Assembly: GCA_044892505.1 (NCBI GenBank)
Contig: CM097883.1
Coordinates: 378,262,001-378,326,000, forward strand
Source of the DNA: Schmidtea nova
Lineage: Eukaryota
Length of the DNA stretch: 64,000 bases
Direction of reading: 5' to 3'
The notes under the pieces were generated by a model. That model saw only the letters and a program-made list of their open reading frames with translations, had not been told where the DNA came from and made no database searches. Positions within the stretch are counted from its first letter, which is position 1. Each line of letters begins with the position of its first letter. Below are positions 1-64,000 of this stretch, one piece after another. The translations under genes were made by a program, and so were the position numbers.

Positions 1-979
1 ACATTTTTTCCTACCCAATGTTTGCTCACACAAAAGCTGATTTTCGATTATTGTTGAAATGAACATTGTGGGGTTGAACGAAATTTTCCACCTCCGTTTC
101 GAAAACGTTATTCTAAAAAGACTATCACCGATACACAAACTAATAAATTCCCGAAGCCTTATCAAGCTAAGCCTTTAGTTGAAGTTTTCAGAAAAAAACA
201 AATTTAATGACGTAATGAGAGCTTTTTTGATACTGTTTGGAACATCGGATCATACCCTTGATAGTTTTATACCAGGTATTCATTCTGTATAAATTTCATT
301 AAAAATTGTATCATTGTTATAAAGTTATTTGTATTATTATAATATTTTTCTTATATTTCCTTTAATAAAATCATTTAAATTGAAATATAACGATATCATC
401 ATCGCGTTCTAAGAGGGTTTACTGTATTTAATTTTCGTACAATTTTTAACTCTTTCAAACAAATTTAAACATACAAATTTAACTTTACATAAAAAATATA
501 ATTATAGTTAAAGGTAAGTAATTTTATTAATTGGATATCCAAAATTATTGGTCTTTTCAATTAATTAAGTAAATTATTATATTTAGTGCCACGGAAAAAG
601 TATGTGAGAACCAATGATTGAACAGATAAATAAAATTAATTGTGTTTATTTACAACATTTCACAATTACGCGACATGAATGCTGAAAATAAAATAAAACA
701 AAGATAGGAGTTGTTATGACAGAAAAGGTTGAAAAGAAATGGGATTCAAAGGTTTTATTAAAATGTTGAATATCGAATGATACGGATAAAACGCGTTTGG
801 GTTTTATTTGATTGCCCTATTGTTCTTTCGCGTATTTAATGTGCGAAAGATGTGTTTTTGGATCTTGTATTAGCTGAAGGTGTACATTATTGTGTAATTT
901 TTTGAAAAGAACGTTTGATTGATTGCTCAATTTTTTTAGTTTCATTTGATATGCTTGGTTCAGATTTTGTTTTGTGTAA

Positions 980-1700
980 TTTGTTGGTGTTTCTGATCTT
1001 TGATAGTTTGTTTTCTCAACATTTTGATTATTCTTTTGGAATTTAAGAGTCTGTTTCTTGGTTATTTTTTCGGTTCGGTTAGTACGTGTTTGATTGCTGT
1101 AATTTACAATTGGTTTTGTCCAAATGTCTTGATTGTTTGGGAAGCCATAATATTTTTCTTGACTGTGATTTGGATGTTCAATTAAAAACTCTTTTGACCT
1201 TTGGTTTTCAAAACAACCTAGTGCAAGTTTTAGATGTATTAGACTCGTTAATTGAGTTTATCCGTGTAATTACAACGTGTTCATAATTCTCGATGATTTT
1301 AAAAATTTTGTGTGGGCCTAGGCATCTCGGCTTTATACCAGAATCTGACATGGTTTTGATCCAAACATGTCTTGCTTTTTCGAAAGGTCTCGTAATATAA
1401 AGTCTGTATGATCTTCTTGTAGTAAGTTGAGGACCTGAGTTAATAGTAAGGAAATGAGGTTTTCTAATTCATGCTCTTTTAAGGTTAGATTGTTTCCAAC
1501 ATCTATTATCTCAGAAGACAGTGACATCTATGTTCTAAATAACAACTGTAAGGGAGTTGATCCTGTGGTACTTGATGAAGTGTTTCTCCAATTCATTAAA
1601 ACAAACGTGAATGACTTTGTCCAACATTTTGATATTGAAATAATTGTATTCATGGATGTTTTCAATTTCAAAATTCCAATTTTAATTTCTTGCACTTATT
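980..1700 (-). pseudogene. Degraded Ty3/gypsy integrase C-terminal remnant
   Basis: Manual minus-strand translation gives FVLMNWRNTSSSTTGSTPLQLLFRT*, matching the gypsy integrase YRNTPHSTTGxSPAELLFGR motif. A frameshifted VWIKTMSDSGIKPRCLGPHKIFKII follows, resembling the GPY/F region. Multiple stops and frameshifts. Confidence 0.6.
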
Positions 1701-1931
1701 AATTATAAGTGACCTTTATCTGTTTTATTTATTTTATTTTGTTACCCTTTCCTTTTTTATCAATTTTTGCTTTTCCGTTTTCTTCTCCAAGCTCCAGAAT
1801 GCTCTCTTAATCACCCTATCGGTTTTCCCCCAAGTTACTCAAATTGTCTGTAATATTATTTATTATTTGGATATCCTCAACACGATCATAATTACATTTT
1901 ACTTTAAAGGTCCTCTTAAATTTTTCAACTT

Positions 1932-2489
1932 CTAACTTTTTATAACATCGCTGGTCGACCCAAGCCAGGTGCGATTGATTTTCTGAATCCTTACATAGCG
2001 TTCAGTGTCAGCTGTCATCTCTGGAATGCCACCTCTCAGTGACAATGAACCATTTCCTTCCGATTTTATGAAATCTTTCAAGGCCGCAACGAGAATCATG
2101 AAAGATTTTGACACACGGTTGATATCAATACTACGAGGATCTTCTAAAAGTGCCTTGACGTTGATTGGAATCTCAGAAAGAAAAACAGTCGTTGGAATTG
2201 ACTTCATTGCTTCTCCGAAACTCTCTAAGTATAGTGACAGAGGTATGTCCTCTTTTGAGGTGCATAATTTTAGATAATCCTCGCTTCTTTTATTGATCAT
2301 TTTATTCAGATATGGTCTGTCTTTATACGAATTTGACCATTTTTCGAACTGAGATTGGAATGAAGTGATATATTTCACTAAATTGTCTTTTCGATTTACG
2401 AGCATCGATTTTCTACTATCAATTTTATTACTATCATTGCCTTCAGATCTTTCTTCTATATCATCAGGCATAAGTTTGGGGTTGGACAA
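1932..2489 (-). pseudogene. NAE1: Chimeric ORF whose C-terminal half (~1975-2225) is an internal fragment of the NEDD8-activating enzyme E1 regulatory subunit (APP-BP1/Ula1)
   Basis: ESFGEAMKSIPTTVFLSEIPINVKALLEDPRSIDINRVSKSFMILVAALKDFIKSEGNGSLSLRGGIPEMTADTERYVRIQKI aligns by eye with NAE1 ENFEEAIKNV...[43 protein letters not shown]. The sequence on both sides is unrelated to NAE1. Confidence 0.8.
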
Positions 2490-2495
2490 AATGCT

Positions 2496-2930
2496 CTATC
2501 GAAAATTATAACAAGGTTTACAAATTGGAGAATTTTGAAGTTTTTCTGTAAAAGGCGTTCGACCAACATTCAATTTGCGCCAATAATCACTGTCAGATTT
2601 CGATGAATTAAATTGTAGCTTTTCTTCAATTACTGAAGATCGCACTTTATCAGAAATGATTGAATCTCCCGTAGGCAACACATTATTTAAATCATTAATG
2701 AAAGAGCTCTCGATTTTATTGATTACATTCGCATTAGTTTCAGCATCACCAATCTTTGTTTTAGGAAATTTCAAATCCGTATTAGGATTTTCTTCATAAT
2801 AAGCAGATTTATCTAGGCTCTTTATAAAGGAAACTCTTAAGCTACTGGAAAATTCAGCATTTTCCCATAAACTATAATTTGAATCGCTATCATAATAAAA
2901 TTCGTGATCAGATTCCATTTCACCATTCAT
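2496..2930 (-). CDS. Unassigned 144-aa ORF, probably the 5' end of a captured host gene; same frame as 1932-2489, separated by one TAG
   Basis: ATG start, acidic/Ser-rich N-terminus. The 441-nt offset between 2930 and 2489 keeps the frame (CYNFR*SILSNPK). Confidence 0.45.
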   Translation of the reverse strand: MNGEMESDHEFYYDSDSNYSLWENAEFSSSLRVSFIKSLDKSAYYEENPNTDLKFPKTKIGDAETNANVINKIESSFINDLNNVLPTGDSIISDKVRSSVIEEKLQFNSSKSDSDYWRKLNVGRTPFTEKLQNSPICKPCYNFR

Positions 2931-3274
2931 ATTTAAATATAATGAACGTTTATACTAAATTTTCAACAAGTCTTTGTAGCGCTTTCGAAGAAATATATAT
3001 TTAAAAATTAAAGCACAAGTATTCCATAAATTCAATAAAAAACCCACAAAGCAGTTTTTTAAATTTCAAAACCACCCTCGAAAATCACAATTAAAAAAGC
3101 TCAGATAAACAACTTTTTAAAAAACTCCCCAGAAAAAATAAAATAGCGCAGTTAAACAACAACTCATTAAATCATATTTTTAATTATCGAATTCCAAAAC
3201 TTCCAATTGATTTTATCTATCTCTTTTAACCGCTCAGCGAAATTCGGTTCTCGCGTCTCTGTGCGCACCCCAAC

Positions 3275-3631
3275 TCAACGATAGATAACATCACCACCGC
3301 GCACACAGACGTTGTCGTTATCACTATCGAAATTCGCAGCAAGTATTAATTTTGTAAGGAAAACGTCATTCCACCAGCTGCTATCACTCTGCTCGAAATT
3401 GATTGGTTTATCATCATTTGTATTGGGTGTATTTATTTTATAAACACTATTCGGAATTTCAGAAAGGTTTCGATTTGCTAAGTTTAATGAACCAGACTTC
3501 TTTGCTTGCTTCAGTAAATTATCGAATGTTTTACTATTTTGCGATTCATTACTACCAATGTCAATGAATAGTGACTTGTCATTTGTTTGATTCAGTTTAT
3601 TTTTTGATCGGAATTCAAGAAATTTCGACAT
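3275..3631 (-). pseudogene. LRRC40: 5' fragment of leucine-rich repeat protein 40, truncated at the first LRR (~3335)
   Basis: LLKQAKKSGSLNLANRNLSEIPNSVYKIN...SWWNDVFLTKLILAAN matches the LRRC40 N-terminus [22 protein letters not shown]...WWEQTDLTKLIISNN, then switches to unrelated sequence. Confidence 0.8.
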
Positions 3632-5050
3632 TTATTTTACATATAAGATTTATATAAATTTCGATAAGACCGTCTAACGGCTTCAGACTCACCCCCCAAT
3701 CTCTCAAAGCAATCAAGCCCGCTCTCAATTATCTAATTTTTATTTAATTATTTTTAACATATTTTAATAAGCGGGCGCGACCAATCGCTTTATAATATTT
3801 AATATATCACCTATTTCTTCCCTAAAATATCTGAATCGCATCCAACATACATTTCTTAATTCTATTCGCATTTACTATCTACTTCCAATTCACCCTTATC
3901 AATCAATATAATTTAATAAGCGATAATTTGAAAACCCATTCCGACTCTTCAGTTCGGTTTCTCCAACGCATCGCAAACTCATGGCCGATGAGCCAACAGA
4001 TTCCCTTCTAAATCCGTTTACTTAGGGAATCATTTGAGACAAAAAAATAAACGATTTTACTTCAAATATTTTATCAATTCCAAGCATCAATAATTACCTT
4101 TACACAATGCATGAAAACATAAAACATAAACATACTTGCTGATTCTGTAATCAGACGTTCTACAAGAAAGATCAATAACAATACTGCTGTGAGCTGGTGA
4201 GCGAGAAAATCTGTTAGCAAAGCTAAAGTTAAATTTATGATTTTTCAGCGTCTATTGATACTATTTGTGAGTTAAGCCTACGAATTCTATTCATTAAATA
4301 GAAATATTTATAATTTAATTTGTATATTTATTTTAATATTTAAATTGCTTATTTTAATAAATGAATTAGTTATTTTTTTTTCAGTGAAATTAGATTTTCC
4401 ATTTATTTTCCAAATATTATTAATTCCAATTAATAACGTGTGTCCAATATGATGTCATCTTGTGTCATTTTGATGTCATTAACGATATTTTAATGGGAAT
4501 TTCTTTTCTAATTTTTAATAAATATTCCATTTATATCTTCAAATATATCTCCAAATATATCTTCAACCATGTTTATTTGTATTTAACCCTTTGAGGGATG
4601 AATTATTTTTCCTTCGAAAATTAATGAATAAGACATTTACTGGCTTAATATAAACCAGCGATGTCCAAACTATGGCTCGGGGGCCAAATCTGGCCCGCCA
4701 GTTTGAAAAGCTTGGCCCGCAAAACTCTAAAAACGATTGAAAAAAATTGCAAGAAAAAAAATTGAAATTTCTTTTTTTTCATAATTTTGTCAGTTACCAA
4801 TTTTTTAAAAATGGTTTTTTTCTTCTGAAATTATATTAACAATTAAATGACAGCTCTTCTAAGAATTCGTAGTTGCTTTACTAATTTCTGTGCATACATA
4901 ACAAATTGTTTTGTATTTGTTTAAAAAAAATAGTTTTAAAAACTCAGTTTGATTTTGAAGCTTCACTCTGTGGTAAGTAAACTTTAGATATTCTTTTTTT
5001 TTATTTTGTGATAGAAAACATATTATTTAATAGTAAACTCAATATTCCTG

Positions 5051-6861
5051 ATGGATAAAAAAAGAAAAATTGATGATGAATCTAGAAATTTCCAAGAGAT
5101 CTGGAAAACTAAATACTCTTGTATTCTAGCAACAAAACCAAAAAATGCCGTTTGGTGTTTGGTATGTAAAGCTACGATTTCGGTACTAAAAGAATATAAT
5201 ATACGATGACATTATGAGACGCATCATAAAAGCCTGAATGCGCTTGCTCAAGATGAGCGAATTGAAAAACTGAATGAGCTTACAAATTCACTGTCGATGC
5301 AACAAAATATGTTCACCAGAATAAATGATGAGAATTTGGCTAGTGTTACAGTCGGATTTAAAATTTCTCACCGTATAGCTGCTTTGGGTAGACCATTTAA
5401 AGACGGCGAGTTTATCAAATGTTGCATTATTGATGCAGTTTCTACTATTCTTCCCGACAAAGTTCAGCTTTTTAAAAATATATCACTTTCAAGAAATACC
5501 ATAACAAGACGAATAGAACAAATTTCTGAAAATATTAATATACAACTTAAGGAGCGAATTCAAAAATTTCAATATTTTTCTATTGCTTTGGATGAGAGCA
5601 CAGATGTAGTAGATACATCGCAATTACTTATTTTTATAAGAGGTGTAGATTCCGATTTCAATGTTACAGAAGAGCTAGCGGCACTTTCTTCCTTATATGG
5701 ATCAACAACAGGACAAAATATATTTGATAGTATGGAAATGTGTTTTGATAAGCTGCAATTAAATTGGGATAAATTATTTAATGTCACTACAGATGGTGCG
5801 CGATGTATGACTGGAGATAATATTGGACTCAGAGGAAAAATTAATGAAAAAATGGTTTCCTTAGGGTTGAAAACCCCTTTATATATGCATTGTATTATAC
5901 ATCAATACAATTTATTGGCAAAAACCTTGAAGTTTGAAGATGTTTTGAAAACAGTAATTTCTACTGTTAATTTCATACGGAATAATAAACTTAACCATGG
6001 AGAATTTCGTAAATTTTTGGATGAAACTGATGCTGATTGGGATGATGTAATATATTTCGCTGAAGTTAAATGACTAAGTAAAGGTAAAGTTCTAACTAGG
6101 TTTTTTAACCTACGAAAAGAAATTATATCATTTTGTAATAAAAAAAAACATGTAATTCCTGAACTTGAAGATGAAGTTTGGTTGTGGAAACTTGCATTTC
6201 TAACGGATTTGGTTGATCAAATGAATAAATATATCAATAAAATGCAAGGAAATATGAAATTGGTCAGCGAACTTTATTCAAATGTACAGTGTTGCAACGA
6301 AATTAAAACTCCTTTATCGACAGGTATCTAAAAATAATTTCCAACATTTCAAATTATGTGAACATTTAAAAAAATCTGGTGAATTACAAACTAATACTCC
6401 AAATGAAATATTTTGTGATACAATAAAAATTTTTGATAAAAAATATGGAAGAAAGATTTTCGGATTTCGATAATATTTCATCTGAAATAACACTCTTTGA
6501 AAATTCTTTTACATATGACGTGGATGAAGCTGTTCCAGATTTGCAGCTTGAACTTTGTCAGTTGCAAAGTACCAACAACTTAAAAGTGTGGTTCATAGAA
6601 AAAACCTTACTGGAATTTTATAAAGGACTATCAAAGGAAGATTTTCCAAATCTAAGGATATTTGCATCCAGAATGTTCTCAAATTTTGGTAGCACATATA
6701 AAGTGGAACAAACATATTCAAAAATGAAGTATACAAAAATAATAATAGAAATAAATTATTAGATAGACATTTGCAGGACATTTTAAGAATTTCCACTTCC
6801 AAAATTGAACCAAAAATTACAGAATTGGCTTCATCACTTCAACATCATCCATCACATTGAT
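5051..6861 (+). pseudogene. hAT transposase pseudogene
   Basis: MDKKRKIDDESRNFQEIW, BED-like CLVC...HYETHH, FSIALDESTD, VTTDGA, HCIIHQ, C-terminal FGSTYKVEQTYS. In-frame stops (for example 6071-6073 at the conserved RW) and frameshifts. Confidence 0.9.
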
Positions 6862-6887
6862 AACTTAATACTTTTTATAATATTTTA

Positions 6888-7101
6888 NNNNNNNNNNNNN
6901 NNNNNNNNNNNNNNNNNNNNNNNNNNNNNNNNNNNNNNNNNNNNNNNNNNNNNNNNNNNNNNNNNNNNNNNNNNNNNNNNNNNNNNNNNNNNNNNNNNNN
7001 NNNNNNNNNNNNNNNNNNNNNNNNNNNNNNNNNNNNNNNNNNNNNNNNNNNNNNNNNNNNNNNNNNNNNNNNNNNNNNNNNNNNNNNNNNNNNNNNNNNN
7101 N
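6888..7101. other. Assembly gap (N run); further gaps at 36501-36652, 37129-37400 and 55457-55622
   Basis: Runs of n in the sequence. Confidence 1.
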
Positions 7102-7329
7102 TAAAAGTTTATAATTTTCATTGTTTATCTATTTCCTTTTTTTATATTTTTAAAAAAATTTGGCCCGCCAAGTTCTGTTAAATAATTATTTTGGCCCATG
7201 AAAAAATAAGTTTGGGCATCGCTGATATAAATAAATAAAACATACAAAACTAATATAAAGAAACAAAATTATTCACGCTATTCTGCGGGACCCGGTTATA
7301 CAGTCGTTTTTCCATTTCTAAGAAATAAA

Positions 7330-7766
7330 AAACTATTTTACCTCTTTGCGGCTTAATGTTATTGTCACACAACCGCATAATACAAAGCTTCCTTTGTTGT
7401 TTTCTCTTCCAATTCGCCCTTTACGATGTTTTTCCATTTGAGAAGAGGTGCGTTTTTAGCTAAAACTTCCTGACGTGTTTGAGCGAGAAAAAGTTCTATG
7501 CGTTCATACGTTCTCGTTTAAATGTTTTATGTAACGTAATTTGTTGCTAGCTCCTTGTGTTCCAATTATCTTGCCTTCTTGAGCTGGACTTTTAGCGCCT
7601 TTGTTTTGGTAATCTGCTTCCGATCGTGGCTCATTTGTTGGAGCTTAAACTAAGCATGCTCTAGCTTTATAAAATTTTGTAATATATTGCGCGCTTGTTG
7701 TCTGCTCTCTCACCTTTTCCTCAGCACCTCCCCTAGATCTGATCTCAAAGCGTCTATAACGTCCAT
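7330..7766 (-). pseudogene. Degraded coiled-coil-like ORF of unknown family
   Basis: MDVIDALRSDLGEVLRKR*ESRQQARNILQNFIKLEHA*FKLQQ... reads in one frame through several stops; GC content is higher than the flanks. Confidence 0.35.
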
Positions 7767-8768
7767 AATATAAAATATAATTTACACATTAAATCTATAT
7801 TTTCTTGATTAATTCTTGTACTATGCACGTGTCACATGTAAATCAAACGTGTAAATTACTGATCGTATTTATGAATGCAATAAAACCCTATATACATCAG
7901 ATTTTATATTAGATTTTATCTTTTAGGCATATTTGAATAAAATTCAGAAATAAGCATTTAGTTTGGCTCAACATACAATAAACTAAATGCAAGCTACAAA
8001 CATTCATCACCATACTCTACCAATATCAACAGTTACTAAAGCGAAAATTGTATTTATAAAACAGGAGTTAAAGGTTAGGTACTCAATTCAAAGCTGGTTC
8101 GGTTTTACGATTCCGCCAATCTCGTCTTCACTTCTGTTTGACGTTGTCACGTTCCGGTTCTGTTATTACGTTTACCACTCTCCTACGATATTCCTAAAGT
8201 ACTGACTTTGGCATAAGAACTGCTACGGCCGTCGCTTCACGAACTTTTCTCTTTAAGATAACTATATGGCTTCGCCATTCTTTACAATACTATTTAGTGG
8301 CAATGGCCACGAAATATCTCTTTACTAGATAAATTTGTTCTCACTTTCTTAGATGGTGTTAGGGATGGATCTTATGTCCAAATTATGTTATTCTAATCAA
8401 AACTTTAAAATAGGAAAATAATGTTATAAATAGAAAATTAGGATTAGAAAAATAAAAATATAATATTTAAATTACTAAAAATAAAAATACAATATTTTAA
8501 ATATACTAAAAATAGAAATACATAATAATTATTAAAATAGTATATATTAAAATTATTTAACATTCCAAATCACCAATATAAATAAGGTCACAATGACCAG
8601 TGACGTACAGTAATTTTAAAAGTTTAGACTAAACAATTTCCAGATTATAAATTTCAGTAGTTCGAGAAAAACTAGTGAGAGTGAAACTCGAGAGAAAATA
8701 TTAGATTTGAGAAAATCACGCTGTTCCCTTTTATTCAAAACGTATTATTTGCTTTTCAAAGCCTTTAA

Positions 8769-9008
8769 CCCTTTCAATACGATTTTCTGATTTTAATAAT
8801 TTATGTAGACATCTAGACTGACAAAATTTTATAGAAAAGAAAAAAAGCAGACAGCAAACAGCAACAGAGCAGACAGGTTTGGACTTGTTTTCGAGCCTGA
8901 CCGTACAGTACAAAAATTCCAGATCCCAATGCAATTGTAAGCATTTAAATTATTTTAGTAATTATTAGAAATTCTCTGGGACAATATGTCCTTATAGTAT
9001 TGAAAGGG
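8769..9008. mobile_element. piggyBac-like MITE
   Basis: TTAA on both sides (8765-8768, 9009-9012); perfect 12-bp TIR CCCTTTCAATAC / GTATTGAAAGGG. Confidence 0.85.
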
Positions 9009-9066
9009 TTAAGAAGAATACGATTTCACCTAATTAGTGAATCGGAAAGCCTTAATTGTGTTTTTA

Positions 9067-9309
9067 CAGGGTTATTCAAAACCATATATTCATTTGTTCA
9101 AAACTTTATGTTCATCTATTCAAAACTATATATTCATTTATAATGAATAAATGAATATATAGTTTTGAATAGATGAATATATAGTTTTGAATAAATGAAT
9201 ATATGGTTTTGAATAAATGAATATATGGTTTTGAATAAATGAATATATGGTTTTGAATAAATGAATATATGGTTTTGAATAAATGAATATATGGTTTTGA
9301 ATAACCCTG
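9067..9309. mobile_element. Foldback MITE (Tc1/mariner-type TA TSD) built from 22-bp tandem units
   Basis: TA|CAGGGTTATTCAAAACC...GGTTTTGAATAACCCTG|TA. The unit GAATAAATGAATATATGGTTTT occurs about 7 times on the right arm and about 3 times inverted on the left. Confidence 0.8.
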
Positions 9310-10400
9310 TAAACCTTTATTAGTAAAATCATAGTGAACCAACAGTTCGATTTGTTGTGTTCATCTGGGTTGCCCCAAACTATAAACTTACTTTTCCCCT
9401 CTGTAATATACAAAAACCGTGTGAGCATTAACACTACAGACTAGCTCTCGAGAAATCCTTCTGTGGTATTTAATATCATTTATTGTACCTACTTTTAATA
9501 TTCACTCATATATTTATTTTATAATTAAAACTTACCAACAAACACTTCCTTAATTGATTTTCTTTTATATTCATATTTATATTTATTATTACAATTTGGA
9601 GCCAGACCTGTGTTAAGGTCAAAATATCCTCAACATATTTGATTATTGTTCATAGCGATCTTAATAATGGGGTCAATTCTTCCATGACAGAAATTAAGAC
9701 TATTACTAATTCAGGTAGTTCCTAAAACGAATCAATAAAATTAAAGAAGATTTTGTTGAAATCATGTTAGTAATTCTTCATCTCTATCAAACCCTGATAA
9801 CTGTTATCTATTTCATCTCCTTATGCAACCTCTTATTGCTTCGCGCCACTATCTAAATTCAAGACGTGTTTATTTCCACCCTGAAACTTTGGGTTATCAT
9901 AAAATTAAAATAGAGTAAAAAATAAAGTAACAAATAAAGTCACAAATAAAGTAACTATTTAATTGTGTAAACTAAAATTTATTTTAAGTAAATTTATCAA
10001 AAAATTTCAAGTTTTTTAAAATTAATTTAAAATTAATTATTTATTAAAAAATAATTTAACTGATAAATTAATAAAAAATATATTAAAATTACAATAATTA
10101 CCATCTTTTACATATTATTCTTGTACAAAATTTTAAACTAATCCAAGCACCAACTACGAAATTCAGAGTAAAAATTTGAGTAACACACTAAACTTTGATG
10201 TGTTGTTAAAATTTATTATTGGGTGTTATTGATTGATAGAATTCACAACCATTAACAGTTTGCATGCCTTTTCTAACATTCACTGCCTTTTTGTGGTTAA
10301 CAATTTTTTTCTATCCTTTTTGTCTACTACATAATAAAAGGTGTTATTCATTGTTAGCACACTGATAACACACAGGTGAGTGTTTGAAATTTATATATTA

Positions 10401-10940
10401 CCATCGCCGCCAATAAATTAGCATCACTCTGTTAATTTTGCATTGATGCAATTATGTTCTAAAAATAGACTTTGGGAAGTCCAGACATGAATGAAAAGTG
10501 TTTTAATTGGTTGCAGCATTCTTGACAGTGTTGGGTCATTGACTTATCATTATTTCTTTGTCACACTGGTGAAGCACGTGTTTCTTTTCTGTCACAGTAT
10601 TATGGGAAAGAGAAAGGATTGCTCATTAGAAACCTCCGCCCAAGTGGAGATTCCACTTTCAGCCAGTTCCATGCCATCACTCGTATAGTACGACGTCCTC
10701 GCAATCAACGGTGCAACAGCCGGTTTACCATCCCAGTCGTCAAGCGCGCACCCACTACAGTGGTCTGCGGTGCCATATCTGCTGCAGGCACCGGTCCCCT
10801 GTGGTTTATGCCACCGAATACGACGATCAACCGCCATGTTTACCTCCATGTTCTCCAGGAACATTTGCCTGTCTACATGCAGGTTCTGGGTTGCACAGTT
10901 TTCCAGCATGATGGTGCTCCGTGCCACAATTTCATATTAT
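10401..10940 (+). mobile_element. Tc1-family transposon remnant (left end plus internally deleted DDE transposase)
   Basis: MGKRKDCSLET joined to GDSTF...VVCGAISAAGTGPLWF...YLHVLQEHL...FQHDGAPCHN, which are Tc1 catalytic motifs. No right TIR seen. Confidence 0.8.
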
Positions 10941-12458
10941 AGGTGGTATTCATCGTTATACGGTGTATTGTTCTAGATATTGTTGGTACCATAGTAGAAT
11001 TTAATTTTATGACGACCAAATAATTGTTGATTTAACCAGTTGTTACCTGTTGCAAGCAACGTTGGCGAATAACTAATGGCGAAGATACTAGCAAAAAGTG
11101 AGCCTGTTTCCAGAGCTATAATTGCTCGAGTAATTTCTTCGGGATCAAGAGCTGCCGTTAGAAGACATGTGCTCGTTTTGACGTTCGGTCCCTTTCTGTC
11201 ATGATGTATTTTAACCCTTATTATATCATGCTTTATCTTTCTAATCTTCATTCACAAATTCTAATTTTAAATTCTTGATACGTATGTCATGATCTTTTCC
11301 TCGAGAGATCGTAAAACCATATCATTTGAAGGGCATAGATTCAATAGTTGAATACTAGAATAATTAATCTCAGTGTTTCCGTGATTTACTTATATATCCT
11401 TGATTTTATGTCTTTAAAAAATAGAAAGACTGAAAATTAAATTAATTGGCGGAATAAGCCGAATGATTTGAAGGAATTGATTTGGAACCCAGTTTCCCAA
11501 AATAGATGAGTGGGACAGTAACTTCATTTATTGATAATTGAGCTTATTACTGTTGGGACTTTTATCGTGGAACATTAGCATAGTTAATGTGGTCTTTTTG
11601 GTTCATATTATGAGCTGAATAAAGTTCAGATAATTTCCGAGTCACAAAATTATTCACATATGACAAGTTTATCGATCCGTGCAGAAGGTAGTCATAGACT
11701 ACCTTGAATTTGGTCAAACATAATATGAAGTCGTCATCCCTGAGAAAGTTTTTATAGTTTAACTTATTGATTTTATTTTTCAGATTTTTCAAGTGATCTA
11801 GATGGAGAAACCACAATTTGTCGTCCTTACTCCAATCATTGGATGTATTACTGATTACTCGTGGCGATTTCTATTTGATATAATTCTATACATAACAGAC
11901 TTAAATGACTTTTCTATTTTATTTGCATTATGCTTGTCTCTGTATAATCAATCGGAGAATTTTGTCGCCTTGATGGTTCGTCGTCGATCTATGGAATTTT
12001 ATTATAAGCCTATGAGGTAATATCCTACCAGAAAAGATTGCAAGTAAAATTTTCTTATGTGTACCATCAAATATTGTGGCTCTGTGTCTATGGCGAATTA
12101 GAATCTCTATTGTCCCCTTTTCAGAATTCTCAATAATGCTTATACATACACTCATGGATTTGCCTTTCAATTACGTTATTTAACTGCCTCCGATATTTTA
12201 GTTTAATTTTCAAACTATGTTCATTTGTATTGGTTTTACAATAAATAAATATATGAATTTGTTTTTATAAAATCTCTTTATTTCGACAAATTGTGTAATT
12301 GTGTCTTTGTCAGGTAACTATACAAATTGGATACATATCTTCGTTGTTCCGTTCCTCGCATCTTTAGTGCTGTCTGCTATCGCTTGATTTTTATAGAAAT
12401 CGCATTACTCTGCTTTTACAACACTCTAGGCTTTCATAGATACTTCGTGTCTTGACTT

Positions 12459-12461
<3 letters not shown>

Positions 12462-12512
<51 letters not shown>
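12462..12512. repeat. (TA)n microsatellite
   Basis: About 25 perfect TA units. Confidence 0.95.
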
Positions 12513-12515
<3 letters not shown>

Positions 12516-14290
12516 AAATTTTCTTGTTATTTGAGAAAGATTTAGTTAAAACAAACCAAATAAAATTGTTAATTGAGGAAAAATACTTTTTTTATAAAAA
12601 TCTTGCGGATATTCCTGCGGGTGTTCTCTCACATCTTCGACGAGTATGATGCCGAAACTGGAAGGCGCTATGACAGCATGGGGACAGACAGTTGAAGAGA
12701 ATCCACCACAAACACGTAAACCCATACTGACTACCTGTATCGCAACAAACTGGGATACTACAGCAAGTTAGCGACTAGGAAGATCAAGAAAATATAATAA
12801 AATAGTTTCATTTTAATGCACGGGAGAATATTTATTCAATGATCGAGAAAACTTTGTCGAAGACTTTATTTTGCCACAGAAATAGTATTCATAGACAACG
12901 ACAACCGGGTCATGAGCAAGCGCTAAAATAAAAATAAATCCGGCATATTACGTATGCTCAGAACGGTACCATCTCTTCCAAAAGTTTAGACAGCAATGTG
13001 CATCATCGTTTGATCTTTTTTCAACTACCGAGTGCTTCTTTTCAAAACAGTATTTTTTTCAAAAAAGTCTTAAAATTACTGTAAATGACACTGCTTTATA
13101 TATACACATAATTTTCAGATTTAATTTAATTGATGCAGTAAAACAAGCTGTTTTAGAATTTTCTTTTTCTTTTAAATTTATTCAAAAATGTAGATCTTTT
13201 ATTTTTACTTAAAATAAGTTTATATTTATATTTGAAATTTTATCTACTACTTACGTAAACTTTAACTACTTTAATTTTATAAAATTTTGAATACTTAAAT
13301 TTAAATTTTTACCATTTTTCAATATTTTTACATTTATACTATTAAAATTAAGATAATTATTTATAGAATTTTTGAATTTTTATATTTACCTTATTTTTAC
13401 GAGTTTTTTTGCTAAATTGCTTTGTTTGTGTTCAATTTAATTTTAGTTTTTGTTTTAATTAATTTTTACTTGTATGTTGTTTATTACTTTTGTTTACTTG
13501 ATGTTTTCCAAGATATTTGAGTATACTTCTTGCATAGTCGCTATTTGCTATGTTCGAACTCGCTTGTCAAATAAATGGGATTCAGTTTTTACTCAACAAT
13601 ATCTAGTGTATTGTATAAGTATAAGGGTGATTACTTAGTCATCTAAAATCATTCTTTTCTATTTGAACTATTATATTTAATGAATTTTAGTAATTCAGAT
13701 TTAAAACTTATCTAATTTAACAAAATTCCAATTACTATTTTATTTCGCCTTCAAATATTTTTCGTTTTACGACAGTGCTTATGTTTTATCTGTCAATAAT
13801 AAATCTTTAAGTGATAAGTTCACCTATTTGTTATCTTGTTGTTCAGTGAATGTAATTTCAATTAAAAATTTTAACTGCAATTGTCAGTATTAGATGAATT
13901 TGCTAACCATTAGCTATAGTTGTAAACCGCCGAGAAATTATCTTAATGTTTTAAACTCTGATTCAAATGTTTTTACATTCAAATGCTTTCTCATCAGCAT
14001 TGTTGTAAAGGGCTAATGAAGTATGTCTAAGAACAGAATAAAACCTCTGCGTTATTGCCTAGACCAGCGGTTCTTAAACTTATTGAACATCGGGACCCCT
14101 TTGAGACAAAAAATATCTTGGCGGACCCCAAAGTTCATTCATCAATAAACCAATTAAGACAGTGTTTATAAGAAAAATTAAAATTTATTTACTGTATTTT
14201 TATAATTCACTGAGATACAACACAATATATAAATAACAAATAAAAAAAAGTAATAAAATATTTGGATATAACATATAAAATTATGTATAT

Positions 14291-15883
14291 TTAATTTTTA
14301 CCATGTGAAGAATGGTGTTGCTTTTGTGACACTAGAATTGCAATATTAGGATCAATATTTGATATGTTTATCCTTAATTCTGGTTCAACATCCAACCGAT
14401 TTCGATATTTATTCTTCATGTATAATAGCATCGAGAAAGCTCTTTCACATAAATACGTTGTACAAAATGGAAGTAAATATTTAATTGCTTTTTCAGCTAA
14501 TGTTGGATATACATTTTTAACTTTCAACCAAAACTCTTCAACAGTATGTTCATTAAAAACCAACCTGTAGGAGCTGTCGCATGATAATTCTGCAAGTTCA
14601 TCTTGCTCTGAAATTGTCAAATTTTGTACTTCGATATTTTTGCAACAAAATGGATCTCGAACCCATTCATGGTCTGATGTGGTAGAAGGAAAATAATTTC
14701 TAAAAGATTCTTTTAACATTTTTATATGTTCAATTAAAATCTGAATTTCTTCGACAGACAGTTTGTTATCAGAACTTTCTACAAATTCATGAAGTGTTGG
14801 AAAGGATTCAATAATTCCTTTTGTTAATCTGCTTATCCACAAATCCATTTTCTTCATTATTGCTTTTATTTTATCTTCTACTTTAAAAATATTTATTGAA
14901 GTACCTTGTAAACTTAAATTTAATTCATTTAGGTAAGAATGAATATCAGCCAAATAACCCACCTTAGCTAGCCAGGAAAAGTCAAAAAAACGATCTTTTA
15001 AATAGAAATTATCATTCTCCATCAAAAATAATCGTACTTCATCTCGCAGTTCAAAAATTCTATTTAATACCTTTCCACGAGACAACTAACGTACTTCTGC
15101 ATGAAGAAGAAGATGTTTATGCTGACTCCCCATTTCTTCGCATAAAACTTGAAAAAGACGAGAATTTAATGGACGCGCTTTAATAAAATTTACCACAGAT
15201 ACAATTTCATTTAAAGTAGTTTTTAAAATATCTGGCATTTTCTTTGCGACAAGTGCTTCGCGATGTATGCAACAATGTGTCCAAACTACATTGGGCGCTA
15301 CAGTTTTAACAAAATTCTTAAGACCCTTAATTGTTCCACTCATAGGTCGAGCACCGTCCGTGCTTATTCCAATACATTTTGACCACTCCATTTTATTGTT
15401 TGTTATAAAGTTGTTCAAGCAACGAAATATTTCAGCACCAGTTGTCCGTGTTGGAAGCAACTTGCAAAACAAAAAATCTTCATAAATCTTACCGCTAAAT
15501 TCATATCGAATGAATGAGAGCAAATTTGGGTTGCTCGCAATATCTGTAGTTTCATCCAGTTGCAATGAGTAAAATTGACTCTTCAAAACACGTTCAATCA
15601 ATTGGTCCTTAATATTTTGAGACTTCTCACTGATTCTATTTTTAACTGTGTCGTTTGAGAGCGAGATTAAGTTAAGGTCTTGGGCAGCTTTGCTTCCTAT
15701 CATTGTTGAGACTATTGCTTTAGCAGCTGGAAGAATTAAATTTTCAGCGATAGTGTGGGGTTTTCCAGATTTGGCTACTAGGAGAGACACTTGAAATGAT
15801 GCATGTACCGCTTGTTCATTATTACTTCCTGTGACGGTTTTTTTAATCAATTTTTGACTTGCTTGTAGTTCATGTAATTTCAT
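14291..15883 (-). pseudogene. Buster-type hAT transposase, 5' truncated, one in-frame stop
   Basis: Two in-frame ORFs (15086-15883, 14291-15085) separated by TAG at the conserved EVR(W)LSRG. Motifs KPHTIAENLILPAA, FYSLQLDETTD, ISTDGA, HCCIHREAL, PFCTTYLCERAFS. Confidence 0.92.
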
Positions 15884-16289
15884 AATTATACAGTTACCCC
15901 GGCCTCCACCCCCGCGCGTGTTGATGAAGCCGATGATAAGATTTATTTAAAGTTTTATTTTTAAATTCTTTGTGTTTTTTGTTGTTTTTCTAGTTAATAT
16001 TACTTTTTATTGTTGAGCGTTAAATTCTGATTATTTATATGTAAAAGATCTTGAATTTTAACCATTTTTAACCAAGTAAGGTTTTTTCATGTTAAATTTA
16101 CCATAGAAGACCAATTTTTCATGTTTTTACTTTTTGACCCTTTTTTGTTCGCCATTGAATACCAGTAGATTGGTATAAAAATTATTTAAATCCGAGCATT
16201 TTTGAAATTTTTGGGTAAAAATTTGAAAAAATTAATTTATTTAATATTTTTTGTAAAAAATTATGAAAAAATAAATAAAAATTATTAAA

Positions 16290-16745
16290 TTACAGTATTA
16301 CATCATAAATTACATAAGGGATTTCGTAAATAATGGCGTAATAATTACGTAATAATTACGTAATGATATATGATATTACGCAATTTTGTTGGTTGGGGTA
16401 GGGTAGCTGTATAATTATTACGTAATACATACAGGTTAGGGATAAATGGCTTGGCCCCGTGTCCTCACTATCCCCTACTACTAGTATTAGTAGTAGGGAT
16501 AGTGAGGACACGGGGCCAAGCCATTTATCCTTAAACTGTATGTATTACGTAATAATTATACAGTTGCCTACCCCCACCCACACCAAATTACGTAACATTA
16601 TATATTGTTACGTAAGCATTAAGTAGCCATTACATAATCACTATGTAATTATTACATCATTATCGCGACAATGTTTTGTAATATTACACAATTATTGCGT
16701 CATTATTACGTAATTATTACGTAACTAATGCGTCATTATGGTTAC
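16290..16745. repeat. Long near-perfect palindrome (foldback) inside the hAT 5' region
   Basis: The arm GGGATAAATGGCTTGGCCCCGTGTCCTCACTATCCC is mirrored around CTACTAGTATTAGTAG (~16483). The outer arms are rich in ATTACGTAAT repeats. Confidence 0.9.
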
Positions 16746-17776
16746 TATTACCATTTTTTCAAATTTAAATGGAAAATCAACGATTTTATTTCGATTTGAT
16801 TTATGCCAATTTGCAAATCTATTAGAATTTAGAAAAAATAAAACCAAAAACTTGAAAAAATTTCCGTATTTTTAAATATAAATGTGAGTCATATGCTCGC
16901 GGACCCTCTGCCAGCAGCCGGCGGACCCCCAGGGGTCCGCGGACCACAGTTTAAGAACCGCTGGCCTAGACTCATTATTATAGTAATGTTATTTTATTGA
17001 TATAGTTTTCTATCACTATTCAAATTTCGAGTATGATTCTTTCAGATAAACAAGATAACATACAGATTAGTTTATTTTTATCTATAGTAAATAAAATTTG
17101 ATGTACTAATGCAAATTGTTAATTACTATCAGGTCTATGCATTCGGGATTTTCGCTTGTAGCAAAAAATTGATCACGGTCTCATGAAGACATTCGCTTGC
17201 ATTGTTAAAAAGTATTATTCATCGTGTCTGTTATGAATTCATGATACCAATGCCTTATAAATCGACGGCAATTAGATTGCATTTTGCATGCTTCAAAGTT
17301 TCCTTTCTCAAGGGTCAACATATTGTTATTTATACTTGGATCACTGAAAATAGTTTACGAATTGTTTTGTGGGTTCAGTTAATTTATCGCAAAAGATCAC
17401 CACTAAGAATGTCTGTTAAAAATCTTAATTAAACAAATGTTAGAACAAATTATTAAATCCTTCAGGGTGATTGGATGGTTGACAATCGCATTTAAGTGTT
17501 GGGTCATTTAGTGCGGAGTTACTCACTTGATCAAATTGATCTATTACCGGCATTCTACCACTCACATTCTGCTTCTCCTACGCAGCACAAAGCTATCTCC
17601 TTTCAAACACTGAAAAACTTAAATTAAACTTTAAAAAAAGCAAGAACTATGTAAAAAGAAACAGAAAGATAACAAACAAGAATAGAAAAATTAACAAATT
17701 AGAAAATTCAAAGAATGTTATGATTAATTATTTAAATTTTTAGAGGATTAAGCGATAAAAAATTAAAAGAAAAACG

Positions 17777-18223
17777 GGTAAGGGTAAAAATTTTGGGACT
17801 ATTAAAAAAAAATAAAAAAAATTTAATAATTCAATAAAATTTAATAATTCAATAAAATTTCTAATTAAAAAAAAAAGTTGAATTTGAAAATAAAAATGAA
17901 CAATTAATCAATTAAAATTTCTATTTTAAAATTTTATTAAAAATTATTTTGAAACCCCATGGATATTAATGTTTTTTTACAAAGAATGAATATTTCACAA
18001 TCAAAAAGCTCCAATCCATGGGAATTCTTGAAAAATGGCATACTAAAATACATTGTTTTGGCAAATTTTTTGCATTATTTCTTTGCATTAATTTTTGCAA
18101 TTATTTTGAATTTTTGATATAAAATTGTTTTTTGATCTGTTTTTGATCACTTAAAAAATATTTATGGTTCTTTTTTGTACCGAATGAGAATTTAATAATA
18201 GTCCAAAAATTTTTACTCTTACC
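17777..18223. mobile_element. Merlin-like MITE
   Basis: ~28-bp TIR GGTAAGGGTAAAAATTTTGGGACTATTA / TAATAGTCCAAAAATTTTTACTCTTACC; flanks GAAAAACG / CAAAAACG (7/8 TSD); GG termini. Confidence 0.65.
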
Positions 18224-18579
18224 CAAAAACGTTTAGAATTAAAAATAAATTATAATAATTTGAATATTGGTCTTTTAATACTTATAATCTGATAAATGCA
18301 TCAGTTTGGACAATCATATTAAAAGTCAATCCAAGTGATAAAACTAATATATTTGAACATTTCTCATATCAAGCCGCAATTAAAAAGAAATACAAGTTTT
18401 ATTATATTCTGTATTTTTCTTTAGCGTTGCTGAGTTTTTAACATTTCGAAAATTAAAATAATTGATCAAACCACAACATGAGATTGTAGTCTTATCAATT
18501 GACGGCAAATATTTACGATTCTGAATTTATTTTTTTATTTCATCAATAAATTGATCTGGAAAATATTTCCATTCTTTAC

Positions 18580-18830
18580 TTACTATCACAGACAAAAGCA
18601 CAAACGAAAGGTCCACAATCGTATTTTGTAAGTGAGATTATTGAGATAGTTGAATGTGACGGCAATCTAAAGATTAAATAAGTGCTTTAATGCTATGTTA
18701 ATTCTAAGTGCGCTTATTTTATAAAATTATGACTGTTTTCAAATATGGGATCAATATATAGAGGACTTACAATATACAAACAAAATTCAGTGAGATTTAT
18801 GGATATTTAAAGGGCATAATATTATCTGCG
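18580..18830 (-). pseudogene. Ulp1/SENP-like (clan CE) cysteine protease remnant, probably TE-borne
   Basis: IILCPLNIHKSH*ILFVY (His motif, W mutated to TGA) and KYDCGPFVCAFV (catalytic Cys motif) lie in different frames. Upstream degraded ORF pieces extend to ~20300. Confidence 0.55.
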
Positions 18831-20819
18831 CACTGAAAATTGTTTCTTGAATAGAAACAATTTCTTCTTCAAGATTCGCGCAGAGTATAAAGACAATAAA
18901 AGTGGTGCGTATTCTGGATTACTGGTGTGATTCTCATGGAATTAGTCTATATTATCAATAAACCATATTTTCGGGTTGCGCTCACCTATTATAATTTTTC
19001 TAGTGCGTTCTGCATCAGTCTCGTTTGAGATTTGAGCAGATAATGAGACTGGCGCAGGCACATACGATCATTTCAAATTATTTGTTGTTTTCCTGTTTCT
19101 TGTAGATTTAGTTGGTACTTTTTTCAATTAGACAGGTTTTGACATTAGGCATTTCGTTTTCGTTTATATCCACTGTAAGAGATTTTATTAAAATTTCTTA
19201 GTTGGGTTTTGATGTCTCTAGATTGTCAATTTCGATAATGGAACAAGTATTTTTGGCTGAATCACTGGAATTGTTAACTATATCAGAATCTGCTTCTTTA
19301 ATTTTCAGGTCATCTGTTTTCTGAACAACAAGGAATTTAATCGATTCAACTATTTCATGAATACATTCGCTCATTCTCAGAACAAATTTTGAGACAATGT
19401 TTAGGGTTGCGGTAATTTAATCTGTTATTTAATAAGAACGCCTTCTTGTCTGTTATTATGAAATACAATAATTGTTTCGCCTTTGATTCAGACTTCCACT
19501 CATTGATTTTATTACCAAGTTCTCCAATGACTTTAAGTTGTTCAGCTTTAAGAGGCAAAAACTGATCAATTAATTCAAGAAAATTGTTAATTTCATGAAA
19601 GTTCTAGGAGGGATTATATTATAAATCGTATCTAACTCTTTCGAAAGTTCCCACTGTGACAATTTAATAAGTCTTTCTTTGCAACTAGCAGTGTAATATG
19701 ATGATGATAGGGTCATATCAATCATCTTTGGCCATCAGATTTAAATGTCAGCAACAGTAAATTGAACACAGTCATCTATGTTTACAATCGAATATATCAG
19801 CACACAATTGCGCACGTAGTTTAAAACGTAATCATCGTTATGATTCTTTTCTGGACTTTTTTACACTTAAGTAATTTAGTTGAAATATTATTTCGATCAG
19901 TATTCTGAACATTTTCGTAGACTTAAGAGATTTAAGAATGTCATCTACTTTAGATATTTTAATAAAATTAAGCAAACCAATATTAAACATTATATCCGAT
20001 TCACCCTCTGCTTGTGATTCATTTTGATTTTGTATAAATTTACCCTCAACAAATGACATTTTCTCAGGAAATTGGCAATTTAATTTAATTATTAATTAAT
20101 GCATTTAATTTTACAGGATTCCTATTACGATCTCAGTGAAACATAGTTCCTGAACTTCAGGGAATGAACTGAGCAAGTCACGCAACTGTTAATGGGGCAG
20201 TTTTGAATTTCTCAGATCAGAAAGTGTGCTGTCCGACTCTGCGCCATTCTGAATGTCAATCATTACAAAATCACCATCATGATATTTGATTTACGATTCT
20301 AAAGGGTAAGCAGAAATAATGCATTTTTGTTTCATCCATTTTAGCGTGTTGATAATTTGTAAGCCTCTTGTTTGAAAATTTTTAATATTCATTGTCAGCG
20401 AGTTTTCTAGATAATGCATACAAATGTTTTTATTGCAATCGGTGCTGGAATGAATTTATGATTATTAATAAAAGAACTCACGATGCTTGACTTTAATATA
20501 AAGGTTTGAAATGCAGGTTTATTGAGATTTTTATCATTTAAATATTTTCTATTCATTTGTTTATATTTTAAGGAAATATAGATGTTCGAGTTCCTATAAA
20601 ATAAATAGTCTAAATCAGCTATATTCAAATTTAAATTAAATCTGGGTATTTTATAAACTATCTATAATTAATAAACTTTTCAAAAAGAATTATATATATA
20701 AATATAAATTTATTGTATATAAATTATATAAATATAAAAAAAATTTTTTACAATAAAGTAATAATTCTATTATCCATAAATCTTAGTTAAATTTTTGTTT
20801 TGATACTACTCTGCTTAAA

Positions 20820-21600
20820 ACATTCATTTCAAATTTATTCAACTTTGTGGCGTGGTACGTCGATGTCGACCCACCTGGTTGAACGCATATAGATGGTTTA
20901 TACGGGTGGTTGAAACTGATTTAACGTAGCGATAGTTGAATTATAATGATCATGCTTTCTGAACCACGCTTGGTTTCACCGACTAATAAAACGGCACATA
21001 TCGTCTTCTTCAGTCATTCGATTCGCACACCATAGTTATGCTCATTCATCAGGTATCATCATCAACCACATTTCTCTCAAATTATTTTTACTACACTTTT
21101 ATTATACCATGTAATCGATGGGGAAGGTCAATTTTTGCTATTTGGATAATTTTCTGTTATGTGGTTGTAACTATCTCTCGCTGTGTCTTCCTAGTGCACC
21201 TCAACGAACTGTATATGCCTCATTGCTTTGGTTAGATATTCTATTATCCGCTATATTCTCTTACACTATGGCGTCTCGCGCAGACCCTTCCATCTCAGGA
21301 AATTTACTAACTAAAATTCTGCCTGTTCCGTCCTTTATGTGCACACTTCCCGCAATAATTATGTTATGATACTACGCCGCATCAGCCCTCACCCGAAGGT
21401 GTTGCACTGAGAGGCCCAAACCGCCTGGCAGGTCCGACGACCTTCGGGATATCTTATTCATTTTAGCAGACAATCATGAGGGTTTAAAATCATTAAAAAC
21501 TAAGTCACGGCATACCTTTTATTTGACACAAGTTGCTTCTGATACAATTGATTCAAGTAAAATGTCTCTTTGCAAAAGTGACCCTTACTGGTAAAAATGA
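20820..21600 (-). pseudogene. Non-LTR retrotransposon (RLE clade, R4/NeSL-like) C-terminal remnant
   Basis: RSSDLPGGLGL (post-RT GGxGL), EDDMCRF...RKHD (zinc knuckle region) and WVDIDVP (restriction-like endonuclease) appear in the expected order, with many stops. Confidence 0.45.
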
Positions 21601-22979
21601 CATTAGTTGACTGAATTTGGCTGCCGTATTTATACTAATTTTTACTGACGGCCAGCCAATCACAATTTCACGTGTATGCAAATATGTTACTTGTTTGTTC
21701 TTGCTGCTTGTTGCTATGTTATTAAGTCTGTGAGTTTCTATAACTACTCATGCGTTTATATTTTTATGAATTTTTTATTTTAATTTAGGTTCACGTATTA
21801 TCCGAGCGATCCACCCCCTCGCTGTAAATCCTGAGTGATTCAGCACATCATTTCATTTTTTCTCGTTTCGGTTCGCCGGATTTTACGTAAGTTTTATGTT
21901 TTTCGTTGCTGATTTATTGTTATGTCATTTATTTCAAGTCTCAATGATTTTCGGTTTATTTGTGGTGATTTAATTGTTATATATTTTATTATCTATAATT
22001 CGTGTTGGTTTTTTAATCAAATTGGTTGGCCCAACACAGACAATAAAAGGAAAATAAATTTTAAATTTTAAAAAAAGGATAAATTTATTTATTCGAAAAA
22101 AATTTTTAAATTTATATTAATCAGATTAACATCCAATGAAAAGGAAGATAATTCACGAGAAAGAAACATCAGAAATAAATTAAGATACCAGTTATATGCC
22201 GAATTAGCGATTGACGAGGATTATTTTATAATCGAAAAATTTTCTCACATAAAAAATTGTTATTGCAGCAAAGGCTTATTTTGTTACTTATTTATTAATT
22301 TATTATTATTGATATTATTATTAATAGCTCTTCCATTTACACTCAAGGTGCTTTAATAACGACTAGTGCCAGTTAAAAAATTCAAATGGCCAAGCACGAA
22401 TCGATGCTTAGCGTCTAATTTTAAATTTAACTCCTAGAGGGTTTTAATTAAAATAATTAGAGATAAAAATAGTAATATAAATAATATTAATATATCAAAT
22501 ATAAATAATATAATTACATAAAACATCACATATAATTATATAAAACAAAATTCATAAAAAAAGGAACCCATAAAAACAAGTTTTTAATGTAACTCTTTCT
22601 TTTTCTCATGTTCTCGTTTAATTTTATTGTTGTTTCATTGTTTGGTAGTTTCTTGGCAACAGTAAATTGAAAAATCACATTGTTTCAAAATTTTTCAATT
22701 TTTTAATGGAATAATTTGTGGGCCACCACGAGTCTGCTCGCAAATTTTCAGATCGATTGGATATCGGGAAGTGGGTTAAAAATCGATCCAAAGTTTGACA
22801 AGAAAACAGAAATTGGAAGTTAATAGAAAGAGTTAAATAAAAACCCCATTAAAATTAAGTGAAATAATTCGAATAAGTCAAAATCAAAAATCGACTGTCA
22901 TCGTAGTCAAACAAATCAATTCAAAATTAAGATAATAAAATCAATAAATATTACATCAATTAACATAAATTCTCAACAT

Positions 22980-23139
22980 CAGTAAAATAAATTAATAAAA
23001 TCCATGAAGTTCATGAAGTTCATCATAATGACTAATTTTTCATTATTCTTTGCGATGTGTATATTGATCCTATACCTATTTAAACCTATTATGCAATATT
23101 TCAATTTTATGATTTTTACTGTTCTCCCATCTTCCAACA
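22980..23139 (-). mobile_element. Probable LTR start (TGTTGG) with a reading frame running in from upstream
   Basis: The ORF YYDRMVMLEDGRTVKIIKLKYCIIGLNRYRINIHIAK resembles the peptide at the start of the LTRs at 43199 and 60956. Purine-rich GACAGAATGGTAA precedes the TG. Confidence 0.45.
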
Positions 23140-23788
23140 TTACCATTCTGTCATAATATTTTAGAAAATGGAACAATCTCAGGAAAAGCTTTGCAGGAGA
23201 ATGAGTAGATTTAAGACTCGAAACGAAGATCTTTCGAAGAAAAATCAGGCGCTAACGTTACGTCTGAATAAATTTATTCAACAAAATAATTGTTATTAAG
23301 GTTTGGCACCGACAAGATGAAGATTCCCCATGAGAATTTTAGGGTCGAGGTTGTGATTTTTAACAATAATAACGCTACAAATAGAAAAAAAGTTCTTATT
23401 ATTTAAATATAGTTTTAAATAAATATTGTAAATAAATAATAACTACTGTTGGGCCCGCCAAATAGGCTAAAGCAACAACATTAAGACAAAAAGTTAAAAT
23501 AATAATAAAATAATAAACACAGAAATAGCAATAAAGGAAAATTAAAAATAGAAATAAAATAGTAAATAACATTTAATAAATTTCCAGTAAAAGGAAATTT
23601 TAAAAATAAAACGGTAACAAGCAGTAAAAGGGGGCCTGAAATAAGAAAATTAAGAATTAAATAAATTAATAGTACAAGTAATTGATTAATTACTTGAAAA
23701 ACCAGGACCACCCAGCGAGAAACCGGAAAAGGAAATAAAATAATATTTAGATTTAAATAAAATAGTAAAAACACTTTGATGGACGGTC

Positions 23789-23831
23789 TGATCCTGATTG
23801 GTCAATCTGACCAGTCGGATCAGTATAAATA
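23789..23831 (+). promoter_or_regulatory. CCAAT-containing palindrome plus TATA box of copy 1 (same in copy 2 at 31917-31959)
   Basis: TGATCCTGATTGGTCAATCTGACCAGTCGGATCA followed directly by GTATAAATA; nearly identical in both otherwise diverged copies. Confidence 0.65.
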
Positions 23832-24826
23832 CCGATCCAAAAATCACAACTTTACACTTTTTTTTCCATTTTTGCGAAACACTTGTTAACTGTTTAAAAC
23901 GCACGTTCTCAACTGTTACAGAAACCTCTTTCTAAAGCGTAAACCTAGGCGGAACGTATTTTTCGAAATATTCATTGAAAACTAGTGGAAGATATCATCT
24001 GAGGAGTAAATTTTTACTTTGTTTTATGTTGTAACTTTATATTGTTGTACCATGATTGTCATCTATAAATTATAATTTTATATCTAAATTTTTAATTTTT
24101 ATTATTCATATTTATGCATATAGTTATGCTTCCTAGGCTGCTCACGCGACAAGGGAGCCCGAGTCGTCGTTGTGGGGCTTCACGGTCTCACATGGCGGTT
24201 CCACCTTTTTATGAAGTCCTGAAACCATTTTATAATTATATTATTTTATCGACAAGTTTGCGTTCAATAATTTTCTGAATTTCGGTTGCACAGAGGACGT
24301 GGCGCGGAGAGCGGTAGGAAATGCTTAGAAAGTTGCCAGAAAGTGTGAGGCACCCGACAGACGTTATGTACTGACACCCAGGGGAATGGTAAAATCGAGT
24401 GATTTTTGATCTCAAGAGATCGAGTAGGGTGAGTAAAAACACAAAGTATCGAACGAAATCGATCCAACCGGAAATTTGCATCGGAGATCAAAGTACGGGA
24501 TCGACAGTTAAATATATCGAGACGGATAAAATTTGCATTAAACATCAGATGACATAATTAAAATCGTGTGAGATGGAAAATCTAAATAACATTATAAATA
24601 ACTTTATGCCGATCGCTGTACATAGCGCGGTAATCCAAATCAATATTATCCTGATCGCCGTACATGGCACAGGGAGAACTAAAATACATTATTCCGACCG
24701 TGGTATATCGCGGCGCTGACAAATTGATCTAATAATATTTTCGTTTTTCCTTATTTACGATCAGTTAACTGAAATAATTCTTGTATTGAATAAAACCTGT
24801 TTTACAATCCTTTAATGAAATAATAG

Positions 24827-25610
24827 ATGTCGGCAGCCGATCTAATGGAAAAATTGACCCAGATCCGGAATTCAGAAAAGGAGAGCATGGAAAGTAGATG
24901 GGCTACCCAACTCAAGGAGTTGCCCCCGCCGATTTTGCGTACCATTAACGCACAGGTATATAAGTGGCGGCGCAGATTTAATCGAATATGCCCGTTTTCC
25001 ATCTGGGTTCAAGGAAAAGATCGAGTCAACGCAGAGAGAACTCGAAAAGATGTGGCAAATCAGGAGAGCCCAGGATAAGGAGTTGGGCCTCCTCAAATAA
25101 CAATTGGCCAAGGCTGAAGCGCAAATCGCCTATTTACGTAAAAGCTGGTTTGCTCCGGCTCGGATGAAGGAGCAGATCGGGAAGACGGAGTGCGCCCAAC
25201 GGACAGCGGATGACTACAGAATGGAATGGGAAGCTACGAAAATCGAGCTTCGTAAGTGCCTGCATTCGGTAACAGCTTCCTACATCGAACGGGAGCTAAA
25301 GGACCAAATCCGACCGGTAACCTACCAGGAATGGACGGCGGAGAAAAAATTGGGAACTTCAATAGGCACGGACGTCGACGGTCTCATCGAAACCAGCAAC
25401 GAACCAACTCCATCAATCAACCTTACAACTCAAATCGTCAGTACCCATCAGAAACGCAAACGCATAGGACAGAAAAGGCGCCGACAAAGAAAGCTGTTCG
25501 CCCAAAAGCTGCAGAATCAAATCGATGCTCTGCACAAATTATCTGAGGAGGAATTACTAAACGAAGTATTTCCCCCAGAAGGAATTTTTAGCAGTGTAAT
25601 AGACAAATAA
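24827..25610 (+). pseudogene. Copy 1 fused ORF1-N/ORF2 (coiled-coil plus Arg-rich protein), with one frameshift (~25010) and one stop (25098-25100)
   Basis: The LPPPILRTINAQVYKWRRRFNRICPFSIW part matches copy 2 ORF1. The ESTQRELEKMW...AKAEAQIAYLRKSWFAPARMKEQ...KRKRIGQKRRRQRKLF part matches copy 2 ORF2. Confidence 0.8.
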
Positions 25611-26559
25611 ATGAGAGTTTTGAATTATTATCGTCCTTGTTATGTTCTCAATTTAGTTAAATAATAAATCTAAAGTAAATAATCATAAAGGCACCAAATT
25701 AGAAAACTGCATGAAAATTTTATTATAATAAAGATCAATTCTCCAGATTTTAGTGTGAATTACATAGCATACCATTAAAGCGTAAGTCCTTCTAACGGCA
25801 GCAATGAACCCGTAAACATAAATGGGGAGTAGTACTAGCGATAGTGCTCACCTGCCCATCATTGTTTAACCACCCTGCGCATTTCCAACTTGATTATCCA
25901 GGGAAATAATCAAGGGCGCTTGAGTGTATAGTTGCACATTTTATGCATGATCATGGATGAGGGATCCCTAGTCATTGTTAGAACATTTTTCATCTAACCC
26001 CTCCATGAACCCAGCACTACTATTAATAGATAAATAGTAATAATAGTAAATAATAACTAATAGATTAATATTAATAGTAATAAATATAATAATAAAGTTC
26101 ATTTCTGAACTTAGTAGATGATCATCACCACATTATTGCAAAATTTGATGAGGGTTGTACTAAGAAGAACTACGGGTGTTTAGCATACTATATATACTAA
26201 TTACAAATTAGTGACGAAAAACGATCAAACAATTTTAGAAGAAAACGAGCAAATATTATAAGATTATAGAGAGAAAACAATTCTATTAAGCATTTATTAC
26301 TGCTACCATGTTTGAAACATTTCTTAAACTAACTTTGGTAATCCTTTTATTTCTTTTTCATAATTTACCCTGAGTATTAGTATTATCTTTAATTATTATT
26401 TTACTCTTCAAATTTAAATAATTAGCAAGAGGAATTGTGGTATGAATAAGTATCAACCAAATTATGGGTTGATACTATCGCGTTAATTTTAAGCGTATCC
26501 CACAAATTTATTTATACCTTTTACCAGTCGGAGCTGTTGAGATTATTAGATTCAGCTTT

Positions 26560-27450
26560 CGCTCTTAAAAAAATCTAAGGAAAGTTTGAACAGCCGATAT
26601 CTTGCTTAGTAAAATTAAAGCAGCAGTTGTGCTATTTTTATATTTTTGGGAAACTATATTGTAAATCCAATTGTACTACTGAATAAATATTTAGCTTAAA
26701 CTAAAATTGTTTTCATTTTATATACATGCAACACATTATCATATTTATAGAGATTATAGTTTGGAGTCCAATAATTAATTTTTAACGCTAATGAAATATC
26801 ACTGAAATCTAGTAGAAAAGATTTGGTGTTTAAAAATGTTATGGCCATTTAATCACCGACAGTTCAAAGCACTTCTTGTAGAAATAAATACTGAATATAA
26901 TAACTTGTAGTACTGTAAAATTCGTTGGAAAGTTTTGACTAGATTCATGTTACTTTTAAAAATCAAAATATTCCAAATTGATAAAGGAAAGTCTACCGAC
27001 TTTATGGAAGATTTTCAGTACCTACGTGCTTTGACATTTTTAACGGATGTTACACATCTCAGATTTAGCAAACAACATATTAAACTTTCGGGAAAACGTA
27101 AATTGTTATATAAACAGCTAGAGCAATATAATTTTTGCCAAAGAAATGTTTCCCTTGCATGATATTGATTCCGGCCATAATTATACCTGCCATATTATTC
27201 GAATTCAAGAATATTTTGAGATTTTAGCCGTGAACAAAACTTGCTTAAGACATTTACGAACTCCTATAAATGAAGACGATCCATTTCAATTGAGATCGAA
27301 ATCGAAATCGAAATATCAGTAAGGCGATCAACTATATTTTTAAAGATGTATCAAGGATGAGCAGTTTCTCACCTTACATAGAAAGGCCGCGCTTTGTTCA
27401 ATCATTTACTAAACAACTTACATTTGCGAGAAAGCGTTCTACTTAATAAA
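26560..27450 (+). pseudogene. Highly degraded hAT transposase (central part)
   Basis: LNHRQFKALLVEINTEYNNL*YCKIRW and YLRALTFLTDVT are recognisable SPIN/GTF2IRD2-type motifs. Confidence 0.65.
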
Positions 27451-29329
27451 ACGTAACAGTCTCAATACAGAAATCGCTTGAATAATGATAACCCTAGCGC
27501 TGTATTGATGGAAGCAACCACAAAATTGAACCTAACATCGAAATGATTACTACCAGCATGCAGTATCAGAAATCTCACTAGAGTTGATACTAGGTTCCAT
27601 TGTAGTGTCCAAGTAGTGTAAGTAGGTAGTAACAGTTTATTTAAAATGTATATAATCACAGCTGTTTCCTGTGTCGTTCTCAGATCAACGTTTGACTACC
27701 CTTGTAGGTAGCCCTCAAATTTTATTTTAAAAATATTTTCTACTCACGAAGAGTCAGATCCTGTTCTCTTGGACCAGTCCGGCCACAGTGGCGCAGATTA
27801 TTTTCCTCCTGTGTTTTAATTTTTCTGCCTTCTAGTCACGATCCTGAAATCAACGACTTAATTCGATCAGGGGAATAAAGTTTATTCGGATTTGTTTTGG
27901 GACATCAGGGATTTTTGACTCTGTTGGTAGGATGTTTAGATTGTATAGATGTAACCTGTTGAGTGTATTATACTGTTGTATTATGGTTTGTGTAATTGTT
28001 GTTTCATGTTTGGGTATCTGTTTGATCAGTAGATCAGCAGGAGACAATGGTACCTCTGTATCGTATGTATATCGGGACATCGGAGATATCTAGGATATCA
28101 AAGACATCAGGGGATTTGGGATTTGGATGGAAGGTTGTTTGAATTTGTATTGGGATACACAAGTCTTGTATGTATACCGGGGACATCGGAGTTATTTTTC
28201 TATTGTTGGGTTAGTACTAGGTATGTCTCCAGAATCAGATCAAGTACTGTTGGATCTGGTGTGACAACATAATATCCTGGACAGAGGTATTTGTGCGAAT
28301 TTCGTGCGTTAATTAATATTTCTCTCATCTCTGTCAGGAATATTTAGTGTTTCATGATTTTTTTGACTCTTTAGGCATATAAACGGGTACCAGAAGCGAG
28401 GTGTTGGAATGATGCATCTGTATTGTCATCTTGCCGTAGCCCAAGTCTCAATTTAATATTTTCAATTTAGTATAAGGGTGTAAGTATATCATTTTTGGAT
28501 AGGGTTCTACATTGGTGGTAGTATTATAAAGGTTTTTTTCGTGGCTCATCTTCTTTTATTTTAATTTATATTTTATATTCATCATTAAGTTTTACTATTT
28601 CTTCATATTTTCATGTTCTTATCTCATCAAATTCAATAATATCATTTCTGTATAAGATTGGGAACTACGAGAGTATGTTTCCACTAATTACCTGCATTAT
28701 GTCTAGTTTGTTGGGATATTTGTTATTTTTTCAGGTTTATTAAAAATTCATGTTATTGATAGATGGTGGCTATATCTATTTTTAAGTGGATTATCTGTGT
28801 CCAAGTTAATTCAGTGGTAGTAAGAGGGACCAAAAAATTGGAAAGTGGTGTATTGAGTATTTTATTGTTTCAATATACATCTACGGAGTCTTTGTCGACA
28901 TTGCCAATGCTGTCATCATTACTGTCATCAAAACAGTCTTTACATGAGCTGTTGTTGTCATCTTCTTTGTTATTGTTTTCATTGTTGTTGTCATCATCTG
29001 AGCTGTTATATCGATTGTCTACAACATTTTTTATAAATTTATTAAATTATTCGATAACAATGACGGCAATATCTTCTTTTAGATTTTTTTATCTGCTCAG
29101 TATAAATTTGTGTTATAAGTGAAACGTATGCAAGAATTTGGGTGGAATTTCACTGAGTAGTCTATTGCTGCCATAGATTTTCCTTGTTTGCAGTTTTTAA
29201 TGAATCAATACCCATCTACTGAGCCTACATCAACATTATAAACGCCGCTGTTTAATCAAAAGTTTTTCCTAATAAGTAGCGAGAGTGACCTTTCTGACCG
29301 GTTTCGAGTATTTGCATTTTACCGAGCCG

Positions 29330-30117
29330 CCATGCCATAAAGTAAGGCGTTTTCCAATCGATTTTTGGTACATCTCGCTAGCTGTTATATTAAATTCTCA
29401 CAAAGATTTAAAGATTTTAAAAGAATTGAGAAATTATTCAAAATTGTGAATTATTATGACTCATTTGATATGCAGGGTTTCGATAATAATCTTCTGAATT
29501 GGATGGAATCAGAAAATTTAGAAATGCAAATTATTGATCTGCAATCTAATCTCATTTGGGTAAAATTTGTAAATATGAGGAAACATATCGAAAAATTTGA
29601 ATGTTTCCTATTATCACATGATGGAATCAGAATGCCGCATTGAAAACTCAATTCTAGAAGTGTGGATTAGTATGCCATATGCCTTTGGTTCTGTTAAGAA
29701 ATTAGCAATCTCATTGTTAACCATTTTCTCTTCCACTTACTCTTGTGAAAGTCTTTTCTGTATTAAATCATGTACATTCAAAAATGAGGAACAAGTTGAC
29801 AGAAGAAGATTCGGCAGCATTCATTAGCTTGCAATCGACAACATACCAGCTTGATATAAAAGATCTTGCAGATAATATGAAACAAAAACTTCTAATAAAA
29901 AATAACATTAAACTTATTATAACATTAATTTTTATATTTTAATTTTGTAGTGTTTCTTAATATTCATTAAATATAATTACATGAATTTTAATAATGCAAT
30001 ATGACAATATGTTTTTTATATATAATAAATATGGGACATAGGTACTGGCACGGTAAGAATTAAAAAAAAATTTTATCCAAATTTGGAACAGCGAACAAAT
30101 CTTATTTGCCATCCCTA
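29330..30117 (+). mobile_element. hAT 3' remnant (dimerisation domain plus right TIR)
   Basis: VKKLAISLLTIFSSTYSCESLFS...MRNKLTE; ends TTATTTGCCATCCCTA. Confidence 0.75.
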
Positions 30118-30289
30118 TTCTATCAGATGAAATTTTGTTTAATGATTAGTTTTCTTTAAGCGAATAATCTCAGATGAGGATGAATACGAGCGCGCAATGA
30201 ACGAGACTACGAAGTAACATTATGTCAATTCATTTTGGGAAAATGTGTAATGTGTGATATAATTCAGATAAAATACACTACTATAATTT

Positions 30290-30720
30290 GACTATCAATA
30301 ATATAACAACCTTGCCATTGGTCAAGCCACTGTTCCCTAACATCAACGTATGGAATGAACTGATCATGAGGGTGTGGCCTAACCTTAGATAGAAATATGG
30401 GCTGGTCGATTGATGGGCCCCAAACGAACAGCAATCTACTTAGGCTACTTTCATCAGTAAAGCTCATGGGCCGGATTGATTTCAAAAGGTATGGTGGATT
30501 GTTGGCCGTCAACATAACCTTGACGTTGTTATGGCTCACATTAACAACTCAACATACAAAACATTAGTTTAACCATCCTGTTGCCCGCCACAATGTAACG
30601 CTGGAAATGCAACAAATGGGTGGATGTCCGAAAACAGTGAGCGTCGAAAAATTCGAAACTATGACTGAGCGAACATCTCCTGGGTTCAAGAGCTACTGAT
30701 GGAAGGCTACGCGCCCAATT
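30290..30720 (+). pseudogene. Degraded ORF of unknown function inside LTR-like element X
   Basis: LPLVKPLFP...VWWIVGRQHNLDVVMAHINNSTYKTL. Homologous halves recur at 46778-46960 and 43694-43930. Confidence 0.55.
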
Positions 30721-30981
30721 TGCCCCTTAACAGAAATTATTGTTATTTATGTTCGATTATACGTAGGTGAAACTCATTGCTGGAGTTCTGCGTTCAATAT
30801 TTATATTATATTCATTTCAATTGCCATTAACTACTTTGATTATAATACTTGATAACAAAGAAAAATCAATTTACATGTGAGAAAAGTATAATTTAATACA
30901 TTCAATAAAATTACAAATAAACAATGAATTTACATGAAGAAAATAATAAAACTAAATCACAATGTTACGAGTCAAGTATTG

Positions 30982-31502
30982 TTAAGTCAATGGATTCCAT
31001 AGGGGATTTTCAAATCTGCCCAGTACACGTGCTTCCTGCCTCCGTTTTCGCCGTGTTCTGACTCCTTTGCTAGGCTTTCAGCGTTTCGGGTTTTGGAATG
31101 ACAGGCGGTTCCTCTCCTGCCCTTACCGGAAATAATTCCAGTGCTGGAAAGGCCATTTTGGGCAGGATGGCCAAGATTATGCCGCTCTCTGTCAGCAGCT
31201 TCGCTATTGTTGCATCCCTTTCTCAGGCCATCATATTACAGGCCCTTAACTGTATGGCATCTTCGGCGACCTGCAGCCATAATAGTTGATTTTGTTATAT
31301 GAGCCTATTCACATTTTCTTTGCTCGTCCATGTCGCCTCAATTACGCGACCTGAATTTTTCCATCCTGATGGTCATTATTTTCAATGCCTCTGCATTGAC
31401 CTACTTTTCCGCCTCCAGATTTGCGAGACGGTTATTGACGCGCCGGTTGTGTCGTGCGGTTTAGGCGGCTCTTTGTAATAATTCGTCTATTTTCTGTTCC
31501 AT
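30982..31502 (-). pseudogene. Degraded coiled-coil ORF ending in an Arg-rich motif (element X)
   Basis: MEQKIDELLQRAA*TARHNRRVNNRLANLEAEK...GVRTRRKRRQEARVLGRFENPLWNPLT*. TTTCAG lies 2 nt before the ATG. Several stops and frameshifts. Confidence 0.6.
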
Positions 31503-32967
31503 TGCTGAAATTATCGAAAAACATTTAAAACATATCTATCCTAACAATTTATCAGACTACGACATTCAATTGTTGGGCCCACCAAATGGTCTAAAAAGAC
31601 AAAAATAATGTAATAATTTAAACAAAAAATACAAATAATAAATACAAAAAAACATTGGAAAAACCTAAATTAAAAATCAAAATAAAATAATAAATAATAA
31701 TAACTAAATTTCCAGCAAAGGAAAAAAAATCAAATTGACACGGGAACGAGCAGCATCGGGGTCTGAAATAAGAAAATTACAAATAAAATCAAATAAGAGT
31801 ACAATTAATTAGTTAATTACTTGAAAAAATCAGGACCACCCAGCGAGAAACCTGAACCGGAAATTTAAAATGGTTTATATTAAAATAAAATAACAAAATT
31901 ACTTTGATGGACGGCCTGATCCTGATTGGTCAATCTGACCAATTGGATCAGTATAAATACCGATCCAAAAATCATGAAAGGAGACATAAAAATTTTGATT
32001 ACCGAACTGATCTATAACAATCGATTCAGTCACATCAACTTTGTTACGATAAATTTTCGAAATAATTTTTGGGAACGCATCAAACTTGGATCTTAGAGAG
32101 TAATTTTGTTTTTATTGTTATTAAAATAATTTTTATTACATGTTTCTCATGATTCCCATTTGATTTTGTTTTAATATAGTTTATTATGATTAATGAATTG
32201 GATTATTCTATTATTTTATATTATAATAAATACACTTCCTCAGTAGCTCACGCTGCGAGGGAGTAAGCCGTAAGTGTGGGATTTCACCTTTCCACAAGAT
32301 GGTGAGCGAAGTTTATATTGACAGTTTTATTTTATTTAATTGAGTCATATCAGAGGTTTACCTTAAAGTAGAGTTGTGCATGGGGCCAGGGTTGTGCTTG
32401 CAAACAGGGTCTAGTGTTGGTTAGGTAGCGTTCGATCAAACAGGAGATGTCCAAGAATAATTAAAATATCATTGATTATATGACTTAACAAATCAACTAA
32501 ATCGGTTTCACCGTATGTACGCTATGTCGAATCCACACAACTGCAGCTGATCTAGACAAATAGATGCATCCGGACACACCGAGGAGATTCCGACATTTTA
32601 ATGAAATTTTTGACTAGGGTATAAATAGTAACATAATCGAATTTAAATCACAGATTGGATAAATAAAACAGTAACCTGATCGCTGTAAATAGCGCAGGCA
32701 ATAATATTTGGATTTCTTATAAACGTATCCCGATCGCTGTATATAGCGACGGTGTTAAGCGAATAGGTTTAGGAAATTTTTCTCATTCCTTCTCTTCATT
32801 TTTTTTTGGGGTTTAAATGATCAACCTCCTCACTACAAGACCAATGAATCCTTGAATTAAAATTTATCAATATATAATTTTTTTTTGAGGGGAGCATACT
32901 TCAGCGGATTTCACTGCGATTAGCGAATTCGTCACATAAATTTTTATTGGAATCATTCTTATCTCAG

Positions 32968-33459
32968 ATGAAACCAACAATAGTGGAAGAATTTCTGGCA
33001 ATCCAACGACATGCGGCCCGGGCTGATGACCAGCCGATCCGGATGCAGCAGAAGATATTGAAATCGCTTCCACAAGAACTCCTGAGAACGCTAAATGCGT
33101 TGATGTACAAGTGGAGACGAGAACTGGGGAAAAAATGTCCGTTTTCCATTTGGACCGGTGGATCGGACACTATCATATATCGAGGAGGCCCCGGATGGGA
33201 AATTCCGGACCCCGAAACGACAGCTCAGTTCATCATAGTTTTGACGGACATCGCAGCCAATCCAACGACAGTAATCCATTGGGGATATATCTCACCCCGC
33301 ATGCTGCTTCAATTTGGTTTGATCCCGAACCACCTACCGAAAACGGGCCAAGGACGCCCCAAACTGAACTGCTCAATGGCTTGCATCCGACAAGATCCTG
33401 TCAATCACGGGTTGCACATTACCCCCGTTCACGGCCTCCAAGCGAAGCGTTTTCGCTAA
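32968..33459 (+). CDS. Copy 2 ORF1, 163 aa from the first ATG, unknown function
   Basis: Open, GC-rich frame. ATG directly follows TTCTTATCTCAG (splice-acceptor-like). The N-terminal part is conserved in copy 1. Confidence 0.75.
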   Translation: MKPTIVEEFLAIQRHAARADDQPIRMQQKILKSLPQELLRTLNALMYKWRRELGKKCPFSIWTGGSDTIIYRGGPGWEIPDPETTAQFIIVLTDIAANPTTVIHWGYISPRMLLQFGLIPNHLPKTGQGRPKLNCSMACIRQDPVNHGLHITPVHGLQAKRFR

Positions 33460-33648
33460 CAACGTTATTCACAATACTATGAATTAATATGTTTCATCAA
33501 TTAAATTGTGTTGACCTGTCTTTTTGTTTGTTATTAGTTGAATTTCGATCCATTTATGGATTTAATTACCCAAATTTTTCCACTCGACGGATAGTATTAG
33601 CCGTTGGTAGTGTAATTTCAGTATCATAAAATAGGTTTATTATTTAGT

Positions 33649-34239
33649 ATGACGGAAACCAGCCAACAGCGGGAATTGGATAAGGCGTGGAGAATCCGCG
33701 GAGCATTAGAAAAGGAGTTAAATCAAGAAAAAGCATTACGGGCTAAGGCAGAAGCTCAGATTCAGTATTTACGAACCAGCTGGTTCGCCCCAGCCCGTAT
33801 GAAGGAACAAATGAGTCGAACGGAAAGGGCTCAAAAGACAGCTGACGATTATCGCACCCAATGGGAAGCAACAAAAATTGAGTTGCGCCGATGTCTCCAT
33901 TCGGTGACGACTTCTTTCATCGAGTTCGAATTGAGATCACAGATCCGACCCATCACCTACCAGAAATGGGTAGGAGAACAGAAAGTGGCCTGCTCGGTCA
34001 GTACCGACACCGATGGTCTCGAGGTAACAACAGTACAAAGTCCGATGGAATCCACCGTTGCACCAAATCCCGTCGGAAAAACGAACAAGAGAAAGCAAAT
34101 CGGTTCCAAGCGCCGTCGCCAAAGGAAGCTGTTCTCTCAGCAGCTGCAGGCACAAGTGACCACTATGGCAGAAATGTCGGAAGCCGAGTGGTTATCAGAG
34201 ATATTCCCTCCCGAAGAAATTTTCAAGGAGTTTTTGTAG
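33649..34239 (+). CDS. Copy 2 ORF2, 196 aa, coiled-coil protein with a C-terminal basic KRKQIGSKRRRQRKLF motif
   Basis: Intact ORF; homologous to 25104-25610 with predominantly synonymous differences. Confidence 0.85.
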   Translation: MTETSQQRELDKAWRIRGALEKELNQEKALRAKAEAQIQYLRTSWFAPARMKEQMSRTERAQKTADDYRTQWEATKIELRRCLHSVTTSFIEFELRSQIRPITYQKWVGEQKVACSVSTDTDGLEVTTVQSPMESTVAPNPVGKTNKRKQIGSKRRRQRKLFSQQLQAQVTTMAEMSEAEWLSEIFPPEEIFKEFL

Positions 34240-34369
34240 CAGATAAAATCATAACATGATGTCAGCTTTTGGTGTTGATTAAATTTTTGCTTGTTTTGTT
34301 TTTTTTTTGTTATTTCCTATGTATTTCCTTCGGTTACACAGTTCATAATAATTAAATTTAAATTACATG

Positions 34370-36713
34370 TGTTGGGTTATTATTCTGTAAGATCGGTTTA
34401 CTGACCTGACTCCTCGTGCTCTTTAATTATCGAATTCAATGAACCCAACACAGAACAATCTTTTTATTCACGCTCAACACAAATTACAATTTTTGTTACA
34501 CACACGTTTGATTAATTTACGCTTTATTTCGGATTCGGATTTGACTCTTTAATTCACAGGATGCTTTCTTACTTTGTCTGTTTAATCTCTTCAGGATCTT
34601 TCTCTATTCGTTTTCAAAGTCTTTGTAATAATCTCTTTTTAACTGTCCACTCGTCGGCCCCGTGCTCTGTTTTGCGTTGCCTTTTATAGTTCTAGCACAT
34701 AGCAATTAAGTTTTATCGATACCTAAAAGTTAACCAATATCGGGTTTAATTGTTTGGCTAACAAATTATTTTAATTATCCTCGGATGGATTTTTCCTAAT
34801 TGCCCCGACTTTGATCTCTCGGGTCTCTTTGCGCTCGGGCTTCCCTCATCGCTCGGGTTTCCCATTGCCTCGGGCTTCCCATTGTCTCGGGTTTCCCATT
34901 GAGCGATTAATTAATTTTAATTAGTTTGTTTTTATTAAATAACTTTCTCTGGGGACCCCTTACTAACTTTCTATTATTAGTTTTGGGTTCGTCTTTTGAT
35001 TCGGCATTCAACCATACCCATTTCCCCCAATGAATATTAATTTAAAATTTTTGATAACTTTTAATTAATTTTTGAACTTTTATTTATTTTACTTTTGTGA
35101 TTTTTATATAAACCCCAACATATCTCACCCCTTTATTTAAGATTCGTCCTCGAATCCGTATTTTGATTTGTTATTTTATTAAAATGGTAGAGTCTACTCA
35201 ATACTATAAATGTGCATAATTATAATTATTAGTAAAAGTTTGGACTATAAATTAGATGGTAGAGTACTCTCAATACCAACTATAATAGAATACTCAAATA
35301 TACTAATATTGATTTCATATCATAATAGAGACACTAATGAATAATAATAAATGACGATATTACTATTATTATATTTATACCTACCCATACTAATATTAAT
35401 AACGGCCTAATAGTGCTACAAGAAATAACAAATTATTGATTTTACTAATAAAGTTTTAGAACAATTATGATGATCATAACAGCAATACTGCTAGTAATAA
35501 TAATAATTTTACTTAAAATTCTATAATAACAATGATAATTCTTAATAAAGCTTTTGGTTTTAATAATCCTAACAACAACATTAACAATAATAATGATAAT
35601 AATAGTAATAATAATAATAATAAAAGGATTACATTTATTTTTAACAATATTTTAATAATACTTTTATTAATATTCTCTTTTTTTTTTCCAACTACAACAA
35701 TAATTATTATTTCAATAATTATAATAATAAAAATAATAATAATAGTTAATTAATAAATCAGCTTTTCTGATCATATTTATTGAATATCATTATAACCATC
35801 ATGATAGATGCAGAAAATCTAGTTTAAATAAATTAATGTTTATTCCTAAAATTGGCATTGCCGATAATTATAATTTTGAAAATTTAATCGGTGTTTGCCG
35901 ATTATTGATAAGACTGTTATTTTGAAAATCGGCCTTGCCGATTATCTCTATTTATGCCTTTGTCGGCATAACTCAATTAAATTTCAGATGGCAATTTTGC
36001 CAGGGATGGAATTAGCCAATCACATGGTAGTTATTCGTGATTGGCCACCTCCTTCTCTTCTTAAGGGCTCGTTATTTTTTTTATTTCCTTTTATTCAAAT
36101 GGAATTAAAATATCGATCGATGTATTAAATATTAAATATTAAATATCAATATCAATAATTTAAAATTGTTAATATTTTAGTAAAACCTTTTGTTGTCTAA
36201 ACCAACGAAGCACATCTCCACTCCGACCAAGAAAACACAATCAAGCCATCACACAACGACCAAACAACCAACTCCTTGTGCCCCCCAGCTAATCGATGAC
36301 CTCAAATCAAATTCCAACTTGCGATCCCGTCAACAACTACTGCCAACAAAGCCTCCCACACTACTTACCGGTCACGAAACGGCCCTAAATCACCACTCGG
36401 CCTCCAATGTTTGGAAATTTGGTATCTAATTAAAAATTTCTAAAAAATTTTTTTTTTTTGCTTTCCTTATACTACGAATAATAATAATATCAGCCATAAT
36501 NNNNNNNNNNNNNNNNNNNNNNNNNNNNNNNNNNNNNNNNNNNNNNNNNNNNNNNNNNNNNNNNNNNNNNNNNNNNNNNNNNNNNNNNNNNNNNNNNNNN
36601 NNNNNNNNNNNNNNNNNNNNNNNNNNNNNNNNNNNNNNNNNNNNNNNNNNNNTAACCATAATAATAATGACCACAATCATAACAATAATAATAACCGTAA
36701 TAATAATATTAAC

Positions 36714-36744
<31 letters not shown>

Positions 36745-37774
36745 GTAATGATAATAATAACTGCTATTACCCCCAATAATAACAATCTTAATAATACTAT
36801 CAATAATCACCACAAGGATGACTATAGATCAAAAATTTTCATACAAACAACATACATTTGATAAAGGCTATGCAGAAATATTGTGTTATTATTTATACAA
36901 AAACCATTGATGATAAAAAGATCAAATGTGAAAAAAAGATAATTTTGATTCATAATATTAATAGTAAATAATAAATAATACACCACAATGATACATTATC
37001 ATCCTGACTATACCATTATCCTGATTATAATATTATTTTGACAGTAATGATTATTAATACTAACAATAATACTTATAGTTGAAAGAAATAATAATGATAA
37101 TAACAATAATAACAATATTCACAACAACNNNNNNNNNNNNNNNNNNNNNNNNNNNNNNNNNNNNNNNNNNNNNNNNNNNNNNNNNNNNNNNNNNNNNNNN
37201 NNNNNNNNNNNNNNNNNNNNNNNNNNNNNNNNNNNNNNNNNNNNNNNNNNNNNNNNNNNNNNNNNNNNNNNNNNNNNNNNNNNNNNNNNNNNNNNNNNNN
37301 NNNNNNNNNNNNNNNNNNNNNNNNNNNNNNNNNNNNNNNNNNNNNNNNNNNNNNNNNNNNNNNNNNNNNNNNNNNNNNNNNNNNNNNNNNNNNNNNNNNN
37401 ACAATAATGATAACAACAATAACAATAACAATAACAGTAACAATAATAACAATAATAATAATAATAATAACAATAATATTAATAAGGTTTTTACTAATAA
37501 TACTGGTGATGCTAGTAATGTTAATGCTCTCATATTGTATGCGGGTTTCCCATTGAGCGATTAATTAATTTTAATTAGTTTGTTTTTATTAAATAACTTT
37601 CTCTGGGGACCCCTTACTAACTTTCTATTATTAGTTTTGGGTTCGTCTTTTGATTCGGCATTCAACCATACCCATTTCCCCCAATGAATATTAATTTTAA
37701 ATTTTTGATAACTTTTAATTAATTTTTGAACTTTTATTTATTTTACTTTTGTGATTTTTATATTAACCCCAACA
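34370..37774 (-). mobile_element. Non-autonomous LTR retroelement nested in copy 2
   Basis: TSD CATG on both sides. Complete 3' LTR at 34370-35120 (TGTTGGGG...CCCAACA on minus; TATAAAA near 34685; AATAAA near 34465) preceded by PPT AAAGGGGTGAGATA. Partial near-identical 5' LTR at 37541-37774. The interior is (AAT)n-rich with gaps and no visible gag/pol. Confidence 0.8.
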
Positions 37775-38123
37775 CATGTCACACAACGAAAGGAGTAGCG
37801 TTAAAAATTTAAATATTATCGAATTCGTAGTTTCGTTTTGTTTTTTGATAAATACATAAAATCACACGTACACCGAATAACAACAATTGCGTAAGTCCTT
37901 CTACGGCCGCGTGAACCCGTAAACATAAAGGGGGAGTAGTCCTAGCAATAGTGCTCACCTGCCCCTCATTGTTTAACCACCCTGCGCATCACCAACTTGG
38001 TAATCGGGGGAAATAATCAAGGGCGCTCGAGTGTAACTTACGACTATTTGTGCATGATCATGGATGGGAGATCCCTAGCAATCATTGGAATTTTTACTAC
38101 CCCGTCCATGAACCCAGCACAAT

Positions 38124-38411
38124 CAAACAAACAATCTTAACTTTAATATTGACATATTTATTACGCTAACACCACTCAATTCGGGATTCAAACATTCATT
38201 TAGAAAAGTGCATACTCGGGGATATACAGCTATTTTTATCTTAGTATACAAAATTATTATTTTAATCCTATTTAAATTTCTATAATTTTAATGTATAAGT
38301 CTTAATAAACTCCGCTTATATCTTATTCCTATATCTTATTATTTACAATTTTATTAAAAATTTAATATTTTATCTTTTAAAAATTTGCCGAGGCCCTGAC
38401 AAAGGGTAACA
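38124..38411 (-). mobile_element. Terminal part of LTR-like element X (continues left of 31570)
   Basis: Minus strand starts TGTTACCCTTTGTCAGGGCCTCGGC; homologous to 44100-44367 (TGTGACCG...AGGCCTCGGC); split by copy 2 at the CAAT TSD. Confidence 0.6.
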
Positions 38412-39917
38412 TCCAAATTTTCCCAAAATTTTCGTTTATGCATTCTATAGGTTTATTTAAGGTTATTACGAAAATTATTTTAATTCTTGAATTTTTTATT
38501 ATATTTTAATTTAGGAAATCGAATTCCGATCGCGTCCTCGTCAGATTTACCTGTGAATTGCCGACAAAAAGAAACTATAAATGCGAATGCAAAAATCGCT
38601 AATTCTAATGTAGGAAAACAATTGATTTAATATAAGCCGCATAAAAATAAAATATATTCGGCATTGACATTAATGGCCCGTTGACTTTGATTGATTGTGA
38701 TGGGATTCGGCATTGTTTGCACATTACACATATTGTGTTTGGGATTAGATGGTTTTTTGGTTGAATTCTTTATTGGTTTTAATCTGTATAAACGATTGCT
38801 GATACTGACTCATATTGCGGCCACTGAAAATCGAAGGTTCATTAGGAATGTTTAAGAACGAGAAATGTTGGAGATTTTTTTAAATTGTTTGAGTAAATGA
38901 GAATTTGCCATTCCAAGCGTATTACATAACTGAGATTAAGATGAAAGAATTCCCGTATTCAATGACTGATGATTGTTATTGACACGATCCGATAGTTTAT
39001 AAGTATTCGATTCAGATAGGTTCTTTTAACTCGGTATTTCCACAGATCTCTGATTCGTCACAACTTTTGGATTTGAAAGTATTTCATTTGATTTCTTTTT
39101 TGATTTTGAATTAAAAATAGTGAGTTCTTGTTGGACCATGTTGGATTTATTTGAAAAAATTAAGTCAAAAAAAGTGAATATTAAAACAATGCCATTTAAA
39201 TCTCTCATTCCATAAATATTTAATCTAATTCCCTAATTTACAGTATGTAAATTTAATTTCTTATAATAAAGTTATTTATTTTCCCCTTCAGCTATTTTTA
39301 GAACGGAATTCCCATCGTGATCAATGGCGATTTCTACATTATGGATTGGAATCGGTAATTTTTATTATAACTATTATCTTAAAATTCAATATTTATTTGT
39401 AGATTGTTCCGCTTTATCAACGTTCTGATACGTTGAAATTCTCAGTAGAGTTAATCAAAATTTAAGTTATTTTACAAGTACGAAATTAGTGAGCTAAATC
39501 ATTTATTTGGCATCTCCTCAATTGAACCAGATGGAAAACGTGGATTTATTTTGTAATGGATTTTCCTTTTACCAAGTTGAAATATTTTTTATTTACTATT
39601 CTGGTGGAATTTTTCTTATACATGGAAATTTCTCGGTAACTTTCAGCATTGATTTAGATATTGTTCAAATCGCCTGGTAAGAATGAATTTTTATTTTACT
39701 ATTGGTATGGAACTTGATAACTATTTTCATGCAATTGTAACTTCAAATTAGAAATTTTCTGAGTTGTCTTTTCTTTCTATAGTTTTATTTATTTGAGTTC
39801 GTTCTAAATCAAAGGTTCCATGGCAAGTGCGCCCAAGACATATCCTCAGAGTGAATTTTTTATTTTAGATTTATCAAATGTTTACATGGAATAAATAAAA
39901 TTAATCATTAAGTTTCA

Positions 39918-40580
39918 GGTAAAACTGTATTTTAGCGTTTTTATTATTTCGTTATTTCAATCATGTATTTTAGCGTTTTTAATTATTGTTTAGTCGATGC
40001 AAATTTATTTCAAAATTATTTCAATTTTAAATTGTTAAACCGTCAACATGGCCGGTCTTATTCCAACTGTCAACATTGTCGATTGTTACCTGGCCACGTA
40101 TACTTCAGCACATATTACCAGGGACACATATTATGAGCGATGGTTGGGCCGCGTACAGAGGCATCTCAGGATTATCCCATGGCATTTACATGCATTCCGT
40201 TGTTGTGCACGACCAACATTTCATCGATCCGAACGATTCTGATGTGCACACCCAAGTGATAGAAAATCTATGGATGCGGGCAAAACGGAAACTTAAATGA
40301 CAATTTGGCACAAGTTCTGCGATCTTCAGTTCATATCTTCGTGAGTTTGAATTTCGCAGTGAAACCAGAGGACATCCCGTGTTTGCACGCATTTTATGTG
40401 TTTTGGCCGAACTCTATGTTGTTTGACGTTTAATCTACATTTAAGTAAATCCCCGTGTTTGTGTGTTTTTATTTACATAAACTTGTAATATAAACATGAA
40501 TTTGTCTTTCAATAATAAAATACGTTATTTTTTTGTAAGGAAAAAAAATTTAATAAAAAACGCTAAAATACAGTTTTACC
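39918..40580 (+). mobile_element. Merlin (ISXO2/IS1595-like) non-autonomous transposon with a transposase C-terminal remnant
   Basis: TIR GGTAAAACTGTATTTTAGCGTTTTT; perfect 8-bp TSD AAGTTTCA; ILPGTHIMSDGWAAY...HTQVIENLWMRAK...YLREFEFR at ~40076-40360. Confidence 0.93.
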
Positions 40581-43198
40581 AAGTTTCAGATGTAATTATT
40601 TAATTAATTGTAAAATGTTAAAATTTGCAATGTTTTTTGTAATTTTTTTAAGGTTTTTATTAATTATTTTATAATTATAAACTTAAATTTAGGATTGTCA
40701 AATATTGCCTTAAATTACAATAATTTTCCTAATCTATCCCTAAAGATTTAGAAACAAATATTTTATTTATTTAAACAAAATTTAAAATGATAATTAAGAT
40801 ATAGAATTGTTAGCTTAAAAAATAAAAAATATGTCATTTATGTGCTATATAAAATTAGAGGATTTCACAATTATGGTACAATAGTGTCACCTAAAATACC
40901 TAGGATTGGGTAATACACACAAGTTGTTATTGGCAATGAACGCACATAGATAACTACTAATATAGGAAAATTTTTGAACAAATAGAAATATTATTTTAAC
41001 TAAATGATGAACAAAACCTCAAAAGATCGAAATAAAAGGCTATTATGTAACAAAATCAGAATTAGGAGAATCATTTCGTGTTTCAATATTGTAAATATAA
41101 ATACAGCTTTTGAGATTATTTAAATCTAAGTTTTTAATTTAGTTTTTAAGTATATTTTACAGTATTTATTTGCATTTAATTGACCAAACTAGCGCGGCGT
41201 CGCAATAAGTAAAATTTGACAGTACGTTAATTAAGAATTGACCAAGAAATTTGATGATTAATCTAAAACTCGGGATAATTATAAACGAACTTATAAAAAT
41301 ATTAGAAAAAAGTTTTATTACTAATGACATTTACAGTATCTGAATAGTAATATTACATCATTGATAATATTAGCATAGCTTTTTCTTGATCAAAACGTAT
41401 CCATTTTAACTCCGCTGGTATTTTAGATACAAGCCAAGGTTGATTAGTTTGATAAACAATTTTTCCCGCCTAATTGTGTTTGTTTAGCTTTATGAAAAAA
41501 TCGATTTCCGCCTAATACCACACTTTGAGCTATTTTAAAGTATATATATCGTGTGATATTGAAGATATTTATTAAAATTAGCACCACCATATGATTCAAT
41601 ATCATACTCTTAAGCGGTAATATTGTATTATCATAGGTAAAAATGCGAAGAAAAACAATACTTCCAAATTCGATAGTTTAAGCTTTAGTCGGTATTTTAT
41701 AAGTCTCTGTTTTTACTAAAAGGACCAGACAGTCCCAATGTCTTTCAAGAGAAATTAAATATAAATTTAATTGAGAAAAAATTTCGACATCAAATACTTT
41801 TTAATTTAAATAAACTATTTGCGTTTAATAAATTGATTGACAAAGATTGAACTCTATATAAGGAATAAAAAACTAAGTCAAATTAATTCTTAATGAAAAT
41901 GCAGCACCAAAGATTAATTATGCATTTTAAAATTACAAAGTTCAGTGATTATTAGTGAGTACCCACCAGTTTAAAAGAAAATTATTGTTTTGTGCCGAAT
42001 CAGAATCACAAATATGTTGAGGCGGTTTGTTGCAAAGTTAAAATCCATAGATTAAACTATTAAAAATAAAGATAGATTTGCCGTATAAGTGTGATCATTG
42101 TTACTTGAGAAATTGAATATTACCTCATGTGGATTGCCACTGGTTTCTCGACAACTATTAAGTCCGATCTCCCCCTAGTGCTTTGCAGCAGTATGTCAAT
42201 GATATACTGACTTCATATCCAAAGAGCTTCTACGAAAATGACATTTTTGAGATAGCGAAAATACATCCAAGTTGGTGGAGCTTCCATTGATAAATAAACC
42301 TTTACATGTTGCTTGTTTGTTGCTGAAAGTTTGAATAAAATCGGTTGCTTATTTCTTGTCAAGTCTAAGTACTTATTGAGTGCAAACGTATTTATATTTA
42401 TAATTGAAGTCAAAATAGTGTTAAGATAATAACCCCACATAATAAAAACCCCTAATCTACTATTATGGTAACATTGTAACTATTGTTTAACAGAAATTAT
42501 GTGTGATTGTGTGCAAATTAACTATCATCATTTTTCAGAATATATTTCTTTTTTTTGTATCGGATAATTATAGTTAATCCAACAAAATGATTTCCATTTG
42601 CAAATGATTCAAGTTGAAGGAGCTGGGGAACTCATCTCAAAGAAAGGCCTTTTAAGGCTACTAGAAAACTTTAAAGTCAACTGATTATCGTCCTTTCGCT
42701 TTATATAAAAAATATATAGGTTAAAAAGATACATGTAAACCTAGTATTATAAAATAGAGCTCTCAAGTTAGCTTCATAATTATTAGACAACTTCCCAGAA
42801 ACCTTGCCTCCGAAGTAGTAAATGGTAATAGAGCCAGGTAATTAAAAAATTTTGAGAATATTAGCTGCAGAGTAAACAAAACTTGAAAAATTACATCCAA
42901 CACAAGTATAAGACGAAGATAAAAATCTTGATCGCTACCAAGGAATCAGACACCTAATTTATAACGAAGACTTCGATATCAATTCGTTTAAATTTATCTT
43001 TTCAGAATTTTTTTAAATTTACAAATAATAGAATGTTTCTTTATTTGCAATTGTTTTCAGAATATTGACGGCTATAGACGCAACTGTCCGTCAACGTGTT
43101 AATATTTTTTATTTATTTGTAAAATCAAAATATTTGTGATTTTAGAATTGGATAAAAATTTTGAGCAGTAATTAGGATTTATCAACGAGGGTTATATA

Positions 43199-46100
43199 TG
43201 TTGGATGACGATGGAAGACCCATAGAGGCATTCAAAATCAATAAATATTATCATATTGGTAACAATAGATACCGAACAAATATCTATCTAGAAAAGTAAT
43301 CCCCGATCAAATCTCAGTCATCTCAATCTCAATCATTCAAAGCCTCAATTGTCCGCCCCAATCTCTACGTTTCAATCATCTTAATCAAATCATCAGAAAT
43401 CCCTTTCGAAAAATAACTATAAACTATCTAAAACTCTAATTCACTCTATCAATCTTTGTGATCATCAGTTAACTATTGTCTGTCAATCTAAACATTTTAA
43501 ATTGTCTATGTGATCCGAACATTCTAAATTATCTGCGTGATCTAAACATTTTAAATTATCTATGTGGTCATCTATCTATCAAACCCTTCGACTATGAACA
43601 ATTCAGACTATCATCCTCATAAACAATTGATCATGCATGAACTTTTAATATTGATTTTATTAATTCAGGATTTTATTTTATTTTTATTTGTATTGGTGGG
43701 TTGTTGATCGTCAATATGACCTTGACGTTACTGTGGCTCTCATCAACAACTCAACACATAAAACATTAGATTTAACCATTTTGTTGCCCGTCACAATGTA
43801 ACGTTGGTAATGCAACAAATGGGTGGGTATTCGCAATCAGTGAGCGTCGTCAATACGAAACTATGATTGACCGAATATCTCCTGGGTCCAAGGGCTACGG
43901 ATAGAAGGTTTAATGCCCATTTTGTCCCTTCTTACATGATTTAACTACGAATATTCATTTCAATTTAAAAGAAGACATAAATAGTTCCATCAATATAAAT
44001 TTATTAATTTTTCCCAATTAATCATTATACATAGTATTATCCAAACGCACAGGAGTTTTCGCGCATTTATTTTTATTCGTAAGCTCGTACTCAAGCATAT
44101 CATCGCAATCTCAATTCGGGAATCGAATGATCTTGATCAACACATATATTCGGGGTATTTGATTTCTGACGATTTTAGCTAAACTTTATCATTTTCTGGA
44201 CTTTTTTAAATTTGTATATTTTTATGTCAATAAATTTAATTAAACTCTCTTTATCCCCTATACCTAATGTCTATCTTGCTTTATAATTTTAATTCAATTT
44301 TTATCAAAAATCCGATAATTATAATATTTGAATTTTAGCCGAGGCCTTAGTAACGGCAACGGTCACAATCTTTCCTCATAATATATTTTCTTTTGAAGTT
44401 AAAAAAAATTTATCTGAATTTAGGAGATTTAATTTTTACTTTAGGTCCCAAACAGAATGTTACATTAGGAAACACTGTCTCGGGTTAGTTTTATCCAGAA
44501 ATATCGGCGTTCCCCCACCGAGAAGCATAACTATATAACCATTGAGCAAAAATAATCAGTTCCTATTGGTTGAATTCGTTATGGTATGCTTTATTGCATA
44601 ATGAAATTTATCGATTCATTTTATAATTTTAGTAATCTATCTTCAATTGGACAAAAAGGTAAATTCTTATTTTTTCTTTTTCCTGTTTAATCTCTCATAA
44701 TCAATCCTAGCACCACACGGATTATTCAGGGCCCAGTGAAGTCGCCATCAACTCAAGGAACGTAATTCAAGCTTTCGTCAAGAAAAATCAACAATTTGAC
44801 TCTTCTTGCTGACTCTCAAAAATGGAATAATCATCAAACCGATGAGGAAATCCCGTGCATCTCTCGAATTGAACCCCCATTCTCGGGGAGTGTTCTCATG
44901 GATTTATCCGAAGAAATCATTACCTTGGGATTATTATACTTGATTTTTTCTGATCGAGATGTCTTTTGATTAAATTTCTTGAGTTGGTATTTTTATTTCA
45001 TAAAATTATTTAATGGTAATATTTTATGTTTATGCAAGAGAATTTTTAGCTGGTAAAATTTTTGTAATTCACGATTAATGTTATGGTAATATTTTGCCTT
45101 TATGTAAGAGAATTTTTATAAAATTGAATCCCGATATAATTCTTAATCCAAGTAAAAATTTCTTCTCAGATATTTTTCGGAAAATAAACACTAAAAATAA
45201 ATTCTGAGTCAAAATTAAAAATAGTTTATTGAGGAATTGATTACGGGTACGAATGTCATTCGATGACTTTTATAGTTTTCCTGAAGGGTATTACTCCGTT
45301 CACTGGGTAGGTCAATTCAACCGATAGAAGGTCTGCTTACACGGGGGATTTCACCACATGGTATTATAATTAACCAATCCTTTTTTAGAAATAAGTTTTA
45401 TGGGTACCTTATGTCATTGATGAATGTGGTGATTGTAGGCTCGTGTGTATATAATATGGAAATAATACTGCAATATATCGAGATAGATATCCTATTGTTG
45501 TGAATGTATGTGTTTGTATGTCGGAAAGATGCTACTGCAATGGGTGATAAACAATGGATGTGATTGTATGAATATCTATGGGGATTGTCTGGATGTATGG
45601 TGCTAGTGAATACTGTGAGATGAAAATCATGTTGTGTATGTTGGTGAGTCGATGTATTGTTTATGGTATTATTTAGTATAGAAAATCTTATTGATTGAAA
45701 TGTGATAGTGTGTGTGTTGGTAACTGAATGTATTTTTGTATTGTATTAGGTATGGGTGTTACTAATGAATGAAATGGATGTAAGTTTTTGCAAATAGGGA
45801 TGCATTATGATTTTGAGATATCGTGGGGGGTATTTTATAAAATAATATATTTATATATAAAATATTTTCAAAATTAAAATAATAATAATAATTTTTATAA
45901 TGATTTTTACAAATTTTAACTAAAATTTCTAATTTTTATAATATACATTTTTTGGAATTCAAATTTTTAAATTTTAAGATTTTATATATTAATTGTAAAT
46001 TTTTCTATGAAATTTTGAATTTTGAATTTTTTAAAATGATAAAATCTTTTATATAATAACAATATTTTCGATTTGCAATTTTTATGGGGTTCGATATAAT

Positions 46101-48650
46101 TTTTTATTTACAAATTCTTTGGAAAATTTTTGGTTCACAATTTTTTCATTATAAAATTTTTGCAATATAATAAAAAGTAAATTTTAAAAAAATTAAATCT
46201 AAATTAAATCTAAATAAGAATTCAATCTAAAAATCTTTGTATACTAAATAAAATTGAGAGTAAAATAAATTATAAATTCTTCAAAGAATATTTTTCGATA
46301 TCGAGTAAAGTGAATTTCGGTTTCGTTTGAGCATGAATTTCCCAACCAAAGTGCGCGCGAATTTTTCGGGACACTCCACTTAGGAACTTCAGGCTCCCGA
46401 AAATAAGGTTCACTAGAGAAAATTATTTAGATAATGAATGAGGTTTAATTCAGATCAACCAATATCTGTCTTCATAATTCGGTTCATTTCGTGATCATGA
46501 TATCAGCTTTGAGCATTATTCCAAACGATTCTCCTCTCAATATTAGCTTTCATTCTACTTGTGTTTTTCTGATACGATGGTAATTGCTGTGAGAGTGAAG
46601 GCGAATGACGAGTAAATTATTCTTGTACAGTTAAATTATATAATGGAAAAGACATTGCTGGACGAATTGACATTTACGTTTTTATGTAGTATTAGGTTTT
46701 AAATGCTCATTATGTTAAAAAAATTATAATTCCAATAAAATACACTATTATAAATTATAGATCATTAATATAACACCTTGCCCTTGGCCAAGCCACTGTT
46801 TCCCAGTTGGGATGAAGTGATCATGGATGTTTGGGCGTATCAGCTGGACTCGGAAATATGGGCTGATCGATTTACGAATCGAACCAGCGATCTGCTCAGG
46901 CTACTTCCACCCGCTCGGCACAAGGCCAGAAACAGGCTTCAGGGGGTATGGAAGAAAAAAAGAATTATTACTTTTATCTCTATACAATAAATATTATTCA
47001 AAGTAAATTTTAGTTAAATCTGGGAATTTATGACATTTCGAAATAAAAAAAAAATTTCATTCAATATTTTGTTTAATAAATAAAATATAACAATAATAAC
47101 AATAATATACGATTAGCAATAAACAAAATAAAGTACTACCGGTACGGGGTAATTGAAGGGGCATGATTTTTTAATGACCCCGCACCAAACAATAAAAGGG
47201 TGCTTACTCTAGTTTCGGTTCAAATAATTAATCAAATCGGATTTTCCCTTTTTGAAATATTTTGATTCTCCACCGATTGAGGTATTTTGCGAGTTCGGAT
47301 TTTCCTTTTGAGTTCTTCAGGAAATTATCAAAATCGGTTTCTCTTCAAAACTTTTCGCAAAGTTCACAAAATTTCAGTAAAATAAACTTTCCGCAAATTC
47401 TACCAAAAAAATAATTCTTCCGCAAATTCCGCAAATTTTTAAGTTACAAAAATTTTCCACAAATTCTGATTCTTGCCATTTTGATGGCTGTATATATACC
47501 ATTGATTTTGCGTTACCTTCACTAATGCAGTAAAACAAATTGTTCTAGAATGTTCTCTTTAATTTTTCTAAATCAATTCTAATGATTTTCCGCCGAATTA
47601 AATCAATATTTTTACGTAATAATTTTTATAAATCATAAATAATTTATTTTTAATCCAAAATTTTCATTTTTGAATCGAAATTTATTCAATTTGATTTAAT
47701 TTGTTATATTTCGATCAAAATTAGTTCTTTTTATCTTTAATGTGAAATTTTATGATAAAATCACAATTTTCTTCTAAAGTTTTGTTAATTTTTTCTGCAC
47801 TGAAGTTTAATGACACAATTCTGTTCTTTATGGGCATTTTCAATGGGTTTTAGGCCTATTCTAACTTTCAAACGTTCTTTTGACGATTTTTAATTTTTCT
47901 CGAGATTTCAGTGTAAGGACTTGCAAATTCACAGCTAGCGCGTACTCTACTGGTTGATGTGTTTTGAGTCCACTTCACCTTTTGGTGTTTCTCGCTTAAT
48001 AACTTTGGTTTTTAATGAATGTTTGGGTTAAAATTGAATCTTGCGCGTTCTCTACTTACGGGTTACTGCTTTATTAAAACAATTTGCAGTTTTTGCCCAA
48101 TAGTATTTTTATTTTTATTAATTGTAATTATTATTTATATAAGTATTCAATTAGATATTTTGAAATAATTATTATGCACGTTGTCAATTTTAGTGTATTG
48201 AACGGTCAATTTATGTGTCTACCAATTATGTGAAACAGAATTTACTTTTGAATGTCAAATAAATATCAATTTTTTAATTTAAATGCCAGCACAAATTTGG
48301 GTATATAAGGCAAAGGCAATTCAGCCAAATTGCCATAAAATCTAGTCGTAAAATTTCCGCTAACAATTTTGCTTTCTCAGGTACAAATCCTGTAGAGCTT
48401 TTAAAATAGACCAGTTGGTCAGAAATATATAAAATTAACTAAAATTTTAAACAGTAAACAGAACTTTAAAGTTGAATTTGAAGAATTGTATTGAAATAGA
48501 AAAAGGATTGAATCAGTGTACAAGTTTTATCAGTAATAATTTTGTTATACAATAAATTTTTTCAGACGAACATCTTATTGTCTTATTTATTTATATAGGA
48601 ATCACCACCCCCAGTTGATATTTCAAATACACATATTTGAGACCTCAACA
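43199..48650 (+). mobile_element. Solo LTR of the 60956-62139 family, split by a 4.4-kb insertion
   Basis: 43199-43690 and 48103-48650 together are collinear with 60956-62139 (TGTTGGATGACG...GAGACCTCAACA). Flanks TATA / TATT. Confidence 0.85.
43694..48102. mobile_element. Composite LTR-related insertion with a GTAT target duplication
   Basis: GTAT at 43690-43693 and 48103-48106; right end CCCAATA (like CCCAACA). Contains relatives of element X: ORF halves, and an LTR start at 44367 with PPT-like GAGGAAAGAT on the minus strand. Confidence 0.55.
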
Positions 48651-49239
48651 TATTTATCCTTTTACCACAAGTATTTAAAGTCATTAACTAATTGTTTGTT
48701 ATGAATTTTATTTTTTTTCCTGGTTTTTATGATAGGCACTTGTGATTGCATAATCATAGTTTATAAATACATCTTTTATTTATACACACAGTAGCCTAAC
48801 GATGACAAAATATATAGTAAAATATATTTTTAAATCACGTTTTGTTAAAAAATATTATTTGATATTTTGAATAAATTGTTTGGGGTATATATTCAATTTA
48901 GGAAATGGAAAGGAATCAAAAATACTTACAAAAATCCATGATTACTGGAAAACAGTCGTGGAGATCCTAGAATTTTTTTCAGACTATGTAACATGTACGA
49001 ACATAACGTGAATTGTTAATATGTATTATATAGTATGCAGATCAATAATAATTAATATATATTTTCTCATTACGGCAGCGGTTTCCAACATGGGAGGCAC
49101 CAAAATTTTTTTAAAAAATTAATTTTTATACCATAATATCTACAAATAAATAAAACTTCATATCTTAACGTAACAGTGAAAATTCAGTGCATGAATGTTT
49201 ATTTTTATTTTTTTTACATTTACATATATTTAATTCTTG

Positions 49240-49920
49240 TTAGAAAATCATCAAATGAAAGGCCAAATAATAATTTTTATTCGTTTCCGTAACTAAATAA
49301 ACAACATTCAAATGGACTTTCGAGAGGATTTCGGGAGAATCGTCAAATCGAACTATGACATCGTTACTGCCAGACAATGATTGGATTTTATCATTAGATT
49401 GTTGTTTGTAATGAACACTACGTAAAAGAATAGAGAAAGGCTCTCGGTGATTTGTTCGGCTATTGATTTGAGACCAAGAAAACAAGCGCGCTTCAGGGAT
49501 TTGTATATCGTTGTTCAGTTGTTTATTTGCAACATGAATAAATGTGATCACACAAGGCACAGTGAAACATTTTACGCAGTCATAATCTCCTTTTATCGCT
49601 TTTGCGGTGCACATCTTTGTAATTGTGATCAATGATTAAACTAAATCCGTCCTCAAAGACACCTCTGAATCGTTGCAAATTAATATTAGAGCATTCAATA
49701 ATGCTGATGAAATGTTGCTGCTGTTTTCTGAATATTGTCGGCTCTGAATATACATCATGGCTTTTTGAAACGCTTGTTTACGATAGAAATAATCTCCACA
49801 TTTAAAATTCGTTATCAATTGACTTTCAAAATTATCATCAGGTTCATGTGATTCTGTATAATCGGGAAAAGGCCATTCATCAAATTCCAGATAATCTTCA
49901 TTTAGAACTGCACTGTTCAT
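49240..49920 (-). pseudogene. Captured chimeric ORF: PPP4R1-like N-terminus, one TAA, then an unassigned 130-aa segment in the same frame
   Basis: An acidic N-terminus followed by LLNALILICNDSEVSLRTDLV resembles PP4 regulatory subunit 1 (RLADDSEPTVRAELM). This is a weak, by-eye match. Confidence 0.5.
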
Positions 49921-50438
49921 TAGTAAATTTTTGTATCCTCAATTCAAAAATTCAAATCCTCAAAATCGAAAATAAATTGTTCTCAACAAACCCAAATTTC
50001 CAGCCAAGAAAATCCTAAATCCAACTTGGATTAATTAAACAAAAACCAAATCAACCATAAATCCACAATAATCAATTAAAATCGAGCCCAAATTCCAACT
50101 CGATTACTAGACGAAGAAAAATAGCACACGCGCACACAGACGCAAAAGAAACATAACTGAAAAATGCGCACGGGCGCGAGACAATTTTTAACTACTCGAG
50201 CACACAGACGCCATAGAAAATTAGAATCAGTGCGCACCCTGACGCTACCAAAATTACTCAATTAACCGCGCACACAAATCCACAACAAACTAACCCAACA
50301 CATTCGAACACTTGTTGTTTTAAATTGTTTTTGACGTGATTTCTATCTGAAAATAATCGTTCGTATATTTTAAACTTTATTTTTTTATTTCAACTATTAT
50401 TTATTTTAATTTATATCAATAAAATATTTTTTAGACGA

Positions 50439-52270
50439 ATGGATAAATCTTTGAGTGGTTACAAGAGAAAAGTCAACAATAATGAAGATACTGATGCTGA
50501 TACTAGTGGGAATAAAATCAAAAAAGAGCAAGAAAGTAAAGCTCCCAAGAAAAGACAATACAGTTCATCCTATTTATCATTAGGAGTCACTAGTGCTAAT
50601 ATAGATGGCTTGGAAAAACCAATGTGTTTGTTGTGTTCGAAAGTTTTGGCTTCAGATAGTATGAGACCAGTCAAATTAAAACGGCACCATGAATATCTAC
50701 ATTCTGAATACGTTGATAAGCCCATAGTTTTTTCAAAGAAAATTGGATGAGCTTAATAATCAAAAGCAAACGTTCAAAAAATACTTCTGTTTCACCAAAT
50801 GCATTATTGGCTTCGTACCATGTCTCTTACCGAATCGCAAAATGTAAGAAACCACATACAATAGGAGAAACTCTAATTTTACCAGCAGCTATTGATATGG
50901 TTCGAATAATGTTCGGCGAATCATATGCAAAACAGTTGCGATAAATTCCGCTTGCTGATAATACAGTCGGAAGAAGAATCAAGGATATATCTGAAGATAT
51001 TTGCGATCAATTTATGCATTCTCGGCTGCGTACTTCAAAATTCGCCATACAAGTAGATGAGGCAACTGATATAGCTAAAGATGACCATTTAATTGCATAT
51101 GTTCGATATGTTGTGGAAAATAATACATTAGAAGATATATTATTTTGCAAACCCATTTTTGGAAAGACCACATCCATTGAAATTTTTAATATAATGGATA
51201 GTTTTTTTGAAGAAAACGACATAACGTGAAATAATTGCATTGAACTGTGTACTGATGGAGCTCACTCAATGTCCGGACACAAAGCCGGTCTTCAAGCATT
51301 AGTTAAAAAAAGCACCACATGCTATCTGGAGCAGATATAGTGTCAAAAAATATGAGTGAGGAACTTAACAACATTTTTACAAAAATTATAAACTACATTA
51401 AGAACAGTCCTTTGAGATCTAGACTGTTTGCAAAGTTGTGTGTATATATGGAAGCTAATCTACCTCACTTCTGTATTATTGTGAAGTTCGCAGGCTATCT
51501 CGTGCAAAAGTGATTCAAAGGGTATTTGAACTCAAAGAAGAAATAGCAACCTTTCTCGAAGAAAATCAACATGAAGAGGCACATTAGTGGACGAACGATA
51601 ATTTCCTTGTTAAACTTGCCTCTTTGGTTGAAATTTTTGGAAAATTGAGCAGTTTGAATAAATCAATGCAGGGATCACAAATGCATCGACTTGTTCAAAA
51701 AGACGAAGTAAAAGCTTTCATTAAAAAGTTGAAGTTATGGAAGTCAAATTTACAAAAGAATAAGTTGGACATGTTTTCCCTGTCAAAATATTTCTGGACC
51801 ACAGCCAATATTAAAACTAGCAAGAATCTTTTTATTGAACACTTGGATAGTTTAGTACTGCATTTTTCAAATTATTTTAAAGACCTTGATTTCTCAAAGT
51901 TTTTGTGGGTACAGAATCCATTTATCGACAATGAAGATGACGAATTTGAGCTGACAACCATTAAACATGAAAAACTGATAGAATTATCACGCGAGAGCCT
52001 ACTAAAACAAAAGTTTCAAAATGAAACCTTAATTTAATTTTGGATGAATCTTGGCGGAGAGTATGAATCTTTGTATTGCAAAGCAATGCAAGTGCTTCCA
52101 CCGTTTGTAACGTCGTATTTATGCTAAACGGGCTTTTCGGCACTGATTGCAATGAAAACCAAATATCGAGCCAGGTTAGTAGTCGAAAGAGATACGAGTG
52201 GCACTCTCCACATTGCCCCCAAGATTTGATAAACTTCGTGCCAATAAACATCAACAACCCTCGCATTAAA
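50439..52270 (+). pseudogene. Buster/ZBED8-like hAT transposase pseudogene
   Basis: KPMCLLCSKVLASDSMRPVKLKRHH (BED finger), KPHTIGETLILPAA, FAIQVDEATD; many stops and frameshifts. Confidence 0.92.
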
Positions 52271-52679
52271 TTTTTATGCGATATATGTAGTTGGTTTAAA
52301 TGTTTAAAAATAATTTTATATAAAAATAAAAAAATAAATAAACATTGTTAGTATTCTGTTAATTGTAGTTTTCAATTTTTTTTGTAATAAAGTTTTTATT
52401 ATTTAAAACATGTCTATATTATTTAATCTATTAAAACAATAAAAGGTAATAGAGGCGCGGAAAAAAAATTTCCGGGGAGGCGTAGTAGCATAAAGGTTGG
52501 AAACCGCTGCATTATGGTATATACCAAAACTAATTATAAATTATTAACAATTATTTAGTCATCTAAAATGTTTTCCTTTAAAAACAAATAACTAATTTTA
52601 ATATTATTTTTCGGTGAACCAGTCTTAATAACAATGCAGTCTATTTTTTTATTTATAAAATTTTAATTAGGGTAGGTTT

Positions 52680-52965
52680 ACTACAGAACAATTAAATGAA
52701 AGCATCAATAATTCATTTGACGCACAACATTGATAATTTTAACAGATAATATAATGTCATCATCCGACTGTCTATAAGCTTGTTGAACACTTTCGCAACA
52801 AGCAGGATCAGGTTGAGCTAATGATCAAACACTATCTAGCAGAACCTTAGTCCTTTAAATCAAAGTATATCAGACTCAATCGACGCCTGTTAGCTTTGAT
52901 TCCAACTTACATCAACGTACTATTGTTGAAATATCGGCGAGGAATCGGCATAATATTGGAGTATG
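52680..52965 (+). pseudogene. MULE transposase C-terminal remnant
   Basis: INNSFDAQH...HHPTVYKLVEHFRNKQ...KYIRLNRRLL...YRRGIG parallels the C-terminus of the 56921-58132 protein (TNNNLEGWH...HPGIWKF...RLL...LRSIAHN). Confidence 0.6.
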
Positions 52966-53354
52966 AAAACGGAAAACATAACAAACATTAATTAGTACAG
53001 TTATTGTCGTTTAATTAAAACCTAATTTTTTCTTTCGTATATTGTCTATTGTCTCACTTGAATAAATTCGCGCTAATGACGTTACATCGGAAACTAGATA
53101 ATCTCAAGGAACTTAAGAAATAATCCTGAATAGAGCAAGTTGTCCAATAATTTAATTGATAAGAATAACATCTGAAAATCAAGAATAACGATGAGAAATA
53201 TTAGAACACAAGGACAATGTGATGTTTGATGTTTCGGGTCAATTGTAATACATCACCAGAGGAGAATAATATTGATTTTTTTGCATTTATAAAGTAAAAT
53301 TTTATAAAAATATTGATTAAATAAAAATAATAATTCTATATTTTTTCTCAAATT

Positions 53355-55260
53355 AAATGACACTAAGATTGGAGAATACTGCGATTTTTTGTCCAAAAAT
53401 TGTTAAAACTAAAGATATAGAAGTAATTATAACTTTTATTAAAAAAGATAGAAAACTCAGAAATATGTTCTGTATTCATTGCAACAAAAGATGAGATGAC
53501 CCAAATTAACAAAAATCAAGGATCACTAGATATGTAGAAATACATGAATTCGACTTCCAAAATTACAAAACAACTACTTCAATAAAATCAGATAGTATCT
53601 TAAGAAATATTAGGATCGAACTCAAAAGTGTTTTGCAAGTTGTTTATCATTGGTCAATTCATTCTCGCATCTTAACGACAAGATGTATAAGTGCGGTAAC
53701 CATTGTGACAATAAGACGCTTTTATGGAATAATTGAGGATTGGTTAAATAGTGTAGATGTTCAAGAAAATGTTAGAACAGGTGGAAAAATTACAAGAATA
53801 TTTGAAGGAATAATATATCAAGAAAATTATAAAGTTTCACCATTTACCTCATATATTAATTTATCTAAGATTGAAGTAAAAAGGAAAACCATTCCTAGAA
53901 AATAATATTAAAAATCAAGGTGACAAAAATAACATTGATAGTGTTGGGGATGAATTAATGAAATTATTAACAAATTCCTTATATGGTAAAACTTTTCAAA
54001 AGGAAATTGAAACAGAAATGCATATTTGGAACGAGCAAACATTGAAAAATAATTATGATGAAACAATTGGAAACAAGAAATGGATTGTGGAAAAAAAATC
54101 GAAAGAGAAAAATTATGTTCCAAATCCAAAGAATAAATCCTCAGACGTGCCAATACACTTGGATCTTTTATATTGGCACATTCAAGAAGAATTATGAATA
54201 ATTTTCTATTGGAAATTAACACATACAACAAACCAATAGAATATTATAAAGACACATATTCAAAATATATTTCAAAAATATATTATAACGAGTTAGATAA
54301 GGCTGGTTATGTAGGAAGAATTTTAGGTCAAGGAAAAATGATTATGGAGATGATGGAATTGTATATGGATTATTTCAAGCATTAAAAATTTAATAAAATA
54401 TAGTTTTTAATAATGGAATATAAATTGAAATGAAAACTTTCAAAGGCTTCAACTCTAATATTTTAGATTCTAAAGACTTTTTCAAATTATATCAATAAGA
54501 AAATATTGGAGTCATGATTCTATAAAAGGAGTTAGAAAACCAACCGAAGAATCTCAGCCGAAAACATTCATGTATAATTTAAATGAATTAAAAAGACAAC
54601 CACCAGATGAAGATGATGTATTGCTTCCATATTATTAGGAAACTAAAATATGTAAATTGAATTATATTCAGTATATAAATACACCAACACCAATCCCCAG
54701 ATTTAGAAAAAATATTTAAAACATGCAAAAAAACAAAATTGGGTAATAATTACTTTTTGAAAACCAGAATTATAAAAAATGCATAAATGAAAGCCTTAAA
54801 CTGTGGTTAAAAAATACACCAAACGCTAGAATAGCGGATAAATTAAGAAGACTTCCTCTATCTAAAAACTCATGAGTGGTTAGAATTTTCAAAACCATAT
54901 TATATTTCAAATGATTACAAGGGACAACTTGAAGTGGATAATTTTATTTCTCTTTCAAAATTAGATTTGGAGGAAGAGGCAAATATTAAAAAGACAATAA
55001 GTTGGAAAAATTTGAGGTTCGCCGCACACGAAGAAAATATAAAAATGGTAGTAGATTACCTAATAAGGAAGAGATGAACCAAAAAATTATATAATTAATT
55101 TATTTAAAAAGATACAATTTATAGAAAACTATCTATAATTAATAAACTTTTCAAAAAGAATTATACCGACTTGGATGTCTATAATTGGTCAGAAGAATAT
55201 AAAAACAAGATTCTGACCAAAATAAACAAAGCCCTAGAGAGATATTGGGCGAATGGATAA
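53355..55260 (+). mobile_element. Polinton/Maverick (adintovirus-like) remnant: small Zn-ribbon ORF, protein-primed PolB fragment, HNH-like ORF
   Basis: KLLTNSLYGK (PolB motif B), PIHLGSFILAHSRRIMN and a degenerate YYKDTYS (motif C) at ~53700-54400. FCPKIVKTKDIE...MFCIHCNK at 53355. DNFISLSKLDL...WKNLRFAAHEENIK at ~54940-55050 resembles virus-type HNH nucleases. Confidence 0.75.
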
Positions 55261-55639
55261 ATTTTAATTAATTAAATAAAATTGTATACATTTTCATTGT
55301 ATAAATTCGTTGTATATATAAATTCATTATATATATATTAATATATATATATATTAATATATATATATATATATATATATTATTATTATCAATAATTCTC
55401 ATAATGACTATAGATCAAAATTTTTTTTTATATAAACAATAACACAATATTTCGGCNNNNNNNNNNNNNNNNNNNNNNNNNNNNNNNNNNNNNNNNNNNN
55501 NNNNNNNNNNNNNNNNNNNNNNNNNNNNNNNNNNNNNNNNNNNNNNNNNNNNNNNNNNNNNNNNNNNNNNNNNNNNNNNNNNNNNNNNNNNNNNNNNNNN
55601 NNNNNNNNNNNNNNNNNNNNNNAATTAATTTAATAAAAA

Positions 55640-56020
55640 TTCATTTATTCCTTCAACCTATTTTTATATTCCATCTTGTTTTCTTTTTTAATTTCCCTTT
55701 AAATCATCTTTTCCACATTTTTATTTTTTATTTTATTTACTTACATAATGTCATTTTACATAATTTCATTGTCATTTTATATTTTTTTCTTTCTGGGAAC
55801 CCCCCATTGATCTTATTTTTATGTATTTGAATTCGTCTCATCAATCGACATACACCCATACCAATTTCCCCCGCCATATGTTGATTTTCAATTTCTTAAT
55901 TTTCTTAATTAATGTTTTTGTATTTTAATTAATTTATAGATTTTTGTGATTTTATTAATTTTTATTTAATTTTTTTAGATTTTTACTTTATTTTTAAGTC
56001 ACTTATGACAAACCCCAACA
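55640..56020 (-). mobile_element. Partial LTR related to 34370-35120
   Basis: Ends AAACCCCAACA; shares TTCGTC...CCATACC.ATTTCCCC blocks with 34990-35030. Confidence 0.6.
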
Positions 56021-56920
56021 CTACTGTGATTTATTAAATATTGTGATTTTATAAAAAAAATTAAAAGTTGTTTTATTGGTAAAAAATATGAAATTAAAAT
56101 AATCAAATTTTTATCTTTAAAAATGATGGCAGCAAAACCGATTCCTAAATCAAGGAGTTCATTGCAGTTGAAAAAACAAATGACCCAAATCCAATTAGAC
56201 TAAAAAGATTTTATGAATATTTTTCAAAAGTTCTTGATAAAAAATTCTATATAAATTTCTAAAAATATTAATAAAAAATGTTAACAGTGTTATGTTTATC
56301 AAAAAATTATTTTTTGAAAAACAGTTAACACTTTTTAATTAAACTGTTGCTAAGGTAAACATAATACATCTTTTTAGAAATAGCGTGTTCAACTATTTAA
56401 CCAACCAAAACTAAATGTTTTTATCTCTGGTAATATTATTTTTGTAAATATTTTAATAATCGATAATGTTTATATTTAGCTTTCAGGTTTCGAAATGAAA
56501 TGAATATATCAACCACTTTATTTGAAAATGTTTTTAATGACTTATTGTTTTAATGATTTATTGCCTGAAAGGCGTGCTTTGTCCCTGTCGCAAATGAGTG
56601 GAGCGAAAGCAGGATATCGGAAAGCGTATATACTACTAATGAGTGAATGTGGCTTGAAAGGTTTGAAGAGGAAACTTTCATTAAAATAAGTTAATTGTTT
56701 GTTGAATATAATATAGTAGATGATAAATAAAAGATAATTTCATATTTTGGTTATTTATTCTCCTGTTAATGATTCCCGGTAAGTTTATCGAAAAATATTA
56801 TTTTTAAGGAACTTACGAATTGTGGATTTTATCTCAAAAAAGCATGTCTCTTAAAAAATTAAAAACTTTTAAATATTTTATTTATATATGTACATAATAT
56901 TTATATTATAATTTTAAAAT

Positions 56921-58132
56921 TTAATATGAAAGATTGTGAGCAATCGATCGTAAATGATCATTTATATCAATATTTTCATCCCAACGATTGACAACCCGCA
57001 ACAATCTTGCTTCAAGATCACGATATTTTTTCTTCTTTTGTGGAGGTTGCTGTCCACTGAGATATTGTTCTATTTTTAGTTCATTTAAGCTTTGTTCTTT
57101 TTTTAATAGTTCGATGAATTTCCAAATTCCTGGATGAAGAGCGTTCAGCAATGTCTGAAATCCATTGTGCCATCCTTCGAGATTGTTGTTCGTCTTGGGT
57201 AAATTCTGCAATACCGCTTCATAGCAATTCCATAATTGGTGATTAAATTTCGGTGGGCGGCGTCCTTTGAGACGATTAGGTCGCCCAATCCATGTGTCCT
57301 CAAAATAATCAACCACAGGTAGCATATCGTCAGTAAATATATTACTTTCACCTAAAACTTCAAATGTGTTTAAAATAACATTTGTTGGAACAAATGCCAT
57401 TGCAGCAAGCATTCGAAATTTTAATGCGTATTCTGGATCATTTTCATACTGCTGTTTTAGTCCAGATGATTGTATTTTACGCCAAATACATTGATTAAAA
57501 TGAAAAAAACAACCACAATGCCTGGATAGTGGAAATTCTCGTTGAAATGCGTTGATCATTGCGACTTCAAAATCCGTCATTATAGTTTGAGGATTGCAAT
57601 GACCAGTTAATTCTTTTACTGCTTTCAAAAAACGTACATATGTTTCCTCTCGTTTATTTGGGAGGAGACCAAATATTAATGGAATTGATCTATTATCTTC
57701 CAATCCATGAATAGTATATAATTTTTCAAATAATGGAGGAACGGTTTTAAAAGTACCATCACCGTGCCAATGAAGAGAACGCCGTAAAATATCCAAATTT
57801 GCTTGTGTTGAAAAAATTAATATGAGGTCGTCATCCTCAGCTCCAGAATCATATAAAAGAAATTTTTCATTTTTGTTTGTTTTTGTATATTCATCACTGA
57901 ATACAATATCACGCCTTGATCTGGGAATCGGTTGGCCTTTATTTTTCTTCGCTCTAACATTCCGTATAGTTCTCGCAAGATTCGGCACGCTGGGCAATTT
58001 GGCGGCAACACTTCGGCTTACTAATGCTGAAGATGAAGCTACAATATATTGTGGTGCATCACGAGTAATGAGGGCTTCCTGGCGAATGCAGCTGATGACA
58101 TTTTTAGCTTGAACGCTTGCTGCGTCTATCAT
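56921..58132 (-). CDS. MULE (Mutator-like) transposase, 403-aa open frame
   Basis: HWHGDGTFKT, IMTDFE, GCFFHFNQCIW, TNNNLEGWH. The frame extends upstream through RCSARV...HNH (end of a FLYWCH finger) to ~58210. Confidence 0.9.
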   Translation of the reverse strand: MIDAASVQAKNVISCIRQEALITRDAPQYIVASSSALVSRSVAAKLPSVPNLARTIRNVRAKKNKGQPIPRSRRDIVFSDEYTKTNKNEKFLLYDSGAEDDDLILIFSTQANLDILRRSLHWHGDGTFKTVPPLFEKLYTIHGLEDNRSIPLIFGLLPNKREETYVRFLKAVKELTGHCNPQTIMTDFEVAMINAFQREFPLSRHCGCFFHFNQCIWRKIQSSGLKQQYENDPEYALKFRMLAAMAFVPTNVILNTFEVLGESNIFTDDMLPVVDYFEDTWIGRPNRLKGRRPPKFNHQLWNCYEAVLQNLPKTNNNLEGWHNGFQTLLNALHPGIWKFIELLKKEQSLNELKIEQYLSGQQPPQKKKKYRDLEARLLRVVNRWDENIDINDHLRSIAHNLSY

Positions 58133-58296
58133 ATGATTGTGAATATTTTTAAAATTAACTAAAATGCCGTTTTCCGTTATTACACGAGCACTGCATCTCG
58201 TTTTCGATAAACTCGTCGGCTACCCTTGTTAATATATTAAATTAATTTGTGTAAAAAAATATATTTAAAGTATATTATAAATAAAATCACATACTA

Positions 58297-59906
58297 CCGT
58301 GTTTCCCCTATTTGAAGCCCTATCCGTATTTGTAGCCTTCCTACTGATTTTGTAAATTTTTGCAATAAAAGCCCTATCCTCAATATAAACCCTATGCAAT
58401 ATTTAAATATATAGATTATCATTATTACAAATTATATTATAATATTTAATTTCCGGACCCAAAGCAATGCCAAGAAAGAGCTATACACATGCATATAAAA
58501 CATCTATACTGGAAGAGACCATACATAGCGATTTGAGCAATGTATGTAAAAGGCATGGGTTGGATATAAGAATGGTGCGGAGGTGAAAGAATGAAATCGG
58601 TATCGCAAATTTAAGTCTCGATTTACAAGCAAAACGACGGGTGGGTGCAGGTCGCAAGCCTGTAATTGGAGAATGAAATTTTTACTTGGTTCGTAGACAA
58701 AAGGTCTGCACATCTTGTTGTGAAAAGAAATGATGTGATTCAATATGCCGTAGAATTAGCAAAAGAGTGTTGCATCGAAAACTTTAGTGCTTCAAGTCAT
58801 TGGTTGGATGGATTCATGAAGAGACATGAAATAAGCATTAGAAGATCCACAACGCTTTTCAAAATAACTAATGCTGAAACGATAAGCAGGGCGATTAATT
58901 TTAAAAATTATGTTGACTTAATGGATTTGTCTTCCTATGACCCAAATTTTTGTATAGCTGTAGATGAAACTGCAATTTATTATGGACTAAATACACAAAC
59001 TACTTTGGAACGGCGGGGAACCAATTCAATTACAATTCCTTCTACCGGATATGAAAGTTTCCGGATAACTTGCATTCTGGGAATTCGATTAAACGGCGAA
59101 AAACTACCACCTTTTATTATCAACAAAGGCAAAAATGAAAGTATAAACATGCGAAACGGGATTTATATGGTTAATTCTGAAAAGGCTTGGAGTAGAGTAG
59201 AAATATTGAAAAAATATATCGATATCAATCTGCCAATAATTAAACGAGGCAATAAAAAGGGGCTCTTAATATGGGATTCGGCGAGTACGCATAGAGCAAG
59301 TAAAATGAAAGAATATTTAAATATCCGCAATATTAATCAGATAATGATACCCTCTGGAACTACTAGCTATCTTCAATCATTGGATATATGTGTGAACAAA
59401 CCATTTAAAGATCAACTAAAAAATGAAATTAACGAATATATCGAGCGAAGAGCTGAACGGAATATTAGAGGTAATTTTAAAAAGCCCACGATCGAGGAAG
59501 TTGCTTGTTGGGTTAAAAAATCATGGGATAAAATCACACCTCAAATAATTAATAATGCTTTAATAGCCGGATATTTAAACCCTTCTATTAGTTTCGAAAA
59601 TAGCCATATTTATAAACATGAAAGACTCGGTCCAATGCTTATACAGTCATTATCGTTGGTGCCATCATTGCCGAATGAAATTAATGTTCCTGAAGAAGAT
59701 GATTTGGTAATATTCAGCGATGATGAGTCATGAATAAAATATTCAATTGGGTCTTGAGTTTGTGTTTCTTTATTTTACTGTATAAAATATGTTTTAATGC
59801 ATGGACATGTATCCAACTTTTCATTTTATAAGCCCTATCCATATTTCTAATTGTTTTCATGAAAATTTAAAATACAAGCCCGGGGCTTCAAATAAGAAAA
59901 ACACGG
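58297..59906 (+). mobile_element. pogo/Tigger-type Tc1-mariner element
   Basis: TA TSD; TIR CCGTGTTTCCCCTATTTGAAGCCC / GGGCTTCAAATAAGAAAAACACGG. Confidence 0.93.
58467..59733 (+). pseudogene. pogo transposase (HTH plus CENP-B-type HTH plus DDE_1); N-terminus frameshifted, 58666-59733 open
   Basis: MPRKSY start; FSASSHWLDGFMKRH, AVDET, LIWDSASTH, YLQSLDICVNKPFK; stop at 58584-58586. Confidence 0.92.
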
Positions 59907-60429
59907 TATTAATTTATGATGAAATGGGGGATTTATACAAATGATCCGATGCTTCAATAAATGCCGTTCAAATAAAAATTATTATAGAATAAAATATGTA
60001 TACACACAGCCGAAATGTTAAATAGTATTATTAAGAGAATTTGTGAAACAACTAAACTTTGATTATTTAAGTGCTACATTTTCCTTTTAGTCTAATATTT
60101 TTTTTTGTACTTTTATGAACAATAACTTGCAAATTGAAAAAAAAAATTGTGTGGCAACAAAATCCCGAATCTGGATGACAGTTGTGACTAAATGCTGAAT
60201 TATTTTAGTTTGACAACATAACATCAAAAATAAAAAGTGCAAAGTCTGAAAATTTATTTACACTTCACATCCCATTAAGTTATTTAAATTTGAATTTTTA
60301 GTGCTAAATTAATATTGATATAAAATTTTTATATTAATTAACCATAATTAACTTTAACAATCCATTGTAAAATAATTGTCAGGCACTTAACATCACTTTT
60401 TTAGTTTTACGAAATGGAAGGATTTAATA

Positions 60430-60618
60430 CAGGCCTACCCCTATTAACGTCGTTTATATTATGTATTTAATGATACTTTGTGATGATATGTATATATATA
60501 TGATATTTTGTATGTATTTCTTATGTTTTTGCACTATAATAACTACCCCCACAACGTTTTTTTACCTAACGTCGTGTTTTCTTGGAACTAATAAACGTCG
60601 TTAATAGGGGTATGTCTG
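60430..60618. mobile_element. Tc1/mariner-type MITE
   Basis: ~28-bp TIR CAGGCCTACCCCTATTAACGTCGTTTAT / ATAAACGTCGTTAATAGGGGTATGTCTG; flanks TA / CA. Confidence 0.75.
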
Positions 60619-60955
60619 CACTGACTCTTCATTATACTCAAAGTTAAGGAAAGAAATTTTTTATTCTAAACGAAATAATTGCTTCATTTTCGATATTATT
60701 TACTCAAGCTGATTCATTTAAATTTAATATTGTTTCAATTAGTTACGATACAGTTTGAATATTAATACGGTATGTAATTTAATTTTTGTTTTTGTTGGGT
60801 TATTGGTGAAATGGTAAAGGTTACCAATCAAATATCTGACTCAAAAGCGTGCTTTTTAATTGACACACAAATAACAATAACCAATGGAAAATTTATTGAA
60901 AATCACAAATATTTTCAATTTACACTGTAGTGACCAAAATTCAACAGTCTGCTGG

Positions 60956-62139
60956 TGTTGGATGACGAGGGAAGGCTCATAAGAACATTCAAAGTCAATA
61001 AGTATTATCATATCGGCAACAATAGATACAGAATAAATATCTACCTAGAAAAATAAACCCCAATCAAGTCCCAAGCATCTCAATCCCAAACATCAATTAT
61101 CCGTTCTAATCATCAGTCGCAATATCTATCTAAATAACCCCGATCAAATCATCTCAATCTCAATCATTCAAAGCATCAATTGTCCGCCCCAATCGTCCAT
61201 TTCAATCATTTTAATCAAATCATCCGAAATCCCTTTCGAAAAATAACTATAAACTATCTAAAACCCTAATTCACTCTACCAATCTCTGTGATCATCAGTC
61301 AACTATTGTCTGTCAATCTAAACATTTTAAACTGTTTATGTGATCCGAAAATTCTAAATTATCTGCATGATCTAAACATTTTAAAATTATCTATGTTGTC
61401 ATTTATCTATCAAACCCTTCGACTATGAACAATTCAGATCATAAACAATTGATCATGCATGAACTTTTAATATTGATTTTATTAATTCAGGATTTTATTT
61501 TATTTTTATTTTTATTAATTGTAACCAACTATGTGAAACAGAATTTACTTCTGAGATTTTATTTTATTTTTATTAATTGTAACCAACTATGTGAAACAGA
61601 ATTTACTTCTGAATTATTAAATGTCAAAATAATATCCATAGTTGAAAATCTTGTAAATATCAAAATAATATCCATAGTCGAAAATCTTGTAAATATCAAA
61701 ATAATATCCATAGTCAAAAATCTTGTAAATGTCAAAATAATATCAGTAGTTGTAATTTGCATGCCCAAGTTTAATATAAAAGAGAAAGGCAATTCAGTAA
61801 AATTGCCATAAAAATTTTCTAAACTTAGCGTAATAGCTCTCTTAGGTACAAATCCTAAAGAGCGTTTAAAATAAACCAGTTGGTTAAACAAGAAAAAGTC
61901 AATTAGATTTTAAAGATTGTGAACTTTAGAGATCTGCACTGAACGTAAAAGATTTTGTAATCTGAGAGATATTGTAATAGAAAAATCTTAAAGTCATTGA
62001 AAATCTTGTAATTTGTAATCGGTAAAAATTTTGTTATTTAATAAACTTTATAAACAAAAGCCTTATTGTCTTAGTTATTTATATAGGAACCACCAACCCC
62101 CAGTTGAGATTTCAAGTACACATATTTGAGACCTCAACA
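60956..62139 (+). mobile_element. 5' LTR of a Ty3/gypsy retrotransposon
   Basis: TGTTGG...CTCAACA, followed by PBS and gag. Homologous to the solo LTR at 43199-48650. Contains a ~50-bp duplication and a 36-bp tandem repeat (61621-61755). Confidence 0.92.
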
Positions 62140-62141
62140 TT

Positions 62142-62159
62142 TGGTGCCGCGAACCGGGA
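62142..62159 (+). promoter_or_regulatory. Primer-binding site, tRNA-Phe-like
   Basis: TGGTGCCGCGAACCGGGA lies 2 nt after the LTR end; close to the tRNA-Phe complement TGGTGCCGAAACCCGGGA. Confidence 0.75.
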
Positions 62160-62254
62160 CAATAAAATAATATAATATCAATCGGGGGATAGGAATTGCG
62201 ATCAGAGGGATAGTGTAATATATATTGGGAAAATATATCTATAGTTAAATATAA

Positions 62255-64000
62255 TTGACCAAAATTAAACTCAAATTAAAGATATAAACACATAAGGTTA
62301 ACAATAACAAAATAGGTAGAAAGATAAAGAAAGTCGATATAAAATCACCTGAAATATTGCACAATTTAAGAAAAAAAGTAATTTACAAGATAAGTAATAA
62401 CAGTACAAGCAGCAGCAATAGTGGAAATAACAGTCATACAGAAAACACCAACAGTAATCATAACTTTATAAAAACATTACCAATAGAATCATATAAAGGA
62501 GACCCTGAAAAGTTCGACGACTTTTTTGCCGAAATCGCACAATATGCAGAGGCTTGCGGATGGACAACAAATGAATTAAAACAACGAATCCCATTATATT
62601 TAAAGGGATATGCATTACAAGCATATAATAATTTAGCATGCAAAGGCATCAATTACAATGAATTAGTAAAAAACCTTAGAAAAGAAATAGTAATAGATCG
62701 AGATTTGCAAAAAATAAATGTTCAAAAATTTAGAAGTAGATACCAAGGAGCCAGAGAATCAGTAGGTGAATATATATACACGATAACAGAATTAGCAAAA
62801 AAGGCATTTGGTGCAGGAGATCACACTAGTAGATTAATTGAGGATCAGTTTTGGAACGGAATCCAAAAATATTTATACAAAGCATTAATTACAATTGAGT
62901 ATGAAGATTTAAATGAGTTAGTTCAAAAAGCAAAACGTATTGAAGCAATACAAAGAGATAGATTTAAACCAGAGGTAGATGCTGTAGAAATTGAAAGACA
63001 ACCTGAGGTAAAGCCTGAGTTGAGAAATAAAGATGATAGCATCCCTTGGGAAGAAATGAAACAATTATATTTGAATTTTGTTAATAATAGACGAAGAGTT
63101 AGTCCAAGTAGAAGCCAATCACCTGAAAACAGGGGAAGGTTTAACAGTCCAGGAAATAAAAATTTCGATAATAGAAATAATTTTAAAGAGAGTTATAAAA
63201 GAAATAATAATAGAGACAGTTTTAGAGACAATCGTTTTGATAATGATAGAGACAACAGAGACACTTTTAGAGACAGTCGTTCGGGTTATAACAGAAACAG
63301 TTACAATGGATACAATAGAAATAATAGAGATAATCGCTTTGAATATAATAGAAGAGATAATAGATATAGAGATAATTCGAGAAATAGACAAGATAGCCCG
63401 ATAAGGCGAAATATGTATAATAATGATGGTAAAGATAAAGTAAATTTTAATGGACAAATAAAATGTTATAATTGCCAGAGGTATGGGCACTTAGCAAAAG
63501 TATGCAATAAACCACGAGCTGGTTCACCAATTGGAGTAAGATTTAAAAATGAGCCTGAGATAAAACAGGTAAATAGTGCTGAGCTTGAGTCAGCAAATAA
63601 AGAGATAAATAATTTAAGAGAAGAATTAAAAGAATTTAAAATTCAATATGGAAGACTCATTGAGAGAAAACTTGAAATGTCTATAAATGAATTTAGCACT
63701 TTTACAAATGAGGTAGATATTGATAATGATGAGTTAAAAGAAATTAGAGAAGCAGATGAAATATTTCTTACAGAAGAAAATCGACAAAAAGAACTAATAG
63801 AGGAATTTAAAGAGGTATTGTATAAGCAACCATTTGATGACAATGAAACATTAAGAGTAATCAATAAAATACAGGTTAATGGGATTGATTTAGAGAGACT
63901 TAGAAATTTGATACCAATGATGGTGAAGAGACAAAATGTAACGAGATTATTTGAATTAGAAATAGAAATAAAAGAGATGTTGAAATGTTATGGAGAATAT
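62255..64000 (+). CDS. Ty3/gypsy Gag (runs off the window; absent from the ORF track)
   Basis: The frame is open from 62288 to 64000. LPIESYKGDPEKFDDFFAEIAQYAEACGW...QGARESVGEY (capsid), an R/D/N-rich linker, and CYNCQRYGHLAKVC (CCHC knuckle, 63464-63505). In-frame TAA at 62285; no ATG near the 5' end. Confidence 0.92.

Follow-up and report, generated by a model that had tools for sequence, protein, structure and literature searches.

The window, i.e. the whole stretch of 64,000 nucleotides of Schmidtea nova DNA that was analysed, contains two copies of one LTR family (here referred to as copies A and B), the second of which holds a nested element. Their features, all on the forward (+) strand, are as follows.

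23447..26016, +: copy A, a solo LTR with A-type cassette; TSD CTAC at 23443-23446 and 26017-26020
23788..23831, +: CCAAT-containing palindrome and TATAAATA of copy A, with TATAAATA at 23824; probably the main promoter
24609..24715, +: three bulged hairpins with GUANAU loop, 5' of ORF1, copy A
24827..25022, +: 5' remnant of ORF1, truncated by a deletion, copy A
25023..25610, +: remnant of ORF2 without start, in-frame stop at 25098, copy A
25780..26016, +: conserved 3' end of the LTR, copy A; in 5' LTRs elsewhere this end adjoins the PBS
31571..38119, +: copy B, a solo LTR with B-type cassette; TSD CAAT
31916..31959, +: CCAAT palindrome and TATAAATA of copy B, with TATAAATA at 31952 and a second one at 32620
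32676..32752, +: two bulged hairpins with GUANAU loop, copy B
32968..33459, +: ORF1 of copy B, 163 aa, open, orphan protein; its ATG is directly preceded by CAG
33649..34239, +: ORF2 of copy B, 196 aa, open
34370..37774, +: insertion nested in copy B, 3,405 bp, TSD CATG; it belongs to a second gypsy family and has an internal deletion
37889..38119, +: conserved 3' end of the LTR, copy B

Copies A and B share the termini TGTTGGG...CCCAGCA. These termini and the TSDs CTAC and CAAT were reproduced from the sequence of the window, as were the CCAAT palindrome with the TATA-type TATAAATA in both copies and a 23-codon block in which 21 residues are identical and 13 of these codons differ synonymously, all as described in the original prediction. 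Both copies have TG...CA ends and a TSD and are without an internal region, as is typical of solo LTRs, and no PBS was found when one was sought in the window. A solo LTR is the product of recombination between the two LTRs of an element, with the TSD retained. The TSD is also reproducible, with 4 bp in all ten full copies L001-L010 (copy A among them), two of which sit in (AT)n tracts, where the TSD is uninformative.

Other parts of the earlier description hold in part. The unit size of 2.6-3.1 kb applies to copy A, and to copy B once the nested insertion is subtracted (3.1 kb), but the actual length of copy B is 6,549 bp. The nested element lies outside the ORF1/ORF2 LTR family; it has a 751-bp LTR at 34370-35120, whose last 249 bp are repeated at its far end (97.6%), and the claimed absence of internal direct repeats therefore fails for copy B. 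No homologue of ORF1 or ORF2 was found in the 751-bp-LTR family in the four genomic regions examined. The gene order said to be common to both copies is preserved in copy B, where ORF1 and ORF2 are open, whereas the genes of copy A are broken: relative to its nearest relative, about 456 bp are absent at 25022/25023, a deletion that leaves ORF1 without its end and ORF2 without its start. The absence of gag and pol is true of these two copies only, but not of the family.

In fact, copies A and B are not self-contained units: they are the solo LTRs left by a giant Ty3/gypsy element with recent activity. A genome search found the LTR end with an exact PBS at 181 sites (reversed control 0) and the PPT junction at 104 sites, and the PBS is complementary to host tRNA-Pro. 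We examined 32 elements, a set selected for intact ends, and 28 were resolved as full, with LTR pairs 0-12 mismatches apart; 27 of these 28 have a 4-bp TSD and 23 carry full-length ORF1 and ORF2 in both LTRs. A tandem array at C1:590.9 Mb was considered as an LTR-body-LTR junction and rejected because its LTRs are without PPT. One full element is 29,621 bp long, with an internal region of 23.4 kb and an LTR of 3.1 kb. Its polyprotein frame of 5,665 codons from stop to stop reads gag-fusion glycoprotein-PR-RT-RH-IN-ankyrin; in this one frame Pfam finds two zf-CCHC domains, Monjiviricetes fusion (1.7e-70), RVP, RVT_1, RNase H, integrase and ankyrin, with the fusion glycoprotein between gag and PR and ankyrin after IN. 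The order PR-RT-RH-IN is that of Ty3/gypsy (Metaviridae), and the assignment is by domain order. Moreover, Pfam identifies RING-zfTRAF-MATH and zf-C3HC4_3 in separate ORFs; the TRAF gene is a separate ORF of 458 aa (MATH_2, 6.5e-21), and a further internal gene has 353 aa. The B-type LTR is demonstrated on full elements, and the A-type LTR was found before a PBS and the RING gene, in an element whose body is interrupted. By exact-end counts, the genome contains roughly 900 solo LTRs.

The LTRs can be divided into three deeply diverged cassettes, two of which are demonstrated on near-identical bodies. Between cassettes the LTR genes share 45% and 59% of amino acids and differ at 71-74% of 4-fold sites, as against 86-99% and 9-25% for the body of the element. 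The final 240 bp are the best conserved stretch of the LTR between cassettes. CCAAT and TATA occupy the same position in all three (base 340-400), and conservation falls just 3' of them. A sister family also has a CCAAT/TATA pair and holds both genes in its LTR (ORF2, E 1e-25; ORF1, hhalign 93%, E 2.5e-7), with the basic motif of ORF2 kept across families at 26-28% overall identity.

We then analysed selection on both genes. Pairwise dN/dS by dS bin is 0.06-0.38 for ORF2 (78 open copies) and 0.12-0.57 for ORF1 (41), so the purifying selection first read from the two window copies is upheld over many copies. In five variant sets chosen independently of the tested ORF, variants common to several copies have a dN/dS of 0.13-0.32 and private variants one of 0.32-0.79 (Fisher p 0.006 to 1e-5), with 1 shared stop versus 22 private ones; reading frames other than ORF1 and ORF2 give a ratio of about 1 or above in the same test. 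Among the private variants, which are nearly neutral, there are frameshifts as well as stops. Since the shared variants are constrained and the private ones are not, selection acts in the replicating element and the solo copies decay. We regard it as practically certain that these are LTRs, that the parent has the structure described and was recently active, that both genes are selected in the replicating lineage and that solo copies decay after insertion.

ORF1 and ORF2 are located downstream of the conserved TATA, at a distance of 1.0-2.3 kb. A YAG stands 0-3 nt 5' of the ATG in 44 of 45 ORF1 and 67 of 68 ORF2 copies, compared with 220 of 1,543 LTR ATGs, the counts coming from related copies; in the sister family, too, a pyrimidine tract and AG precede the LTR genes. 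With the genes 3' of a conserved CCAAT/TATA and a splice-acceptor-like AG before each, they are likely to lie in R/U5. In 27 of 28 ORF2 and 19 of 26 ORF1 copies, A(A/T)TAAA stands no more than 60 nt from the stop codon (310 of 1,120 background windows). Candidate donor sites are weak and differ between cassettes, and copies A and B as well as several LTRs of the sister family have a second TATAAATA closer to ORF1. In four sequencing runs of unrecorded type, which also cover the flank, none of the 15 joints listed out of 50 has GT..AG ends; one 449-bp read joint matches the copy A deletion in size and place. In the GUANAU hairpins 98% of cells are paired, a value inflated because the collecting pattern favours pairing; 4 of 7 pairs are changed on both sides, and G-U forms occur on the sense strand. 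An Rfam search gave no match. The hairpins are missing in 11 of 11 sister-family leaders while the ORF2 basic motif is kept there, which argues against one fixed ORF2-hairpin pair.

Neither protein belongs to a recognizable family. Searches of Pfam, a word index and PDB sequences returned no family or homologue for ORF1 and no significant match for ORF2, and the ESM Atlas gave nothing usable for either (best 0.88). A full HMM search with the ORF1 alignment yielded one match (E 6e-4) to a repeat-rich protein of 1,163 aa, which was judged chance. The predicted fold of ORF1 is of low confidence (pLDDT 43). ORF2 is predicted to consist of long helices (pLDDT 78, pTM 0.27), followed by a variable linker, the conserved basic motif and a short C-terminal helix, and a Foldseek search of viral structures with its model gave no match at E<=0.001. 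With its predicted helices and conserved basic motif, ORF2 would probably serve to regulate the RNA of the element. The basic motif may also be simply a nuclear localisation signal.

Taken together, we consider it probable that the parent of the solo LTRs A and B is a young Burro-like Ty3/gypsy element of 30 kb with two selected LTR genes, spliced RNAs and ORF2 as a nuclear RNA regulator. Transcription would start near LTR base 400, placing ORF1 and ORF2 in R/U5; a short leader would be spliced, or the host spliced leader trans-spliced, to acceptors before ORF1, ORF2 and the RING, TRAF and 353-aa genes, while ORF1 and ORF2 would each use their own poly(A) signals. Judged by these sequence signals, this set of steps is somewhat favoured. 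The full-length RNA would then have to read past the poly(A) signals of the LTR genes, and ORF2, as an oligomerising helical protein with a basic motif, might help it past them in the manner of Tat or Rev, a pair of steps drawn by analogy to which we give a little less than even chance.

Four other explanations were weighed. It is rather unlikely, in our judgement, that both genes are part of a U3 of 2.8 kb, comparable to nef and sag, in which case the genomic RNA would start in the conserved final 240 bp and the TATA at base 375 would be an accessory promoter. A length of 240 bp is usual for R+U5, and this 3' stretch is the best conserved one between cassettes; 2.7 kb would be a great length for strong-stop DNA, and a linkage test for the U3/R boundary over 25 elements gave no single break. 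However, every cassette and also the sister family conserve CCAAT and TATA at base 340-400, conservation drops immediately 3' of them, and there is a precedent in rice Retrosat2, where a long R is predicted to follow a 5' TATA (PMC3485330, as far as its text was available). ORF2 might otherwise regulate LTR transcription as a bZIP-like protein that binds DNA or acts as a dominant negative, instead of binding RNA. Its basic motif is followed by a leucine-bearing helix and 2 of 20 members touch Pfam bZIP_1, but the best E of 0.045 is below any cut-off, the helix is short and no fold matches, and we hold this to be quite improbable.

As unlikely as the U3 placement is a role of ORF1 and ORF2 as effectors that, like the TRAF and RING genes, are aimed at the host and counter its silencing, immunity or cell death. 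The other accessory genes resemble host ubiquitin and signalling proteins, the LTR genes are far more diverged than the body, as long-kept conflict alleles would be, and planarian Burro1 is piRNA-silenced according to the accessible part of PMC8532177; on the other hand, Pfam finds a host-like domain in neither protein, and shared variants have no excess of amino-acid change. The original prediction had left a choice between giant solo LTRs with accessory genes and self-contained, non-autonomous or Ginger-like units moved by integrase in trans. Most copies are single with a TSD, and 181 of 1,251 exact LTR 3' ends have an exact PBS, as would suit the latter units or genes co-opted by the host. 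Pairs of identical termini nevertheless flank gag-pol, private variants are near neutral with stops and frameshifts, as in passively decaying solo LTRs, and neither long TIRs nor an integrase-like transposase of their own, as in Ginger elements, were found in the window copies. This refutes self-contained units as the origin and makes them or co-opted genes highly improbable, and the full elements found genome-wide, with paired LTRs around PBS-gag-pol-PPT, support the solo LTRs.

Turning back to the Burro-like element with two LTR genes, we compared it with known systems. Tat, Rev, Rex and HBZ are small basic-motif regulators of complex retroviruses. By analogy, ORF2 is likewise small, likely spliced and provided with a basic motif, and repeated bulged hairpins lie near the likely 5' end of the transcript; unlike them, ORF2 is without homology and the hairpins are missing in the sister family. 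The following comparisons refer to the accessible text of the papers cited. HIV/SIV nef and MMTV sag, to which the original prediction had pointed, are also protein genes inside an LTR, so that the analogy holds in part, but they are single genes placed in the 5' third (U3) of a vertebrate retroviral LTR (PMC2664473), whereas the two genes here are 3' of the conserved TATA in a Ty3/gypsy LTR; no sequence likeness to nef or sag was found. Retrosat2/RIRE3 and Ogre share LTRs of >3 kb and extra orphan ORFs, but their extra ORF is outside the LTR, upstream of gag-pol (PMC3485330, PMC6431247), and Retrosat2 has its TATA near the LTR 5' end, as here (PMC3485330). Podospora crapaud also has diverged LTR variants within one family, with LTR genes going unmentioned in that text (PMC10787394).

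Planarian Burro/GYPSM1 has an internal region of up to 25 kb, about 30 kb in total, and a single gag-env-pol polyprotein of ~5,000 aa with ankyrin, as well as MATH/TRAF, BIR and BCL2-like domains (PMC6431247). Our element agrees with it in size (~30 kb), giant polyprotein, CCHC knuckles, fusion glycoprotein between gag and PR, RT-RH-IN, ankyrin, MATH/TRAF and accessory ORFs (PMC6431247). TRAF is a separate gene 3' of pol here, but lies inside ORF1 in Burro1 and upstream in a Dugesia tigrina element; the text of that review mentions no gene inside an LTR (PMC6431247). Grohme et al. 2018, its supplements, Repbase or Fig. 2A of PMC6431247 may already draw these ORFs. For the BIR and BCL2-like domains, Pfam gave no match in our element. 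The element is Burro-like by layout, from which alone a planarian host would be likely, and is not assigned to a named Burro family by sequence. This layout of the parent was absent from the original prediction.

Whereas solo LTRs usually count as debris without coding function, those of this family each have a likely promoter and two genes (broken in copy A), so LTR recombination would multiply coding units, not remove them. It is possible, though less likely than any of the above mechanism steps and slightly less so than the U3 or effector readings, that by analogy the LTR is a swappable R/U5 cassette with two genes, which codes for a Tat/Rev-like regulator and also contains the RNA targeted by it, and of which several ancient alleles with different specificities persist on one recombining body. 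If so, each solo LTR would be a free-standing, potentially expressed copy of regulator genes, and a complex-retrovirus control system would exist in an invertebrate Ty3/gypsy element. In the literature accessible to us, we found neither a planarian gypsy LTR reported to contain genes nor a gypsy protein described as Rev-like. The available text of the Burro review (PMC6431247) describes neither genes situated behind the promoter of an LTR nor LTR gene alleles that have diverged deeply while sharing one body. With these features it can be tested if gypsy elements of invertebrates have acquired accessory proteins with regulatory roles like those in complex retroviruses. The related Burro1 is abundant and piRNA-controlled in planarians (PMC8532177, accessible part).

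The original prediction was that TG...CA units with selected genes are either giant solo LTRs or self-contained integrase-mobilised units. A DNA search of the organism's own genome gave 3,519 candidates for LTR copies, of which 40 were scored, and the 4-bp TSD proved reproducible, being present in all ten full copies examined. The 3' flank of one copy was read as a primer-binding site (PBS), which is complementary to host tRNA-Pro(TGG) genes. The exact LTR end with this PBS occurs 181 times genome-wide (control 0), the PPT-LTR junction of one subtype 104 times and the exact LTR end 1,251 times; rough subtraction, of exact matches only, leaves about 900 copies that are either solo or without an exact PBS. 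We then picked 32 candidate elements for paired ends, and our script resolved 28 of them, with LTRs of 3.04–3.25 kb and 0–12 mismatches per LTR pair. The giant solo LTR option was borne out by paired LTRs around a PBS and a gag-pol body. A 4-bp TSD flanks 27 of the 28 elements, one shares an LTR with the preceding element, and ORF1 and ORF2 are full length in both LTRs of 23. The tRNA-Pro pattern has 1,106 matches genome-wide, and tRNA-Pro genes repeated in tandem every 308 bp lie at G000:C1:459.61-459.66 Mb (L303). Shared or duplicated arrangements were also seen: at G000:C1:590.86-590.96 Mb (L066-L070) four PBS sites lie about 33 kb apart, and the two units compared, 99.9% alike, consist of a duplicated 5' LTR plus body without the 3' LTR; at L154 (G000:C1:171.93 Mb) a PPT before the LTR and a PBS after it mark one LTR common to two bodies.

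The element at G000:C1:26132750-26162370 is 29,621 bp long. Its 5,665-codon frame encodes two CCHC knuckles, a viral fusion glycoprotein, PR, RT, RH, IN and ankyrin, and is followed by genes of 458 aa (RING-zfTRAF-MATH), 353 aa and 189 aa. Moreover, a 153-aa protein with a C3HC4 RING at its C-terminus is encoded between PBS and gag (L076:5228-5686, outside the window) in 23 of the 28 elements and in a sister family. The element as a whole matches the Burro layout described in PMC6431247, except for BIR and BCL2, neither of which was found in it by Pfam. On this published layout we file it as Burro-like, a new addition to that group of giant elements.

The window contains the following features of this kind:

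23447-26016, + strand, copy A, A-type cassette, TSD CTAC
31571-38119, + strand, copy B, B-type cassette, TSD CAAT
34370-37774, insert nested in copy B, starting with the 751-bp LTR of a second gypsy family, with the last 249 bp of that LTR repeated at its end

Copies A and B are solo LTRs, since each has its own TSD and no PBS was found in the window. The predicted termini TGTTGGG...CCCAGCA and both TSDs are in place, and in the 23-codon block 21 residues are identical, 13 of them with synonymous differences. At the DNA level the copies resemble each other only over the first 400 bases (79%) and the final 240 (85%). The two-ORF order stood for copy B, which has both genes open and also holds a 3,405-bp insert with its own TSD (CATG), but not for copy A. 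Compared with its closest relative, copy A is missing about 456 bp at 25022/25023, and a stop lies at 25098; neither of its genes is therefore whole. The claim of no internal direct repeats had to be dropped for copy B because of the repeated 249 bp in its insert. The second gypsy family (also L218-L226, elsewhere in the genome) has LTRs beginning TGTTGGG, carries gag, fusion glycoprotein and pol in the same order as the main family, and its RT is about 50% identical.

The more distant two copies are, the lower their pairwise dN/dS: it drops from 0.38 to 0.06 for ORF2, across 78 distinct copies with an open frame, and from 0.57 to 0.12 for ORF1, across 41, many between-cassette pairs being saturated. 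We further compared shared and private variants in five sets of 16–24 copies, picked by PBS, whole-copy DNA or the other gene and never by the tested gene, with broken copies kept in and copies 99% alike collapsed. The dN/dS was 0.13, 0.17, 0.27, 0.21 and 0.32 for shared variants and 0.32, 0.49, 0.65, 0.78 and 0.79 for private ones (Fisher p 0.006 to 1e-5); 22 stops were private and 1 was shared, and ratios for the two remaining sense frames and for the antisense frame were about 1 or higher. Purifying selection on the LTR ORFs thus extends over many copies, with shared-variant dN/dS of 0.13–0.32. Both LTR ORFs are genuine genes, and it is the element that they serve. Because shared variants have the lower dN/dS and stops are mostly private, selection acts during element replication, with drift after insertion. 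The variant classes of the five sets gave no sign of host co-option.

All cassettes have a CCAAT palindrome and TATAAATA at LTR bases 340-385; ORF1 starts near base 1,390 and ORF2 near 2,040, in the same orientation as gag. YAG stands 0–3 nt ahead of the ATG in 44/45 ORF1 and 67/68 ORF2 sequences, against 220/1,543 LTR ATGs in general, although the copies are related and represent few independent cases. The RING, TRAF and 353-aa genes have it at this place as well; for the 189-aa gene it is not clear. In the sister family, a pyrimidine tract and AG lie within about 15 nt of the ORF1 ATG in 11/11 leaders. An A(A/T)TAAA motif occurs in the 60 nt behind the stop in 27/28 ORF2 and 19/26 ORF1 sequences (background 310/1,120), and donor-like sites about 115–150 nt 3' of the TATA are weak and variable. 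Upstream of ORF1, 71 of the 73 LTR sequences scanned have two to four predicted bulged hairpins with a GUANAU loop; these hairpins are absent from sister-family leaders. Among 21 distinct hairpin units, gathered by pattern, four of seven pairs have changed at both positions, and the G-U forms point to the sense strand.

These signals suggest that a promoter near LTR base 400 would feed a short spliced or trans-spliced mRNA for each accessory gene, and full-length RNA would have to get past all splice- and poly(A)-like signals. The LTR genes are therefore best placed, on sequence, probably in R/U5, while a location in U3 seems unlikely; nef and sag, the known cases of genes inside an LTR, occupy the 5' third of their retroviral LTRs (PMC2664473). 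Tat/Rev-type proteins offer an analogy for ORF2, which may, tentatively, be a candidate helper of full-length RNA. That ORF2 is a host-directed effector is doubtful, and that it is a bZIP-like DNA regulator is improbable.

Neither ORF1 nor ORF2 protein has a match in Pfam, PDB, protein collections or Atlas. A profile search of the genome found remote copies elsewhere with gene order unchanged, and through them an older family, now decayed, that ends in TG...CA and whose TSD was seen in four of six copies with both ends located (two of the four being duplicates). The remote copies also led to the young sister family, which has 3.23-kb LTRs, one pair 4 mismatches apart, and a PBS identical to the main family's. 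Its LTR encodes a 210-aa ORF1 homologue (hhalign 93%, E 2.5e-7) and a 187–193-aa ORF2 homologue (E 1e-25); at 26–28% overall identity, ORF2 still has a predicted helical N-terminal region and a WF motif, together with a linker that varies and a conserved basic motif. Judged from these sequences, the LTR gene pair is an old feature. A more distant ORF2 homologue (31%) ahead of the same PBS, at L271:574-1008 in another genome stretch, likely marks a fourth family with LTR genes. The sister families are 93% (RT), 62% (gag) and 53% (TRAF) identical, whereas their fusion glycoprotein region is 98% identical (L283-L290, G000:C1:148.65 Mb and 114.19 Mb, versus L076-L078), with 19–20% of four-fold sites different; the envelope module therefore looks recently exchanged.

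The LTR genes within the family fall into three types. In one pair of full elements, B-type and e26-type, ORF1 is 45% and ORF2 59% identical, with four-fold differences of 74% and 71%, whereas eight internal regions are 86–99% identical with 9–25% of four-fold sites different. In one A-type solo LTR compared with e26, 69% (ORF1) and 62% (ORF2) of four-fold sites are different. The LTR genes being far more diverged than the body, the cassettes are thus far older than the body carrying them. Recombination was widespread in the 25 e26-type elements analysed. One reading is that balancing selection maintains the cassettes; another is repeated capture of bodies by cassettes. Diverged LTR variants inside one family are described for Podospora crapaud (PMC10787394). 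A GC-rich non-coding block (L076:2375-2465, LTR bases about 630–715) is conserved between cassettes and has no Rfam match.

Long-LTR plant elements have their extra ORF outside the LTR (PMC3485330), whereas ORF1 and ORF2 lie inside it here. Our literature search found no report of two selected genes within a gypsy LTR, and the accessible parts of PMC11410931, PMC13524379, PMC8532177 and bioRxiv 10.64898/2025.12.11.693146 do not describe LTR genes; an earlier annotation in the original Burro paper, supplements or a review figure is possible.

Elsewhere in the window, three ORF pieces at 1932-3631 (-), without a Pfam match, may be host gene exons. DNA-transposon genes lie at 56921-58132 (-), 58816-59733 (+), 5297-6762, 14291-15883 and 50439-52037, with Pfam matches to MULE (1.5e-19) and DDE_1 (2e-21); some of these pieces, for which Pfam is weak, look hAT-like.

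Follow-up and report, generated by a model that had tools for sequence, protein, structure and literature searches.

A covarying array of bulged RNA hairpins in the LTRs of Burro-type giant Ty3/gypsy elements of Schmidtea nova, with a possible Rev/Rex-like role

Why should a stretch of planarian DNA carry, in two copies, a short series of bulged hairpins upstream of open reading frames? The window analyzed here comprises 64,000 nucleotides of Schmidtea nova (contig CM097883.1, positions 378,262,001 to 378,326,000, forward strand). An initial annotation proposed that the hairpins are a multimerized RNA response element, plausibly bound by an adjoining Arg-rich ORF in a Tat/TAR- or Rev/RRE-like circuit. 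We asked what element carries the hairpins, whether they are a selected RNA structure, and what they may do.

Two solo LTRs of a giant retrotransposon

Judging by their ends and their relatives in the host genome, both copies are decayed solo LTRs (~3 kb) of a Burro-type giant Ty3/gypsy element.

23447 to 26016, + strand: solo LTR copy 1 (family 1, Burro-type giant Ty3/gypsy), TG...CA ends, 4-bp target site duplication (TSD) CTAC
31571 to 38119, + strand: solo LTR copy 2 (family 2), made up of 31571-34369 and 37775-38119, TSD CAAT

Copy 1 has an internal deletion of ~0.5 kb, and copy 2 is split by an insert at 34370-37774. The insert, which has TG...CA ends, a TSD (CATG), AAT microsatellites, and a 241-nt near-identical repeat at 34888-35128 and 37542-37782, is probably a non-autonomous LTR element. 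Since the window copies are solo LTRs, each with its own TSD, the two ORFs described below both sit within the LTR.

With the second of these ORFs (ORF B of copy 2) as a query, a first look at the host genome returned 9,453 candidates; 150 were scored, and many of these were paired ~26 kb apart. One pair consists of 3,076-nt direct repeats 26.5 kb apart that match at 99.7% identity; it has a 4-bp TSD, TG...CA ends, and a primer-binding-site-like motif that we take to correspond to tRNA-Pro. Such a motif lies 6 nt from the 5' LTR end. Just before position 2878 of L034, the 3' LTR is preceded by a short GC palindrome after a G run, not by a plain polypurine tract. Pfam searches between the LTRs detected RING, the Gag zinc knuckle (CCHC), a Monjiviricetes fusion protein, PR, RT, RH, IN, ankyrin, and TRAF/MATH domains, and LTR pairs flanking the Burro-type domain set are 99 to 100% identical. 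In a family-3 element, Gag, fusion, protease, and ankyrin domains scored and RT did not within the stretch scanned. The two features by which we recognize the Burro type are both present: paired multi-kilobase LTRs around an interior of >20 kb, and Gag, fusion, and PR-RT-RH-IN domains with ankyrin, TRAF/MATH, and RING.

Burro elements were described from dugesiid planarians as giant Ty3/gypsy elements with the same domain set (PMC6431247), and the likeness extends to a length of ~24 to 30 kb, Gag with CCHC, a fusion protein between gag and pol, PR-RT-RH-IN, and ankyrin, TRAF/MATH, and RING accessory ORFs. In contrast to the elements studied here, that description, in the portion of its text available, names no LTR-internal genes, no acceptor per accessory ORF, and no RNA element (PMC6431247). 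BURRO1 is expressed (PMC8532177; the accessible part of this text contains no LTR anatomy), and Burro1 is reported, at second hand, to show activity in the stem cells of planarians and to aid regeneration (PMC13465017). As far as titles and the opening lines of abstracts go, the literature on Burro, on Rev-like retrotransposon proteins, and on Pumilio, hairpins, and retrotransposons holds no account of Burro LTR genes or of the hairpin motif. The RNA motif family is real and apparently new, and it belongs to an LTR cassette resembling those of complex retroviruses; the ORFs of this cassette may have an earlier description. The gains are a covarying RNA motif of ~24 nt, two unannotated LTR genes under selection, and two named candidate binders.

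Hairpins of the array and their geometry

The five bulged hairpins of the initial annotation were all recovered in their places, three in copy 1 and two in copy 2.

24608 to 24631, + strand: copy 1, hairpin 1, class I (2-nt bulge, 4 bp, GUACAU loop), contains UGUANAUA
24650 to 24673, + strand: copy 1, hairpin 2, class I, C-G closing pair, one C·A mismatch (GGCA)
24695 to 24715, + strand: copy 1, hairpin 3, class II (single bulged A, 5 bp, U·G wobble)
32675 to 32698, + strand: copy 2, class I, GUAAAU loop, contains UGUANAUA
32730 to 32752, + strand: copy 2, class II, GUAUAU loop, contains UGUANAUA

The third hairpin of copy 1, previously seen as a looser version of its neighbors, is present but belongs to a separate class with a bulged A and 5 bp, as does the second hairpin of copy 2; we presume that this geometry resembles the iron-responsive element. 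Pairing in hairpin 2 of copy 1 is interrupted by the C·A mismatch, although most relatives read GGCG and pair; GGCA recurs in one other fetched copy.

Arrays were then compared across the host genome, with L001, L016, L021, L037, and L097-L105 (duplicate genomic places), L180, and also L182 (wrong strand) excluded from the counts. The 102 arrays contain two (38 arrays), three (58 arrays), or four (6 arrays) hairpins, joined by variable, AU-rich linkers with a start-to-start spacing of mostly 37 to 65 nt. Class II is the last hairpin in 95/102 arrays, where the pair added to the single bulged A is U-A (58 cases), C-G (36 cases), or U·G (1 case), and every non-terminal hairpin (172/172) has a 2-nt bulge and 4 bp. 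Constant throughout the array are the loop and the bulged A. The bulge opens with A in 251/254 cases, in a scan that favored A but allowed mismatches; at the free loop position G is the rarest base (16/254), and GUAAAU and GUAGAU loops together account for 47/254. A few recurrent loop variants and degenerate outer hairpins retain only bulge and stem, so the two determinants may be separable.

Evidence for a selected RNA structure

A degenerate motif pattern matched the host genome 6,007 times, compared with 194 times for the reversed pattern. With the stems fixed and the loop left free (4 to 8 nt), 3,333 matches were found against 38 in the control, and among the first 100 of the 3,333, inspected by eye, 90 had GTANAT and 99 a 6-nt loop. 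Exclusion of the commonest stem still left 737 matches (18 in the control) and revealed further families.

Hairpins picked without any pairing requirement had all four upper-stem positions paired in 248 of 274 cases. In a set of 99 distinct 24-mers, 346 of 396 cells were Watson-Crick pairs (shuffle mean, 244.5; shuffle maximum, 263; 0 of 2,000 shuffles reaching the observed value), although these covariation statistics ignore kinship among copies and some loci were found by the motif pattern, so that the counts overstate independence. True partners paired in 94% of cases and slid partners in 19 to 48%, and G·U pairs on the plus strand numbered 53 against 11 A·C. Every upper-stem pair covaries: pair 1 occurs as C-G, U-A, and G-C, pair 2 as G-C, C-G, and A-U, pair 3 as C-G, U·G, and U-A, and pair 4 as U-A, C-G, and G-C. 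The lower stems also covary. The earlier remark that stems vary yet keep pairing, including a U-G pair valid on the plus strand, is confirmed, and the proposal of a multimerized plus-strand RNA element gains true covariation and a wobble bias in its favor.

Folding energy is weak, with z-scores of -1.2 to -2.6 for single hairpins and of -0.5 and -1.8 for whole arrays; in the minimum-energy fold of copy 2, two hairpins pair with each other. Because array folding is no better than that of shuffles, the structural case rests on comparison, not on energy. The weak z-scores of the whole arrays, together with the near-palindromic stems, are what one would expect of double-stranded DNA binding sites or of neutral local duplications. 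Compensatory changes at all pairs, a bulge on one side only, the plus-strand wobble bias (53 versus 11), and the fixed order of the classes speak against both and make them very improbable. That the array is a selected plus-strand RNA structure we hold to be close to certain, and that it binds a protein, highly probable.

Rfam covariance models gave no credible match in positions 23000-35500 of the window or in the LTRs of five loci; one snoRNA match (E 4.9) was discarded as chance. Outside the LTR, L106:100-181 holds a long AT-rich inverted repeat that scores just below the mir-31 gathering threshold on both strands and is more likely a MITE than a microRNA.

Two genes within the LTR

Downstream of the array, the LTR contains two ORFs, which we call ORF A and ORF B.

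24827 to 25016, + strand: copy 1, 5' part of ORF A, directly after an AG; the 3' part is deleted
25017 to 25610, + strand: copy 1, remnant of ORF B; start lost by deletion, in-frame stop near 25100, Arg-rich motif at 25449-25499
32968 to 33459, + strand: copy 2, ORF A, 163 aa, AG directly before the ATG
33649 to 34239, + strand: copy 2, ORF B, 196 aa, Arg-rich motif at 34087-34134

The "ORF1" of copy 1 is short because of the ~0.5-kb deletion. Both genes are under purifying selection, with dN/dS values of 0.08 to 0.13 for ORF B (four pairs; three more saturated) and of 0.15 to 0.23 for ORF A (three pairs; one saturated). The predicted fold of ORF B comprises two long helices, a linker, and a helix over the Arg-rich motif (mean pLDDT, 72; pTM, 0.31), followed by an acidic/hydrophobic C-terminal tail. 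By sequence, the Arg-rich motif is found in all six LTR families. Eight ORF B copies contain zero to three Cys residues, and nuclear export signal (NES) patterns matched five of the eight, with no match in families 1 and 2 or in one of the family-3 copies. It could be that the Arg-rich stretch is a nuclear localization signal only.

Neither protein has recognizable relatives in the collections searched. For ORF A, 0 of 19 candidates held up, with none in Pfam, the Atlas, or solved structures. For ORF B, a profile found 0 among 1.84 billion representatives, Pfam gave no match, and a search of viral folds returned 0 at E ≤ 0.001; Atlas matches, all under 0.9, were taken as coiled-coil noise. Family 3 keeps the array and ORF B, and no ORF A match was found in its 29 loci or in whole-element stretches. 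ORF A is therefore unlikely to be the array binder, since this family keeps the array without it, even though supply in trans is possible.

Families 5 and 6 (L160-L169 and L170-L179) are two further LTR families that have ORF B relatives and upstream ORFs of their own. Their upstream ORFs matched the ORF A profile weakly, with E values of 5e-4 to 5e-3 in family 6 and of 0.006 to 8 in family 5, which does no more than suggest homology. The family-6 leader has a hairpin with a GGAAA pentaloop, and single hairpins with AAGUR pentaloops occur in some subfamilies of family 5.

Position of the array within the LTR

The LTR upstream of the ORFs, and its 3' end, contain the following conserved features.

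23797 to 23831, + strand: copy 1, CCAAT and TATA boxes (putative promoter)
31925 to 31959, + strand: copy 2, CCAAT and TATA boxes
24004 to 24012, + strand: copy 1, putative splice-donor-like site, then a U-rich stretch; a weaker match in this copy
32098 to 32106, + strand: copy 2, putative donor-like site
24127 to 24203, + strand: copy 1, Module U, a conserved double hairpin (first loop CUCACG)
32233 to 32306, + strand: copy 2, Module U
25780 to 26016, + strand: copy 1, conserved 3' LTR block opening with a perfect donor-like GTAAGT

All six families have the CCAAT-TATA pair, ~360 to 390 nt from the LTR start wherever that start could be placed, and all six have a donor-like site with a U-rich tract ~95 to 185 nt after the TATA box (AAG|GTA or GTAAGT, 94 to 182 nt after it, in other families). 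Module U, which lies ~100 to 130 nt after the donor-like site, folds with z-scores of -2.3 to -5.2 on the plus strand and of -0.6 to +0.2 on the minus strand (four copies from families 1, 2, and 4). It has no Rfam match and is a candidate packaging signal; similar double hairpins are present in the leaders of families 5 and 6 (L160-L179).

In 49 of 53 rows, the conserved TATA box precedes the array by 676 to 1,228 nt, the transcription start being presumed from that box; the other four rows are a second TATA-like word (three) and a second match within the same locus (one). In 58 of 64 measurable arrays, its end lies 98 to 238 nt before the AG that directly precedes the first LTR ORF. A YAG occurs 0 to 4 nt before the ATG in 38/40 ORF A and 69/72 ORF B sequences, compared with 1,476 of 12,172 background ATGs (12%). 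The array is flanked by a donor-like site on one side and by the acceptor-like AG ahead of the LTR ORFs on the other, which makes it probably intronic; the order of these signals points to splicing that is probably organized as in complex retroviruses, the array belonging to the first intron. The AG before the ATG could instead mark spliced-leader trans-splicing rather than cis-splicing. Of 73 joints at L031:2700-9000 (contigs from four runs of unspecified kind), none of the 15 listed had GT..AG ends or fell at predicted splices, which counts neither for nor against the scheme.

Internal accessory ORFs (RING, TRAF/MATH, and coiled-coil) likewise start 0 to 4 nt after a YAG at L031:6225-6758, L033:7970-9346, L034:935-2020, and L106:4100-4594, which suggests one acceptor per gene. 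PolyA-like hexamers followed by U-rich tracts occur just after ORF B as candidate polyA signals, and the array may also be part of every 3' UTR. The 3' LTR block of copy 1 is probably U5. A perfect donor-like GTAAGT opens this block in families 1 to 3 (in the window, at 25780-25787 and 37889-37896), and by analogy it might suppress the 5'-LTR polyA site through U1, as happens in HIV and foamy viruses.

In family 3 (L106, L109, L112, and L114), a second array lies 500 to 760 nt upstream of the main one; it has three 12-bp hairpins with UGNAAU loops and covarying stems and is followed by a structured region of ~125 nt (plus-strand z, -2.7 to -5.2). Of the 102 arrays of the main type, 47 have a second TATA-like word no more than 120 nt upstream. 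As a general internal promoter that would put the array in a TAR-like position, this word was rejected, being present in only these 47 arrays and at inconsistent distances (15 or 55 nt).

Candidate functions of the array

An element of 25 to 30 kb must balance many accessory mRNAs against its genome. In our preferred reading, to which we assign a probability of roughly 0.4, the array would provide several binding sites for the helical, Arg-rich ORF B protein and would control the splicing or export of unspliced RNA, by analogy with Rev and Rex. The array would sit in a long leader intron, between the promoter-near donor and the acceptor opening the first LTR gene, and only intron-retaining RNA would carry it. 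Each hairpin would offer two recognition points, the bulged A and the GUANAU loop, and several copies would allow cooperative binding. ORF B, made from a spliced LTR mRNA, would oligomerize through its long helices and read the RNA with its helical Arg-rich motif; a rising level of the protein would favor unspliced genomic RNA over spliced accessory mRNAs, through obstruction of the nearby acceptor, through export, or through a combination of the two. In this scheme we infer the transcription start, the splicing, the binding, the binder, and the outcome. Were ORF B to bind the array, the many solo LTRs would be potential trans-acting genes.

Rev and Rex are known to shift output from spliced to unspliced RNA (PMC10746203), and it is their response elements that the array would work most like. 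HIV Rev/RRE, HTLV Rex/RxRE, and HERV-K Rec/RcRE likewise combine a multi-site structured RNA with a small, element-encoded Arg-rich protein; in the planarian element the protein has likely oligomerizing helices and probably comes from a spliced mRNA. Here, in contrast, separate short hairpins on AU-rich linkers replace one branched fold, the gene and the RNA element both lie in the LTR, a clear export signal and homology are absent, and the binding is putative. A precedent comes from CERV of C. elegans Cer1, a gypsy element whose own Rev-like regulator is needed for the export of unspliced RNA (PMC10309623) and which thus shares with the present element the Ty3/gypsy lineage and a regulator of its own. 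A whole-word search of the available CERV text gave 0 matches for "response element" or "stem-loop" (PMC10309623). Binding of the array by ORF B would make the latter a Rev-like regulator of a gypsy element whose RNA target is identified; the CERV text, as far as available, names no such target (PMC10309623).

The main result against ORF B as the binder comes from families 5 and 6, where ORF B and its Arg-rich motif are present but the array was found in 0 of 60 loci. A search of these families by repeated 10- to 11-mers and by geometry yielded no equivalent hairpin array, only single hairpins; they may use another element. In the ORF B tree, the array-bearing families form one side with weak support (78/91), and so the array looks like a gain on one branch, on that weak support. 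The link drawn initially between the array and the Arg-rich ORF next to it is strengthened by purifying selection on the ORF and by the conserved Arg-rich helix, but weakened by two distant ORF B families that lack the array. In a Rev/Rex-like system, protein and RNA element would be expected always to occur together; here they do not, and for this reason, together with the absence of a clear export signal, we do not file the array as a member. Of the two circuits proposed initially, the Rev/RRE-like one is nevertheless the better, if putative, reading, while membership in TAR/Tat fails on position, bulge, and protein.

TAR is a hairpin at the 5' end of the transcript, and Tat has a Cys-rich activation domain. 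As in this pair, the hairpins of the array are bulged, have a short upper stem under a 6-nt loop, and lie near a gene for an Arg-rich protein; the array differs in lying 676 to 1,228 nt after the TATA box rather than at the 5' end, in its multiple copies and different loop, in a bulge that starts with A, and in an ORF B without a Cys-rich domain, and a TAR/Tat identity was rejected. The arginine sandwich of TAR uses a bulge pyrimidine as a cap and a base triple (PMC6189040). A resemblance to phage lambda, which also counts toward the preferred reading, is seen in the loop and in one stem type: loop positions 1 to 5 agree with GNRNA, the free base falling where the extruded base would be, and the stem type is that of lambda boxB (record J02459). 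The GNRNA fold of boxB is read by lambda N with one base extruded (PMC12027372, PMC12550061). An identical upper-stem type, a GNRNA-fitting loop, and a helical Arg-rich peptide are thus common to both systems, but the six-nucleotide loop, the added bulge, and the eukaryotic setting set ours apart, and GNRNA leaves the fixed loop positions 2 and 6 unexplained, for which the Pumilio element accounts; the resemblance is at most convergence. Elongation control or antitermination in the manner of Tat/TAR or N/boxB, in which ORF B on the nascent array would let polymerase pass the 5'-LTR polyA signal into the 22- to 27-kb interior, draws on this boxB-like stem and loop, on the heptapeptide RRRERRA that family-5 ORF B has in common with lambda N, on the acidic/hydrophobic tail, and on the polyA-like hexamers and U-rich tracts after ORF B. 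We consider it improbable: the array lies ~700 to 1,200 nt from the conserved TATA box, the second TATA-like word occurs in only 47/102 arrays and at inconsistent distances, family 5 with the N-like peptide has no array, and the N-like region did not return N when compared with solved structures. Even less probable is a packaging or dimerization signal read by Gag and kept only in unspliced RNA. Repeated hairpins downstream of the donor are typical of retroviral packaging signals, and GUAC and UAUA loops are self-complementary, but the GUAAAU and GUAGAU loops (47/254) are not palindromic, Module U or a similar double hairpin takes the usual position of the packaging signal in all six families, and young LTR pairs of families 5 and 6 lack the array. 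Kissing-loop dimerization was rejected, two loop types being non-palindromic.

The initial annotation missed, besides the solo-LTR identity and the deletion that shortened ORF1, a Pumilio element that overlaps the loop. Both the free position and the five fixed bases of the loop agree with the Pumilio element (PMC11602169), and the loop with its closing pair forms a perfect UGUANAUA in 177/261 geometry-selected hairpins; 91/97 arrays have at least one perfect element, and 17/17 plus-strand copies of UGUANAUA in eight LTRs fall inside hairpins. The scarcity of G at the free position (16/254) agrees with this. Host Pumilio would then be the functional ligand, with the hairpin masking or metering UGUANAUA and the array RNA being repressed, destabilized, or acting as a sponge unless another protein locked the stems. 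The host has a single PUF gene, of the Pumilio type (C3:71133416-71148676 in the host genome; L195-L200), whose eight repeats all carry canonical recognition residues under what we take to be the canonical PUF code. The UGUANAUA repeats of NORAD are likewise arrayed with AU-rich linkers (PMC11602169); here, however, the element lies within a conserved, GC-rich bulged stem, and positions 1 and 8 are missing from about one hairpin in four. The title of a study cited in PMC3868585 calls a planarian Pumilio essential for stem cells. Against Pumilio as the ligand, C-G or G-C closing pairs in 61/261 hairpins drop positions 1 and 8 and keep GUANAU, and 942 C-G/G-C-closed hairpins are found genome-wide (control, 0); since these lose the two positions yet keep the loop, Pumilio alone cannot explain the array. 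The invariant bulged A is left unexplained, and positions 1 and 8 are predicted to be paired (unpaired probability ≤ 0.05 in element-bearing hairpins). Pumilio moreover acts mainly on 3' UTRs. Pumilio as the functional ligand is the strongest rival of the preferred reading, although we regard it as unlikely, and a combination of the two proteins as less likely again: in such a two-key switch, Pumilio would repress intron-retaining Burro RNA in stem cells until ORF B, with its N/Rev-like helix and made also from many solo LTRs, locked the hairpins that hide the Pumilio elements and freed the genomic RNA. If so, a Rev-like circuit would have evolved independently in a Ty3/gypsy lineage and been wired to a stem-cell regulator. 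What probability remains goes to another host protein as the ligand of the array.

Other features of the window

Two adjacent frames at 1932-2954 (- strand), presumably resembling pieces of the NEDD8-activating enzyme regulatory subunit, have no Pfam match at E 0.001. DNA transposon remnants lie at 14291-15946 (- strand), 5210-6073 (+ strand), 50340-50750 (+ strand), 56921-58219 (- strand), and 58666-59733 (+ strand); Pfam identified a hAT dimerization domain (14294-15085) and MULE and Tc5/DDE_1 transposases, and the remaining pieces are hAT-like by eye only. Two further features are MITE-like: a 22-nt tandem array with an inverted arm at 9063-9326 and an 85-nt inverted repeat with a 21-nt spacer at 16390-16580.
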